From IMG/VR virus record IMGVR_UViG_2874968258_000009: 40,286 nucleotides of DNA. One strand, written 5' to 3'. Positions within the stretch are counted from its first letter, which is position 1. Every line of letters starts with the position of its first letter. Under the pieces are notes generated by a model. The model ran no database searches. It worked only from the letters and a program-made list of their open reading frames with translations, and had not been told where the DNA came from. Shown here one piece after another: positions 1 to 40,286 of this stretch. The translations under genes and the position numbers were made by a program. The DNA is from a virus (taxonomy: Monodnaviria > Loebvirae > Hofneiviricota > Faserviricetes > Tubulavirales > Inoviridae).

Positions 1-457
1 TTAAGCAGCCATCTGATGATATTTTTCCCTGAAGGCTGCCGGGGAGATATTCCCCAGACGAGAGTGACGACGCTGACGATTGTAGAAAATCTCAATGTAT
101 TCCCGTATTACTGAGATGGCTTCATCCCGGTTATTAAAACGATAGTGGCTCAGGCTCTCATTTTTCAGCGTTCCCCAGAAGCTTTCCATCGGAGCGTTGT
201 CGTAACAGTTACCTTTACGCGACATTGATGTTTTCAGACCAAACTGCTCCTGTATGACCCGGTAATCGTATGCGCAGTACTGTGAACCTCGATCAGAGTG
301 GTGGATTAGCCCGGCAGGTGGGCGCTGGCTCCTGAGCGCCATAAACAGGGCTTTACCTGTCAGCTCTTTTGTCATGCGCTCTCCCATGGCGTAGCCGACA
401 ATTTCGCACGTATAAACATCTTTGATGCCAGCGAGGTACAACCATCCCTCCTGTGTG
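1..457 (-). mobile_element. IS600-like (IS3 family) element, 3' portion, cut by window edge and fused to an IS2 fragment
   Basis: Minus-strand translation of 1-457 matches the C-terminal ~150 aa of the OrfB encoded at 3484-4302 ([24 protein letters not shown]...REKYHQMAA). Collinearity ends at 455-457 where the sequence switches to IS2-internal DNA. Confidence 0.8.
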
Positions 458-1100
458 TTTACCGGATCATGCGCCAGAATGCGCTGTTGCTTGAGCGAAA
501 ACCTGCTGTACCGCCATCGAAACGGGCACATACAGGCAGAGTGGCCGTGAAAGAAAGCAATCAGCGATGGTGCTCTGACGGGTTCGAGTTCTGCTGTGAT
601 AACGGAGAGAGACTGCGTGTCACGTTCGCGCTGGACTGCTGTGATCGTGAGGCACTGCACTGGGCGGTGACTACCGGCGGCTTCAACAGTGAAACAGTAC
701 AGGACGTCATGCTGGGAGCGGTGGAACGCCGCTTCGGCAACGATCTTCCGTCGTCTCCAGTGGAGTGGCTGACGGATAATGGTTCATGCTACCGGGCTAA
801 TGAAACACGCCAGTTCGCCCGGATGTTGGGACTTGAACCGAAGAACACGGCGGTGCGGAGTCCGGAGAGTAACGGAATAGCAGAGAGCTTCGTGAAAACG
901 ATAAAGCGTGACTACATCAGTATCATGCCCAAACCAGACGGGTTAACGGCAGCAAAGAACCTTGCAGAGGCGTTCGAGCATTATAACGAATGGCATCCGC
1001 ATAGTGCGCTGGGTTATCGCTCGCCACGGGAATATCTGCGGCAGCGGGCTTGTAATGGGTTAAGTGATAACAGATGTCTGGAAATATAGGGGCAAATCCA
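455..1100 (+). mobile_element. IS2 3' fragment (corresponds to ~nt 686-1331 of the full copy at 1867-3197)
   Basis: DNA from 455 onward is near-identical to 2552-3197 of the complete IS2 and ends with the same terminus ...ggaaatataggggcaaatcca at 1100. Confidence 0.85.
469..1089 (+). pseudogene. insD: IS2 transposase InsD, C-terminal fragment (N-terminus missing)
   Basis: 206-aa ORF is near-identical to residues ~96-301 of the InsD encoded at 2281-3186; its upstream part was replaced by IS600 sequence. Confidence 0.85.
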
Positions 1101-1957
1101 GGCAATACCATGAATCACCGGAGCGAAACCATGTTGTCTATCGGGCAACATCGCTTCTGTTGAATTTATTTTGAGGCCACGAAAGTTCACACTATCAAAA
1201 ATATCGCCATCGGTATAACTATCACCTACCGTTAACCGTGAGCGTAAGGGAATAATGTCACGTTCAGCCGACGTATTGATATGCTGCCATTTATTGCTGT
1301 CAGATGAATTGCTACTCCCACTGTTATAACTCCACGTTGAGTTATCGCGTAGTCGCCAACTACCAATGTTGATGCCACTCTGTAAATTCAAATATGCATA
1401 GTTTGATTTTCCTGCATTATGGTTACTACGATTATTAATAGAATTACCATTAAAACTATAGTTTAGAAGCCCTGCATTTATTCCTTCTTCCCACAGATCA
1501 GGAGAAACATAGCCGCGAGCCATTCTGCCAACATAAATTTGCGGAACGGAGAGTGACAGATGTTGCTGACCAACATCAAACTCAGTTGATGCGTCGGCCA
1601 AACGATCCTGAAGTGGTGTGCATGCGCTGTTGTCCGGCACATGTTTTTCTGCCGAATGTTCTTTATTGTCTAATAACGCTATTTTTTTTATACCAAGACT
1701 GACAAGAAGATCTGTACTCAGGCATGGGATGAGTTCTGCGTTATTTGAGGTAGCCTGAGTTTAACGGACACTCCTTCCTGAAATAGAATGGCATCAGAAG
1801 GAGCTAATAATGAGCAGAAAAACCCAACGTTACTCTAAAGAGTTCAAAGCCGAAGCTGTCAGAACGTAGACTGGCCCCCTGAATCTCCAGACAACCAGTA
1901 TCACTTATTTAAGTGATAGTCTTAATACTAGTTTTTAGACTAGTCATTGGAGAGCAG

Positions 1958-2323
1958 ATGATTGATGTCTTAGGACCGGAGAAACGCAGACGGCGTACCA
2001 CACAGGAAAAGATCGCAATTGTTCAGCAGAGCTTTGAACCGGGGATGACGGTCTCCCTCGTTGCCCGGCAACATGGTGTAGCAGCCAGCCAGTTATTTCT
2101 CTGGCGTAAGCAATACCAGGAAGGAAGTCTTACTGCTGTGGCCGCCGGAGAACAGGTTGTTCCTGCCTCTGAACTTGCTGCCGCCATGAAGCAGATTAAA
2201 GAACTCCAGCGCCTGCTCGGCAAGAAAACGATGGAAAATGAACTCCTCAAAGAAGCCGTTGAATATGGACGGGCAAAAAAGTGGATAGCGCACGCGCCCT
2301 TATTGCCCGGGGATGGGGAGTAA
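1958..2323 (+). CDS. insC: IS2 transposase OrfA (InsC)
   Basis: ORF with [40 protein letters not shown]...; the track ORF 1913-2323 starts at an upstream in-frame Met, and ATG 1958 is the likely start. Confidence 0.9.
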
Positions 2324-3186
2324 GCTTAGTCAGCCGTTGTCTCCGGGTGTCGCGTGCGCAGTTGCACGTCATTCTCAGACGAACCGATGACTGGATGGAT
2401 GGCCGCCACAGTCGTCACACTGATGATACGGATGTGCTTCTCCGTATACACCATGTTATCGGAGAGCTGCCCACGTATGGTTATCGTCGGGTATGGGCGC
2501 TGCTTCGCAGACAGGCAGAACTTGATGGTATGCCTGCGATCAATGCCAAACGTGTTTACCGGATCATGCGCCAGAATGCGCTGTTGCTTGAGCGAAAACC
2601 TGCTGTACCGCCATCGAAACGGGCACATACAGGCAGAGTGGCTGTGAAAGAAAGTAATCAGCGATGGTGCTCTGACGGGTTCGAGTTCCGCTGTGATAAC
2701 GGAGAAAAACTGCGAGTCACGTTCGCGCTGGACTGCTGTGACCGTGAGGCACTGCACTGGGCGGTCACTACGGGCGGCTTCAACAGTGAAACAGTACAGG
2801 ACGTCATGCTGGGAGCGGTGGAACGCCGCTTCGGCAACGAGCTTCCGGCGTCTCCAGTAGAGTGGCTGACGGATAATGGTTCATGCTACCGGGCTAATGA
2901 AACACGGCAGTTTGCCCGGATGTTGGGGCTTGAACCGAAGAGCACGGCGGTGCGGAGTCCGGAGAGTAACGGCATAGCAGAGAGCTTCGTGAAAACGATA
3001 AAGCGTGACTACATCAGTGTCATGCCCAAACCAGACGGGTTAACGGCAGCAAAGAACCTTGCAGAGGCGTTCGAGCATTATAACGAATGGCATCCGCATA
3101 GTGCACTGGGTTATCGCTCGCCACGGGAATATCTACGGCAGCAAGCCAGTAATGGGTTAAGTGATAACAGGTGTCTGGAAATATAG
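2281..3186 (+). CDS. insD: IS2 transposase OrfB (InsD), overlapping insC in a different frame
   Basis: 301-aa [37 protein letters not shown]...DDE-type integrase core ([13 protein letters not shown]...[11 protein letters not shown]). Confidence 0.9.
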
Positions 3187-3483
3187 GGGCAAATCCAGAA
3201 CGGTTCTTGAAAATCAACTTTCGATCAGTGAAGGCGCTTCCCGATTATCTCTTCCTGAAGGCACTTTAGGACAATGGGTTACCGCCGCCAGAAAAGGGCT
3301 CGGTACTCCTGGTTCCCGCACGGTGGCTGAACTGGAATCTGAAATTCTGCAACTGCGTAAGGCGTTAAATGAAGCTCGCCTTGAGCGAGATATATTAAAA
3401 AAAGCAACAGCGTATTTTGCACAGGAGTCGCTGAAAAATACGCGTTAATCGAACAATGGCGACAACAATTTCCCATTGAAGCG

Positions 3484-4302
3484 ATGTGTCAGGTATTTGG
3501 TGTATCCAGGAGCGGTTATTACAACTGGGTACAGCATGAACCCTCAGACAGAAAACAAAGTGATGAGCGGCTAAAACTGGAGATTAAGGTGGCACATATC
3601 CGCACTCGCGAAACATATGGAACCCGGCGGCTCCAGACGGAGCTGGCAGAGAATGGCATCATCGTTGGTCGTGACCGACTGGCACGTCTTCGTAAGGAGC
3701 TAAGGCTACGCTGTAAGCAGAAACGCAAGTTCAGAGCGACTACGAACTCGAACCACAATCTGCCAGTTGCGCCAAATCTGCTGAACCAGACGTTCGCTCC
3801 TACAGCACCAAATCAGGTCTGGGTGGCGGACCTGACGTATGTTGCCACACAGGAGGGATGGTTGTACCTCGCTGGCATCAAAGATGTTTATACGTGCGAA
3901 ATTGTCGGCTACGCCATGGGAGAGCGCATGACAAAAGAGCTGACAGGTAAAGCCCTGTTTATGGCGCTCAGGAGCCAGCGCCCACCTGCCGGGCTAATCC
4001 ACCACTCTGATCGAGGTTCACAGTACTGCGCATACGATTACCGGGTCATACAGGAGCAGTCTGGTCTGAAAACATCAATGTCGCGTAAAGGTAACTGTTA
4101 CGACAACGCTCCGATGGAAAGCTTCTGGGGAACGCTGAAAAATGAGAGCCTGAGCCACTATCGTTTTAATAACCGGGATGAAGCCATCTCAGTAATACGG
4201 GAATACATTGAGATTTTCTACAATCGTCAGCGTCGTCACTCTCGTCTGGGGAATATCTCCCCGGCAGCCTTCAGGGAAAAATATCATCAGATGGCTGCTT
4301 AA
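3484..4302 (+). CDS. IS600-like (IS3 family) transposase OrfB
   Basis: 272-aa ORF with an rve-type integrase core (HHSDRGSQYCA...SRKGNCYDNAPMESFWGTLK) directly downstream of orfA; likely expressed as an OrfAB frameshift fusion in an intact element. Confidence 0.85.
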   Translation: MCQVFGVSRSGYYNWVQHEPSDRKQSDERLKLEIKVAHIRTRETYGTRRLQTELAENGIIVGRDRLARLRKELRLRCKQKRKFRATTNSNHNLPVAPNLLNQTFAPTAPNQVWVADLTYVATQEGWLYLAGIKDVYTCEIVGYAMGERMTKELTGKALFMALRSQRPPAGLIHHSDRGSQYCAYDYRVIQEQSGLKTSMSRKGNCYDNAPMESFWGTLKNESLSHYRFNNRDEAISVIREYIEIFYNRQRRHSRLGNISPAAFREKYHQMAA

Positions 4303-4387
4303 AAAAAGAACAAATGGTAGTGTCCGCTATTGCCAGTACACCTCAATTATCATCTGCAATAAAAGTAATATCGGTAATGACTCCAAC

Positions 4388-4891
4388 TTATTGATAGTGT
4401 TTTATGTTCAGATAATGCCCGATGACTTTGTCATGCAGCTCCACCGATTTTGAGAACGACAGCGACTTCCGTCCCAGCCGTGCCAGGTGCTGCCTCAGAT
4501 TCAGGTTATGCCGCTCAATTCGCTGCGTATATCGCTTGCTGATTACGTGCAGCTTTCCCTTCAGGCGGGATTCATACAGCGGCCAGCCATCCGTCATCCA
4601 TATCACCACGTCAAAGGGTGACAGCAGGCTCATAAGACGCCCCAGCGTCGCCATAGTGCGTTCACCGAATACGTGCGCAACAACCGTCTTCCGGAGACTG
4701 TCATACGCGTAAAACAGCCAGCGCTGGCGCGATTTAGCCCCGACATAGCCCCACTGTTCGTCCATTTCCGCGCAGACGATGACGTCACTGCCCGGCTGTA
4801 TGCGCGAGGTTACCGACTGCGGCCTGAGTTTTTTAAGTGACGTAAAATCGTGTTGAGGCCAACGCCCATAATGCGTGCAGTTGCCCGGCAT
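4388..4891 (-). CDS. insB: IS1 InsB
   Basis: 167-aa ORF overlapping the insA 3' end, as in IS1 (InsAB' frameshift arrangement). Confidence 0.9.
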
Positions 4892-5085
4892 CCAACGCCA
4901 TTCATGGCCATATCAATGATTTTCTGGTGCGTACCGGGTTGAGAAGCGGTGTAAGTGAACTGCAGTTGCCATGTTTTACGGCAGTGAGAGCAGAGATAGC
5001 GCTGATGTCCGGCAGTGCTTTTGCCGTTACGCACCACCCCGTCAGTAGCTGAACAGGAGGGACAGCTGATAGAAACAGAAGCCAC
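4810..5085 (-). CDS. insA: IS1 InsA
   Basis: 91-aa [46 protein letters not shown]... Confidence 0.9.
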
Positions 5086-5245
5086 TGGAGCACCTCAAAA
5101 ACACCATCATACACTAAATCAGTAAGTTGGCAGCATCACCGTAATATCCCGACTAGTCATAAATTCGTCGTTCAAATAAATGTCGACCCGATATGTACCA
5201 GGTGGTGCCTCGCGTCCCTTAGTAAAGGCGGGTAATGACTCCAAC

Positions 5246-5749
5246 TTATTGATAGTGTTTTATGTTCAGATAATGCCCGATGACTTTGTCATGCAGCTCC
5301 ACCGATTTTGAGAACGACAGCGACTTCCGTCCCAGCCGTGCCAGGTGCTGCCTCAGATTCAGGTTATGCCGCTTAATTCGCTGCGTATATCGCTTGCTGA
5401 TTACGTGCAGCTTTCCCTTCAGGCGGGATTCATACAGCGGCCAGCCATCCGTCATCCATATCACCACGTCAAAGGGTGACAGCAGGCTCATAAGACGCCC
5501 CAGCGTCGCCATAGTGCGTTCACCGAATACGTGCGCAACAACCGTCTTCCGGAGACTGTCATACGCGTAAAACAGCCAGCGCTGGCGCGATTTAGCCCCG
5601 ACATAGCCCCACTGTTCGTCCATTTCCGCGCAGACGATGACGTCACTGCCCGGCTGTATGCGCGAGGTTACCGACTGCGGCCTGAGTTTTTTAAGTGACG
5701 TAAAATCGTGTTGAGGCCAACGCCCATAATGCGTGCAGTTGCCCGGCAT
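5246..5749 (-). CDS. insB: IS1 InsB
   Basis: 167 aa, one substitution (E to K) relative to the 4388-4891 copy. Confidence 0.9.
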
Positions 5750-5943
5750 CCAACGCCATTCATGGCCATATCAATGATTTTCTGGTGCGTACCGGGTTGG
5801 GAAGCGGTGTAAGTGAACTGCAGTTGCCATGTTTTACGGCAGTGAGAGCAGAGATAGCGCTGATGTCCGGCAGTGCTTTTGCCGTTACGCACCACCCCGT
5901 CAGTAGCTGAACAGGAGGGACAGCTGATAGAAACAGAAGCCAC
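5668..5943 (-). CDS. insA: IS1 InsA
   Basis: Identical to the 4810-5085 product. Confidence 0.9.
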
Positions 5944-6227
5944 TGGAGCACCTCAAAAACACCATCATACACTAAATCAGTAAGTTGGCAGCATCACCGT
6001 AAAGGCGGATAAATCGACAGATTCAGCAAGATCATTGCTTAAAAACCGTGGATTAAAATAATACTCTGCGTCAACGGGAAATACCGCAGTTGCTAAGCCA
6101 AGGGCAATGGTAAGCCGTGCAAAGCGAGGCAGTATTAACACCTGATGCATACGATATGCCTTAAATGCGGCACGAAAGGCTGTCATTATTAATTCCGATT
6201 GAGTTTATTATTAATTAGGTCACTGGC

Positions 6228-6765
6228 TTACTGCATGGTTGCCTTAATACGCGGAGTTAATGCACCGTAATCATTGATCGTCTGAAAACTGATATCCCCG
6301 GTTGCAGCATGCGGGATATCCACCGATACTTCACCTTTTGGCGGCACCATGGTGTTTGGGAGATTGCTATTTCCTGCTTTCATATTTGTTACGGTAATGA
6401 AATAGGGCGTTGGATTAATAAGAGTGAGTTTGCTACCGCTACGACGAAACCGAAGCATTGCAGGCGCTTCTTCAGGTGCCATTGCCAGGTTCGTGGGGCG
6501 ATAAAACATTTTTATGCGGCTAATAATTGCCAGCTGTAATGTATTCTCATTCTTCTGGTCTTTTTCCATAGCAGGAATAGCTTTAACATTCACCCAGAAC
6601 AGGCTTTCACGGTCGCCTGGTAACTGATGATTAGTAGCGTTGATTATCCGCAGCGTATTCCAGTGCGACAGCTGCGTTGGCAACGGTGCTATGGCAAGCA
6701 AAGAGCAATAAAAGTAACACTGTCGCCATAAAGGAAATAGAGTAGGGGGTACGCGTAGTTTGCAT
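6228..6765 (-). pseudogene. Fimbrial periplasmic chaperone (FimC/PapD family) with an internal out-of-frame deletion
   Basis: Minus-strand ATG at 6765 with a GGAGA Shine-Dalgarno opens a signal peptide (MQTTRTPYSISFMATVLLLLFACHSTVANA AVAL) that hits a stop after ~45 codons. The chaperone body (NTLRIINATNHQLPGDRESLFWVNVKAIP...NPTPYFITV...DYGALTP) continues in the +1 frame, with ~60 N-terminal domain codons missing. Confidence 0.7.
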
Positions 6766-7321
6766 CTGATGCATTCTCCATGTGTTAAGAGGATAAGCGG
6801 GAAAACCGTTACATCAGACAATCGATTAATGTTGCTAATACATTGGCGAGTCGCCGGGTTTCCAGACTTAATGCGTTTGTAATAAATGTTGGTTCTCTTT
6901 TAATAGGAAAACCTTGCTACAAAGTAAATATTTTAAATAACAGTAAGTTTAACTACTGTTGTTTATTGATAGTTTAGATATTATGTGATTTTTCATAGCG
7001 CTCCAAATACAAACCACTCCTCATTAATAATGAGATTCACATTGGTGAATTGCTCGGGTGTGCGTAGCCATGCCACACACACCCTGTTTCAATTTCAGAT
7101 GACGTATAGCCACCTTAAGATTGAATTATAGATATTGAACTTTGAAGGTCGCATCAGCGTTTGCAGTACCAGCTACGGACTGCCCGAGAGCAATATAACG
7201 AGCCTGGAATGGCAGTATATTCGTGCCACGATAACATCTTTAAATCACAAGGACACCTAATCTGAACGAATACTGAACGAATAACGACTACCAGAAAAGC
7301 ACTTCGCATCACTCAGACATG

Positions 7322-7349
7322 ATTTAACATAATATACATTATGCGCACC
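7322..7349 (-). other. dif: Chromosomal dif site (XerC/XerD recombination site) forming the left prophage junction (attL)
   Basis: Plus strand ATTTAACATAATATACATTATGCGCACC is the reverse complement of the canonical E. coli dif GGTGCGCATAA-TGTATA-TTATGTTAAAT (28/28). Confidence 0.9.
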
Positions 7350-7489
7350 AATGGTAAGGATGGCAGAATCTGGCGGGAATCGTTGACACTGGCCGTCAAC
7401 TGGCTACTATCGACAGTGATTCAAAATCATCCGTTTCTCCAAACGAATCAGAATCAAATGTCTGTCAGCAGTAAGTGAACGGCCTGACC

Positions 7490-7738
7490 TCACCAATCAG
7501 GCCTGTTCATCCAGTTAGTTGGTAAATCTGTACCTGATACACGAGAATCAAACACCACTTCTTCAGTGCCATCACCATGATGCCGGATAATCTGGTAACC
7601 GGATTGCGGGTTCTGGCTCTCAGCTTCATAAGCAGCCCGGAATGCTGGATCTTTGAGAAGCATCACTTTCAGCTCCTGATGTGTCATGAATTTTTCCATG
7701 ATAAGCCCCGATGAATGCTGCCGCGCCGAATCAGCCAT
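7490..7738 (-). CDS. Hypothetical small protein downstream of the secretin gene (start uncertain; possibly the internal Met at MTHQELK)
   Basis: 82-aa ORF with protein-like composition (MEKFMTHQELKVMLLKDPAFRAAYEAESQNP...); unchanged in all three copies despite a nearby indel. Confidence 0.4.
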   Translation of the reverse strand: MADSARQHSSGLIMEKFMTHQELKVMLLKDPAFRAAYEAESQNPQSGYQIIRHHGDGTEEVVFDSRVSGTDLPTNWMNRPDW

Positions 7739-8220
7739 AACGCTGAAAATGGAAACTGTACGGCTTGGCCAACCCCGGACAGCAACAAAACAAGTTTTGT
7801 CACTGACCGGCGTTATCTTTCAAAACAGACAGTTAACGATTTTTTGTCTGGTGTTTATGCGTGAAATTTCGTGCGTACGAAATTCACCACCAATAAACAA
7901 ACGGACGATGACTGACCGGAAAAGCAATGCCGTCAGCATCATGACCACGCATTACCTGATTGAGAAGACTTCTGACTTCACGGCGCTCAGGCCTGGTCAT
8001 CATCATATTGCGATACCAGGACGGCGATTTATCAAACCATCTGGCACAACTGGCAAAATGTGAACCTACACGACGATAAGACTTAAGGCGGCCACCGGGA
8101 AGTCGGTCACGCGCCTTATTTTTTACAGACATAATAAATCCTCTAAGTAACTGAATACCTAGAAGATGTCGTACTGTTCATACCCCATAAAAGTTAACGC
8201 CATAATAAAAATCCATACAA

Positions 8221-9465
8221 TCAGTTCAGGTTGTCCCGGAACAGTTCACCGCTCCTCGCGGCGCTGCGGGGCGTCGCCCTGCTCCGGTCAACCTTTCTGA
8301 CCTGAAGCATCACCATAATATCAGTCTTGTTGCTTTCACTGGTACGGGAACCGAAGAAGCTCCAGCCGGAACTGGCCTTACTGTCTTTCTGTTCAGCAAG
8401 GCCACCAAGTAAAATAATATCACCATCTGCAAGGCTGACTTCGGTTGTTACATCACGCTTGATAAGGGTTGGCGAGTTATTGACGCCGGTTTCAGTGGTC
8501 ACAAAGTTGGAAAGCTGCTGCTGAATCTTGAGATCCATTGTCCGACTTTTGATTGATGGCGTCACGTTAAACAAAACACCGCTGGAACGATATTCAACGG
8601 ATTGCGTTGTCGTATTGTTATTCACCGTAACACTGCCCAGTACTGGCACATCAGAGCCGACTGAAAAAGACGCTGAGGCATTATTTTTTACCCGCAGTCG
8701 TGGCGCACTGACAACAGTAAAACGACTGTCGGTTTTCAGCAGATTGAAAATGGCATCAATGGAGCCGGTTCGAATATTGATAAAATTATCCAGTCCGGCA
8801 GCACCAACTGAAATATTGAATTTATCAGACAGAATTTTAGCCGCTAAAAGAATGCCGGAGCCGTCAGACTGCGAGGTCTGAACCTCAAAAACATAACCAG
8901 AAACAACCACTTCATCACTCATCGTATCCAGCGAAGTGACCAGTGTTTTCAGGATGGCGATATCCTCTTTCGTACCATAATAAACCAGAATATCACCGGT
9001 TCGATTGATGTAGTTGCTTGCCCCTGATGAACCTTTTAGCGAATCGTCAGAAATCACGGCTCCACTGTTATTGAAGGAGCCTGAAACGTAGCCGCCAAGA
9101 ATATCAGACAGGTAGGCAACAGAACGGTACTGAGGCGTATAAGTCCATGTATAACGTGGCTTAACCGGCTCTTTCGGCGTATAGGGCGCGATAAAATCAA
9201 CACCCTTTTTCGTCCATATTCGAATGTTCATATTGCCAAGATAACGGGTTACAAATTCCCGTTCATCAATATCAGGTGTTAACCTGAATGTAATCATTCG
9301 TTCATCATTAACAAGCTGTGGATCTAGCATATACGGGACTTTAAGCACCTCACTGTAAATAAGAGAAATAGCCTCCGGTAGCTTGACTTTATTTAATTCA
9401 AGCTCTGACCCTGCGAAAGCACATGAAGAAAATAGTAGCGTTAATGCGAGTAAAATCTTTTTCAT
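8221..9465 (-). CDS. Phage secretin (pIV-like outer-membrane export channel)
   Basis: 414 aa with an N-terminal signal peptide (MKKILLALTLLFSSCAFA) and a C-terminal secretin-type region (VVSAPRLRV...GDIILLGGLAEQKDSKASSGWSFFG). Confidence 0.8.
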   Translation of the reverse strand: MKKILLALTLLFSSCAFAGSELELNKVKLPEAISLIYSEVLKVPYMLDPQLVNDERMITFRLTPDIDEREFVTRYLGNMNIRIWTKKGVDFIAPYTPKEPVKPRYTWTYTPQYRSVAYLSDILGGYVSGSFNNSGAVISDDSLKGSSGASNYINRTGDILVYYGTKEDIAILKTLVTSLDTMSDEVVVSGYVFEVQTSQSDGSGILLAAKILSDKFNISVGAAGLDNFINIRTGSIDAIFNLLKTDSRFTVVSAPRLRVKNNASASFSVGSDVPVLGSVTVNNNTTTQSVEYRSSGVLFNVTPSIKSRTMDLKIQQQLSNFVTTETGVNNSPTLIKRDVTTEVSLADGDIILLGGLAEQKDSKASSGWSFFGSRTSESNKTDIMVMLQVRKVDRSRATPRSAARSGELFRDNLN

Positions 9466-10490
9466 TATTTTTTCCCCGTATAAAGCGTCACACGCTCACC
9501 ATCAATAATTCCGCTCATCAACATCCCTTTGTAATTAAAACTGGATGCAGGAACGGCACGCAAAACACCGGCACCGTTAACAAGAATCACAAACGCCCTG
9601 CCTTCACTGGTCATTCTCCCTGATATACGCCACTCGGTTGAAAGTGGCGGTTCAGCTGGTTCTGAGGGAGTATCTGATGCTGGAGTAACAGCGGAAGAAC
9701 GAAACATGGCCGCATCACGTACATCTGTTGTAGTCAAATCTGGCGAGGGATCGCTTCGGCCAAACGTGCTGAAAAATGAGTAAATCAGCCAGCCTGACCC
9801 GATAAACATCAATGGAAAAAGCACAAGAAAGAACCTGACTTTGCCAGAATTCCAGATGCTCTGGCGTTTATCTGTCTGCTTTTCATTACCGTTATTTCCT
9901 TCATAGCTTTTGTAAAGTTCAAAAATATCAGGGTTATATTTATTGCGATAACTGGTGACGAGGTTGCTTTTATAGATTTTGTGGCCTGAATATACGTCAA
10001 TGCAGTAATGATTATTCAGGCCCAACGCTTTCAGCTTGCGCATCCGGTAAGTTGTTTCTATTTTGTCTTTCAGAAAGCGAGCAATATTAGAAAGTGACTG
10101 ATTTACAATAACCAAATCACAGCTAATACCCGTTTCAGGGTGCGTAAAATGACGATGTTCAGCAATAAATGATTTCTTCTCAGCCGTCATATCCTTATCG
10201 CTACCGAAGATTCGCCATGCTTCATCAATAACAATTAAATCACCAAACTGGCAAAAGCTCCCTTCCCCACCTTTAAAAGGAAAGAAATCTGCTTTAAGCA
10301 CATCATCATTATCCACAACAATAATTTCTCCCGTTGCATCAGGATAACGTTCGGTGATTTTATCTTTTTGTAAACCATAAATGTTCGTCACAACTCTCCG
10401 GCCGCTGGTAAATGCCGGAATAATGACATTGCAAACGGCTTCATAACTTTTTCCTGAGCCGGGTATGCCAATATATGCAGAAATAGCCAT
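9465..10490 (-). CDS. Zot/pI-family phage assembly ATPase
   Basis: 341 aa with an N-terminal Walker A motif (GIPGSGKS), a Walker B-like LIVIDEAW, and a C-terminal hydrophobic segment; positioned immediately upstream of the secretin gene as gene I is in Ff phages. Confidence 0.8.
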   Translation of the reverse strand: MAISAYIGIPGSGKSYEAVCNVIIPAFTSGRRVVTNIYGLQKDKITERYPDATGEIIVVDNDDVLKADFFPFKGGEGSFCQFGDLIVIDEAWRIFGSDKDMTAEKKSFIAEHRHFTHPETGISCDLVIVNQSLSNIARFLKDKIETTYRMRKLKALGLNNHYCIDVYSGHKIYKSNLVTSYRNKYNPDIFELYKSYEGNNGNEKQTDKRQSIWNSGKVRFFLVLFPLMFIGSGWLIYSFFSTFGRSDPSPDLTTTDVRDAAMFRSSAVTPASDTPSEPAEPPLSTEWRISGRMTSEGRAFVILVNGAGVLRAVPASSFNYKGMLMSGIIDGERVTLYTGKK

Positions 10491-10493
10491 AAC

Positions 10494-10781
10494 TCACCCT
10501 ATAACAGGAATACGTCGAATAATAAAACGAGTAGCCATTGCGGAGATAATCATACTAATCCCCTGTGGTAATTTACTCAGGTTAATGAAGTACCAGAATC
10601 CGTCTGATAAATTGGCAAACAGCGATGAGAGATTGCTTGAATCTGGCAGTAACTCAACAAGGATTTCAACGAAGCCCTGGACTACAAAATACAGCGCAAA
10701 GAATACGACGAATTTAATAATCAATGACCGGAATACAAAACCTAACAAAGTATTTAATGCACTAATCAGAATCCCAAACAT
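10494..10781 (-). CDS. Minor coat protein (pVI-like), hydrophobic
   Basis: 95-aa strongly hydrophobic ORF between the pIII-like and pI genes, the syntenic position of gene VI. Confidence 0.5.
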   Translation of the reverse strand: MFGILISALNTLLGFVFRSLIIKFVVFFALYFVVQGFVEILVELLPDSSNLSSLFANLSDGFWYFINLSKLPQGISMIISAMATRFIIRRIPVIG

Positions 10782-10793
10782 AGTTGCACTCCT

Positions 10794-12506
10794 TTAGGCA
10801 CTCAGAATAATACGGAGCGCAACAAATCCCCATATAATCAGAAATATGGTTTCTACGGCGCTTCTGTTCTGCTCAATTAACGGACAATGGGAGTCAATTC
10901 TGTACTGGTGATTAAACACGCTGAATTCAACAACGGGGCAGGATGCTGAACGAGAGCCGATGTTAAATTCGTTTGTAAAAGGCAACAAGTTAATAATTGG
11001 CGTTAAAATATCTCTTGCCGTTGGCGTTTCTTCAAGCTCAGGCTCTTTTACACCGGGATCTTCTCCCAAATCTATATTGCCATTATTTCCAGTGTCAGAT
11101 CCTGAGTTGTTATTAATGGTAATATCAATATTGACGTCAGCCCCTGCACTGTCAGATACAGGTGAAAGCATATCTAATAACGTTGGAGATAGCCTAAGTT
11201 CCGACATCGCAGAAGTTACTTCAGCCGGTGAAACCTCTTTAAACGGTAAGCCGTTATAATCGGCATTAACGGCAGCTTCAGACCACAGCTCGTTAATCAT
11301 GTCGGCAAGAAGTGCTGGCGATACACTAACACTATCAAGATACTCCAGATAATCAATCATGGACTCAATATTTCCGGCCTCCAGTACTTCCGTCATGGCT
11401 TTATATTTGGTATTGGTCCAGATAGTAAGCTCACTCTTTTCATCAATATCTTTTGCGGTGTAATCCTCTTTTTCAGGAACGGCGCAAATCGTCGAATATC
11501 CACCATTTGACTGATTAGTCGTTTTACAAGGCGTGTTGTGATACTGATATTGCTTGCCTGCTGTTAAATAAGCAACGCTGTAATACATGGGAAGCCCTGC
11601 TACATTTTCATACATGGGAATACCTGCGGGAAATGAAGATGCGGCCGGGTTGCTATACAAGTGTGTAATCTCAGGTATTTCATAAAATGAGGAAGGATAA
11701 GTAAACTTATAATTCTGTTCAGTAAAGGATACATCTCCATTACTGTTGACAACTTTATTCGTCACAGTGCGTTCAAAATTTGTTAGTGTTTCAGTATAAG
11801 TACGCGAGTTATAGTCATTAAGATAATTTCTGGCAATTTCAGTTGGATTATCACCATAGTAATAAATTAGCTCTTTCGAATCCTGATAATAATAAAGTGC
11901 ATTATCTGGCGTGGAATATCCTGTTTCAACACCTACAACTGGAGAACCCGCATCCACATTATTACGACTAACATGAAGGATTACCGGACTTAATTCCTGT
12001 GGTTCAAAATTAACGGTTATCGTCTTACTTTCACCACTTTGACCACTGTACGTTACTTCATATAAATTATCGGAAATCTTTTTACCGTTAGTCATTACCA
12101 TTACCGAGCCGTCAGATGAACTCAAAGAAGACGGAACAAAAGATGATACAGCAGCAGCAATACCCGCCCACGTTGCAACACCGCTCATTTTGTATGATGA
12201 GGCAGCAGGCAAGTATTCGGCAGCATTAGCCGCAGCGCGGCCAACAAAAACACGGGTTGCTGTAAGCTGTGATGCCGTATAAATCGCATCATTGGCAGCA
12301 AAGCGACGAACAAGCACCCGGCCAACGACTTTAGGAATAACAGCCCGCGCAGCCACTGCTGCAATTGCTGGTACAAATGAATATGAATATCGGGGAAAGG
12401 AAACCCAGAGAAAGGAAAAAATAAAGGAATAAACCGTCAGCCTCTTAGCCCAAGAATAACGACATAAGCTGAGACGATCCCCCATAAAAGGGAACCCAAT
12501 TTCCAT
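10794..12506 (-). CDS. Adsorption/minor coat protein (pIII-like); true start may be an internal Met
   Basis: Large ORF after the major coat gene with a Gly/Ser/Asn-rich linker (NNNSGSDTGNNGNIDLGEDPG) and a C-terminal membrane anchor (AVETIFLIIWGFVALRIILSA). Confidence 0.6.
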   Translation of the reverse strand: MEIGFPFMGDRLSLCRYSWAKRLTVYSFIFSFLWVSFPRYSYSFVPAIAAVAARAVIPKVVGRVLVRRFAANDAIYTASQLTATRVFVGRAAANAAEYLPAASSYKMSGVATWAGIAAAVSSFVPSSLSSSDGSVMVMTNGKKISDNLYEVTYSGQSGESKTITVNFEPQELSPVILHVSRNNVDAGSPVVGVETGYSTPDNALYYYQDSKELIYYYGDNPTEIARNYLNDYNSRTYTETLTNFERTVTNKVVNSNGDVSFTEQNYKFTYPSSFYEIPEITHLYSNPAASSFPAGIPMYENVAGLPMYYSVAYLTAGKQYQYHNTPCKTTNQSNGGYSTICAVPEKEDYTAKDIDEKSELTIWTNTKYKAMTEVLEAGNIESMIDYLEYLDSVSVSPALLADMINELWSEAAVNADYNGLPFKEVSPAEVTSAMSELRLSPTLLDMLSPVSDSAGADVNIDITINNNSGSDTGNNGNIDLGEDPGVKEPELEETPTARDILTPIINLLPFTNEFNIGSRSASCPVVEFSVFNHQYRIDSHCPLIEQNRSAVETIFLIIWGFVALRIILSA

Positions 12507-12530
12507 AATTCAATCTCCATAATAACCTCA

Positions 12531-12557
12531 AGTAAAACGGGCGATATTGCATCGCCC
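12531..12557 (-). terminator. Rho-independent terminator after the major coat gene
   Basis: Hairpin GGGCGAT-attgc-ATCGCCC (12539-12557) followed on the minus strand by GTTTTACTT; sits between pVIII and pIII as in Ff phages. Copies at +9504 and +19007. Confidence 0.55.
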
Positions 12558-12570
12558 ATGAATAATGAAT

Positions 12571-12804
12571 TTATGCGGATTTAACGGTACGCAATACCCA
12601 GCGAACGCCAGCGACACCGGCATAAAGTGTTACCAGTGAAGCAGCAACGGCCATAATCGCAACCAGAACTGTACTGAAATCAATGCTGTTCGTCAGCGGC
12701 GATAAATCAACACCACTTGATGCCGCTCCTTCTGCAGCGAAAGTCGCGCCAGAAACAGCCATTAATGCAGGTACAGCCAGAAAACTAACGATTTTTTTAA
12801 ACAT
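12571..12804 (-). CDS. Major coat protein (pVIII-like)
   Basis: 77 aa: signal peptide (MFKKIVSFLAVPALMAVSGATFA), acidic N-terminus, hydrophobic core and basic C-terminus (RWVLRTVKSA). Confidence 0.8.
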   Translation of the reverse strand: MFKKIVSFLAVPALMAVSGATFAAEGAASSGVDLSPLTNSIDFSTVLVAIMAVAASLVTLYAGVAGVRWVLRTVKSA

Positions 12805-12838
12805 AACTCTATCTCCATTACATTTTAAAGGTTCGCAT

Positions 12839-13090
12839 TCAAGCAGTACGAACCATCTTTATTACCTGTCCCACACCTACAGAAAAAAGCCAGAGCAGCA
12901 GGACAGAGCCAAAACCTAATATCCAGTAATTTCCCATTGCAGAATAATCAATTTGATGAAATGGTTCAGAACGTACCATTATTGCCTGACATTCTTTTGC
13001 ATTGTTCGCATTACATAAATAACCTTCAATACGGTAACCATTTTCAGGAATATGATTATCAAACTGAATATCGAAACCTGATGTATCCAT
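12839..13090 (-). CDS. Small membrane-anchored protein (possible minor coat/assembly protein)
   Basis: 83 aa with a C-terminal TM segment (YWILGFGSVLLLWLFSVGVG) between the ssDNA-binding and major coat genes. Confidence 0.4.
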   Translation of the reverse strand: MDTSGFDIQFDNHIPENGYRIEGYLCNANNAKECQAIMVRSEPFHQIDYSAMGNYWILGFGSVLLLWLFSVGVGQVIKMVRTA

Positions 13091-13092
13091 AA

Positions 13093-13410
13093 TCAGCCTT
13101 TTATTTCAGTAATGCCGCCATCTGATGAAATGTTATAAGTTACTCCTTCCCTCCCCTCCATTGACCAGACGCGAACATATACAGGTATCTGGACTAACTT
13201 ACCGATAAAATTATTTGCCTGATTCATTACACCGGCATTAACAAGAGCCTGAGATACACGAATAATAATCTGGTCTTGCTTAGTGCCGCCAAAACCATCA
13301 GGAATCTCTAAGCCAACACCAATTTCATTATAGTATCCCTGACCATTGACCTTATTACGCTGGCGAGCACCAAGCATTTTACCTTTTACAAAAAGACCAT
13401 AATTAGACAT
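13093..13410 (-). CDS. Putative ssDNA-binding protein (pV-like)
   Basis: 105-aa ORF immediately downstream of the replication initiator, the gene V position; assignment is by position and size only. Confidence 0.45.
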   Translation of the reverse strand: MSNYGLFVKGKMLGARQRNKVNGQGYYNEIGVGLEIPDGFGGTKQDQIIIRVSQALVNAGVMNQANNFIGKLVQIPVYVRVWSMEGREGVTYNISSDGGITEIKG

Positions 13411-13421
13411 ATCACTCTCCT

Positions 13422-14474
13422 TTAATGCCAGTTACTGGCATGTGAAATACGGTTATAATCGAAAATTAAACCTTTCTCATAAACCCATGATGGAATTTTG
13501 GCTGGTTTGGCTTCAAGAGTACGAACCAACGGAACAACGTTATTAGAATCCGGTGACTCACAATAAAAGTTAATATCTATTCCGAAAGAAAGTAGTTCTT
13601 TACGGTGTCGGTAGAATGTAGGTTTCGGTAACATCTCTTTCATGTTCGCGCCCTGCTTCCACAATAAATATGTAGACTGTATTTTTCTTGGGAGATTAAT
13701 TATTTTTTCATCAGTTAATATGGTATTTTGATTCATTTCTATTCTCCCTACATAGTCAGAGAATAATTTATTGGGCGTCTCAATATTCCAGCTATTACCA
13801 AGCGTAAGATTCAAATCAATTAATTCAGTTGTTCTTAATGTTAATTCAATGCGTAATTTATCTTTTGACCAGTCCAGTAAACCAGCTTTAACGAATTCGT
13901 CTGCCATCTGGTGCCCTTTTTTGCCAGATGTATGCTCATCATATTTTGAATAAAATTTCAGGCTCCAACGACGGGAGTTTTTCCCTAAGTAAACAGTGCC
14001 ACCTTTACCACAGGCGCGACCGTGGCGAGTTTTAGCTTTAAATTCTGCGGCATATAACCATGCGCGGACATTTTCTAATGTTGACAATGAATACATGTAA
14101 TTGATATCGATGCGCGAGATCTTAAATTGCCCTTCCATGACCTGCCGATAGGATGGTAGATCATGAGGAATATGCAGTAATGCCAATATTCTGGCGTAAG
14201 CTGTTAACACCAACCCTTGCAAATCGTCGGAACCTATAACAGAGTGACCTTGCAAAAACTTTGATGGATTACCGTCAATGTAGAGATGTGTTGCCCTACC
14301 TTCACCATCAGATCCAACAGACCTTACTTTCATTGTGGACTCATGCGAACCGCGAACGGTCAACCGTTTTACTGTTTCCCACTCCACTGCACCGTCAGCA
14401 TCGACGCTGACGACACTACCAGCCGGTAACGGTCGGTGTGTGCAAGGCAGGATTCCGGTAAACCAGTCGATCAT
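13422..14474 (-). CDS. Rolling-circle replication initiation protein (pII/RstA-like)
   Basis: 350-aa first gene of the minus-strand operon, divergent from an HTH regulator; length and position match pII/RstA-type initiators (..GGTVYLGKNSRRWSLKFYSKYDE..). Confidence 0.65.
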   Translation of the reverse strand: MIDWFTGILPCTHRPLPAGSVVSVDADGAVEWETVKRLTVRGSHESTMKVRSVGSDGEGRATHLYIDGNPSKFLQGHSVIGSDDLQGLVLTAYARILALLHIPHDLPSYRQVMEGQFKISRIDINYMYSLSTLENVRAWLYAAEFKAKTRHGRACGKGGTVYLGKNSRRWSLKFYSKYDEHTSGKKGHQMADEFVKAGLLDWSKDKLRIELTLRTTELIDLNLTLGNSWNIETPNKLFSDYVGRIEMNQNTILTDEKIINLPRKIQSTYLLWKQGANMKEMLPKPTFYRHRKELLSFGIDINFYCESPDSNNVVPLVRTLEAKPAKIPSWVYEKGLIFDYNRISHASNWH

Positions 14475-14645
14475 AAGTAGTCACACCCATCAAAATATGT
14501 GTCAATAGTCATTTGTGAGCAGATTGAATGGTCACAATGTAATATGCTCAGATCTGACAGTCAATACATTTGCAATGTTTAAATTGTCAGAAATGAGCAT
14601 CAAATCTAACTATTGAAAAACCACTGTTAAGATGGAGCCAAGTAG
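14475..14645. promoter_or_regulatory. Divergent promoter/operator region between the replication operon and the HTH regulator gene
   Basis: AT-rich 171-bp intergenic region containing two direct repeats, GTCAATAGTCATTTG (14501-14515) and GTCAATACATTTG (14560-14572), plus further TGTCA-containing motifs. Confidence 0.5.
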
Positions 14646-15092
14646 ATGGGCAACAATGAGCATGAAGTTATGGCGGACAAACAGAGAGCAGAACGTATCA
14701 AAAAGGTAATTCTGGAACACTCGACTTATGAAGAACTGGCCGAGAAGACTGGCATTAGCGTGAGTACGCTGGTCAGGATAGCGTCCGGCAAAACTGAACC
14801 TAAATTCAGTGACATCATTCAGATAGCTAAAATTACGGGTGCAGACTTAAACACCTTAGCTTATGGCTATGCTCTTGATGTTAAAGAAGAAGCTACCGAG
14901 CGGAAGCTAATCACTTCTGCGGATGGATATACTGATGAAGAAACCACTAACGCACATAATTTCATCGTGTGGAACATCAGGACACTGGAAAAACAAGATA
15001 TTCTGGCACTCGCAAGGCAGGTTTCTGCATTAAGTTCATACACTTACAGTACTAAAATGTTTATGAAAAAAGCGGTGTCTGGAGAAGAGTAA
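14646..15092 (+). CDS. XRE/Cro-C1-type helix-turn-helix transcriptional regulator (candidate phage repressor)
   Basis: 148 aa with an HTH segment (YEELAEKTGISVSTLVRIASGKTEPKFSDIIQIAKITGADLNTLAYG); divergently oriented to the replication gene. Confidence 0.7.
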   Translation: MGNNEHEVMADKQRAERIKKVILEHSTYEELAEKTGISVSTLVRIASGKTEPKFSDIIQIAKITGADLNTLAYGYALDVKEEATERKLITSADGYTDEETTNAHNFIVWNIRTLEKQDILALARQVSALSSYTYSTKMFMKKAVSGEE

Positions 15093-15121
15093 AAGGATTA
15101 ACAGTCTCAGGAATGAGACAA

Positions 15122-15156
15122 ACGTGCAGTATTACCAACACTGCACGTTCTTTATT
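15122..15156 (+). terminator. Rho-independent terminator after the regulator gene
   Basis: Hairpin ACGTGCAGT-attaccaaca-CTGCACGT followed by TCTTTATT. Copies at +9504 and +19007. Confidence 0.6.
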
Positions 15157-15191
15157 GTGCGAATTCTGAACAGTAAAAAAGGATCAAAAGG

Positions 15192-15614
15192 ATGAGTAGA
15201 AATAACGAAACAAGCGGCGTTGAACTGGTTGTCGTCGGCGTATTTGCTTTCTGTCTGGCAGTTGTTGCCTGGCTAATGAAAACTTTCGATGTTGAATGGC
15301 AAACAGCACTGGAAACTGCGCCTGGCCTGATAGTCTGGCTGCTTGTTGTTGGGGCGGGGATCTTTTTCGGGATCAAAATGGAAACAGGCCTTGTTCGCTG
15401 GGGTGCTCCACTGGCGATCGCCCTTCTGATTCCGGTATTCAAACCAATTCTTAAGGAAGCTGCCGGAGTACGTGAAATGGGTGGGTTGGTTTTCGATGAT
15501 ATGGTTTCGTGGTACGGAACTGGCTGGGGAATGTCGTTAATGTTTTTCGGTATTCTTATCGTCGGATACGGTCTGCTTTATTGGTGGCACAGAAGAAACT
15601 CTTATTATTGGTAA
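15192..15614 (+). CDS. Small integral membrane protein (about 4 predicted TM helices), function unknown
   Basis: 140 aa with hydrophobic segments LVVVGVFAFCLAVVAWL, LIVWLLVVGAGIFFGI, APLAIALLIPVF and MSLMFFGILIVGYGLLYWW; Shine-Dalgarno AAGGA upstream. Confidence 0.6.
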   Translation: MSRNNETSGVELVVVGVFAFCLAVVAWLMKTFDVEWQTALETAPGLIVWLLVVGAGIFFGIKMETGLVRWGAPLAIALLIPVFKPILKEAAGVREMGGLVFDDMVSWYGTGWGMSLMFFGILIVGYGLLYWWHRRNSYYW

Positions 15615-15681
15615 GCAATTTTGCTCCATATATCAGCGGTGAAGTTCAGAGGTGGTTATTTTTTAGTCTTGAGGAAAGATA

Positions 15682-16476
15682 ATGAAGCCAGAAAAAGCTA
15701 TCGAGATATTAAAAAGACAACGGGAGCAAATCCCAGCAATACAAAATGAACGAAGGAGTACAGGAAATAACCCAAGTTTTAACTTATGGCAAAGAAACAC
15801 TAAGACCGCCATATCAAAAATATTTGGTGAAGAGTCAGATCACAAAAAAGAATTTGGCTCAATTCGATACTCTTTAATGGCATTTGTTGGTGATACACCA
15901 GATTATGTTTTCGATAACGCATTTTGTAGTGGTTTAGATGAAGCACATTCTCTTCTTACGTCTATGATTGCTGAGATTGAAGAATATGGAATTGACGGAA
16001 ATTTCATAGAGACAAAAAATGATCCCGTAGCTCTTGTTGAACTAATTTGCCATCAATTTCATAAGGTTGCAAGACAGCTACAGCAACGACACGATAATAG
16101 ACAAACCATTGAAATAAATGACGAATATGACGTTCAGGATTTATTTCATGCTCTTTTGAAGATTCATTTCGAGGATGTCAGACCAGAAGAATATACGCCA
16201 AGCTATGCAGGATCTTCAACACGAGTTGACTTCTTGTTAAAGAATGAAAAAATCATTATCGAGTTAAAGAAAACGAGAAAAAATCTCAAGCAAAAAGAAG
16301 TTGGTGAGCAATTAATTGTTGATATAGCTCATTATCAAACGCATCCTGATTGCGAAACTTTAGTGTGTTTTGTATATGACCCTGAAGGTAGAATTGCCAA
16401 TCCAATTGGTGTGGAGAATGACCTTGAGCGTTGTACAAATTCAATTTCGGTAAAAGTAATAATCTCACCAAAATAA
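15682..16476 (+). CDS. Hypothetical protein with a PD-(D/E)xK-like nuclease motif (inferred from motif only)
   Basis: 264 aa. C-terminal half has acidic residues (DEYDVQD) followed by RVDFLLKNEKIIIELKK, i.e. a D ... E-x-K spacing as in PD-(D/E)xK folds; Shine-Dalgarno GAGGAAAG upstream. Confidence 0.55.
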   Translation: MKPEKAIEILKRQREQIPAIQNERRSTGNNPSFNLWQRNTKTAISKIFGEESDHKKEFGSIRYSLMAFVGDTPDYVFDNAFCSGLDEAHSLLTSMIAEIEEYGIDGNFIETKNDPVALVELICHQFHKVARQLQQRHDNRQTIEINDEYDVQDLFHALLKIHFEDVRPEEYTPSYAGSSTRVDFLLKNEKIIIELKKTRKNLKQKEVGEQLIVDIAHYQTHPDCETLVCFVYDPEGRIANPIGVENDLERCTNSISVKVIISPK

Positions 16477-16486
16477 AAGGACATAT

Positions 16487-16753
16487 ATGGCTACTGTAGA
16501 TGATGTTGCACAATGGATGAAATCAGAGCTGGAAAACACAAACTGGCTATATCAAGAAACTGTTGTATATAAAATAAAAGAGTTATTTGGCGATACTTTC
16601 GTATATTTGAATGCTAATGGAAATTTATCCATTGATAAAAAAGTATTAGCGAAGTTTAGAAAGCTAACTAATGACACGGTTATATGGGAGAGAGGTGAAA
16701 AAGCATGGCGAAAAAGACAAGGTTATGATGCCCCTGGTCGACAGCAGGACTAA
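16487..16753 (+). CDS. Hypothetical small protein, tightly coupled to the upstream 264-aa gene
   Basis: 88-aa ORF starting 11 nt after the upstream stop, with Shine-Dalgarno AAGGA; basic C-terminus. Confidence 0.5.
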   Translation: MATVDDVAQWMKSELENTNWLYQETVVYKIKELFGDTFVYLNANGNLSIDKKVLAKFRKLTNDTVIWERGEKAWRKRQGYDAPGRQQD

Positions 16754-16787
16754 ATAATTGGTTCGCACAATGACGTTATGCTAAAGA

Positions 16788-16824
16788 GGCCGCTGCGGGA
16801 TTCGATTTTCGCAGCGGCCTTTTC
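16788..16824 (+). terminator. Rho-independent terminator adjacent to the att site
   Basis: GGCCGCTGCG-loop-CGCAGCGGCC followed by TTTTC. Copies at +9504 and +19007. Confidence 0.6.
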
Positions 16825-16853
16825 AACATAACGAGTCGTACATTATGCGCACC
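16825..16853 (-). other. Phage attP-type XerCD site at the copy1/copy2 junction
   Basis: Minus-strand reading GGTGCGCATAA-TGTACGACTCG-TTATGTTGAAA: perfect XerC arm, divergent and longer central region, XerD-like arm 9/11. Confidence 0.6.
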
Positions 16854-16993
16854 AATGGTAAGGATGGCAGAATCTGGCGGGAATCGTTGACACTGGCCGT
16901 CAACTGGCTACTATCGACAGTGATTCAAAATCATCCGTTTCTCCAAACGAATCAGAATCAAATGTCTGTCAGCAGTAAGTGAACGGCCTGACC

Positions 16994-17242
16994 TCACCAA
17001 TCAGGCCTGTTCATCCAGTTAGTTGGTAAATCTGTACCTGATACACGAGAATCAAACACCACTTCTTCAGTGCCATCACCATGATGCCGGATAATCTGGT
17101 AACCGGATTGCGGGTTCTGGCTCTCAGCTTCATAAGCAGCCCGGAATGCTGGATCTTTGAGAAGCATCACTTTCAGCTCCTGATGTGTCATGAATTTTTC
17201 CATGATAAGCCCCGATGAATGCTGCCGCGCCGAATCAGCCAT
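16994..17242 (-). CDS. Hypothetical small protein (copy 2)
   Basis: Identical to the 7490-7738 product. Confidence 0.4.
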   Translation of the reverse strand: MADSARQHSSGLIMEKFMTHQELKVMLLKDPAFRAAYEAESQNPQSGYQIIRHHGDGTEEVVFDSRVSGTDLPTNWMNRPDW

Positions 17243-17724
17243 AACGCTGAAAATGGAAACTGTACGGCTTGGCCAACCCCGGACAGCAACAAAACAAGTT
17301 TTGTCACTGACCGGCGTTATCTTTCAAAACAGACAGTTAACGATTTTTTGTCTGGTGTTTATGCGTGAAATTTCGTGCGTACGAAATTCACCACCAATAA
17401 ACAAACGGACGATGACTGACCGGAAAAGCAATGCCGTCAGCATCATGACCACGCATTACCTGATTGAGAAGACTTCTGACTTCACGGCGCTCAGGCCTGG
17501 TCATCATCATATTGCGATACCAGGACGGCGATTTATCAAACCATCTGGCACAACTGGCAAAATGTGAACCTACACGACGATAAGACTTAAGGCGGCCACC
17601 GGGAAGTCGGTCACGCGCCTTATTTTTTACAGACATAATAAATCCTCTAAGTAACTGAATACCTAGAAGATGTCGTACTGTTCATACCCCATAAAAGTTA
17701 ACGCCATAATAAAAATCCATACAA

Positions 17725-18969
17725 TCAGTTCAGGTTGTCCCGGAACAGTTCACCGCTCCTCGCGGCGCTGCGGGGCGTCGCCCTGCTCCGGTCAACCTTT
17801 CTGACCTGAAGCATCACCATAATATCAGTCTTGTTGCTTTCACTGGTACGGGAACCGAAGAAGCTCCAGCCGGAACTGGCCTTACTGTCTTTCTGTTCAG
17901 CAAGGCCACCAAGTAAAATAATATCACCATCTGCAAGGCTGACTTCGGTTGTTACATCACGCTTGATAAGGGTTGGCGAGTTATTGACGCCGGTTTCAGT
18001 GGTCACAAAGTTGGAAAGCTGCTGCTGAATCTTGAGATCCATTGTCCGACTTTTGATTGATGGCGTCACGTTAAACAAAACACCGCTGGAACGATATTCA
18101 ACGGATTGCGTTGTCGTATTGTTATTCACCGTAACACTGCCCAGTACTGGCACATCAGAGCCGACTGAAAAAGACGCTGAGGCATTATTTTTTACCCGCA
18201 GTCGTGGCGCACTGACAACAGTAAAACGACTGTCGGTTTTCAGCAGATTGAAAATGGCATCAATGGAGCCGGTTCGAATATTGATAAAATTATCCAGTCC
18301 GGCAGCACCAACTGAAATATTGAATTTATCAGACAGAATTTTAGCCGCTAAAAGAATGCCGGAGCCGTCAGACTGCGAGGTCTGAACCTCAAAAACATAA
18401 CCAGAAACAACCACTTCATCACTCATCGTATCCAGCGAAGTGACCAGTGTTTTCAGGATGGCGATATCCTCTTTCGTACCATAATAAACCAGAATATCAC
18501 CGGTTCGATTGATGTAGTTGCTTGCCCCTGATGAACCTTTTAGCGAATCGTCAGAAATCACGGCTCCACTGTTATTGAAGGAGCCTGAAACGTAGCCGCC
18601 AAGAATATCAGACAGGTAGGCAACAGAACGGTACTGAGGCGTATAAGTCCATGTATAACGTGGCTTAACCGGCTCTTTCGGCGTATAGGGCGCGATAAAA
18701 TCAACACCCTTTTTCGTCCATATTCGAATGTTCATATTGCCAAGATAACGGGTTACAAATTCCCGTTCATCAATATCAGGTGTTAACCTGAATGTAATCA
18801 TTCGTTCATCATTAACAAGCTGTGGATCTAGCATATACGGGACTTTAAGCACCTCACTGTAAATAAGAGAAATAGCCTCCGGTAGCTTGACTTTATTTAA
18901 TTCAAGCTCTGACCCTGCGAAAGCACATGAAGAAAATAGTAGCGTTAATGCGAGTAAAATCTTTTTCAT
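17725..18969 (-). CDS. Phage secretin (pIV-like), copy 2
   Basis: Identical to the 8221-9465 product. Confidence 0.8.
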   Translation of the reverse strand: MKKILLALTLLFSSCAFAGSELELNKVKLPEAISLIYSEVLKVPYMLDPQLVNDERMITFRLTPDIDEREFVTRYLGNMNIRIWTKKGVDFIAPYTPKEPVKPRYTWTYTPQYRSVAYLSDILGGYVSGSFNNSGAVISDDSLKGSSGASNYINRTGDILVYYGTKEDIAILKTLVTSLDTMSDEVVVSGYVFEVQTSQSDGSGILLAAKILSDKFNISVGAAGLDNFINIRTGSIDAIFNLLKTDSRFTVVSAPRLRVKNNASASFSVGSDVPVLGSVTVNNNTTTQSVEYRSSGVLFNVTPSIKSRTMDLKIQQQLSNFVTTETGVNNSPTLIKRDVTTEVSLADGDIILLGGLAEQKDSKASSGWSFFGSRTSESNKTDIMVMLQVRKVDRSRATPRSAARSGELFRDNLN

Positions 18970-19994
18970 TATTTTTTCCCCGTATAAAGCGTCACACGCT
19001 CACCATCAATAATTCCGCTCATCAACATCCCTTTGTAATTAAAACTGGATGCAGGAACGGCACGCAAAACACCGGCACCGTTAACAAGAATCACAAACGC
19101 CCTGCCTTCACTGGTCATTCTCCCTGATATACGCCACTCGGTTGAAAGTGGCGGTTCAGCTGGTTCTGAGGGAGTATCTGATGCTGGAGTAACAGCGGAA
19201 GAACGAAACATGGCCGCATCACGTACATCTGTTGTAGTCAAATCTGGCGAGGGATCGCTTCGGCCAAACGTGCTGAAAAATGAGTAAATCAGCCAGCCTG
19301 ACCCGATAAACATCAATGGAAAAAGCACAAGAAAGAACCTGACTTTGCCAGAATTCCAGATGCTCTGGCGTTTATCTGTCTGCTTTTCATTACCGTTATT
19401 TCCTTCATAGCTTTTGTAAAGTTCAAAAATATCAGGGTTATATTTATTGCGATAACTGGTGACGAGGTTGCTTTTATAGATTTTGTGGCCTGAATATACG
19501 TCAATGCAGTAATGATTATTCAGGCCCAACGCTTTCAGCTTGCGCATCCGGTAAGTTGTTTCTATTTTGTCTTTCAGAAAGCGAGCAATATTAGAAAGTG
19601 ACTGATTTACAATAACCAAATCACAGCTAATACCCGTTTCAGGGTGCGTAAAATGACGATGTTCAGCAATAAATGATTTCTTCTCAGCCGTCATATCCTT
19701 ATCGCTACCGAAGATTCGCCATGCTTCATCAATAACAATTAAATCACCAAACTGGCAAAAGCTCCCTTCCCCACCTTTAAAAGGAAAGAAATCTGCTTTA
19801 AGCACATCATCATTATCCACAACAATAATTTCTCCCGTTGCATCAGGATAACGTTCGGTGATTTTATCTTTTTGTAAACCATAAATGTTCGTCACAACTC
19901 TCCGGCCGCTGGTAAATGCCGGAATAATGACATTGCAAACGGCTTCATAACTTTTTCCTGAGCCGGGTATGCCAATATATGCAGAAATAGCCAT
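18969..19994 (-). CDS. Zot/pI-family assembly ATPase, copy 2
   Basis: Identical to the 9465-10490 product. Confidence 0.8.
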   Translation of the reverse strand: MAISAYIGIPGSGKSYEAVCNVIIPAFTSGRRVVTNIYGLQKDKITERYPDATGEIIVVDNDDVLKADFFPFKGGEGSFCQFGDLIVIDEAWRIFGSDKDMTAEKKSFIAEHRHFTHPETGISCDLVIVNQSLSNIARFLKDKIETTYRMRKLKALGLNNHYCIDVYSGHKIYKSNLVTSYRNKYNPDIFELYKSYEGNNGNEKQTDKRQSIWNSGKVRFFLVLFPLMFIGSGWLIYSFFSTFGRSDPSPDLTTTDVRDAAMFRSSAVTPASDTPSEPAEPPLSTEWRISGRMTSEGRAFVILVNGAGVLRAVPASSFNYKGMLMSGIIDGERVTLYTGKK

Positions 19995-19997
19995 AAC

Positions 19998-20285
19998 TCA
20001 CCCTATAACAGGAATACGTCGAATAATAAAACGAGTAGCCATTGCGGAGATAATCATACTAATCCCCTGTGGTAATTTACTCAGGTTAATGAAGTACCAG
20101 AATCCGTCTGATAAATTGGCAAACAGCGATGAGAGATTGCTTGAATCTGGCAGTAACTCAACAAGGATTTCAACGAAGCCCTGGACTACAAAATACAGCG
20201 CAAAGAATACGACGAATTTAATAATCAATGACCGGAATACAAAACCTAACAAAGTATTTAATGCACTAATCAGAATCCCAAACAT
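19998..20285 (-). CDS. pVI-like minor coat protein, copy 2
   Basis: Identical to the 10494-10781 product. Confidence 0.5.
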   Translation of the reverse strand: MFGILISALNTLLGFVFRSLIIKFVVFFALYFVVQGFVEILVELLPDSSNLSSLFANLSDGFWYFINLSKLPQGISMIISAMATRFIIRRIPVIG

Positions 20286-20297
20286 AGTTGCACTCCT

Positions 20298-22010
20298 TTA
20301 GGCACTCAGAATAATACGGAGCGCAACAAATCCCCATATAATCAGAAATATGGTTTCTACGGCGCTTCTGTTCTGCTCAATTAACGGACAATGGGAGTCA
20401 ATTCTGTACTGGTGATTAAACACGCTGAATTCAACAACGGGGCAGGATGCTGAACGAGAGCCGATGTTAAATTCGTTTGTAAAAGGCAACAAGTTAATAA
20501 TTGGCGTTAAAATATCTCTTGCCGTTGGCGTTTCTTCAAGCTCAGGCTCTTTTACACCGGGATCTTCTCCCAAATCTATATTGCCATTATTTCCAGTGTC
20601 AGATCCTGAGTTGTTATTAATGGTAATATCAATATTGACGTCAGCCCCTGCACTGTCAGATACAGGTGAAAGCATATCTAATAACGTTGGAGATAGCCTA
20701 AGTTCCGACATCGCAGAAGTTACTTCAGCCGGTGAAACCTCTTTAAACGGTAAGCCGTTATAATCGGCATTAACGGCAGCTTCAGACCACAGCTCGTTAA
20801 TCATGTCGGCAAGAAGTGCTGGCGATACACTAACACTATCAAGATACTCCAGATAATCAATCATGGACTCAATATTTCCGGCCTCCAGTACTTCCGTCAT
20901 GGCTTTATATTTGGTATTGGTCCAGATAGTAAGCTCACTCTTTTCATCAATATCTTTTGCGGTGTAATCCTCTTTTTCAGGAACGGCGCAAATCGTCGAA
21001 TATCCACCATTTGACTGATTAGTCGTTTTACAAGGCGTGTTGTGATACTGATATTGCTTGCCTGCTGTTAAATAAGCAACGCTGTAATACATGGGAAGCC
21101 CTGCTACATTTTCATACATGGGAATACCTGCGGGAAATGAAGATGCGGCCGGGTTGCTATACAAGTGTGTAATCTCAGGTATTTCATAAAATGAGGAAGG
21201 ATAAGTAAACTTATAATTCTGTTCAGTAAAGGATACATCTCCATTACTGTTGACAACTTTATTCGTCACAGTGCGTTCAAAATTTGTTAGTGTTTCAGTA
21301 TAAGTACGCGAGTTATAGTCATTAAGATAATTTCTGGCAATTTCAGTTGGATTATCACCATAGTAATAAATTAGCTCTTTCGAATCCTGATAATAATAAA
21401 GTGCATTATCTGGCGTGGAATATCCTGTTTCAACACCTACAACTGGAGAACCCGCATCCACATTATTACGACTAACATGAAGGATTACCGGACTTAATTC
21501 CTGTGGTTCAAAATTAACGGTTATCGTCTTACTTTCACCACTTTGACCACTGTACGTTACTTCATATAAATTATCGGAAATCTTTTTACCGTTAGTCATT
21601 ACCATTACCGAGCCGTCAGATGAACTCAAAGAAGACGGAACAAAAGATGATACAGCAGCAGCAATACCCGCCCACGTTGCAACACCGCTCATTTTGTATG
21701 ATGAGGCAGCAGGCAAGTATTCGGCAGCATTAGCCGCAGCGCGGCCAACAAAAACACGGGTTGCTGTAAGCTGTGATGCCGTATAAATCGCATCATTGGC
21801 AGCAAAGCGACGAACAAGCACCCGGCCAACGACTTTAGGAATAACAGCCCGCGCAGCCACTGCTGCAATTGCTGGTACAAATGAATATGAATATCGGGGA
21901 AAGGAAACCCAGAGAAAGGAAAAAATAAAGGAATAAACCGTCAGCCTCTTAGCCCAAGAATAACGACATAAGCTGAGACGATCCCCCATAAAAGGGAACC
22001 CAATTTCCAT
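20298..22010 (-). CDS. pIII-like adsorption protein, copy 2
   Basis: Identical to the 10794-12506 product. Confidence 0.6.
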   Translation of the reverse strand: MEIGFPFMGDRLSLCRYSWAKRLTVYSFIFSFLWVSFPRYSYSFVPAIAAVAARAVIPKVVGRVLVRRFAANDAIYTASQLTATRVFVGRAAANAAEYLPAASSYKMSGVATWAGIAAAVSSFVPSSLSSSDGSVMVMTNGKKISDNLYEVTYSGQSGESKTITVNFEPQELSPVILHVSRNNVDAGSPVVGVETGYSTPDNALYYYQDSKELIYYYGDNPTEIARNYLNDYNSRTYTETLTNFERTVTNKVVNSNGDVSFTEQNYKFTYPSSFYEIPEITHLYSNPAASSFPAGIPMYENVAGLPMYYSVAYLTAGKQYQYHNTPCKTTNQSNGGYSTICAVPEKEDYTAKDIDEKSELTIWTNTKYKAMTEVLEAGNIESMIDYLEYLDSVSVSPALLADMINELWSEAAVNADYNGLPFKEVSPAEVTSAMSELRLSPTLLDMLSPVSDSAGADVNIDITINNNSGSDTGNNGNIDLGEDPGVKEPELEETPTARDILTPIINLLPFTNEFNIGSRSASCPVVEFSVFNHQYRIDSHCPLIEQNRSAVETIFLIIWGFVALRIILSA

Positions 22011-22074
22011 AATTCAATCTCCATAATAACCTCAAGTAAAACGGGCGATATTGCATCGCCCATGAATAATGAAT

Positions 22075-22308
22075 TTATGCGGATTTAACGGTACGCAATA
22101 CCCAGCGAACGCCAGCGACACCGGCATAAAGTGTTACCAGTGAAGCAGCAACGGCCATAATCGCAACCAGAACTGTACTGAAATCAATGCTGTTCGTCAG
22201 CGGCGATAAATCAACACCACTTGATGCCGCTCCTTCTGCAGCGAAAGTCGCGCCAGAAACAGCCATTAATGCAGGTACAGCCAGAAAACTAACGATTTTT
22301 TTAAACAT
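22075..22308 (-). CDS. Major coat protein, copy 2
   Basis: Identical to the 12571-12804 product. Confidence 0.8.
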   Translation of the reverse strand: MFKKIVSFLAVPALMAVSGATFAAEGAASSGVDLSPLTNSIDFSTVLVAIMAVAASLVTLYAGVAGVRWVLRTVKSA

Positions 22309-22342
22309 AACTCTATCTCCATTACATTTTAAAGGTTCGCAT

Positions 22343-22594
22343 TCAAGCAGTACGAACCATCTTTATTACCTGTCCCACACCTACAGAAAAAAGCCAGAGC
22401 AGCAGGACAGAGCCAAAACCTAATATCCAGTAATTTCCCATTGCAGAATAATCAATTTGATGAAATGGTTCAGAACGTACCATTATTGCCTGACATTCTT
22501 TTGCATTGTTCGCATTACATAAATAACCTTCAATACGGTAACCATTTTCAGGAATATGATTATCAAACTGAATATCGAAACCTGATGTATCCAT
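22343..22594 (-). CDS. Small membrane-anchored protein, copy 2
   Basis: Identical to the 12839-13090 product. Confidence 0.4.
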   Translation of the reverse strand: MDTSGFDIQFDNHIPENGYRIEGYLCNANNAKECQAIMVRSEPFHQIDYSAMGNYWILGFGSVLLLWLFSVGVGQVIKMVRTA

Positions 22595-22596
22595 AA

Positions 22597-22914
22597 TCAG
22601 CCTTTTATTTCAGTAATGCCGCCATCTGATGAAATGTTATAAGTTACTCCTTCCCTCCCCTCCATTGACCAGACGCGAACATATACAGGTATCTGGACTA
22701 ACTTACCGATAAAATTATTTGCCTGATTCATTACACCGGCATTAACAAGAGCCTGAGATACACGAATAATAATCTGGTCTTGCTTAGTGCCGCCAAAACC
22801 ATCAGGAATCTCTAAGCCAACACCAATTTCATTATAGTATCCCTGACCATTGACCTTATTACGCTGGCGAGCACCAAGCATTTTACCTTTTACAAAAAGA
22901 CCATAATTAGACAT
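22597..22914 (-). CDS. Putative ssDNA-binding protein, copy 2
   Basis: Identical to the 13093-13410 product. Confidence 0.45.
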   Translation of the reverse strand: MSNYGLFVKGKMLGARQRNKVNGQGYYNEIGVGLEIPDGFGGTKQDQIIIRVSQALVNAGVMNQANNFIGKLVQIPVYVRVWSMEGREGVTYNISSDGGITEIKG

Positions 22915-22925
22915 ATCACTCTCCT

Positions 22926-23978
22926 TTAATGCCAGTTACTGGCATGTGAAATACGGTTATAATCGAAAATTAAACCTTTCTCATAAACCCATGATGGAAT
23001 TTTGGCTGGTTTGGCTTCAAGAGTACGAACCAACGGAACAACGTTATTAGAATCCGGTGACTCACAATAAAAGTTAATATCTATTCCGAAAGAAAGTAGT
23101 TCTTTACGGTGTCGGTAGAATGTAGGTTTCGGTAACATCTCTTTCATGTTCGCGCCCTGCTTCCACAATAAATATGTAGACTGTATTTTTCTTGGGAGAT
23201 TAATTATTTTTTCATCAGTTAATATGGTATTTTGATTCATTTCTATTCTCCCTACATAGTCAGAGAATAATTTATTGGGCGTCTCAATATTCCAGCTATT
23301 ACCAAGCGTAAGATTCAAATCAATTAATTCAGTTGTTCTTAATGTTAATTCAATGCGTAATTTATCTTTTGACCAGTCCAGTAAACCAGCTTTAACGAAT
23401 TCGTCTGCCATCTGGTGCCCTTTTTTGCCAGATGTATGCTCATCATATTTTGAATAAAATTTCAGGCTCCAACGACGGGAGTTTTTCCCTAAGTAAACAG
23501 TGCCACCTTTACCACAGGCGCGACCGTGGCGAGTTTTAGCTTTAAATTCTGCGGCATATAACCATGCGCGGACATTTTCTAATGTTGACAATGAATACAT
23601 GTAATTGATATCGATGCGCGAGATCTTAAATTGCCCTTCCATGACCTGCCGATAGGATGGTAGATCATGAGGAATATGCAGTAATGCCAATATTCTGGCG
23701 TAAGCTGTTAACACCAACCCTTGCAAATCGTCGGAACCTATAACAGAGTGACCTTGCAAAAACTTTGATGGATTACCGTCAATGTAGAGATGTGTTGCCC
23801 TACCTTCACCATCAGATCCAACAGACCTTACTTTCATTGTGGACTCATGCGAACCGCGAACGGTCAACCGTTTTACTGTTTCCCACTCCACTGCACCGTC
23901 AGCATCGACGCTGACGACACTACCAGCCGGTAACGGTCGGTGTGTGCAAGGCAGGATTCCGGTAAACCAGTCGATCAT
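22926..23978 (-). CDS. Rolling-circle replication initiator, copy 2
   Basis: Identical to the 13422-14474 product. Confidence 0.65.
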   Translation of the reverse strand: MIDWFTGILPCTHRPLPAGSVVSVDADGAVEWETVKRLTVRGSHESTMKVRSVGSDGEGRATHLYIDGNPSKFLQGHSVIGSDDLQGLVLTAYARILALLHIPHDLPSYRQVMEGQFKISRIDINYMYSLSTLENVRAWLYAAEFKAKTRHGRACGKGGTVYLGKNSRRWSLKFYSKYDEHTSGKKGHQMADEFVKAGLLDWSKDKLRIELTLRTTELIDLNLTLGNSWNIETPNKLFSDYVGRIEMNQNTILTDEKIINLPRKIQSTYLLWKQGANMKEMLPKPTFYRHRKELLSFGIDINFYCESPDSNNVVPLVRTLEAKPAKIPSWVYEKGLIFDYNRISHASNWH

Positions 23979-24149
23979 AAGTAGTCACACCCATCAAAAT
24001 ATGTGTCAATAGTCATTTGTGAGCAGATTGAATGGTCACAATGTAATATGCTCAGATCTGACAGTCAATACATTTGCAATGTTTAAATTGTCAGAAATGA
24101 GCATCAAATCTAACTATTGAAAAACCACTGTTAAGATGGAGCCAAGTAG

Positions 24150-24596
24150 ATGGGCAACAATGAGCATGAAGTTATGGCGGACAAACAGAGAGCAGAACGT
24201 ATCAAAAAGGTAATTCTGGAACACTCGACTTATGAAGAACTGGCCGAGAAGACTGGCATTAGCGTGAGTACGCTGGTCAGGATAGCGTCCGGCAAAACTG
24301 AACCTAAATTCAGTGACATCATTCAGATAGCTAAAATTACGGGTGCAGACTTAAACACCTTAGCTTATGGCTATGCTCTTGATGTTAAAGAAGAAGCTAC
24401 CGAGCGGAAGCTAATCACTTCTGCGGATGGATATACTGATGAAGAAACCACTAACGCACATAATTTCATCGTGTGGAACATCAGGACACTGGAAAAACAA
24501 GATATTCTGGCACTCGCAAGGCAGGTTTCTGCATTAAGTTCATACACTTACAGTACTAAAATGTTTATGAAAAAAGCGGTGTCTGGAGAAGAGTAA
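24150..24596 (+). CDS. XRE-type HTH regulator, copy 2
   Basis: Identical to the 14646-15092 product. Confidence 0.7.
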   Translation: MGNNEHEVMADKQRAERIKKVILEHSTYEELAEKTGISVSTLVRIASGKTEPKFSDIIQIAKITGADLNTLAYGYALDVKEEATERKLITSADGYTDEETTNAHNFIVWNIRTLEKQDILALARQVSALSSYTYSTKMFMKKAVSGEE

Positions 24597-24695
24597 AAGG
24601 ATTAACAGTCTCAGGAATGAGACAAACGTGCAGTATTACCAACACTGCACGTTCTTTATTGTGCGAATTCTGAACAGTAAAAAAGGATCAAAAGG

Positions 24696-25118
24696 ATGAG
24701 TAGAAATAACGAAACAAGCGGCGTTGAACTGGTTGTCGTCGGCGTATTTGCTTTCTGTCTGGCAGTTGTTGCCTGGCTAATGAAAACTTTCGATGTTGAA
24801 TGGCAAACAGCACTGGAAACTGCGCCTGGCCTGATAGTCTGGCTGCTTGTTGTTGGGGCGGGGATCTTTTTCGGGATCAAAATGGAAACAGGCCTTGTTC
24901 GCTGGGGTGCTCCACTGGCGATCGCCCTTCTGATTCCGGTATTCAAACCAATTCTTAAGGAAGCTGCCGGAGTACGTGAAATGGGTGGGTTGGTTTTCGA
25001 TGATATGGTTTCGTGGTACGGAACTGGCTGGGGAATGTCGTTAATGTTTTTCGGTATTCTTATCGTCGGATACGGTCTGCTTTATTGGTGGCACAGAAGA
25101 AACTCTTATTATTGGTAA
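24696..25118 (+). CDS. Small membrane protein, copy 2
   Basis: Identical to the 15192-15614 product. Confidence 0.6.
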   Translation: MSRNNETSGVELVVVGVFAFCLAVVAWLMKTFDVEWQTALETAPGLIVWLLVVGAGIFFGIKMETGLVRWGAPLAIALLIPVFKPILKEAAGVREMGGLVFDDMVSWYGTGWGMSLMFFGILIVGYGLLYWWHRRNSYYW

Positions 25119-25185
25119 GCAATTTTGCTCCATATATCAGCGGTGAAGTTCAGAGGTGGTTATTTTTTAGTCTTGAGGAAAGATA

Positions 25186-25980
25186 ATGAAGCCAGAAAAA
25201 GCTATCGAGATATTAAAAAGACAACGGGAGCAAATCCCAGCAATACAAAATGAACGAAGGAGTACAGGAAATAACCCAAGTTTTAACTTATGGCAAAGAA
25301 ACACTAAGACCGCCATATCAAAAATATTTGGTGAAGAGTCAGATCACAAAAAAGAATTTGGCTCAATTCGATACTCTTTAATGGCATTTGTTGGTGATAC
25401 ACCAGATTATGTTTTCGATAACGCATTTTGTAGTGGTTTAGATGAAGCACATTCTCTTCTTACGTCTATGATTGCTGAGATTGAAGAATATGGAATTGAC
25501 GGAAATTTCATAGAGACAAAAAATGATCCCGTAGCTCTTGTTGAACTAATTTGCCATCAATTTCATAAGGTTGCAAGACAGCTACAGCAACGACACGATA
25601 ATAGACAAACCATTGAAATAAATGACGAATATGACGTTCAGGATTTATTTCATGCTCTTTTGAAGATTCATTTCGAGGATGTCAGACCAGAAGAATATAC
25701 GCCAAGCTATGCAGGATCTTCAACACGAGTTGACTTCTTGTTAAAGAATGAAAAAATCATTATCGAGTTAAAGAAAACGAGAAAAAATCTCAAGCAAAAA
25801 GAAGTTGGTGAGCAATTAATTGTTGATATAGCTCATTATCAAACGCATCCTGATTGCGAAACTTTAGTGTGTTTTGTATATGACCCTGAAGGTAGAATTG
25901 CCAATCCAATTGGTGTGGAGAATGACCTTGAGCGTTGTACAAATTCAATTTCGGTAAAAGTAATAATCTCACCAAAATAA
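25186..25980 (+). CDS. PD-(D/E)xK-like hypothetical protein, copy 2
   Basis: Identical to the 15682-16476 product. Confidence 0.55.
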   Translation: MKPEKAIEILKRQREQIPAIQNERRSTGNNPSFNLWQRNTKTAISKIFGEESDHKKEFGSIRYSLMAFVGDTPDYVFDNAFCSGLDEAHSLLTSMIAEIEEYGIDGNFIETKNDPVALVELICHQFHKVARQLQQRHDNRQTIEINDEYDVQDLFHALLKIHFEDVRPEEYTPSYAGSSTRVDFLLKNEKIIIELKKTRKNLKQKEVGEQLIVDIAHYQTHPDCETLVCFVYDPEGRIANPIGVENDLERCTNSISVKVIISPK

Positions 25981-25990
25981 AAGGACATAT

Positions 25991-26257
25991 ATGGCTACTG
26001 TAGATGATGTTGCACAATGGATGAAATCAGAGCTGGAAAACACAAACTGGCTATATCAAGAAACTGTTGTATATAAAATAAAAGAGTTATTTGGCGATAC
26101 TTTCGTATATTTGAATGCTAATGGAAATTTATCCATTGATAAAAAAGTATTAGCGAAGTTTAGAAAGCTAACTAATGACACGGTTATATGGGAGAGAGGT
26201 GAAAAAGCATGGCGAAAAAGACAAGGTTATGATGCCCCTGGTCGACAGCAGGACTAA
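25991..26257 (+). CDS. Hypothetical 88-aa protein, copy 2
   Basis: Identical to the 16487-16753 product. Confidence 0.5.
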   Translation: MATVDDVAQWMKSELENTNWLYQETVVYKIKELFGDTFVYLNANGNLSIDKKVLAKFRKLTNDTVIWERGEKAWRKRQGYDAPGRQQD

Positions 26258-26328
26258 ATAATTGGTTCGCACAATGACGTTATGCTAAAGAGGCCGCTGC
26301 GGGATTCGATTTTCGCAGCGGCCTTTTC

Positions 26329-26357
26329 AACATAACGAGTCGTACATTATGCGCACC
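26329..26357 (-). other. Phage attP-type XerCD site at the copy2/copy3 junction
   Basis: Same sequence as the 16825-16853 site. Confidence 0.6.
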
Positions 26358-26497
26358 AATGGTAAGGATGGCAGAATCTGGCGGGAATCGTTGACACTGG
26401 CCGTCAACTGGCTACTATCGACAGTGATTCAAAATCATCCGTTTCTCCAAACGAATCAGAATCAAATGTCTGTCAGCAGTAAGTGAACGGCCTGACC

Positions 26498-26746
26498 TCA
26501 CCAATCAGGCCTGTTCATCCAGTTAGTTGGTAAATCTGTACCTGATACACGAGAATCAAACACCACTTCTTCAGTGCCATCACCATGATGCCGGATAATC
26601 TGGTAACCGGATTGCGGGTTCTGGCTCTCAGCTTCATAAGCAGCCCGGAATGCTGGATCTTTGAGAAGCATCACTTTCAGCTCCTGATGTGTCATGAATT
26701 TTTCCATGATAAGCCCCGATGAATGCTGCCGCGCCGAATCAGCCAT
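26498..26746 (-). CDS. Hypothetical small protein (copy 3)
   Basis: Identical to the 7490-7738 product. Confidence 0.4.
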   Translation of the reverse strand: MADSARQHSSGLIMEKFMTHQELKVMLLKDPAFRAAYEAESQNPQSGYQIIRHHGDGTEEVVFDSRVSGTDLPTNWMNRPDW

Positions 26747-27227
26747 AACGCTGAAAATGGAAACTGTACGGCTTGGCCAACCCCGGACAGCAACAAAACA
26801 AGTTTTGTCACTGACCGGCGTTATCTTTCAAAACAGACAGTTAACGATTTTTGTCTGGTGTTTATGCGTGAAATTTCGTGCGTACGAAATTCACCACCAA
26901 TAAACAAACGGACGATGACTGACCGGAAAAGCAATGCCGTCAGCATCATGACCACGCATTACCTGATTGAGAAGACTTCTGACTTCACGGCGCTCAGGCC
27001 TGGTCATCATCATATTGCGATACCAGGACGGCGATTTATCAAACCATCTGGCACAACTGGCAAAATGTGAACCTACACGACGATAAGACTTAAGGCGGCC
27101 ACCGGGAAGTCGGTCACGCGCCTTATTTTTTACAGACATAATAAATCCTCTAAGTAACTGAATACCTAGAAGATGTCGTACTGTTCATACCCCATAAAAG
27201 TTAACGCCATAATAAAAATCCATACAA

Positions 27228-28472
27228 TCAGTTCAGGTTGTCCCGGAACAGTTCACCGCTCCTCGCGGCGCTGCGGGGCGTCGCCCTGCTCCGGTCAACC
27301 TTTCTGACCTGAAGCATCACCATAATATCAGTCTTGTTGCTTTCACTGGTACGGGAACCGAAGAAGCTCCAGCCGGAACTGGCCTTACTGTCTTTCTGTT
27401 CAGCAAGGCCACCAAGTAAAATAATATCACCATCTGCAAGGCTGACTTCGGTTGTTACATCACGCTTGATAAGGGTTGGCGAGTTATTGACGCCGGTTTC
27501 AGTGGTCACAAAGTTGGAAAGCTGCTGCTGAATCTTGAGATCCATTGTCCGACTTTTGATTGATGGCGTCACGTTAAACAAAACACCGCTGGAACGATAT
27601 TCAACGGATTGCGTTGTCGTATTGTTATTCACCGTAACACTGCCCAGTACTGGCACATCAGAGCCGACTGAAAAAGACGCTGAGGCATTATTTTTTACCC
27701 GCAGTCGTGGCGCACTGACAACAGTAAAACGACTGTCGGTTTTCAGCAGATTGAAAATGGCATCAATGGAGCCGGTTCGAATATTGATAAAATTATCCAG
27801 TCCGGCAGCACCAACTGAAATATTGAATTTATCAGACAGAATTTTAGCCGCTAAAAGAATGCCGGAGCCGTCAGACTGCGAGGTCTGAACCTCAAAAACA
27901 TAACCAGAAACAACCACTTCATCACTCATCGTATCCAGCGAAGTGACCAGTGTTTTCAGGATGGCGATATCCTCTTTCGTACCATAATAAACCAGAATAT
28001 CACCGGTTCGATTGATGTAGTTGCTTGCCCCTGATGAACCTTTTAGCGAATCGTCAGAAATCACGGCTCCACTGTTATTGAAGGAGCCTGAAACGTAGCC
28101 GCCAAGAATATCAGACAGGTAGGCAACAGAACGGTACTGAGGCGTATAAGTCCATGTATAACGTGGCTTAACCGGCTCTTTCGGCGTATAGGGCGCGATA
28201 AAATCAACACCCTTTTTCGTCCATATTCGAATGTTCATATTGCCAAGATAACGGGTTACAAATTCCCGTTCATCAATATCAGGTGTTAACCTGAATGTAA
28301 TCATTCGTTCATCATTAACAAGCTGTGGATCTAGCATATACGGGACTTTAAGCACCTCACTGTAAATAAGAGAAATAGCCTCCGGTAGCTTGACTTTATT
28401 TAATTCAAGCTCTGACCCTGCGAAAGCACATGAAGAAAATAGTAGCGTTAATGCGAGTAAAATCTTTTTCAT
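27228..28472 (-). CDS. Phage secretin (pIV-like), copy 3
   Basis: Identical to the 8221-9465 product. Confidence 0.8.
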   Translation of the reverse strand: MKKILLALTLLFSSCAFAGSELELNKVKLPEAISLIYSEVLKVPYMLDPQLVNDERMITFRLTPDIDEREFVTRYLGNMNIRIWTKKGVDFIAPYTPKEPVKPRYTWTYTPQYRSVAYLSDILGGYVSGSFNNSGAVISDDSLKGSSGASNYINRTGDILVYYGTKEDIAILKTLVTSLDTMSDEVVVSGYVFEVQTSQSDGSGILLAAKILSDKFNISVGAAGLDNFINIRTGSIDAIFNLLKTDSRFTVVSAPRLRVKNNASASFSVGSDVPVLGSVTVNNNTTTQSVEYRSSGVLFNVTPSIKSRTMDLKIQQQLSNFVTTETGVNNSPTLIKRDVTTEVSLADGDIILLGGLAEQKDSKASSGWSFFGSRTSESNKTDIMVMLQVRKVDRSRATPRSAARSGELFRDNLN

Positions 28473-38760: not shown

Positions 38761-40286
38761 ATGCAAACGAGTGATACCCGCGCGTTACCGCTACTTTGCG
38801 CCCGCTCGGTTTATAAACAGTATTCAGGGGTCAATGTCCTGAAAGGCATCGATTTTACGTTGCATCAAGGGGAGGTCCACGCCCTGCTCGGCGGCAATGG
38901 TGCCGGTAAATCGACGTTAATGAAGATTATACCCCTGCTGATAGCGGTACGCTGGAGATTGGGGGCAACAACTACGTCAGATTAACGCCAGTTCATGCTC
39001 ATCAGCTGGGTATTTATCTCGTTCCCCAGGAACCGCTGCTTTTCCCAAGCCTGTCGATAAAAGAAAACATCCTGTTTGGGCTGGCAAAAAAACAGCTCTC
39101 CATGCAGAAAATGAAGAACTTGCTGGCGGCGCTGGGCTGCTAGTTTGATCTGCATAGTCTGGCAGGATCGCTGGATGTCGCCGATCGCCAAATGGTGGAA
39201 ATCCTCCGCGGCCTGATGCGCGACTCGCGGATTCTGATCCTCGATGAACCTACCGCCTCGCTTACCCCTGCGGAAACCGAACGCTTGTTTCGTCGCTTGC
39301 AAGAGCTGCTTGCTACTGGCGTGGGTATTGTTTTTATCTCGCATAAGCTGCCGGAAATTCGCCAGATTGCCGATCGAATTAGCGTGATGCGCGACGGAAC
39401 CATCGCCTTAAGCGGCAAAACCAGCGAACTGTCTACCGATGACATTATTCAGGCCATCACGCCAGTGGTACGGGAAAAATCGCTCTCTGCCAGCCAAAAA
39501 TTATGGCTGGAGTTACCTGGCAACCGCCCACAACATGCCGCCGGAACGTCGGTGCTGACACTAGAAAATCTGACCGGCGAAGGTTTCAGGAATGTCAGCC
39601 TGACGCTCAATGCCGGAGAAATTCTGGGTCTGGCCGGGCTGGTGGGGGCCGGACGCACAGAACTGGCCGAGACGCTCTATGGTCTGCGTACTTTGCGTGG
39701 CGGACGCATTATGCTGAATGGTAAAGAGATCAATAAATTATCCACTGGAGAACGTTTACTGCGCGGTCTGGTTTATCTGCCGGAAGATCGCCAGTCATCC
39801 GGACTGAATCTCGATGCTTCGCTGGCCTGGAACGTCTGCGCCCTTACTCATAACCTTCGTGGATTCTGGGCGAAAACCGCGAAAGATAATGCCACCCTGG
39901 AACGTTATCGTCGGGCGCTGAATATTAAATTTAACCAACCGGAACAAGCTGCACGGACATTATCCGGTGGCAACCAGCAAAAAATCCTGATTGCCAAATG
40001 CCTGGAAGCTTCGCCGCAAGCATTGATTGTCGATGAGCCGACGCGCGGCGTGGATGTCTCGGCCCGTAATGATATCTACCAGCTGTTGCGCAGCATCGCC
40101 GCACAGAATGTGGCAGTGCTGCTTATCTCCTCTGATCTGGAAGAGATCGAACTGATGGCAGATCGTGTGTATGTGATGCATCAGGGCGAAATTACCCACT
40201 CTGCACTGACCGGGCGCGATATTAATGTCGAGACTATTATGCGCGTTGCCTTCGGCGATAGTCAGCGTCAGGAGGCGTCATGCTGA
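38761..40286 (+). pseudogene. lsrA: lsrA (AI-2 ABC transporter ATP-binding protein) inactivated by a frameshift (~38931) and an in-frame TAG (39141-39143)
   Basis: N-terminus [57 protein letters not shown] with Walker A, then a frame change. The downstream 364-aa ORF (39192-40286) carries the second ABC ATPase domain (LSGGNQQK signature, Walker [12 protein letters not shown]). The window ends at the stop codon. Confidence 0.8.

Follow-up and report, generated by a model that had tools for sequence, protein, structure and literature searches.

A probable F9 fimbrial operon relic next to dif in Shigella sonnei, interrupted by serial and nested insertion sequences

Introduction

Genome degradation driven by insertion sequences (IS) in Shigella involves IS1, IS2 and IS600; within S. 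sonnei the insertion sites vary between strains, and genes for surface structures become pseudogenes (Hawkey et al. 2020, PMC7373316). The type 1 (fim) and other fimbrial loci have been inactivated convergently in Shigella, leaving usher and chaperone pseudogenes made by IS and deletions (PMC12795559, PMC6854044). The F9 (yde/fml) operon, which lies between ydeP and hipBA/dif, has suffered deletions, truncations or IS insertions in 40% of the 42 E. coli genomes surveyed, and the ydeT remnant of K-12 is one of these disrupted operons (Wurpel et al. 2014, PMC3966885). E. coli F9 operons also carry independent IS2 insertions, in ydeR in KD602 and at another site, in the usher gene, in CT30.

Here we analyzed a window of 40,286 nt. 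Its left part very probably carries the 5' portion of the Shigella sonnei F9 operon for chaperone-usher fimbriae, which no longer works and is being eroded by one transposition after another and by small deletions. The same three IS types, strain-variable insertion sites and conversion of a surface structure into pseudogenes are found here as in the S. sonnei chromosomes of Hawkey et al. (2020, PMC7373316), and there is no mechanistic difference; what differs is that a single locus is followed at base resolution and that public genomes preserve several of its allelic stages. Compared with the disrupted E. coli operons, which are the same operon in the same place, the S. sonnei copy has taken far more hits, and its usher remnant records five IS events. 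In contrast to the fim cases, the operon is F9, and its inactivation is read from the sequence.

Results

Identity of the operon. In the E. coli references the gene order is ydeP-ydeQRS-usher-chaperone-major subunit-hipAB, which matches the published description of F9 (PMC3966885). The window pieces (Table 1) are collinear with reference loci L001, L002 and L005 at 99-99.8% identity. No E. coli genome held at least 80% of window positions 1-7400 in one place; high-coverage matches in E. coli RMDEC332 and plasmid EC6 came from IS of these types that happen to lie together, and not from the F9 locus. The damage extends beyond the usher gene, as each of the six structural genes is either damaged or gone and further IS debris lies to the left of the window.

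Table 1. Features of the F9 operon remnant and its insertions, in window coordinates.
Feature	Position	Strand	Details
IS600 fragment	1-457	-	457 bp; IS600 positions 1221 down to 765; window begins inside
IS2 3' fragment	458-1100	+	IS2 positions ~686/689-1331; ends at IS2 right terminus; truncates usher
Usher pseudogene piece	1101-1745	-	gene nt 286-930 (codons 96-310); 99.8% identity to intact E. coli F9 ushers
IS600, whole	1746-4345	+	1264 bp without insert; TSD ATT at 1743-1745 and 4346-4348
IS600 left part	1746-1866	+	IS600 positions 1-121; orfA start
IS2, complete	1867-3197	+	1331 bp; TSD GAACG at 1862-1866 and 3198-3202; orfA and orfB intact
IS600 right part	3198-4345	+	orfB 3484-4302 intact
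Usher piece	4346-4372	-	27 bp; gene nt 262-288; aligned to intact orthologs
IS1a	4373-5140	-	768 bp; TSD GTAATATC (8 bp) at 4365-4372 and 5141-5148
Usher piece	5141-5230	-	90 bp; gene nt 180-269; aligned to intact orthologs
IS1b	5231-5998	-	768 bp; TSD GTAAAGGCG (9 bp) at 5222-5230 and 5999-6007
Usher 5' end	5999-6186	-	ATG at 6186; gene nt 1-188; aligned to intact orthologs
Chaperone pseudogene	6228-6765	-	172-bp frameshifting internal deletion at 6660
Major-subunit gene remnant	7126-7228	-	103 bp; last 34 codons and stop codon
dif	7322-7349		chromosomal site, minus strand; borders operon remnant

The rejoined usher frame. Element boundaries and target site duplications (TSDs) were taken directly off the window sequence and then compared with the intact usher orthologs of E. 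coli ATCC 8739 (L001) and O103 ML775 (L002/L004). An earlier note on this DNA had proposed that the usher frame can be rejoined across four interruptions, each with its own TSD, and this was borne out by the alignment. Removal of IS1b, IS1a, IS600 and the nested IS2 with their duplications leaves 930 bp, the same length as in the reference and differing from it by 2 mismatches, and the result is an open frame with 0 stop codons that encodes aa 1-310 of 883 with 2 substitutions. When neighboring usher pieces are placed on the references, their ends share exactly 3, 8 and 9 bp; every duplicated target is therefore single-copy in the uninterrupted gene, which proves the TSDs. Unoccupied alleles with one target copy were found in the E. 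coli references for all four insertions, including the 8- and 9-bp IS1 targets, and in S. sonnei genomes for IS600 and the nested IS2.

Truncation at the end of a second, partial IS2, as also proposed, falls after codon 310. A functional FimD/PapC usher is a complete protein of ~830-880 aa with PapC_N, usher barrel and PapC_C domains, whereas only aa 1-310 can be rejoined here; NCBIfam usher models matched only at profile positions ~1-300, with scores below cut-offs. The usher is a pseudogene remnant in four pieces.

The insertion sequences. IS1 is 768 bp long with terminal inverted repeats of ~23 bp, carries insA/insB' and duplicates 8-9 bp of its target. Both copies here are of exactly this length, have the inverted repeats, match the IS1 transposase model and differ from each other by 2 mismatches. 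IS600 and IS2 are IS3-family elements with orfA/orfB, the former ~1.26 kb with a 3-bp target duplication and the latter ~1.33 kb with a 5-bp one. The full IS600 has the expected length once the IS2 is subtracted, shares 99.8% identity with a PGAP-annotated IS600 and matches the IS3-family transposase model. The nested IS2, inserted after codon 19 of IS600 orfA, matches the NCBIfam profiles for IS2 TnpA (275.8 bits) and TnpB (711.4 bits), both above cut-off.

Chaperone and major subunit. The independent internal deletion that had been noted in the chaperone gene is real, 172 bp and out of frame relative to intact orthologs. No major-subunit gene had been seen between the chaperone and dif; the gene is indeed nearly absent, but not entirely so, since its 3' end remains (Table 1). 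At dif, over about 7349-35845, a filamentous prophage of the UPphi type is present three times in tandem. This triple prophage is absent from the 7 complete S. sonnei chromosomes examined. Searched as nucleotides against GenBank phages, the prophage unit gave no match, and its link to I2-2 came by protein search only; no report of the UPphi-type phage group in Shigella was found in the literature searched.

Repeated elements as recombination substrates. The IS600 pair is inverted and the IS2 pair direct, as the earlier note had stated, but segment 458-1745 is not the one they bracket: the homologous brackets enclose 458-3845 for IS600 (inversion) and ~1101-3197 for IS2 (deletion). The IS600 fragment, which continues left of the window to the IS600 end in L016, is 99.8% identical to the full copy. 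It overlaps the IS2 3' fragment by 3 bp at their junction (455-457). The two IS2 copies share 96.1% identity, with 25 mismatches in 646 bp and a longest identical run of 91 bp; they are different alleles and hence poor recombination substrates. The IS2 3' fragment is closer to the E. coli KD602 copy of IS2 (99.85%). The possibility that S. sonnei has the truncating IS2 insertion in common with E. coli was rejected, as the KD602 element lies in ydeR and that of CT30 at usher codon ~510, neither at codon 310.

The pairs raise the possibility that the locus is rearranging actively, with recurrent inversion and deletion, so that the window would show only one of several isoforms. The inverted IS600 stretches match over 457 bp (501 bp with the off-window part) with only 1 mismatch and the direct IS2 homology spans 646 bp, both of which would favor such exchange; however, junctions of neither the inversion nor the IS2-IS2 deletion occur in the 7 complete S. 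sonnei chromosomes, including the 4 that carry the full IS600, and the divergence of the IS2 copies argues against the deletion. We therefore regard active rearrangement as unlikely.

Order of events. The earlier note held that the order of insertions can be reconstructed. From the window alone only IS600 before IS2 follows, whereas other S. sonnei chromosomes supply most of the order. IS1a, IS1b and the IS2 truncation are all present in 7/7 complete S. sonnei genomes. The IS600 site is empty, with a single ATT, in L014, L018 and L019, and 53G (HE616528.1) and ATCC 29930 (CP026802.1) are among such genomes. In two others (L015, L020), IS600 without IS2 occupies the same site with the same ATT duplication and a single GAACG. 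Genomes bearing the IS2 have in common a derived 11-bp duplication. This distribution suggests that IS1b, IS1a and the IS2 truncation form the oldest group, perhaps with IS1b first in it, that IS600 arrived later and that IS2 entered the IS600 last. The chaperone deletion probably came later than IS1b, because an intact chaperone adjoins IS1b in L021, in a contig that starts inside IS1b and has 0 mismatches to the window over ~1.5 kb; in the proposed order it precedes IS600.

The nesting would tell nothing of local order if a 2.6-kb IS600::IS2 composite had formed elsewhere and moved into the usher gene as one unit, with other copies of IS600 mobilizing it in trans. Since both ends of IS600 and the 3-bp TSD are retained, the composite is formally mobilizable, but the IS2-free IS600 at the identical site and the 11-bp duplication of the IS2-bearing genomes make this route very improbable. 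That the mosaic is an assembly artefact of collapsed or mis-joined IS repeats is scarcely credible: IS-rich regions are prone to errors, and the related assembly L017 shows indels of single bases along with an apparent further deletion of 841 bp without clear microhomology, but every junction here has the correct TSD, an independent complete S. sonnei chromosome (CP044151.1) is 100% identical over window 1-7348, and the intermediate alleles are consistent in six other assemblies.

Discussion

Three independent transpositions (IS1b, IS1a and IS600) went into usher gene nt 180-288 and a fourth, of IS2, into the IS600. An older IS2-associated rearrangement removed the usher past codon 310. The chaperone gene is short of 172 bp, and of the major-subunit gene only 103 bp remain. 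S. sonnei gains ~0.34 IS per year through expansion of the same five IS (Hawkey et al. 2020, PMC7373316), and its chromosomes carry ~380-440 copies (PMC12795559). This background fits, and supports, decay via successive transposition. The later insertions may have been neutral, because nothing would select against hits in an operon already dead during the ongoing IS expansion.

The three insertions within 109 bp are clustered mildly above a uniform expectation (about p = 0.04, calculated post hoc), which leaves room for some target preference. AT-richness is hardly a persuasive explanation, with a GC content of 42% at gene nt 170-300 against 42.5% over the 930 bp.

It is possible, though only tentatively proposed, that the dif-proximal relic marks recent S. 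sonnei sublineages step by step, like a barcode: gain of IS600 and loss of hipBA in either order, then the nested IS2 and the 11-bp duplication in either order, with the triple tandem UPphi-type prophage at dif as the newest step here.

The locus is an accurate but ordinary case of gene decay by IS, a process well known from Shigella. It leaves the understanding of IS elements and of fimbrial loss unchanged and has little import beyond bookkeeping. It shows cleanly, at base resolution, how a fimbrial operon of S. sonnei that is already dead is still being cut up by IS expansion, and its polymorphic IS600 and IS2 insertions could be sublineage markers.

The usher gene and its four interruptions

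The usher gene starts at 6186 on the minus strand and, read from there, is interrupted in turn by IS1b, IS1a and an IS600 that carries a nested IS2, the last inserted 3' of codon 19 of the IS600 orfA (see table). Using intact E. coli orthologs as references, including those of ATCC 8739 and O103 ML775, we rejoined the gene by taking out the four IS elements, each with a single copy of its target duplication. The rejoined usher is 930 bp, against 930 bp of the intact gene. It differs from that gene at two positions and contains no stop codon, and its product corresponds to residues 1-310 of the 883-aa usher with two substitutions. Adjoining usher pieces aligned to ATCC 8739 and O103 ML775 overlap by exactly 9, 8 and 3 bp, so each target duplication is single-copy in the uninterrupted usher. 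The earlier note's proposal that the frame can be restored across four interruptions, each with its own duplication, is thus upheld, as is its claim of truncation at a partial IS2. The gene stops at 1100/1101 against the right terminus of that IS2, which in turn meets an inverted, internally broken IS600 fragment via a 3-bp overlap.

Features of the locus and its flanks, in window coordinates
Feature	Position	Strand	Length	Target duplication	Remarks
IS600 fragment	1-457				inverted, broken
Truncating IS2	458-1100				partial
IS600	1746-4345		1264 bp without insert	ATT (3 bp)	
IS2 nested in IS600	1867-3197		1331 bp	GAACG (5 bp)	
IS1a	4373-5140		768 bp	GTAATATC (8 bp)	
IS1b	5231-5998		768 bp	GTAAAGGCG (9 bp)	
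Chaperone pseudogene	6228-6765	minus			172-bp out-of-frame deletion at 6660
Major-subunit remnant	7126-7228				last 34 codons; nothing else of gene left
Tandem duplication	7262-7283		11 bp		CTGAACGAATA
Canonical dif	7322-7349				fimbrial side of prophage array; sole canonical site
Prophage array	about 7349-35845				three copies
Hybrid dif-like sites	16826-16853, 26330-26357, 35833-35859				between copies and at right junction
Fusion ORF	36112-37830	minus	572 aa		ECSE_1600-family autotransporter remnant and HipA C-terminal domain
Third IS1	37917-38684				

IS identities are based on length, terminal repeats and NCBIfam matches (models for IS2 TnpA, IS2 TnpB and the IS1 transposase); the IS600 is so named because a PGAP-annotated IS600 is 99.8% identical to it. 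IS1a has 2 mismatches to IS1b; the third IS1, in the right flank, is identical to IS1a. The IS2 copies represent two alleles that differ at 25 sites over 646 bp. Compared with IS2 of E. coli KD602, the truncating copy is 99.85% identical and the nested copy 97.7%. Judged by sequence identity, the truncating fragment is an E. coli-type allele; the recently inserted nested IS2 may fit the separate Shigella/pINV IS2 allele group that has been reported.

Order of events from related chromosomes

In the assembly collection, 468 blocks contain a 69-aa usher::IS1b hybrid ORF. Seven complete chromosomes are included, among them HE616528.1 (S. sonnei 53G, lineage II) and CP026802.1 (S. sonnei ATCC 29930). 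53G, ATCC 29930 and L019, another S. sonnei chromosome, have both IS1 copies, the IS2 truncation and an empty IS600 site with a single ATT. Two others (L015, L020) carry IS600 at the same usher site with orfA unbroken and a single GAACG. CP044151.1 (L016) has the state of the window, and L017 resembles it with an additional 841-bp loss, possibly an artefact of an assembly with single-base indels. On a further contig, L021, IS1b lies beside a chaperone gene that is still intact. Rooted on E. coli as the outgroup, these alleles place IS1b first, followed by the chaperone deletion, IS600 and finally the nested IS2. Because 7/7 complete genomes carry both IS1a and the IS2 truncation, the alleles do not order these two relative to IS1b. 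Arrival of IS600::IS2 as one unit is excluded by the intermediate alleles.

The 11-bp tandem duplication occurs only in the window, L016 and L017, the carriers of the nested IS2, and is a sublineage marker. All IS600-bearing genomes (the window, L015, L016, L017 and L020) have lost hipB together with the N-terminus of hipA. 53G retains hipB along with a 380-aa hipA; in ATCC 29930 and L019 the 380-aa hipA is called and hipB is not.

Damage across the F9 operon

The reference gene order, ydeP-ydeQ-ydeR-ydeS-usher-chaperone-major subunit-(variable)-hipAB, identifies the locus as the F9 (yde/fml) fimbrial operon, which has six structural genes between ydeP and hipBA (Wurpel et al., PMC3966885). 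CP044151.1 is 100% identical to window 1-7348, and its adjoining DNA is 99.95% identical to 35846-40286. We took the left flank from this chromosome (reverse complement 1-5124). From the left it contains ydeQ interrupted by IS4, the final 202 bp of ydeR, a 269-bp IS2 end in inverted orientation, a truncated IS21-like element and a 5' piece of IS600 (positions 1-172) into which a second IS600 has inserted. The inverted IS600 fragment and the IS2 fragment then lead into the usher. IS debris stands in place of usher codons 311-883, ydeS and most of ydeR, all of which are lost. Damage or loss thus extends to six of six F9 structural genes.

The chaperone does carry its own internal deletion, as the earlier note had it; the junction lacks an IS and shows just 1 bp of microhomology, and the frame reaches a stop nine codons past residue 35. 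That no major-subunit gene lies toward dif was essentially right, except for the 34-codon remnant. Two more deletions, about 600 bp each relative to E. coli KD602, draw dif near this remnant. Beyond the fusion ORF, window 37917-40286 holds the third IS1, a split lsrA and lsrC; lsrK and lsrR, which in E. coli sit between the autotransporter and lsrA, are absent.

Filamentous prophages at dif

Three head-to-tail filamentous prophage copies lie between dif and hipA; a shared 13-14 bp core leaves their boundaries ambiguous by that length. The unit is 9504 bp and the copies are 99.99% identical. Besides G2P, G5P, Zot/pI, a secretin and an HTH repressor, the prophage encodes a DpnII/MboI-like nuclease as cargo. 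Its G2P and the G2P of phage I2-2 share 57.8% identity. On these sequence features the prophage fits the UPphi group, which is dif-integrating and tandem (PMC7307601), as a UPphi/Lineavirus-related type; Shigella goes unmentioned in that paper. The prophage was not found in the seven complete S. sonnei chromosomes examined, and CP044151.1 has identical flanks around an empty dif. The hybrid sites are mutually identical with 8 mismatches to dif, and one true dif with hybrid sites is the pattern expected of XerCD-mediated integration.

Mechanism and significance

The insertions are ordinary transposition events, and the IS2-fragment/IS600-fragment junction and chaperone deletion are illegitimate deletions. 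The earlier note correctly described the IS600 copies as inverted and the IS2 copies as direct. In the window the inverted IS600 copies share 457 bp with 1 mismatch, and recombination between them would invert 458-3845. The direct IS2 copies share 646 bp at 96.1% identity (longest perfect run 91 bp), and recombination between those would delete roughly 1101-3197. Neither product was found in the complete genomes examined, leaving inversion and deletion as possibilities only.

Independent IS2 insertions hit the F9 operon in two unrelated E. coli: the one in CT30 lies in the usher near codon 510, the one in KD602 in ydeR. Of 42 E. coli genomes, 40% had a disrupted F9 operon, and Shigella carries F9 too (PMC3966885). 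The 930-bp target here holds four IS junctions, where a density of 229-400 IS per 4.9 Mb would predict about 0.04-0.08 (P about 1e-7 to 1e-6). Three insertions fall inside 109 bp, a marginal clustering that base composition does not explain.

The finding of the earlier note is accurate and ordinary: the locus sequence is already public, and F9 disruption and IS-driven pseudogenes in S. sonnei are well documented. The excess of insertions likely reflects a dead gene that tolerates hits while S. sonnei keeps gaining IS, at about 0.34 per year (PMC7373316; PMC12795559).

Follow-up and report, generated by a model that had tools for sequence, protein, structure and literature searches.

In the filamentous phages of the Ff group (f1/M13/fd), the packaging signal and the origins are located after gIV. 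The single-strand initiation signals of the phiX174 and G4 types and the Frpo of F are hairpins of the transferred or packaged strand and depend on host enzymes. Among the integrative phages, YpfPhi has been reviewed: it forms tandem arrays of 2-4 copies, its encapsidated genome bears a pair of inverted XerC/D sites, and two genes without predicted function, YPO2280a and YPO2281, adjoin attR in a position analogous to that of ctxAB (PMC4266046). In UPPhi, two small genes of unknown function, h1 and h2, follow the secretin gene, whereas the corresponding stretch of IKe and M13 is intergenic (Shapiro and Putonti 2020, PMC7307601).

We analysed a DNA stretch of 40,286 nucleotides, hereafter the window, whose minus strand carries, in tandem, three units belonging to a filamentous prophage of the CUS-1/YpfPhi type (7335-35859), recognised by periodicity, sequence identity, core proteins and Pfam matches. 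The head-to-tail units (7335-16838, 16839-26342 and 26343-35845, followed by a 14-nt shared core) are 9504, 9504 and 9503 bp long: 7335-17348 is identical to 16839-26852 with a period of 9504, and 17345-26356 to 26848-35859 with a period of 9503. The core order gII-gV-(small)-gVIII-gIII(PuvA)-gVI-gI(Zot)-gIV(secretin), from which the repressor gene diverges, was established from the ORFs, the Pfam matches (Phage_CRI + G2P_X_C, G5P, DUF2523, Zot and Secretin), the PGAP names in relatives and sequence identity, the core proteins being 99-100% identical to those of Y. pestis YpfPhi. On sequence grounds, the prophage is a variant, integrated at dif, of the already known type of YpfPhi and of CUS-1 from E. 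coli O18:K1:H7, with which it shares the gene order, the two att-adjacent small ORFs and an identical ORF2-ORF1 spacer, including its A6 run. Like the window prophage, the known phages integrate at dif, restore an intact dif on one side of the insertion and form tandem arrays (PMC4266046). The window unit differs by its length, 9504 bp versus 8.7 kb, owing to another cargo beside the repressor (here encoding a DUF6953 protein, a protein of 140 aa and one that has a DpnII/MboI-like nuclease domain), and by the T5 run of copy 3 described below. The whole unit had no megablast match in a phage collection, which therefore lacks YpfPhi and CUS-1 as phage entries; under NZ_CP128883.1, the same phage has been deposited as a plasmid, in a circular record of 9565 bp. 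Complete public E. coli genomes hold a median of 2 and a maximum of 5 copies of the prophage and, given these numbers, a three-copy array is credible independently of the T5 run.

In the region 7350-8220, the rightward gene block of the prophage reaches its att-proximal end, on the chromosome-junction side; the gIV secretin gene (8221-9465, minus strand, Pfam Secretin) borders the region on the right. Read on the gene strand, which is the minus strand of the window, the order is gIV, a hairpin including the ribosome-binding site, ORF2, a stop-codon hairpin, the A6 run, a 44-nt hairpin in a block of about 100 nt, ORF1, a 140-nt spacer and the att core joined to dif. Taken together, the data make it probable that this end of a known dif prophage carries two real genes, a T-run devoid of function and a hairpin which is a candidate cis element.

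The left end of the array is an intact chromosomal dif, GGTGCGCATAATGTATATTATGTTAAAT, at 7322-7349 on the minus strand; this exact 28/28 match is the sole one in the window, where 0 are expected by chance. The core common to dif and to the phage att, TACATTATGCGCAC, lies at 7335-7348 and is repeated at 35846-35859, and the junction sequences revealed a hybrid, imperfect att site at the unit junctions and at the right end. On the XerC side, the 14-nt core appears to contain the whole crossover, which would be consistent with an exchange by XerC. At the unit junction, a folded attP is predicted on the minus strand at 16757-16856 (also 26261-26360, and truncated at 35764-35859). It is made of site A (16760-16786, GGTTCGCACAATGACGTTATGCTAAAG), of an inverted site B (16821-16853, GGTGCGCATAA-TGTACGACTCG-TTATGTTGAAA) and of a tip which is the terminator stem of the cargo operon (16787-16797/16810-16820). 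Its predicted single-strand fold (-31.2 kcal/mol, z -7.1) was equalled by none of 200 shuffled sequences and ranks first in the structure scan of the whole unit; it is located beyond the crossover point from 7350-8220. Similar inverted dif-like sites are present in the Xenorhabdus loci. In CTXPhi of Vibrio cholerae, two inverted dif-like sites likewise give a forked hairpin in the packaged strand, which for the window is a prediction; the two phages also resemble each other by their tandem prophage arrays and by accessory genes placed between the assembly genes and att, the position of ctxAB (PMC4266046). They differ in that the replication protein of the window phage belongs to the Ff G2P family whereas that of CTXPhi is RstA, in that the window phage encodes its own secretin, and in that none of its accessory genes is related to ctxAB. 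The 140-nt non-coding spacer (7350-7489) that separates the ORF1 stop codon from the att core contains the palindromic sequence GTTGAC-N7-GTCAAC (7382-7400) and, on the plus strand, a site resembling a promoter, TTGACA-16-TACTAT (7383-7410). About 35 nt beside the XerC arm are kept in Brenneria phages, and the spacer varies in length, being about 56 nt in one of them (L006).

The original prediction regarded the small ORFs of this region as being of uncertain reality, and this doubt has to be abandoned for the two minus-strand ORFs, which are homologues of YPO2281 and YPO2280a under purifying selection. ORF1 (69 aa, 7490-7699; copies 16994-17203 and 26498-26707) is the YPO2281 homologue. Its conserved start is Met14 of the 82-aa ORF initially proposed (7490-7738), PGAP calling a 65-aa product (7490-7687): the Yersinia, Raoultella, Brenneria and Pectobacterium homologues have their start at the same Met with a Shine-Dalgarno site, and the match with phrog_6642 (unnamed, E 1e-53) aligns from residue 14. 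Compared with Brenneria, the differences at the three codon positions are 8/12/22, with dN 0.21 and dS 0.88. ORF2 (7884-8132; copies 17388-17636 and 26891-27139), the YPO2280a homologue, encodes a basic protein of 82 aa. It has 82 codons in 14/14 related loci (Yersinia, Pantoea, Brenneria, Xenorhabdus and Zobellella), the Salmonella and Morganella proteins are likewise 82 aa long, and it is always found upstream of dif in the same orientation. Against 13 of these loci its dN/dS is 0.12-0.28 with an excess of third-position differences, dS being saturated in the 14th. In Y. pestis NCTC5923, ORF2 and ORF1 are 99% and 97% identical to those of the window and occupy the same positions, and PGAP annotates both small genes in E. 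coli. Judged from this conservation, ORF1 and ORF2 are genuine accessory genes of a phage family associated with virulence. Between genera, ORF2 is even better conserved than the structural genes are, and it therefore merits a functional test.

Neither protein gave a match in Pfam, NCBIfam or PADLOC. The predicted structure of ORF2 was poor with 18 sequences (pLDDT 54) and reached a pLDDT of 74.5 with 75, with a long helix at residues 38-61; the model had no Foldseek match in PDB or BFVD, and its sequence profile retrieved only noise from PDB. Two distant relatives of ORF2, one on a 948-bp contig and the other beside ParA, PIN and Gp49 genes, were uninformative for function. Immediately ahead of the ORF2 ATG, the Shine-Dalgarno sequence (GAGGA) is part of a 12-pair hairpin with a terminator-like match (8138-8167, minus strand), and the sequence of this hairpin is conserved in the Pantoea and Brenneria loci. 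Over the ORF2 stop codon, a small minus-strand hairpin (7861-7887) with a perfect core, AATTTCGT/ACGAAATT (7865-7872 and 7877-7884), is retained in the Brenneria alni phage L007 and is possibly a weak terminator. The ORF2(-ORF1)-dif loci of Pantoea and Brenneria sp. were considered as independent mini-elements, and this was rejected: the genes upstream are chromosomal and a 3' fragment of gIV remains, indicating that these loci are deletion remnants.

A T-run between ORF2 and ORF1 had been proposed as the sole length difference among the copies, with T6 in copies 1 and 2 (7840-7845 and 17344-17349) and T5 in copy 3 (26848-26852). The alignment of the units agrees with this and extends it, the run being their sole difference of any kind. 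The context is GTTAACGATTTTTTGTC in copies 1 and 2 and GTTAACGA-TTTTTGTC in copy 3. On the gene strand, the run is an A6 in the ORF2-ORF1 spacer, 25 nt from the foot of the 44-nt hairpin; it is located outside both genes and the hairpin, in a stretch of the spacer conserved in the closest relatives only. The Brenneria alni phage keeps the spacing around the run, with a stretch of the same 43 nt in which A5C replaces A6, so that a change of one base could matter for something unrecognised. As expected from the earlier ORF listing, the difference spares both minus-strand ORFs (7490-7738 and 7884-8132) in every copy, and T5 splits a plus-strand ORF of 125 aa (7686-8063) into 26694-26903 and 26723-27070 in copy 3. 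The view that this plus-strand ORF is not a gene was borne out on other grounds also: it matched no Pfam or PHROG family, six relatives (Brenneria, Pantoea, Xenorhabdus and metagenomic) have no equivalent of it, and it runs antisense to frames under purifying selection, ORF2 among them. The fold of the spacer is unchanged between T6 and T5 (-33.7 vs -33.8 kcal/mol as DNA, -59.6 vs -59.7 kcal/mol as RNA), and T5 is thus predicted to be without effect on coding or folding. The change in length probably carries no function, be it an error or a mutation.

The distribution of the two alleles was examined in 98 records of complete E. coli genomes. An 80-mer with T6 had an identical match in 79 of the 98 records, and no identical sequence was found for the 79-mer with T5 among the best matches in 98 such records; in the copies read from the fetched loci, T6 was present in 32 out of 33 and T5 in one. 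Six public arrays were moreover compared unit by unit. Two have identical units, and the other four add up to nine changes (four in FEX669, one in FDAARGOS_1303, three in UID2309220036 and one in A4). All of these except one are single-base indels, most of them in short homopolymers, and several frameshift gII, gIII, gVI or the repressor in a single copy only. "Complete" public genomes therefore hold such differences inside essential phage genes. As single-base indels are usual in these arrays and several disrupt essential genes, T5 is no proof that the copies are distinct.

Slippage in homopolymers is the commonest real mutation, and the extra copies of an array are free to decay. The first analysis had taken the difference as showing that the copies are physically distinct; on this view, T5 would be a genuine slippage mutation marking copy 3. 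A change in this non-coding stretch would be tolerated and leaves the fold unaltered, an A5 is found at the homologous place in Brenneria relatives, and for the UPPhi of ECONIH2 the tandem inovirus copies are on record as truly heterogeneous (PMC7307601). Against it, the allele was not encountered elsewhere in the above counts, a one-base homopolymer deletion is the signature of long-read consensus errors, and the same class of difference sits within essential genes of the public arrays; a true mutation is conceivable, with somewhat less than an even chance. We consider that T5 is most likely, by a modest preponderance, a long-read consensus error in a repeat which short reads cannot polish copy by copy, and that it would otherwise be a recent and effectively neutral slippage mutation. 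A phase-variable tract, whose length would set promoter spacing or transcript structure and switch ORF1 between copies, is highly improbable. It is true that the homopolymer occupies an intergenic spacer upstream of a gene and that the spacing around it is conserved with the Brenneria phage, but the gene strand of the ORF2-ORF1 spacer showed no sigma-70-like promoter and six bases are short for a contingency locus. Such a tract should vary in length among copies and strains, and the opposite was observed, T5 having been met once. One-base homopolymer differences between otherwise identical tandem prophage copies should be taken neither for biology nor for a proof of copy number unless copy-resolved reads are at hand.

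The same spacer contains a conserved non-coding block (7714-7817, minus strand), delimited by an inverted repeat and by cross-phage alignment. The inverted repeat forms a 44-nt hairpin of 21 pairs (7771-7814, arms 7771-7791 and 7794-7814), followed on the gene strand by GGCCAAGCCG, a T-rich stretch and GCGTTATGGCTGATTCGGCGCGGCAGC. In an alignment of 12 distinct sequences, 91.6% of the cells are paired and 4 pairs are changed on both sides; 0-1 of 500 shuffles reached this covariation score, and slid controls gave 0-1. The hairpin is placed after gIV in backbones of the CUS-1/YpfPhi, UPPhi and Rep_trans types, in inoviruses whose replication initiators are unrelated (Phage_CRI type and Rep_trans type). 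A search of Rfam over 7250-8400 gave no match. Over 7714-7817, the block is 86.8% identical to a UPPhi-type Salmonella replicative form (NZ_CP140410.1), which carries it between its two small genes. UPPhi and the window phage are indeed alike in having two small genes after gIV, and gII and gV are 86% and 94% identical; h1 and h2 are nevertheless not homologous to ORF2 and ORF1 (no match by tblastn), and the UPPhi assembly genes are IKe-like. Copies of the hairpin also exist on plasmids. In F-type plasmids it is found between traT and traD, and the transferred strand would bear the same version of it; the orientation argument is drawn from one plasmid lineage. Two links were tried and rejected. 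The hairpin does not track the gII type, as it might if it were a plus-strand origin, since the Rep_trans phage L032 has it too; nor does ORF2 seem to be its ligand, Xenorhabdus phages having ORF2 without the hairpin, and UPPhi and L032 the hairpin without ORF2.

The original prediction expected the packaging signal and origin at this position and supposed that the region may be largely structural DNA. The expectation of a cis element was upheld in part, by the covarying hairpin of the spacer. The broader supposition was contradicted, as the two conserved genes take 459 of the 871 nt (53%) and the strongest single-strand fold, attP, is on the other side of the crossover point. The block may be the only good candidate for structural DNA in 7350-8220. 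In its strong form, an Ff-like region of packaging signal and origins with small ORFs arising by chance could invoke the several hairpins and the post-gIV position which these elements occupy in Ff; it is barely tenable, since the dN/dS values and the conservation of ORF1 and ORF2 across genera already contradict chance ORFs, the best single-strand structure of the unit is elsewhere, and no Ff-type pII nick site was matched with up to 3 mismatches allowed. The window phage does share with Ff a pII of the same Pfam families and the location of the region after gIV, and its covarying hairpin may be a counterpart of the hairpin conserved on the packaged strand of Ff. It differs from Ff in that its gIV-gII interval is mostly occupied by two protein genes instead of being non-coding, in that attP, cargo and repressor separate the region from gII, and in that its hairpin has 21 pairs as compared with a 78-nt Ff signal.

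For the hairpin block itself, we tentatively propose a portable, host-factor-dependent single-strand cis element common to unrelated inoviruses and plasmids, most plausibly a start site for the complementary strand, the T-run being unimportant; this is possible rather than probable. A host factor would mediate its action on the packaged single strand, with a start site of complementary-strand synthesis as the best guess and a packaging signal as the second. As known initiation signals rely on host enzymes, they can be exchanged between unrelated replicons, which fits the distribution of the hairpin; the block differs from them in having no sequence match to any described signal that could be tested. 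That 7714-7817 is instead the packaging signal of enterobacterial integrative inoviruses, and not a priming site, is rather doubtful. Such a role would suit a block always found after gIV, as is the Ff packaging signal, with a structure conserved on the packaged strand, and the packaging signals of integrative Xanthomonas phages are short hairpins that can replace one another (bioRxiv 10.1101/2023.12.30.573655). It is less easily reconciled with a block that is 87-94% identical between phages whose assembly genes are unrelated or 27-56% identical, and that is present on plasmids as well. The Xanthomonas packaging consensus (20-26-nt hairpin, stem GGX(A/-)CCG(C/T)G) is absent from both strands of the unit. 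Like the phiLf-type phages of Xanthomonas, whose packaging signal is bound by the protein PSB15, the window phage combines a short hairpin, here a candidate cis signal, with a small basic accessory protein encoded by an integrative inovirus; PSB15 differs in carrying DUF3653, whereas ORF2 has no Pfam family, and ORF2 and the hairpin are not always together. A cis signal of such kind has so far been undefined for the CUS-1/YpfPhi/UPPhi group. Should the proposal of a single-strand cis element be true, the hairpin would be a concrete candidate for the complementary-strand origin or the packaging signal of enterobacterial integrative inoviruses. Finally, a G+C-rich hairpin (8228-8294, predicted fold -23.5 kcal/mol, z -4.0) is located just outside the region, within the last 24 codons of gIV.

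Base-by-base comparison of the window revealed a direct repeat with a period of 9504 and then 9503 nt: 7335-17348 is identical to 16839-26852, and 17345-26356 to 26848-35859. When the three units were aligned, only one difference was found, GTTAACGATTTTTTGTC in copies 1 and 2 and GTTAACGA-TTTTTGTC in copy 3, which places a T6 run at 7840-7845 and 17344-17349 and a T5 run at 26848-26852. The original prediction of a T6/T6/T5 difference among otherwise identical copies was thus confirmed, and all the ORFs that it named are present. In copy 3, the 125-aa plus-strand ORF (7686-8063 in copy 1) is split and both 82-aa minus-strand ORFs are intact.

An exact E. coli dif site is located at 7322-7349 in reverse orientation, and the three head-to-tail filamentous prophage units begin immediately to its right. 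The minus strand carries gII (13422-14474; Phage_CRI and G2P_X_C), gV (13093-13410; G5P), two small genes, gVIII among them, then gIII (10794-12506; called PuvA in relatives), gVI (10494-10781; DUF2523), gI (9465-10490; Zot) and gIV (8221-9465; secretin). On the plus strand, three cargo genes come after a divergently oriented HTH repressor. The element is a CUS-1/YpfPhi variant, since its core proteins share 99-100% identity with their counterparts in the tandem YpfPhi prophage of Yersinia pestis NCTC5923 and, of 5426 complete E. coli genomes, 97 carry the same phage (164 places; median 2, maximum 5 per genome). Integration at dif and arrays of two to four copies were already described for YpfPhi/CUS-1 (PMC4266046); overall the biology is ordinary: the prophage type is known, and it is tandem here as it usually is. 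A 9565-bp circular E. coli record deposited as a plasmid (NZ_CP128883.1) is the replicative form of the same phage, and a 7938-bp circular Salmonella record also deposited as a plasmid (NZ_CP140410.1) is an inovirus replicative form. Two places of the 248-kb Klebsiella plasmid NZ_CP132684.1 are 100% identical to the ORF2-ORF1 spacer of the window, suggesting that the phage is integrated in this plasmid.

On the gene strand, the T-run is an A6 within the 184-nt spacer between ORF2 and ORF1. This spacer is identical in Y. pestis YpfPhi; the homologous 43 nt of the Brenneria alni phage are equal in length with A5C in place of A6, and the T-run part is unalignable in more distant relatives. Among 98 E. 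coli records, the T6 80-mer had an identical best match in 79 and the T5 79-mer in none, and the copies read directly comprised 32 T6 and a single T5, that of copy 3 of the window. T6 and T5 do not differ in the predicted fold of the spacer, whether as DNA or as RNA, and no gene-strand promoter was found in the spacer.

Neighbouring units were also compared in six public arrays. GN05064 and CUVET21-PYO5 showed no differences between units, whereas four single-base homopolymer deletions were observed in FEX669, one single-base deletion in FDAARGOS_1303, two indel events and one substitution in UID2309220036 and C4 versus C5 in A4, so that single-base indels account for 8/9 inter-unit differences. 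In these last four arrays, several indels cause a frameshift in a single copy, affecting gII, gIII, gVI, the repressor or ORF1. Single-base indels confined to one copy are a familiar pattern of long-read consensus error where short reads cannot polish repeats copy by copy, and those of the public arrays are probably unpolished long-read errors. The T5 of the window is the same kind of event; we lean towards an artefact, the alternative being a recent neutral slippage. T5 thus fails to demonstrate physically distinct copies, contrary to what had been claimed from it. The three-copy array is credible without T5 because tandem arrays are the rule for CUS-1/YpfPhi-type phages, and the T-run difference is of doubtful reality and predicted to be without consequence.

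The region 7350-8220 had been proposed to be mainly structural DNA, with small ORFs of uncertain reality. In fact, ORF1 and ORF2 occupy 459 of its 871 nt, so that it is mostly not structural, and both are genes, as indicated by their cross-genus homologues, the selection on ORF2 and the conserved start of ORF1. ORF2 (7884-8132) has full-length 82-aa homologues with 68-98% identity in Salmonella, Pantoea, Brenneria, Morganella, Xenorhabdus and Pectobacterium. It counts 82 codons in all 14 genomic loci, with differences gathered at third positions and a dN/dS of 0.12-0.28 (13 loci with estimable dS), and its conservation across genera is 57-79% versus 26-57% for the adjoining secretin. In the window and in the comparison loci L004-L018, it is the last conserved gene before dif, always upstream of it and in constant orientation. 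A profile search placed ORF2 in a wider family of small basic proteins (148 cluster representatives; motif PSWW..TRPxRR...G.D.D..FP..KPH.YYW) without Pfam entry, and neither structure prediction nor structure and profile comparison gave a fold or function assignment. Distant members of the family adjoin ParA, PIN and Gp49 genes.

A 12-pair hairpin at 8138-8167, directly 5' of the ATG of ORF2, holds its Shine-Dalgarno sequence and may control its translation. This hairpin and some 90 nt preceding ORF2 are kept even in prophage remnants of Pantoea piersonii and Brenneria sp. These remnants retain just ORF2, ORF1 being present or absent, together with the hairpin of the ORF2-ORF1 spacer (7771-7814) and dif; chromosomal genes lie directly upstream, and a gIV 3'-end fragment is still present in the Brenneria remnant.

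The conserved start of ORF1 is Met14 of the ORF originally proposed, giving a 69-aa product (7490-7699). The phrog_6642 alignment begins at this residue, and the homologues begin at its equivalent with a Shine-Dalgarno sequence in front. Compared with Brenneria, the ORF1 differences at the three codon positions are 8/12/22. The view that the 125-aa plus-strand ORF is not a gene gained independent support, as no family match was found in Pfam or PHROG and no counterpart in six relatives. ORF1 and ORF2 are thus known but uncharacterised accessory genes, homologous to YPO2281 and YPO2280a respectively, ORFs of unknown function that adjoin the att site at the position of ctxAB in CTXPhi (PMC4266046). 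A strong promoter-like site on the plus strand at 7382-7410 (TTGACA-16-TACTAT, 10/12 matches), with its first hexamer inside a GTTGAC-N7-GTCAAC palindrome, would read antisense into ORF1.

The suggestion that a cis element might lie here was right: within this region of mostly genes, single-strand structure prediction brought out a candidate, a covarying hairpin at 7771-7814 in the ORF2-ORF1 spacer. When the packaged (minus) strand of the entire unit was scanned, it ranked third among three structures; it lies 25 nt from the T-run. In 12 distinct copies, 91.6% of the cells pair and four pairs have changed on both sides; 0-1 of 500 shuffles reached the observed values, and sliding the partner columns abolished the signal. 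Two conserved G.T pairs of the gene strand make the packaged strand form the better hairpin of the two complementary strands. On the gene strand, the conserved block (7714-7817) continues downstream of the hairpin for about 60 nt, and Rfam gave no match to the region. These comparisons argue for the spacer hairpin as a conserved element.

A pattern scan detected it in 14 inovirus contigs, always after gIV and in three settings: after ORF2 in the CUS-1/YpfPhi and Brenneria group, between two unrelated small genes in a UPPhi-type Salmonella replicative form (gII 86% but gIV only 27% identical to the window), and directly after gIV in a phage with an unrelated Rep_trans-family initiator. No hairpin was found in the Xenorhabdus phages with ORF2. 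Plasmids carry 46-nt copies with 86-89% identity (loci L027 and L029, at 4001-4050, L028, L045 and L046). In F-type plasmids they are flanked by traT and traD and closely follow an 86-aa ORF of unknown function; copies also occur on a Klebsiella virulence plasmid and on Pantoea and Yersinia plasmids. The Klebsiella and Pantoea copies look to be inside inovirus remnants.

The presence of one hairpin in plasmids and in phages with unrelated initiators and assembly proteins suggests the action of a host factor, and a start site for complementary-strand synthesis, used via such a factor, would fit best. The strand that F transfers is the one that serves as template for the tra genes. As the element of F-type plasmids is on the tra-sense strand in the plus orientation of the window, the version on the transferred strand would be that of the packaged phage strand; this match counts for little, being a 50:50 coincidence in a single lineage. 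The main alternative is a packaging signal, which would agree with the matching position after gIV in Ff and with the short interchangeable hairpins that Xanthomonas integrative phages use for this function (bioRxiv 10.1101/2023.12.30.573655). However, the Xanthomonas consensus is absent from the unit, and it is less easy to see why unrelated assembly modules would share a packaging signal. The verdict on the T-run is unaffected since it falls outside the conserved block, and the covarying hairpin block is the sole point worth following up.

The first-ranked structure of the packaged strand is the attP hairpin at the unit junctions (16757-16856 and 26261-26360) and, truncated, at 35764-35859, across the crossover point from the T-run region. 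Its inverted dif-like sites, site A (16760-16786, GGTTCGCACAATGACGTTATGCTAAAG) and site B (16821-16853, GGTGCGCATAA-11 nt-TTATGTTGAAA), are predicted to pair in the single strand, forming a long, forked hairpin whose tip is the terminator stem of the cargo operon (-31.2 kcal/mol, z -7.1), which corresponds to the CTX-type attP suggested for YpfPhi. Similar inverted sites are also found in Xenorhabdus relatives. The second structure is a G+C-rich imperfect hairpin in the last 24 codons of gIV (8228-8294, minus strand; -23.5 kcal/mol, z -4.0), which may be another single-strand or mRNA element; the Brenneria alni phage keeps it, and one double change there, from G-C to A-T, was noted by eye.

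Adjoining attP, the cargo (15192-16753 and its copies) codes for a 140-aa protein, a 264-aa DpnII/MboI-type nuclease-domain protein matched by PADLOC to Aga_Helical-REase (1e-34) and PDC-S35, and a DUF6953 protein. Relatives have other cassettes at this position (ECs_2282 zinc-binding protein, STM4504/CBY_0614 family); this suggests a variable slot that may hold defence genes.

The flanks (1-7320 and 35860-40286) are dense in insertion sequences of the IS1 (4373-5140, 5231-5998 and 37917-38684) and IS3 families, and the hipA-side flank shares no more than about 97% identity with typical E. coli; together, these features make a Shigella-like lineage not represented in the complete E. coli collection the probable host. 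These flanks also contain three IS3-family transposase ORFs and broken fimbrial usher and chaperone genes.

What the first reader, a model, noticed from the sequence alone, without database searches (positions are those of the whole stretch)
14475..15156. Divergent regulatory switch: HTH regulator opposite the replication operon with repeated GTCAATA..CATTTG motifs
The 171-bp intergenic region carries two direct repeats (14501-14515 and 14560-14572) between the divergent rep and HTH genes, the architecture of the rstR-rstA switch in CTXphi. These are candidate operator sites where the regulator would repress the replication/morphogenesis operon and itself. The regulator has its own terminator, so the downstream cargo genes are probably transcribed separately.
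Basis: partly seen in the sequence, partly recalled or inferred. Interest (0 to 1): 0.45.

Follow-up and report, generated by a model that had tools for sequence, protein, structure and literature searches.

The report
Filamentous prophage repressor–replication gene switch

Summary
A 171-bp gap (14475-14645) separates a leftward gene II-type rep gene from a rightward 148-aa HTH_3 gene. It contains GTCAATAgtCATTTG and GTCAATA--CATTTG, and a hairpin terminator follows the regulator.

The element is a dif-integrated inovirus in three tandem copies. It is 99.6% identical to Yersinia pestis YpfΦ, and the regulator matches YPO2273 at 148 of 148 residues. Published work already calls YPO2273 "RstR-like, role untested", so the switch idea is not new.

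Comparison of 13 related loci changes the site assignment:
- **Likely operators:** 16-bp inverted repeats, TGnTCA-N4-TGAGCA, at O1 14506-14521, O2 14545-14560 and O3 14584-14599. The motif occurs only in this gap within the 9.5-kb phage.
- **Covariation:** the palindrome sequence changes with the regulator's recognition helix across lineages.
- **Conservation:** half-sites are invariant among close relatives, while their 4-nt spacers vary.
- **GTCAATA boxes:** these are conserved whatever the regulator's specificity. Box 2 is the -35 (TTGACT) of a conserved leftward rep promoter, and O2 sits in that promoter's spacer.
- **Cassette exchange:** gap plus regulator (14475-15102) is swapped as a unit between otherwise near-identical prophages, as happens with rstR/ig-2 in CTXφ.

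There is no LexA box, and the protein is only distantly related to RstR. Nothing has been tested experimentally. Verdict: a new member of a known kind, of modest interest.

The parts
7335..35860 (.). Array of three tandem copies (periods 9504 and 9503) of a dif-integrated inovirus of the CUS-1/YpfΦ type. A perfect E. coli dif lies at 7322-7349 and imperfect dif-like junctions lie between copies.
13422..14474 (-). Replication initiator gene (gene II type, 350 aa). It is the first gene of the leftward replication/morphogenesis/secretion operon.
   Evidence: Pfam Phage_CRI E 1e-73 plus G2P_X_C. 58% identical to I2-2 gene II.
14475..14645 (.). 171-bp divergent control region.
14501..14515 (+). It equals box 1 (TGTCAATA, 14500-14507) plus the left part of O1.
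14506..14521 (.). O1, the candidate operator nearest rep: TAGTCA-tttg-TGAGCA. It is centred about +16 from the predicted rep transcription start.
   Evidence: PWM trained on other lineages gives 21.9 bits, the top hit in the 9.5-kb phage. The position is conserved in 13 loci. Half-sites are invariant while the spacer varies.
14536..14541 (-). Predicted -10 hexamer of the rep promoter (TACATT on the minus strand).
   Evidence: Invariant among 9 close relatives.
14545..14560 (.). O2, a weaker lineage-specific candidate operator: TGCTCA-gatc-TGACAG. It fills the spacer between the -35 and -10 of the rep promoter.
   Evidence: PWM gives 10.0 bits, close to the chance level. Half-sites are invariant and the spacer varies.
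14559..14564 (-). Predicted -35 hexamer of the rep promoter (TTGACT on the minus strand).
14584..14599 (.). O3, the candidate operator nearest the regulator gene: TTGTCA-gaaa-TGAGCA. It lies exactly 28 nt upstream of the TAAGAT hexamer.
   Evidence: PWM gives 19.6 bits, the second-best hit. The 28-nt spacing holds in 12 of 13 loci.
14625..14637 (+). TGTTAAGAT, an extended -10-like element and the candidate regulator promoter, directly followed by GGAG.
   Evidence: TAnnAT-GGAG is conserved in all 13 loci. It is invariant in close relatives. No -35 match was found.
14646..15092 (+). 148-aa Cro/C1-type HTH regulator. It is identical to Y. pestis YPO2273 and belongs to PHROG 3557. It has an N-terminal HTH and a conserved helical C-terminal domain.
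14647..14662 (.). Possible fourth, weak site O4 (TGGGCA-acaa-TGAGCA) over the start of the regulator ORF.
   Evidence: PWM gives 12.0 bits. A similar sequence is present in L022, L021, L031 and L039 but not in L024 or L029. It lies in coding sequence, so this is weak evidence.
15104..15157 (+). Small hairpin GTCTCA-ggaa-TGAGAC (15104-15119), followed by the terminator hairpin (15121-15149) and a T-tract.
   Evidence: Homology to prophages with other regulator cassettes resumes at 15091/15103.
23979..24660 (.). Identical second copy of the finding.
33482..34163 (.). Identical third copy of the finding.

Best explanation
The region is the immunity-type control cassette of a CUS-1/YpfΦ filamentous prophage. 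The 148-aa Cro/C1-type HTH protein, most likely a dimer held by its helical C-terminal domain, binds 16-bp inverted repeats of the form TGnTCA-N4-TGAGCA.

Two strong sites flank the leftward rep promoter (-35 at 14564-14559, -10 at 14541-14536, predicted start near 14529):
- O1 (14506-14521) lies in the early transcribed region, at about +16.
- O3 (14584-14599) lies at about -62.

A weaker site, O2 (14545-14560), fills the promoter spacer. Occupying these sites blocks transcription of rep and the downstream morphogenesis and secretion genes. That keeps the prophage quiet and gives partial superinfection immunity.

O3 also sits at a strictly conserved 28 nt from a TAnnAT element that has no -35 and lies just before the regulator gene. 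The regulator therefore probably controls its own synthesis from O3, possibly by activation as at lambda PRM. A weak site over its own start codon (O4) may cap its expression.

Box 2 is the rep promoter's -35, and the role of box 1 is unexplained.

What is shown: gene identities, the motifs, their conservation, their covariation with the regulator, and cassette exchange.
What is inferred: binding itself, the direction of regulation, the transcription start sites, and the oligomeric state.
For: 1. **Motif is confined to the gap.** TCA-N4-TGAGCA occurs three times in the 9504-bp phage, all within the 171-bp gap. None of 2000 shuffles reached three copies.
2. **Independent PWM test.** A PWM built only from sites of four other lineages (L024, L029, L031, L037) ranks O1 (21.9 bits) and O3 (19.6 bits) first and second in the whole phage.
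3. **Covariation with the recognition helix**:
   - Regulators with helix 'SVSTLVR' have TCA-N4-TGAGCA at the two conserved positions. These are the window, L024/25, Aeromonas L029, Photobacterium L031 and L037, and they sit next to three unrelated Rep types.
   - Regulators with 'N/G-V/S/T-RTL' have GACA-N4-TGTC. These are L023, L038, L026, L035, L002 and L006.
   - L033 has GCCA-N4-TGGC.
   - No locus carries another class's motif.
4. **Conserved geometry in 13 loci**. The regulator-proximal site is followed by 28 nt, then TAnnAT-GGAG, in 12 of 13 loci. A TTGACn-16/17-TAnn[AT]T rep promoter is found in 11 of 13. The two strong sites are 81 bp apart in 6 loci.
5. **Variation pattern in 9 close relatives**. 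Half-site positions vary at 1 of 34, the N4 spacers at 5 of 12, and the rest of the gap at 38 of 97 (Fisher p 0.003 and 1.7e-4). Predicted promoter hexamers and GGAG vary at 0 of 22.
6. **Cassette exchange.** Homology to E. coli prophages with other regulators stops exactly at the rep ATG (14474) and resumes at 15091/15103. This is the same pattern as the heteroimmune rstR/ig-2 regions of CTXφ. It also argues that the replication origin is not in this gap.
7. **Fold.** The HTH fold resembles 434 Cro, P22 c2, SinR and C.AhdI, which bind inverted repeats as dimers.
8. **Literature** (PMC4266046). A resident YpfΦ gives partial protection against superinfection. Loss of RovA raises transcription of YPO2274-YPO2279 together, which fits one operon driven from this gap.
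Against: - No binding, footprint or transcription start data exist for this protein or region. Every site and promoter is predicted.
- O2 and O4 score only 10-12 bits, where about 1.25 chance hits per phage genome are expected. O2 is absent from other lineages.
- The two strong sites do not overlap the core rep promoter. Repression from +16 and -62 would need a roadblock, cooperativity or looping. Their 78-81 bp separation is not a whole number of helical turns.
- If TAAGAT is the regulator's -10, the conserved GGAG would lie upstream of the transcript start. The promoter assignment or the translation start is therefore uncertain.
- O3 would be centred near -48, which is not a textbook activator position.
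- Plasmid homologues with an identical HTH have no such site on their own plasmid. The specificity rule could therefore not be confirmed there.
- The motifs were partly defined after inspecting the data.
Confidence: 0.65

Rival explanations
1. One reading: the two direct repeats GTCAATA(gt)CATTTG are the operators, and the regulator binds them as tandem units to repress both promoters.
For: The repeats are real and arise in only about 1% of shuffles. Both GTCAA boxes are conserved in position in most relatives. Repeat 1 overlaps O1.
Against: The boxes stay the same while the recognition helix and the palindromes change. They are even present in L041, whose regulator is very divergent. CATTTG varies in Y. 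pestis, L018, L021 and L022 for repeat 1, and is not conserved outside the lineage for repeat 2. Box 2 coincides with a conserved -35 hexamer. Cro/C1-type HTH dimers normally read inverted repeats, not direct ones (established knowledge; fold matches).
Confidence: 0.1
2. The palindromes are mainly structural signals in the single-stranded phage DNA, such as a complementary-strand origin or a promoter-mimicking hairpin, and are not protein operators.
For: O2 and O3 form a 27-nt imperfect palindrome. The packaged strand of the gap folds better than shuffles: z -2.55 and z -2.7. Several relatives also score z of about -2, and L033 scores -5.5.
Against: Excess structure is expected wherever palindromic operators are present. 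It is absent in L031 and L038. The big hairpin needs O2, which other lineages lack. Substitutions fall in the N4 spacers without compensation, and half-site sequence, not just pairing, is conserved and tracks the recognition helix. The whole gap is swapped between phages that keep the same Rep and core.
Confidence: 0.1
3. The gap holds the Rep-dependent plus-strand origin, and the repeats are Rep binding sites (iterons).
For: The gap lies immediately upstream of rep. Repeated motifs near rep genes are often origin elements.
Against: Prophages with 79-93% identical rep genes carry completely unrelated gaps. The same gap architecture occurs next to unrelated Rep families: Phage_CRI proteins of 350, 413 and 505 aa, and a Rep_trans protein of 504 aa.
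Confidence: 0.03
4. The protein is chiefly a host-directed or cargo-directed transcription factor, or an activator of phage production, rather than a repressor of rep.
For: The direction of regulation is not shown. O3's fixed distance from a promoter without a -35 suggests the protein can activate. Plasmid homologues exist without any rep neighbour.
Against: All high-scoring sites in the phage lie in the rep-regulator gap. One candidate site fills the rep promoter spacer and another lies just downstream of the predicted start. Cassette exchange and the reported partial superinfection protection (PMC4266046) fit an immunity repressor.
Confidence: 0.1

Closest known systems
YPO2273 / YPO2274 control region of Yersinia pestis YpfΦ, and the CUS-1 prophage of E. 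coli O18:K1:H7
   Same: The regulator is identical at 148 of 148 aa. The gap differs by one base, 14515 G to A. The phage core is 99.6-99.7% identical. Both integrate at dif as tandem copies. UTI89 carries the same prophage. The review PMC4266046 already calls YPO2273 RstR-like and sited like rstR, with its role not yet demonstrated. It also reports that RovA binds the putative YPO2274 promoter.
   Different: The cargo genes after the terminator (15173-16754) differ. No operators or promoters have been described in the literature held here.
CTXφ rstR - ig-2 - rstA switch of Vibrio cholerae
   Same: Both have an HTH repressor divergent from the rep gene across a short gap (138 bp in CTXφ, 171 bp here). 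Both have about three repressor sites. In both, repressor plus gap form a cassette exchanged between otherwise similar phages. Neither repressor has a peptidase domain. Both phages integrate at dif through XerCD.
   Different: RstR is only 26% identical, over 78 aa of the HTH, and was not found in a phage-wide tblastn search. The C-terminal domain is unrelated. Rep here is Phage_CRI, not the RstA/Rep_trans type. There is no LexA box. From my own knowledge, RstR operators are long (about 50 bp) and bound by tetramers, whereas the candidates here are 16-bp palindromes.
Lambdoid immunity regions (434, P22, lambda OR with PR/PRM)
   Same: Both use a Cro/C1-type HTH that reads short inverted repeats. 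Both have divergent promoters with several operators. Both allow exchange of heteroimmune cassettes. A site upstream of a weak maintenance promoter may activate it. The HTH fold matches 434 Cro and P22 c2.
   Different: There is no Cro partner and no RecA-cleavable domain. The operators flank rather than tile the lytic-side promoter. The spacing to the candidate maintenance promoter (centre about -48) differs from OR2/PRM (about -42, from my knowledge).
FpsR of Shewanella filamentous phage SW1
   Same: FpsR is an HTH repressor without a protease domain, encoded opposite the rep operon. It binds the rep promoter in gel-shift assays (PMC4762005).
   Different: SW1 has a 621-bp gap with long overlapping 5' UTRs, and FpsR does not bind its own promoter. 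Homology to FpsR was not tested here.

Membership tests
Pfam HTH_3 (PF01381), Cro/C1-type regulators | Score above the gathering threshold over the HTH | tested here: met
   38.1 bits against a cut-off of 23, residues 27-68. The model has five short helices with pLDDT 82-87. Fold matches include 434 Cro and P22 c2.
YpfΦ/CUS-1 regulator YPO2273 (PHROG 3557) | Full-length sequence identity and the same genomic position next to the gene II homologue | tested here: met
   148 of 148 aa identical in Y. pestis NCTC5923, with the same neighbours. PHROG 3557 E 4e-74.
CTXφ RstR-type switch | HTH repressor gene divergent from the rep gene across a short gap | tested here: met
CTXφ RstR-type switch | Orthology of the repressor to RstR | tested here: inconclusive
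   26% identity over 78 aa, HTH only, pairwise E 5e-6. CTXφ was not recovered by tblastn at E 1e-3. The C-terminal half is unrelated.
CTXφ RstR-type switch | The controlled gene is an RstA-type (Rep_trans) initiator | tested here: not met
   Rep here is Phage_CRI/G2P_X_C. There is no significant similarity to RstA.
CTXφ RstR-type switch | LexA/SOS box in the rep promoter region | tested here: not met
   No CTGT-N8-ACAG with up to one mismatch in 14475-14645.
CTXφ RstR-type switch | Repressor plus gap exchanged as a heteroimmune cassette while rep is kept | tested here: met
   Homology breaks at 14474 and resumes at 15091/15103 in L041 and L042. L023 and L038 carry a 75%-identical regulator with different palindromes.
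CTXφ RstR-type switch | Repressor binds multiple operators in the gap and represses the rep promoter and its own | not testable with these tools
   Only in-silico candidates are available: O1-O3, and possibly O4.
dif/XerCD-integrating inoviruses | Prophage flanked by dif, in tandem copies, with inovirus core genes | tested here: met
   Perfect 28-bp E. coli dif at 7322-7349. Three copies. Rep, G5P, coat, Zot and secretin identified. hipA lies to the right, as at the E. coli dif locus.

The most novel reading that the evidence does not exclude
The regulator family may work beyond its own phage. Conjugative MOBP/MPF_T plasmids of about 41 kb in E. coli and Salmonella carry an orphan homologue. 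Its HTH (residues 25-58) is identical to the phage protein, yet the plasmid has no cognate TGnTCA-N4-TGAGCA site. Such a plasmid could use a captured phage repressor to silence the rep promoter of incoming CUS-1/YpfΦ-type filamentous phages, which would be plasmid-borne immunity against inoviruses. Separately, the invariant 28-nt spacing between the regulator-proximal operator and a TAnnAT element without a -35 could mean the protein activates its own gene. That would be a lambda PRM-like bistable switch, which has not been described for filamentous phages.
Probability: 0.15. Interest if true: 0.6.

Novelty: new member of a known kind. Interest (0 to 1): 0.3.

Why it matters
YpfΦ and CUS-1 have been linked to the fitness of the plague bacillus and of invasive E. 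coli K1 during infection. The published review says the role of the putative repressor YPO2273 still awaits demonstration. The comparative analysis here gives concrete things to test: three 16-bp sites, a rep promoter, a candidate autoregulated promoter, and a rule linking the residue at recognition-helix position 40 (Ser or Arg) to the operator half-site. It also shows that the regulator and its sites form an exchangeable immunity cassette across Enterobacteria, Vibrio, Aeromonas and Photobacterium inoviruses. That would help predict which filamentous prophages exclude each other. It does not reveal a new kind of mechanism.

Tried and rejected
- **Nucleotide search of the phage collection:** no match. 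The element was identified through E. coli genomes and Y. pestis instead.
- **UPφ901 assignment:** I first took the phage for UPφ901 (PMC7307601). I rejected this after blastn showed 99.6% identity to YpfΦ across the core. UPφ-type phages probably correspond to L041 and L042, which share only the rep/gene V module.
- **LexA box:** none in the gap.
- **Rfam:** only chance-level miRNA hairpin hits.
- **Box 1 (TATTGACA, 14507-14500) as a rep promoter -35:** rejected. No -10 follows it, and the transcript would start inside or after the rep ATG. In the Vibrio-type loci the box lies only 7-15 nt from the rep start.
- **Leftward promoter-like hit at 14630-14603:** rejected, because its -10 region is variable in close relatives.
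- **Rightward sigma-70 promoter with a -35:** none found. Only the TGTTAAGAT element is conserved.
- **Small palindrome 15104-15119 as a further operator:** rejected. L042, which has an unrelated 60-aa regulator, keeps a hairpin at that place with a different stem sequence (GTACCA..TGGTAC).
- **Cognate sites on the 41-kb plasmid:** none above chance.
- **Structure search:** it gave only generic HTH matches, none with E <= 1e-3, and said nothing about the C-terminal domain.
- **Single-strand folding of the gaps:** it did not discriminate between operators and structural hairpins.
- **Primary papers:** the RovA paper (PMC1569194) and the CUS-1 paper (PMC135385) are not held in the library.
Full report
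**What is in the window.** ORF listing and repeat analysis show three head-to-tail copies of a 9.5-kb unit, with periods of 9504 and 9503 bp. The array spans about 7335-35860. A perfect 28-bp E. coli dif site lies at 7322-7349, and imperfect dif-like junctions separate the copies. IS1 and IS3-family elements and a hipA homologue flank the array, and hipBA also flanks the same prophage in E. coli D8 and UTI89.

Each unit encodes, on the minus strand:
- a secretin and a Zot/pI protein;
- a DUF2523 protein and a 570-aa pIII-like protein;
- a coat protein and an 83-aa protein;
- a G5P-type ssDNA-binding protein;
- a 350-aa gene II-type initiator (Phage_CRI plus G2P_X_C).

On the plus strand it encodes the 148-aa HTH_3 protein, followed by three cargo ORFs.

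**Which phage it is.** It is a dif-integrated inovirus. The same prophage is present at 80% coverage or more in 87 of 5426 complete E. coli genomes, including UTI89. A blastn comparison shows 99.6-99.7% identity to the Y. pestis prophage over 7335-9348 and 11647-15172. Only the cargo at 15173-16754 differs. The element is therefore of the CUS-1/YpfΦ lineage, which is reported to integrate at dif as two to four tandem copies (PMC4266046). I first took it for UPφ901 (PMC7307601). That phage is said to share only genes II and V with YpfΦ, so I rejected the assignment.

**Checking the observation.** The coordinates are right:
- rep's ATG is at 14474 and the regulator's ATG is at 14646, so the gap is 171 bp.
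- 14501-14515 reads GTCAATAGTCATTTG and 14560-14572 reads GTCAATACATTTG. These are two shared blocks (7 and 6 nt) with a 2-nt indel between them.
- A comparable two-block repeat arose in 20 of 2000 dinucleotide shuffles. The repeats are real and mildly unusual, but not compelling alone.
- The terminator is real: a 10-bp stem, a U-tract, dG -22 kcal/mol, z -3.9.
- All three copies of 14475-15156 are identical.

**The regulator and its relatives.** The protein is identical at 148 of 148 residues to the Y. pestis protein encoded at the position of YPO2273. It belongs to PHROG 3557, annotated 'transcriptional regulator'.

Homologues share two features: an almost invariant HTH (…TGISVSTLVRIASGKTEPK…) and a conserved C-terminal segment (AHNFIVWN…SALSSYSYS). 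An AlphaFold model is confident for the HTH (pLDDT 82-87). It shows two long C-terminal helices at lower confidence. The closest solved folds are 434 Cro, P22 c2, SinR, C.AhdI and DdrO, none with E of 1e-3 or better.

Family members sit divergently next to the rep gene of inoviruses from E. coli, Vibrio, Aeromonas and Photobacterium and from metagenomes. Those phages have clearly different Rep proteins, including Phage_CRI proteins of 350, 365, 413 and 505 aa and a Rep_trans protein of 504 aa.

**Comparative anatomy of the gap.** Laying out the gaps of 13 loci shows one shared plan, reading from rep towards the regulator:
1. a TGTCAATAG box (box 1);
2. immediately after it, a palindrome of the form xxCA-N4-TGxx;
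3. a second (T)GTCAA(T) box (box 2). On the rep strand this reads TTGACn and is followed after 16-17 bp by TAnn[AT]T. This sigma-70-type rep promoter is found in 11 of 13 loci. In the window it is TTGACT-17-TACATT, which the consensus scan also picked;
4. a second palindrome;
5. exactly 28 nt (12 of 13 loci, 27 nt in the other);
6. TAnnAT followed directly by GGAG, then the regulator's ATG.

**The palindrome covaries with the recognition helix.**
- Helix 'S-V/I-S-T-L-V-R' goes with TCA-N4-TGAGCA, ideally TGCTCA-N4-TGAGCA. This covers the window lineage, L024/25, L029, L031 and L037.
- Helix 'N/G-V/S/T-R-T-L' goes with GACA-N4-TGTC. This covers L023, L038, L026, L035, L002 and L006.
- L033 goes with GCCA-N4-TGGC.
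- No locus carries another class's motif.

By alignment with the 434 repressor (my own knowledge, not tested here), the Ser/Arg position corresponds to a base-contacting residue at the start of helix 3.

**Sites in the window.**
- TCA-N4-TGAGCA occurs three times in the 9504-bp unit, all within the gap. None of 2000 shuffles reached three copies.
- As 16-mers the sites are O1 14506-14521 (TAGTCAtttgTGAGCA), O2 14545-14560 (TGCTCAgatcTGACAG) and O3 14584-14599 (TTGTCAgaaaTGAGCA). Their centres are 39 bp apart.
- A PWM trained only on sites from other lineages ranks O1 (21.9 bits) and O3 (19.6 bits) first and second in the phage.
- O2 (10.0 bits) and a possible O4 over the regulator's start (14647-14662, 12.0 bits) are near the chance level of about 1.25 hits per genome.
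- Among nine distinct gaps of the close lineage, half-site positions vary at 1 of 34, N4 spacers at 5 of 12 and the rest at 38 of 97 (Fisher p 0.003 and 1.7e-4). The predicted -35, -10, TAAGAT and GGAG never vary.
- The 27-nt imperfect palindrome found earlier is simply O2 and O3 in inverted orientation.

The GTCAATA boxes are conserved in every lineage whatever the regulator's specificity. They are even present in L041, whose regulator is very divergent. They are therefore unlikely to be the regulator's specific sites. Box 2 is the rep promoter's -35. Box 1 has no usable -10 and lies 7-26 nt from the rep start, so it is not a promoter. In the Vibrio-type loci it overlaps the likely ribosome-binding region, and its role remains unexplained. 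The CATTTG of repeat 1 is the 'CA' of O1's left half-site plus its variable spacer. The CATTTG of repeat 2 lies between O2 and O3 and is not conserved outside the lineage.

**Cassette behaviour.** E. coli dif prophages with 79-93% identical rep genes carry quite different gaps and regulators:
- L041 has a 150-aa distant family member.
- L042 has an unrelated 60-aa protein, and its gap holds four GAGTTCA direct repeats.
- L023 and L038 have a 75%-identical regulator with GACA-N4-TGTC sites.

In L041 and L042, homology to the window stops exactly at the rep ATG (14474/14473) and resumes at 15103/15091, just before the terminator, at 95-97% identity. In L023 and L038 the rep homology likewise ends at or just past the rep ATG, the control gap is unalignable, and only the regulator ORF is alignable again, at about 75% identity. 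The interval 14475-15102 is thus an exchangeable module. This is the hallmark of an immunity region, as with rstR/ig-2 in CTXφ. It also makes a Rep origin in this gap very unlikely.

**Most likely mechanism.** The regulator, probably a dimer, binds O1 and O3 strongly and O2 more weakly. With the rep start predicted near 14529, O2 fills the promoter spacer, O1 lies at about +16 and O3 at about -62. Occupancy should block initiation or early elongation of the rep-to-secretion operon. This fits two published observations: partial superinfection protection, and co-regulation of YPO2274-2279 (PMC4266046).

The fixed 28-nt distance from O3 to a TGTTAAGAT element without a -35 suggests that O3 also governs the regulator's own promoter, perhaps positively. 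This part is weak. The conserved GGAG would then lie upstream of the transcript start, and the implied site centre (about -48) is unusual.

There is no LexA box and no peptidase domain, so induction would have to work differently from lambda, and partly differently from CTXφ. In Yersinia, RovA is reported to act on this region (PMC4266046).

**Comparison with known systems.** Functionally this is an RstR-type switch, and the literature already says so for the identical YPO2273. It is not an RstR orthologue in any strict sense:
- identity is 26% over the HTH only;
- the C-terminal domain is different;
- the Rep family is different;
- there is no SOS box;
- the candidate operators are short palindromes.

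It also resembles the lambdoid immunity regions and FpsR of SW1 (PMC4762005). I found no paper describing operators, promoters or binding for this protein.

**Verdict.** The thing itself is a new, uncharacterised member of a well-known kind of phage switch, in an already described prophage. Interest is modest. The value added here is a specific, testable operator and promoter map and the helix-operator covariation.

Noticed in passing
L043 (NZ_CP061111.1) 1903-2274; also H67-H85: Conjugative MOBP/MPF_T plasmids of about 41 kb in E. coli, Salmonella and Klebsiella encode a 122-141-aa homologue just after a resolvase gene. It is about 60% identical overall, and residues 25-58 of the HTH are identical. 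The plasmid has no TGnTCA-N4-TGAGCA site above chance. It may be an orphan repressor acting in trans on filamentous phages.
   Followed up: partly
window 15682-16476 (+), 16487-16753 (+), 15192-15614 (+): The cargo after the terminator includes a 264-aa protein with a DpnII/MboI-type restriction endonuclease domain (PF18742, E 7e-59). No methyltransferase lies next to it. There is also a DUF6953 protein and a 140-aa protein of unknown function (PHROG 4174). This cargo differs from that in UTI89 and Y. pestis.
   Followed up: partly
L042 (NZ_CP173466.1) 1596-1947: A related E. coli prophage with the same rep replaces the HTH cassette with a 60-aa unrelated protein. Its gap holds four direct GAGTTCA repeats. 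This looks like a different class of immunity regulator in the same slot.
   Followed up: no
window 15104-15119; L042 just after its regulator: A small hairpin, GTCTCA-ggaa-TGAGAC, lies just before the terminator. L042 has GTACCA-cgaa-TGGTAC at the same place. The stem is kept through changes on both sides, which suggests a structural element rather than a protein site.
   Followed up: partly
window 14500-14507: Box 1 (TGTCAATA/G) abuts the rep-proximal operator in nearly every lineage, whatever the Rep type or regulator specificity. It is not a usable promoter, and its function is unexplained.
   Followed up: partly
window about 26847 (copy 3) versus 17343-17349 (copy 2): The third prophage copy has a T6 to T5 homopolymer change. 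It shortens the period to 9503 bp and alters a small plus-strand ORF (125 aa to 115 aa).
   Followed up: partly
L045 (NZ_CP128883.1), 9565 bp circular: A record deposited as an 'untypable plasmid' of E. coli TUM14759 is this phage's circular genome. It is 99.5% identical over 8.3 kb and is presumably the replicative form.
   Followed up: partly
window 4373-5749 and 37917-38435; 1-457 and 3846-4302: There are three IS1 copies. Two lie in tandem 858 bp apart to the left of the array and one lies to the right. IS3-family transposase genes lie between 457-nt perfect inverted repeats. The dif region of this strain is heavily IS-laden.
   Followed up: no
window 14647-14662: The first codons of the regulator (ATG GGC AAC AAT GAG CAT GAA) spell an operator-like TGGGCA-acaa-TGAGCA. 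The 'EH' codons that create TGAGCA recur in L031 and L039. The short N-terminal extension may be conserved for its DNA sequence rather than its peptide.
   Followed up: partly

Follow-up and report, generated by a model that had tools for sequence, protein, structure and literature searches.

The variable accessory slot of a CUS-1/YpfPhi-type filamentous prophage holds a candidate defence nuclease next to the Xer attachment site

The filamentous prophages CUS-1, YpfPhi and UPPhi are known to form tandem arrays and to integrate at dif, and a variable accessory region at the same prophage end as studied here ('orf1 and orf1a' of CUS-1) is already in the literature (Gonzalez 2002; PMC4266046; PMC7307601). 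CUS-1 and YpfPhi, which are associated with high-virulence E. coli K1 and pandemic Y. pestis, have been tied to virulence and fitness, not to phage resistance (PMC4266046). For 20 years, the accessory ends have been called 'no homologues, unknown function', and the papers on these phages report neither homologues nor a function for them. Variable, sharply bounded slots with alternative defence or Abi genes occur likewise in other temperate elements, namely prophages and satellites (P2/P4 hotspots, BstA). Several defence proteins resemble the cargo described below. The nuclease bAgaN of long-B pAgo (BPAN) systems is a Mn-dependent, sequence-non-specific DNase that acts by abortive infection (Song et al. 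2023, PMC10620215). The nuclease family PF18742 is the terminal toxic effector in REase-effector variants of Detocs, as given in a supplementary figure legend (Rousset et al. 2023, bioRxiv 10.1101/2023.01.24.525353, Fig. S8 legend). PDC-S35, a single-gene phage defence candidate of PADLOC v2, is a computational candidate, and no validation of it was found in the published literature.

The analysed window is a stretch of 40,286 nucleotides in which a 9.5-kb inovirus prophage of the CUS-1/YpfPhi type occurs three times, identically and in tandem, at E. coli dif. The left junction is an exact chromosomal dif (7322-7349), and the right junction is a hybrid site adjoining hipA. The identity and position of the prophage rest on its annotated inovirus genes, the hipBA flank, the dif site and the attP hairpin, together with what is published on the accessory regions of CUS-1 and YpfPhi. 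The filamentous prophage was integrated at dif through Xer recombination. It has the same backbone, dif integration, tandem arrangement and variable end as CUS-1, YpfPhi and UPPhi; here, families are assigned to the variable end, its boundaries are mapped, and its content is defence-like. A 1562-bp block of three ORFs is base-identical in the three copies (starts 15192, 24696 and 34199), which agrees with the threefold gene dosage that an earlier note had deduced from the triplication. The three plus-strand ORFs were found as described in that note, flanked by the HTH gene on one side and by two inverted dif-like sites, which resemble attP, on the other, and all are real genes with homologue clusters (49 for the 140-aa, 3617 for the 264-aa and 91 for the 88-aa protein). 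The plus-strand order is HTH gene, 140-aa gene, cargo slot, attP. The CUS-1 virulence gene puvA was considered as a possible member of the block and rejected, as it encodes a receptor-binding virion protein according to a YpfPhi review (PMC4266046). The features of one prophage copy are as follows:

14646..15092, plus strand: HTH repressor-like gene (Cro/CI, RstR-like), 148 aa (Pfam HTH_3, E=1.6e-9; phrog_3557 transcriptional regulator, E=4e-74)
15122..15156, plus strand: hairpin with a 9-bp stem and a 9-nt loop, then a T-rich tract (RNA fold -13.8 kcal/mol, z=-3.1)
15192..15614, plus strand: gene for a 140-aa predicted four-segment membrane protein, phrog_4174 (ORF, hydropathy; further block copies from 24696 and 34199)
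15615..16756, plus strand: 1.14-kb variable cassette, which carries the genes for the nuclease and the DUF6953 protein (blastn breakpoints against the variant prophages L019-L022; low GC); further copies at 25119-26260 and 34622-35763
15682..16476, plus strand: gene for a 264-aa two-domain protein, with an N-terminal four-helix bundle (predicted, residues 1-107) and a PF18742 nuclease domain (residues 118-264) (profile matches, conserved motif); further copies at 25186-25980 and 34689-35483
16487..16753, plus strand: gene for an 88-aa DUF6953 protein, a predicted winged-helix DNA binder (PF22266, score 98.9 bits, cutoff 27, E=1.8e-28); further copies at 25991-26257 and 35494-35760
16760..16853, no strand: attP-like region with two inverted dif-like sites (sequence; ssDNA fold -29.1 kcal/mol, z=-6.7)
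16760-16786: attP arm A, which begins GGTTCGCACAA
16788..16823, plus strand: GC-rich hairpin with a 10-bp core stem, then TTTT; the fold pairs 16784-16823 (RNA fold -30 kcal/mol, z=-6.3)
16826-16853, minus strand: attP arm B, which begins GGTGCGCATAATGTACG

The breakpoints of the cargo were mapped by blastn against the four variant prophages, which carry different cargo. Homology continues to the stop codon of the 140-aa gene (15614) and returns at 16754-16757; therefore, only the 264-aa and 88-aa genes are variable cargo. The GC content of the cassette is about 0.35, compared with 0.42-0.48 in the backbone genes. In variant prophages with other cargo, the HTH gene is 100% conserved and the 140-aa protein is 98-99% identical. 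The latter value also holds for a UPPhi-like phage in which the identity of pII is only 86%. The HTH gene is thus phage backbone, opens the plus-strand unit and is not cargo, and the 140-aa gene, as judged from sequence comparison, is a semi-conserved phage module outside the variable cassette. The single three-gene cargo block proposed in the earlier note is reduced in this way to 15615-16756, and the membrane protein is no part of the cargo unit. The proposed moron position beside the attachment site was confirmed by the variant breakpoints, since the slot has variable content and conserved flanks, adjoins attP and lies outside the replication and morphogenesis modules. The cassette was found in 24 of 5426 complete E. 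coli genomes and the HTH plus 140-aa backbone in 97, about three quarters of which are without the nuclease cassette. In sister prophages, the same slot is occupied by an AbiJ_NTD4/PDC-S32-like gene, a DUF2971 gene or other small uncharacterised ORFs. A SIR2 gene at dif has its 3′ flank in common with the cassette. Megablast and tblastn searches of 50,697 GenBank phage records gave no match to the block, the membrane protein or the nuclease. In contrast to the P2/P4 and BstA elements, the slot described here is carried by a filamentous ssDNA phage of 9.5 kb that integrates by host XerCD, and it abuts the Xer hairpin.

The C-terminal half of the 264-aa protein matches PF18742 (REase_DpnII-MboI) over residues 118-264; the score of 198.1 bits lies above the cutoff (27), with E=6.9e-59, and the match spans positions 2-150 of the 150-position profile. 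In an alignment of 36 homologues, the catalytic candidates E148, D150, D153, D183 and K196 do not vary, and at least 90% conservation was seen for E194. The D...E-x-K arrangement pointed out before thus consists of D183, E194 and K196, accompanied by E148/D150/D153, and it aligns with the D-EVK motif of EcbAgaN (PDB 23wq). EcbAgaN is the only solved relative of the nuclease domain; it was matched in a profile search with E=3.5e-4, aligned over E...D...ExK. The predicted structure has the alpha/beta core of restriction endonucleases, while a Foldseek search with the full-length model returned no significant match. The profile match and the conserved motif bear out the guess of a restriction-endonuclease-like fold, and the C-terminal half is, by its sequence, a PD-(D/E)xK nuclease domain and a predicted DNase that would cleave DNA in a metal-dependent manner. 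The view that none of the three proteins belongs to a named family had to be abandoned, as two of them are in Pfam (PF18742 and PF22266/DUF6953). RefSeq already labels these as 'PD-(D/E)XK nuclease domain-containing protein' and 'DUF6953 family protein'. None of the three proteins had a family match in NCBIfam, and nothing on function was found in the literature on the DpnII-MboI family, DUF6953 and PDC-S35.

Residues 1-107 match positions 1-103 of the 264-position PDC-S35 model of PADLOC (E=3.6e-11) and are predicted to form a four-helix bundle of about 105 residues. A search with this domain yielded 458 representatives. Among the best 149 of the 458, the domain is joined to a CAP12/Pycsar-type TIR domain in 45, to another TIR domain in 7 and to PF18742 in 20. 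The TIR-bearing proteins brought back in this reciprocal search are full-length PDC-S35 (about 1e-90). PDC-S35 and the 264-aa protein thus have the same N-domain, a similar length (~264 aa) and a sensor-plus-effector layout in one polypeptide, but the effector of PDC-S35 is a CAP12/Pycsar-type TIR domain and that of the phage protein is the PF18742 nuclease. Pfam and PADLOC gave no TIR match in the 264-aa protein. Since in PDC-S35 this N-domain is joined to TIR domains, the protein looks like an effector-swapped sensor-effector. The PADLOC models match the 264-aa protein at the domain level only.

The C-terminal REase domain of bAgaN is homologous to that of the phage protein (PADLOC Aga_Helical-REase PDLC02411, E=1.3e-34), and both proteins have a helical N-terminal part followed by the REase domain. 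However, bAgaN is 390 aa long as compared with 264 aa here, and the match covers the REase part only (profile positions 216-375 of 378), from which it follows that the N-terminal domains differ. BPAN systems have an adjacent long-B Argonaute, whereas the 9.5-kb phage unit has none. Given this and the different N-terminal domains, activation of the 264-aa protein must be pAgo-independent. Detocs is a three-gene phosphorelay (DtcA, DtcB, DtcC), and no such genes lie beside the 264-aa gene. The resemblance to defence modules suggested in the earlier note is upheld by the homology of the nuclease domain to bAgaN and the Detocs effector, and by the N-domain common to PDC-S35.

The 88-aa protein has a conserved basic tail (WERGxKxWRKR...PGRQQ), and its predicted structure shows the H-S-H-H-S-S topology and a structural similarity to known winged-helix proteins. 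Its gene follows the nuclease gene after a 10-nt gap, without overlap and with its own AAGGA Shine-Dalgarno sequence; the translational coupling described earlier was therefore overstated, and the two genes are likely co-transcribed. Such a tight, co-oriented pair of a nuclease and a small winged-helix DNA binder could be a toxin-antitoxin or addiction module, in which a nuclease toxin and a DNA-binding DUF6953 antitoxin stabilise the array, or abort infection on loss of the antitoxin. DNA binding is common among antitoxins. Morganella has an intact DUF6953 gene (76% identity) next to a nuclease half that is now a decayed pseudogene, as is seen with orphan antitoxins, and accessory toxin-antitoxin systems are known in inoviruses (PMC12328805). 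Nevertheless, we regard this reading as rather unlikely. DUF6953 is absent from the flanks (up to 9 kb fetched) of all ~35 distinct nuclease loci outside this phage, among them a Pectobacterium nuclease of 85% identity that stands alone, so co-occurrence is not obligate. The cluster counts are also far apart (3617 for the nuclease versus 91 for DUF6953), DUF6953 is also found behind unrelated genes (DUF2158, GDPD), and the nuclease has its own, putatively regulatory N-domain, common to single-gene TIR effectors. A Pfam scan of the genes flanking distant DUF6953 copies gave no match. The same data speak against the idea that the 88-aa protein is a dedicated partner or immunity protein. Its most likely role is that of a local regulator or of an accessory DNA-binding protein, and not that of an antitoxin.

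In a reading centred on exclusion between phages, the membrane protein, the nuclease and the DUF6953 protein would together block superinfection by related filamentous phages, or would serve the inovirus life cycle, for example, in processing of the replicative form or in handling of the Xer site beside attP. Small membrane proteins of inoviruses are known exclusion factors, as in Pf phages. Hydropathy analysis of the 140-aa protein showed three strong hydrophobic segments and a fourth that is marginal, in keeping with the four transmembrane segments claimed before. The protein had no match in Pfam, NCBIfam or PADLOC, and its homologues are limited to this inovirus lineage in Enterobacterales. 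All three genes point the same way and follow the repressor in a lysogeny-expressed unit, and the cassette abuts attP. However, the membrane protein is retained while the cargo varies freely, which argues that the three genes are not a co-adapted unit, and the lack of the cassette in most backbone genomes argues against a life-cycle function of the nuclease. Furthermore, the nuclease family occurs mostly in non-inovirus contexts. We thus consider exclusion by the three genes, as well as its life-cycle form, improbable, and superinfection exclusion by the 140-aa protein itself is a guess. The proteins encoded upstream of the Pectobacterium and Citrobacter nuclease homologues have no likeness to the 140-aa protein. 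The Pfam family name brings up a solitary type II enzyme of the DpnII/MboI kind, which would cut unmethylated GATC and restrict incoming unmethylated DNA, the host DNA being protected by Dam methylation. E. coli is Dam-positive, and under this reading the cassette would need no methyltransferase. The GATC count in the phage unit (19 observed against ~37 expected) points weakly in the same direction. This reading is nonetheless very unlikely, since no DpnII family besides PF18742 was matched in Pfam at E<=1, and the PF18742 match spans only the catalytic core of 150 residues. A type II restriction-modification locus would also have a cognate methyltransferase, and none is annotated in the phage unit. 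Close full-length homologues of the nuclease are present in Alphaproteobacteria, Bacteroidota and Paenibacillus, in which Dam is not a general feature; TIR NADases, which play no part in DNA recognition, have the same N-domain; and the related bAgaN is sequence-non-specific.

Taken as a whole, the locus is best explained, with a little better than even confidence, by the cassette nuclease being a candidate phage-borne defence or abortive-infection nuclease. In line with this, standalone homologues lie in mobile or defence-like contexts, next to an IS element with ParDE, to PemK with DUF2971 or to Mrr-nSTAND, and within tailed prophages. These contexts come from ~10 loci with gene calls and are anecdotal rather than a statistical defence-island enrichment; one homologue (P0006) was not placed on any contig. 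The N-domain would hold the nuclease inactive, which would explain why the cell tolerates three constitutive copies. Once it detects an infecting phage or another invader, the domain would license metal-dependent DNA cleavage, and this would destroy the invader DNA or kill the cell by abortive infection. Protection of the lysogen population would in turn protect the prophage. The DUF6953 winged-helix protein would travel with the cassette. Together with the mapped slot and the defence-like genes in sister phages and at dif, such a nuclease would give the accessory ends of these phages a concrete, testable function.

A broader picture, which we put forward tentatively, is that CUSPhi/UPPhi-type phages keep a dedicated hot-swap slot at the Xer hairpin and trade small single-gene defence cassettes in it, namely helical-domain-REase, AbiJ-like, SIR2 and DUF2971 genes. 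The exchange would take place among phages and also with IncF plasmids and ISNCY-linked islands at dif, and the 75-100-bp flank made of a dif-like arm and a hairpin would be the recombination handle. Roughly 500 plasmid sites have a 70-bp flank in common with it. In the same tentative picture, the 264-aa protein would be a new functional single-protein Abi nuclease, and its N-terminal bundle a portable sensor common to TIR effectors. The candidate defence slot itself carries the concept of prophage defence hotspots over to very small ssDNA phages, which integrate by host Xer recombination. A family in which one N-domain is joined to TIR or REase effectors would also open the sensing module to study apart from the effector.

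A simple promoter scan gave no convincing promoter in the 67-bp gap upstream of the nuclease gene, and the gene is assumed to be expressed by read-through from upstream. An Rfam scan of 14300-17400 returned only sub-threshold noise on the attP hairpin. As ssDNA, the two attP arms are predicted to form a long hairpin with imperfect pairing, which resembles that of CTXPhi-type Xer-dependent integration. The folded GC-rich hairpin at 16788-16823, which is nested in attP, is a probable terminator of the plus-strand unit. The hairpin at 15122-15156, in the gap between the HTH and 140-aa genes, may be an attenuating terminator, as far as the RNA fold indicates. The segment 15091-15163 around it is kept even in a variant that has no 140-aa gene.

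The prophage array occupies 7322-35859 of the window, a piece of E. coli chromosome; in the array a 9504-bp unit is repeated three times head to tail (a perfect tandem with a period of 9504/9503), and identical copies of the block begin at 15192, 24696 and 34199. The unit is a filamentous prophage: at a 100%-identical locus, RefSeq annotates a pII/X replication protein, a ssDNA-binding protein, Zot-like pI and a secretin, next to hipBA. The phage backbone belongs to the CUS-1/YpfPhi group. The features of the first unit and of the array ends are as follows.

7322-7349, left junction, exact chromosomal dif, GGTGCGCATAATGTATATTATGTTAAAT
14646-15092, HTH gene (148 aa), upstream of the block
15192-15614, plus strand, 140-aa ORF
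15682-16476, plus strand, 264-aa ORF
16487-16753, plus strand, 88-aa ORF
16760-16786 and 16826-16853, two inverted dif-like sites directly 3' of the 88-aa stop codon, with a GC-rich hairpin between them
Near 35859, right junction, degenerate hybrid site, then hipA

The three ORFs were found as the earlier note had reported them. As ssDNA, the 107-nt region with both dif-like sites gives a long hairpin with imperfect pairing (-29.1 kcal/mol, z=-6.7), and together the sites and hairpin form a CTXPhi-style attP for XerCD integration. This attP-like site comes straight after the 88-aa gene, and the block was therefore correctly placed between the repressor and the att site. A strong hairpin with a T-tract lies downstream of the 88-aa gene, within attP (-30 kcal/mol, z=-6.3), and a second, weaker one lies 3' of the HTH gene.

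The block was compared by blastn with four variant prophages (L019-L022), which have common flanks and different middles. Homology runs from the repressor across the 140-aa gene and ends at 15614, the final base of its stop codon; it restarts at 16754-16757, just past the 88-aa stop codon. The true cassette is 15615-16756. These breakpoints leave the 140-aa gene outside, so that the single three-gene cargo unit proposed previously resolves into two modules. The cassette genes have a GC content of ~0.35-0.36 vs 0.42-0.48 in the adjoining backbone genes. In other prophages the same slot holds the cargos listed below.

Contents of the slot in other prophages
FEX669: 309-aa AbiJ_NTD4+DUF7014 protein (STM4504/CBY_0614 family, PADLOC PDC-S32-like)
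M9682-C1: two hypothetical proteins, 155 and 123 aa
AF22: ECs_2282 zinc-ribbon protein and a 114-aa protein
85.0412: three other small proteins
More divergent inovirus: MltR and DUF2971

The 140-aa product is a predicted lineage-specific phage membrane protein with four hydrophobic segments in hydropathy analysis. It lies outside the variable cargo, because it is kept at 98-99% identity across all compared cargos in CUS-type phages; a UPPhi-like phage with a pII of only 86% identity keeps it as well. Its homologues (only 49 clusters) are all from Enterobacterales, and no family beyond phrog_4174 was found for it.

Among 5426 complete E. coli genomes, the cassette was present in 24 (36 places, all chromosomal, >=99.6% identical) and the HTH+140-aa backbone in 97. 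Other strains have one to three cassette copies and sometimes more backbone copies, a hint that some arrays combine different cargos. Two tandem copies of the same phage and nuclease cassette, 99.8% identical, were found on the Klebsiella pneumoniae IncFIB/HI1B plasmid NZ_CP132684.1; the phage has thus spread between genera and, by this evidence, integrated at a site on a plasmid.

The ~72-bp stretch after the cassette (16759-16830, also 26263-26334 and 35766-35837), made up of dif-like arm A and the GC hairpin, is ~93% identical to ~500 places on E. coli plasmids. On the one IncF plasmid examined, an AbiJ-like gene (STM4504/CBY_0614), 60% identical to the cargo of a sister prophage, has its stop codon directly before this stretch; in another strain, a SIR2 gene stands before it at the chromosomal dif/hipA locus. 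Both genes have an ISNCY transposase ahead of them. The pattern suggests a common Xer-site/hairpin flank that moves together with defence-like genes.

Residues 118-264 of the 264-aa protein match Pfam PF18742, REase_DpnII-MboI (E=6.9e-59). The database search gave 3617 homologous clusters, mostly of ~262 aa and 52-57% identity, from Proteobacteria, Bacteroidota and Firmicutes. The D...ExK motif pointed out earlier was borne out in 36 aligned homologues, where E148, D150, D153, R181, D183, K196 and K197 are invariant and E194 nearly so. The sole solved relative by sequence is EcbAgaN (PDB 23wq; E=0.26 pairwise, 3.5e-4 by family profile), a nuclease of long-B Argonaute systems, and the alignment spans the catalytic motif. 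The PADLOC Argonaute-associated 'Helical-REase' model also matched (1.3e-34). Song et al. found bAgaN to be a dimeric, Mn-dependent, sequence-non-specific DNase by which genomic DNA is degraded in abortive infection (PMC10620215). PF18742 is also listed among the alternative effectors of Detocs, a three-gene anti-phage system. Only the effector domain is common to these systems and the 264-aa protein; membership in either was ruled out because the locus has neither an Argonaute gene nor the partner genes of Detocs. The fold and family assignments are near certain.

Residues 1-107 match the N-terminal 103 positions of PDC-S35 (E=3.6e-11), a computational single-gene phage defence candidate of PADLOC with an N-terminal helical domain and a TIR domain. 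A search of 1.84 billion representative proteins with residues 1-110 gave 458 matches. In a Pfam scan of the best 149 of these, 45 carried a CAP12/Pycsar-type TIR, 7 another TIR and 20 PF18742. Those with a TIR domain match PDC-S35 over its full length (~1e-90), and one has a TIR of the SpbK type. The ~105-residue module is therefore joined to two unrelated toxic effector domains: PDC-S35 and the 264-aa protein have it in the same position and are of the same size, and differ in the effector (TIR vs PF18742). This layout is typical of single-protein sensor-effector defence genes. Since one module carries both effectors, the sequence comparison argues that the N-domain would regulate the effector rather than recognise a DNA sequence.

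Homologues of the 264-aa protein are typically solitary and, at individual loci rather than as a statistical enrichment, stand in mobile or defence-like surroundings. The gene adjoins an IS element and ParDE in Magnetospirillum and PemK and DUF2971 in Riemerella; it overlaps a DUF6710 gene followed by Mrr-nSTAND in Paenibacillus, and lies within a tailed prophage in Citrobacter. A further 28 IMG/VR viral contigs, mostly of 30-110 kb, carry it.

The 88-aa protein was assigned to Pfam DUF6953 (E=1.8e-28). Its homologues fall into only 91 clusters, and it ends in a conserved W/R-rich tail, WERGxKxWRKR...PGRQQ. Co-transcription with the 264-aa gene is likely from the gene arrangement; the translational coupling claimed for the pair is unproven, the 10-nt gap holding an AAGGA Shine-Dalgarno sequence. 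The 88-aa protein had also been taken for a small partner of the nuclease, and a toxin-antitoxin pair would fit that role. We consider such a pair unlikely, as the two genes fail to co-occur: tblastn found DUF6953 adjoining the nuclease gene at 0/~35 loci outside the phage (all fetched loci), including that of an 85%-identical Pectobacterium polaris gene, and on metagenomic contigs DUF6953 comes after a DUF2158 or GDPD gene. The partnership is thus not obligate. In its favour, Morganella morganii (locus L011/L012, at 7600-8267 of that locus) has a 68%-identical degenerate cassette remnant, in which the nuclease C-terminal half is a pseudogene full of stop codons beside an intact DUF6953 (76% amino-acid identity). 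Selection thus acts on DUF6953 independently, which keeps the toxin-antitoxin reading alive without establishing it.

A combined function of the block in exclusion or the phage life cycle is quite improbable, given that the slot varies freely. Still more doubtful is a Dam-dependent solitary GATC endonuclease, as the DpnII-MboI family name might imply: the N-domain is swapped onto TIR, homologues occur in taxa where Dam methylation is not general, and bAgaN activity is non-specific. In the best-supported reading, the 264-aa protein is a candidate nuclease for defence or abortive infection and its gene a moron of the inovirus; we give the defence function a somewhat better than even chance. The protein would join a sensor module of the PDC-S35 type to a DNase of the bAgaN type, and stay autoinhibited in the lysogen until an invader activates it. 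DUF6953 would have an accessory role in DNA binding or regulation, and the gene of the 140-aa membrane protein would belong separately to the backbone.

The accessory genes of this phage group were described as lacking homologues and of a function unknown to the authors, with puvA, a receptor-binding virion protein, outside the region (PMC4266046); UPPhi has variable accessory regions at the same position (PMC7307601). The block had therefore been seen earlier and never interpreted. The variability of the region and, from database annotation, the nuclease fold were already known. New are the cassette boundaries, the other Abi-like genes in the same attP-proximal slot, the finding that the membrane protein is no cargo, the swap of effectors on the N-domain that ties the 264-aa family to PDC-S35, and a winged-helix fold predicted for DUF6953. 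The 264-aa/DUF6953 cassette is worth a bench test, though not categorically new.

Just past attP, two 82-aa minus-strand ORFs (16994-17242 and 17388-17636), conserved in the variants and without a Pfam family, match YPO2280a/YPO2281 in position, the other accessory end of the phage. One phage unit (7335-16838, 9504-bp) contains 19 GATC sites vs ~37 expected from length alone. IS1 copies (InsA and InsB ORFs) flank the array at 4388-5085, 5246-5943 and 37932-38629; the two on the left are 858 bp apart and adjoin IS3-family-like rve integrase ORFs and a truncated PapD-like chaperone gene. Beside the array, a HipA_C ORF (36112-37830, minus strand) reads 572 aa from a TTG start vs 440 aa for the annotated hipA of a related strain, probably because the ORF was extended mechanically at its 5' end past the true start.

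What the first reader, a model, noticed from the sequence alone, without database searches (positions are those of the whole stretch)
16825..16853. Junction anatomy: perfect dif at attL, phage-type sites with an extended central region internally, variant XerC arm at attR
In dif orientation attL is GGTGCGCATAA-TGTATA-TTATGTTAAAT (canonical), while the inter-copy sites (16825-16853, 26329-26357) are GGTGCGCATAA-TGTACGACTCG-TTATGTTGAAA and attR (35831-35860) is TGTGCGCATAA-TGTACGACTCG-TTATGTTGAAA. The crossover therefore maps to the XerC-arm/central-region boundary, consistent with XerC-catalysed exchange. The phage site has a central region about 5 nt longer than dif with only a partial XerD arm, and the arm next to chromosomal DNA carries a G-to-T change. 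Integration leaves a canonical dif at attL, so dimer resolution and further tandem integration remain possible.
Basis: partly seen in the sequence, partly recalled or inferred. Interest (0 to 1): 0.7.

Follow-up and report, generated by a model that had tools for sequence, protein, structure and literature searches.

The report
YpfΦ/CUS-1 prophage junctions at dif
These sites are the expected junctions of three tandem copies of a well-known filamentous phage (YpfΦ/CUS-1 family) that uses the host XerC/XerD recombinases to insert at the chromosome's dif site, so the finding is real and correctly read in outline but is already-described biology.

Summary
The sequences are there, with the site spanning 16821-16853 rather than 16825-16853. 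The window holds three near-identical 9,504-nt copies of a YpfΦ/CUS-1-type filamentous prophage at dif. Its closest relatives found are Shigella sonnei.

- **Window-left end:** a canonical dif.
- **Inter-copy junctions and window-right junction:** GGTGCGCATAA-TGTACGACTCG-TTATGTTGAAA-type sites.

Two points need correcting.

1. **The "G-to-T change" is not a change.** Prophage-free genomes of the same lineage have an empty dif reading TGTGCGCATAA-TGTATA-TTATGTTAAAT. The T is therefore the native chromosomal XerC arm, and the phage supplied the canonical G in the regenerated dif. The same pattern appears in Y. pestis, Citrobacter freundii and other hosts. This confines the exchange to the shared GTGCGCATAA-TGTA.
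2. **The "phage site with a long central region" is only half of attP.** About 34 nt away lies a second, inverted dif-like site, GGTTCGCACAA-TGACG-TTATGCTAAAG. In the packaged strand the two sites pair into a hairpin (-31 kcal/mol, z = -7.9). This is the CTXφ attP1/attP2 architecture, and it has already been proposed for CUS-1 and YpfΦ.

Multiple YpfΦ-like copies in S. sonnei have also been reported. The finding is ordinary and of low novelty.

The parts
7322..7349 (-). Regenerated canonical dif, GGTGCGCATAA-TGTATA-TTATGTTAAAT. The XerD arm and central region (7322-7338) are chromosomal. The XerC arm (7339-7349) comes from the phage.
   Evidence: Empty sites of the same lineage have T, not G, at XerC-arm position 1. 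In every host examined the regenerated dif is preceded by phage DNA 'ccttaccatt'.
7339..35849 (-). Array of three tandem copies (9,504-nt period) of a YpfΦ/CUS-1-type filamentous prophage. The packaged (+) strand is the window - strand.
   Evidence: copies identical apart from one T. (G2P Rep, G5P, Zot, secretin all on the - strand). (Rep 100% aa identical, 99.6% nt over 7.8 kb to Y. pestis YpfΦ).
16821..16853 (-). Inter-copy site B (attP1-like): GGTGCGCATAA-TGTACGACTCG-TTATGTTGAAA. It has a full XerC arm, an 11-nt central region starting with TGT as dif does, and a 9/11 XerD arm. This is the strand predicted to be cut by XerC.
   Evidence: Identical in YpfΦ inter-copy junctions. Compare CTXφ attP1 with its 12-nt central region (PMC3089051).
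16760..16786 (+). Site A (attP2-like), inverted relative to site B: GGTTCGCACAA-TGACG-TTATGCTAAAG. It pairs with site B in the single-stranded phage genome.
   Evidence: Conservation between prophages with different cargo begins at this site.
16788..16819 (.). G+C-rich stem-loop (GGCCGCTGCG / 12-nt loop / CGCAGCGGCC) that caps the XerD-arm end of the folded attP hairpin.
   Evidence: minimum-free-energy structure. The stem is kept while the loop varies in SCU-101, 10035776-3 and JNE12-007.
26325..26357 (-). Second inter-copy site B, identical to 16821-16853. Its site A is at 26264-26290 (+).
35828..35860 (-). Hybrid junction at the window-right end: native chromosomal XerC arm TGTGCGCATAA (35850-35860) joined to the phage central region and XerD-like arm (35828-35849). 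Its site A is at 35767-35793 (+).
   Evidence: Empty dif of the same lineage has the same T-variant arm and the same flank.
13422..14474 (-). Replication initiator (G2P/RstA-like). It marks the coding and packaged strand.
   Evidence: PF05144 1e-73, PF05155 4e-34. (100% identical to the Y. pestis copy).
14646..16753 (+). Divergently transcribed module: HTH repressor-like gene (14646-15092), a 140-aa ORF, and cargo consisting of a DpnII/MboI-like nuclease-domain protein (15682-16476) and DUF6953 (16487-16753). The cargo part differs from YpfΦ and CUS-1.

Best explanation
The window shows a CTXφ-type Xer-exploiting filamentous prophage of the YpfΦ/CUS-1 family, present in three tandem copies at the dif site of a Shigella sonnei-like chromosome.

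**Proposed mechanism (inferred from sequence and from published work on CTXφ)**
1. In the packaged (+) single strand, which is the window - strand, site B (GGTGCGCATAA-TGTACGACTCG-TTATGTTGAAA) pairs with the inverted site A. This forms a hairpin with a XerC-arm duplex and a XerD-arm duplex.
2. The bottom strand has only 5 central nucleotides, so about 6 of site B's 11 central nucleotides are bulged out.
3. XerC cuts after GGTGCGCATAA on the phage strand and on dif.
4. The shared TGT stabilises the single strand exchange.
5. Replication converts the resulting junction into an integrated prophage.

**Outcome (shown by the sequence)**
- The host's own XerC arm stays beside the phage central region at the far junction. 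Here that arm is TGTGCGCATAA.
- The phage's XerC arm is joined to the host central region and XerD arm, which regenerates a canonical dif at the phage's 3' end.
- That dif can still resolve chromosome dimers and accept further phage copies.
- The inter-copy junctions equal the replicative-form attP region. They allow phage production from the array by rolling-circle replication, as described for CTXφ.
For: **Shown here**
- Junction sequences.
- Three near-identical 9,504-nt copies.
- An inovirus gene set and no integrase among all ORFs of 125 aa or more.
- Core genes lie on the - strand. The packaged strand therefore carries site B in the XerC-cleavable 5'-XerC arm-TGT-3' orientation.
- An inverted second site sits next to every site B.
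- The hairpin folds at -31.2 kcal/mol against -12.2 +/- 2.4 for shuffles, z = -7.9.
- Prophage-free genomes encoding the identical neighbouring 572-aa protein have an empty dif reading TGTGCGCATAA-TGTATA-TTATGTTAAAT, with exactly the window's flanks.
- The same segregation of arms is seen in other hosts. The far-junction arm is GGTGCACATAA in Y. pestis, AGTGCGCATAA in C. freundii P10159 and three further loci, and GATGCGCATAA in another host. The regenerated dif always carries the phage arm GGTGCGCATAA.
- Family identity: Rep is 100% aa identical, the genome is 99.6% nt identical over 7.8 kb, and the attP block is 100% identical to YpfΦ.

**From the literature**
- CTXφ attP1 and attP2 have 12- and 7-nt central regions. 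They integrate as folded ssDNA by XerC alone. The attP sites of CUS-1 and YpfΦ show the same features (PMC3089051).
- YpfΦ and CUS-1 are listed as CTXφ-type (PMC4246890).
- YpfΦ forms tandem arrays of 2-4 copies with an imperfect dif between copies (PMC4266046).
- Multiple YpfΦ-like copies occur in S. sonnei (PMC10354491).
Against: - The junction sequences alone cannot separate ssDNA integration from integration of the double-stranded replicative form through site B. Both give the same products.
- The complementary strand also folds well (-29.1 kcal/mol, z = -6.4), so the strand asymmetry of the hairpin is weak.
- Site B hardly varies between relatives, so no informative covariation between the two sites was found.
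- The native dif of Y. pestis, C. freundii and the other hosts was not checked in empty sites here. Only the S. sonnei lineage marker is fully controlled.
- For YpfΦ, superinfecting phage was reported to insert preferentially between copies rather than at the regenerated dif (PMC4266046). The origin of the array may therefore not be simple successive integration at dif.
Confidence: 0.85

Rival explanations
1. VGJφ-type route. The double-stranded replicative form integrates through site B alone: XerC exchanges one strand pair and replication resolves the junction. Site A would play no part, and the prophage could excise again.
For: It predicts the same junction sequences and the same segregation of XerC-arm markers. 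The complementary strand folds almost as well as the packaged strand.
Against: As a duplex, site B has an 11-bp spacer between the arms. Known double-stranded Xer substrates have 6-8 bp, and VGJ-type attP has 7 (PMC3089051). Site A plus the capping hairpin is conserved at 100% as one 96-99-nt block, while the adjacent cargo is swapped. The architecture matches CTXφ attP1/attP2 (12/7 nt against 11/5 nt here). YpfΦ and CUS-1 are classed as CTXφ-type in the literature.
Confidence: 0.1
2. The T at XerC-arm position 1 of the window-right junction is a post-integration mutation or a sequencing error in a site that is no longer under selection.
For: None of the 155 E. coli complete genomes that cover at least 80% of this 68-nt junction query matches it exactly; the best hit is 98.5%. 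Of these, UTI89, Combat2C1, SCU-101 and KFu015 were inspected and have G there.
Against: Four independent prophage-free assemblies of the same lineage carry the same T in an otherwise intact dif, with identical flanks. One of them is S. sonnei KCCM 41282 (CP041511).
Confidence: 0.03
3. The three copies did not arise by repeated Xer integration at the regenerated dif. They could come from homologous recombination of a replicative form with a resident copy, from insertion at the inter-copy imperfect site, or from unequal sister exchange.
For: The copies are identical apart from one homopolymer T, which fits any recent amplification. Insertion of YpfΦ between resident copies has been reported (PMC4266046).
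Against: Nothing in the sequence discriminates between these routes, because all of them produce the same inter-copy junction. For CTXφ, successive integrations are the favoured source of arrays (PMC3442271).
Confidence: 0.3

Closest known systems
YpfΦ (CUS-2) of Yersinia pestis and CUS-1 of E. coli O18:K1:H7
   Same: Rep is 100% aa identical. Nucleotide identity is 99.6% over 7.8 kb to YpfΦ and 99.4% over 8.3 kb to the UTI89 prophage. Site A, the hairpin and site B are identical. Both integrate at dif and form tandem arrays with an imperfect dif between copies.
   Different: About 1.1-1.6 kb of cargo next to site A is replaced. Here it is a DpnII/MboI-like nuclease-domain protein plus DUF6953. 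The host is a Shigella sonnei-like lineage whose native dif has T at XerC-arm position 1.
CTXφ of Vibrio cholerae (CTXφ-type IMEX)
   Same: Two inverted dif-like sites with unequal central regions: attP1 12 nt and attP2 7 nt, against 11 nt and 5 nt here. Homology to dif is limited to the first 3 nt (TGT) on the XerC side. A functional dif is regenerated at the 3' end, and tandem arrays form.
   Different: The two sites are about 34 nt apart and are joined by a simple G+C stem-loop, giving a compact hairpin of about 100 nt. In CTXφ the sites are about 90 nt apart in a 150-nt forked hairpin. The arms match E. coli-type dif rather than V. cholerae dif1. The phage encodes its own secretin. To my knowledge CTXφ does not.
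VGJφ-type IMEX
   Same: A filamentous phage at dif with a XerC-side exchange completed by replication.
   Different: VGJ-type phages have a single double-stranded attP with a 7-bp central region and can excise again. Here there are two inverted sites and an 11-nt spacer.

Membership tests
CTXφ-type IMEX (ssDNA integration by XerC) | No phage-encoded recombinase; the element sits at the host dif | tested here: met
   Pfam scan of every ORF of 125 aa or more in the unit found no integrase. The insertion lies exactly in dif, as shown by empty sites.
CTXφ-type IMEX (ssDNA integration by XerC) | Two dif-like sites in inverted orientation that can pair into a hairpin presenting XerC and XerD arms | tested here: met
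   Site A at 16760-16786 (+) and site B at 16821-16853 (-). DNA fold -31.2 kcal/mol, z = -7.9, with both arms paired and an asymmetric central loop.
CTXφ-type IMEX (ssDNA integration by XerC) | The split site lies on the packaged (+) strand in the XerC-cleavable orientation | tested here: met
   Core phage genes are on the window - strand. That strand reads 5'-GGTGCGCATAA-TGTACG. Taking the coding strand to be the packaged strand is established inovirus knowledge and was not measured here.
CTXφ-type IMEX (ssDNA integration by XerC) | Crossover on the XerC side; central-region homology to dif only at the XerC side | tested here: met
   Natural markers confine the exchange to GTGCGCATAA-TGTA. 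If the Y. pestis far-junction arm is that host's native arm, the interval narrows to CATAA-TGTA. TGT is shared with dif and is kept in all attP variants inspected.
CTXφ-type IMEX (ssDNA integration by XerC) | ssDNA is the actual substrate; XerC catalysis only; integration is irreversible | not testable with these tools
   This needs integration assays with catalytic mutants and folded oligonucleotide substrates.
YpfΦ/CUS-1 phage group | Near-identical core genome and attP | tested here: met
VGJφ-type IMEX | A single double-stranded attP with a central region of about 7 bp | tested here: not met
   There are two inverted sites, and site B has an 11-nt spacer. Compare the VGJ attP table in PMC3089051.
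TLCφ-type IMEX | attP lacks a XerD-binding arm; XerD makes the first exchange | tested here: not met
   Site B has a 9/11 XerD arm. The crossover maps to the XerC side. Which enzyme acts first was not testable.

The most novel reading that the evidence does not exclude
Each integration overwrites the host's XerC arm with the phage's arm. In this lineage that converts a T-variant dif to the canonical sequence. It also leaves imperfect sites with an 11-nt spacer that might themselves act as secondary Xer targets, as hinted for YpfΦ. If either effect changed the efficiency of chromosome dimer resolution or drove array dynamics, the phage would be editing and multiplying its host's dif locus. The evidence here does not exclude this, and it does not support any functional consequence.
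Probability: 0.08. Interest if true: 0.4.

Novelty: already known. Interest (0 to 1): 0.15.

Why it matters
The finding adds little that is new. The phage family, its two-site attP, its tandem arrays and its presence in multiple copies in S. sonnei are all published.

The one useful by-product is a clean natural experiment. This host's dif has a private T at XerC-arm position 1, and other hosts have other arm variants. The arms segregate exactly as the XerC-side, CTXφ-type model predicts. This confirms the model for the YpfΦ/CUS-1 family from genome data alone. It also shows that these phages replace the host's XerC arm with their own.

Tried and rejected
- **Phage collection:** a megablast of the unit found nothing.
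- **Sequencing error or late mutation for the T variant:** considered because no complete E. coli genome matches the junction exactly. Rejected once same-lineage empty sites showed the T.
- **Link to a shared 'ACA|AACATAAACC' flank:** this flank appears in about 200 E. coli genomes (L012, L013). It turned out to be a degraded attP remnant with unrelated inserted sequence. It remains unexplained and is not shown to be related.
- **Covariation between sites A and B:** attP variants were examined. Site B is nearly invariant, so the test is uninformative.
- **Strand asymmetry of the hairpin:** only about 2 kcal/mol, so not decisive.
- **The G+C hairpin as a terminator for the cargo genes:** the consensus scan does not call it, because the loop is 12 nt and only 4 T follow.
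- **Other dead ends:** an exact-protein look-up of the left-flank 197-aa ORF found nothing. Gonzalez et al. 2002 (PMC135385) is not held. Val et al. 2005 was not sought directly, so the published CUS-1 attP drawing was not compared; its content is cited only through PMC3089051.

Full report
**1. The observation**

In dif orientation (window - strand) the sites are as follows.

| Position | Sequence | Role |
|---|---|---|
| 7322-7349 | GGTGCGCATAA-TGTATA-TTATGTTAAAT | canonical E. coli dif |
| 16821-16853 and 26325-26357 | GGTGCGCATAA-TGTACGACTCG-TTATGTTGAAA | inter-copy sites |
| 35828-35860 | TGTGCGCATAA-TGTACGACTCG-TTATGTTGAAA | window-right junction |

Otherwise they are right. The sites delimit three direct copies with a 9,504-nt period. 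The copies differ only by one T in a T-run of copy 3.

**2. What the element is**

Each copy carries an inovirus gene set on the window - strand:
- G2P-type replication initiator (13422-14474)
- G5P ssDNA-binding protein
- small coat-like ORFs
- a 570-aa adsorption-protein-sized ORF
- a DUF2523 protein
- Zot/pI
- a secretin

A helix-turn-helix repressor-like gene and cargo genes lie on the + strand (14646-16753). No recombinase was found among any ORF of 125 aa or more.

The replication protein is 100% identical to the one in Yersinia pestis NCTC5923. The unit is 99.6% identical over 7.8 kb to that YpfΦ prophage. It is 99.4% identical over 8.3 kb to the prophage of E. coli UTI89. The element is therefore a YpfΦ/CUS-1 family phage in which only about 1.1-1.6 kb of cargo has been exchanged.

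**3. The host and the empty site**

The flanks are E. coli-like, with dif lying between a fimbrial region and hipBA. They are at most about 97% identical to any complete E. coli genome. The window also holds three IS1 copies.

An exact look-up of the neighbouring 572-aa HipA-derived protein found four assemblies. One of them is CP041511, which a paper lists as Shigella sonnei KCCM 41282. In all four, the left and right flanks of the window are joined directly. The empty site reads ATTTAACATAA-TATACA-TTATGCGCACA|AACATAAACC on the window + strand.

The native dif of this lineage is therefore TGTGCGCATAA-TGTATA-TTATGTTAAAT. Other E. coli genomes have G at that position in two empty sites. The four occupied sites inspected (UTI89, Combat2C1, SCU-101 and KFu015) also have G.

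**4. What the T means**

The canonical G in the regenerated dif at 7349 came from the phage. This natural marker places the exchange inside the 14 nt shared by both partners, GTGCGCATAA-TGTA. That interval contains the known XerC cleavage position at the boundary between arm and central region.

The same segregation is seen in other hosts carrying this phage:

| Host | XerC arm at the far junction |
|---|---|
| Y. pestis | GGTGCACATAA |
| Citrobacter freundii P10159 (CP012554, identified through) and three other loci | AGTGCGCATAA |
| One further host | GATGCGCATAA |

In every case the regenerated dif is 'ccttaccatt-GGTGCGCATAA-TGTATA-TTATGTTAAAT', carrying the phage arm. Empty sites for those hosts were not checked here.

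**5.

About 34 nt from every phage-type site lies a second dif-like site in the opposite orientation, GGTTCGCACAA-TGACG-TTATGCTAAAG (16760-16786, 26264-26290, 35767-35793). A G+C stem-loop separates the two sites.

In the packaged strand (window - strand) the two sites pair as follows:
- The XerC arms form a duplex with 9 Watson-Crick pairs, one T·G wobble and one mismatch.
- The XerD arms form a duplex.
- The bottom strand has 5 central nucleotides, so about 6 of the 11 central nucleotides of the cut strand bulge out.

The fold energy is -31.2 kcal/mol, against -12.2 +/- 2.4 for shuffles (z = -7.9).

This 96-99-nt block is 100% identical in YpfΦ and in the UTI89 prophage, although the neighbouring cargo is unrelated. 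In variant phages the central region and the loop change, but three things are kept: the inverted layout, the stem, and the TGT next to the XerC arm.

This is the CTXφ arrangement. CTXφ attP1 is AGTGCGTATTA-TGTGGCGCGGCA-TTATGTTGAGG, with 12 central nt. CTXφ attP2 is AATGCGTATTA-TACGCCA-TTATGTTACGG, with 7 central nt (PMC3089051).

**6. Mechanism**

*Shown by the sequence:* the junction sequences, the segregation of arms, the strand of the genes and the foldability of the attP block.

*Inferred from the CTXφ literature:*
1. The folded (+) ssDNA is bound by XerC and XerD.
2. XerC exchanges one pair of strands with dif, stabilised by the shared TGT.
3. Replication resolves the pseudo-Holliday junction.
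4. The active attP is masked in the double-stranded prophage, so integration is irreversible.
5. Tandem copies allow new phage genomes to be produced by rolling-circle replication.

The gene orientation was a test that could have failed. The site split by integration (site B) is the one that reads 5'-XerC arm-TGT on the coding, packaged strand, as the model requires.

The sequence cannot exclude integration of the double-stranded form through site B alone. An 11-bp spacer and the strict conservation of site A argue against that route. The complementary strand folds nearly as well (-29.1 kcal/mol), so the fold asymmetry is weak evidence.

**7. Comparison with what is known**

- Reviews list YpfΦ and CUS-1 as CTXφ-type elements (PMC4246890).
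- They state that the attP sites of these phages have the features needed for ssDNA integration (PMC3089051).
- The YpfΦ review describes a pair of inverted XerC/XerD sites, arrays of 2-4 copies and an imperfect dif between copies (PMC4266046).
- A 2023 survey reports multiple copies of YpfΦ-like phage in Shigella sonnei (PMC10354491).

The junction anatomy is therefore already-known biology. The window is one more instance of it, with a different cargo.

**8. Verdict**

The crossover side and the regenerated dif are right. The "changed" arm and the stand-alone long-spacer attP are misread.
- Novelty: already known.
- Interest is low.

The only modest addition is that host-specific XerC-arm variants give genome-only confirmation of the XerC-side exchange. 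They also show that the phage replaces the host's XerC arm with its own.

Noticed in passing
window 15682-16753; loci L006, L009, L012: The slot between site A and the regulatory genes holds different cargo in otherwise near-identical prophages. The window has a DpnII/MboI-like nuclease-domain protein (PADLOC Aga_Helical-REase class II, 1e-34) plus DUF6953. KFu015 has a Doc-family toxin, AB_24_S34 an Abi-family protein, and AR_0006 a SIR2 protein. It looks like a defence or toxin cargo hotspot.
   Followed up: partly
L012 281-402, L013 (E. coli AR_0006 and M2021-10044802/2-E); about 200 genomes: A degraded attP remnant at dif. Site A is the variant GGTTCGCATAA. Site B is cut after TTTTCAACATA. 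About 49 nt of unrelated sequence follow, ending in ...TTTGACA and abutting AACATAAACC. Its origin is unexplained.
   Followed up: partly
window 26847 region (copy-1 equivalent 7835-7840): Copy 3 lacks one T of an intergenic T6 run. This is the only difference among the three copies. It could be a homopolymer sequencing error or a real mutation.
   Followed up: no
window 4388-5085, 5246-5943, 37932-38629; 36112-37830: Three IS1 copies lie in 40 kb. hipA is truncated and fused into a 572-aa ORF. This fits a Shigella-type, IS-eroded terminus region.
   Followed up: partly
L026 1576-1668 and 11079-11172: A metagenome scaffold carries two copies in tandem with different cargo and a different site A (GGTTCGCATAA against GGTTCGCACAA). 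Arrays can therefore be heterologous, which favours independent integrations over duplication.
   Followed up: no
L025 5261-5354 and 6859-6886 (Photorhabdus tasmaniensis): A remnant with a diverged hybrid site, GGTGCGCCTAA-TGTACGAATCG-TTATGTTGAAA, lies about 1.5 kb from a dif reading GGTTCGCCTAA-TGTATA-TTATGTTAAAT. Here the arm at dif differs from the arm at the hybrid site in the opposite sense to the other hosts.
   Followed up: no
window 35861-35872 and empty sites L001, L014: The chromosomal DNA directly outside the XerC arm reads ...GGTTTATGTT|GGTGCGCATAA. It repeats the TTATGTT core of a XerD arm next to dif. This may be coincidence.
   Followed up: no
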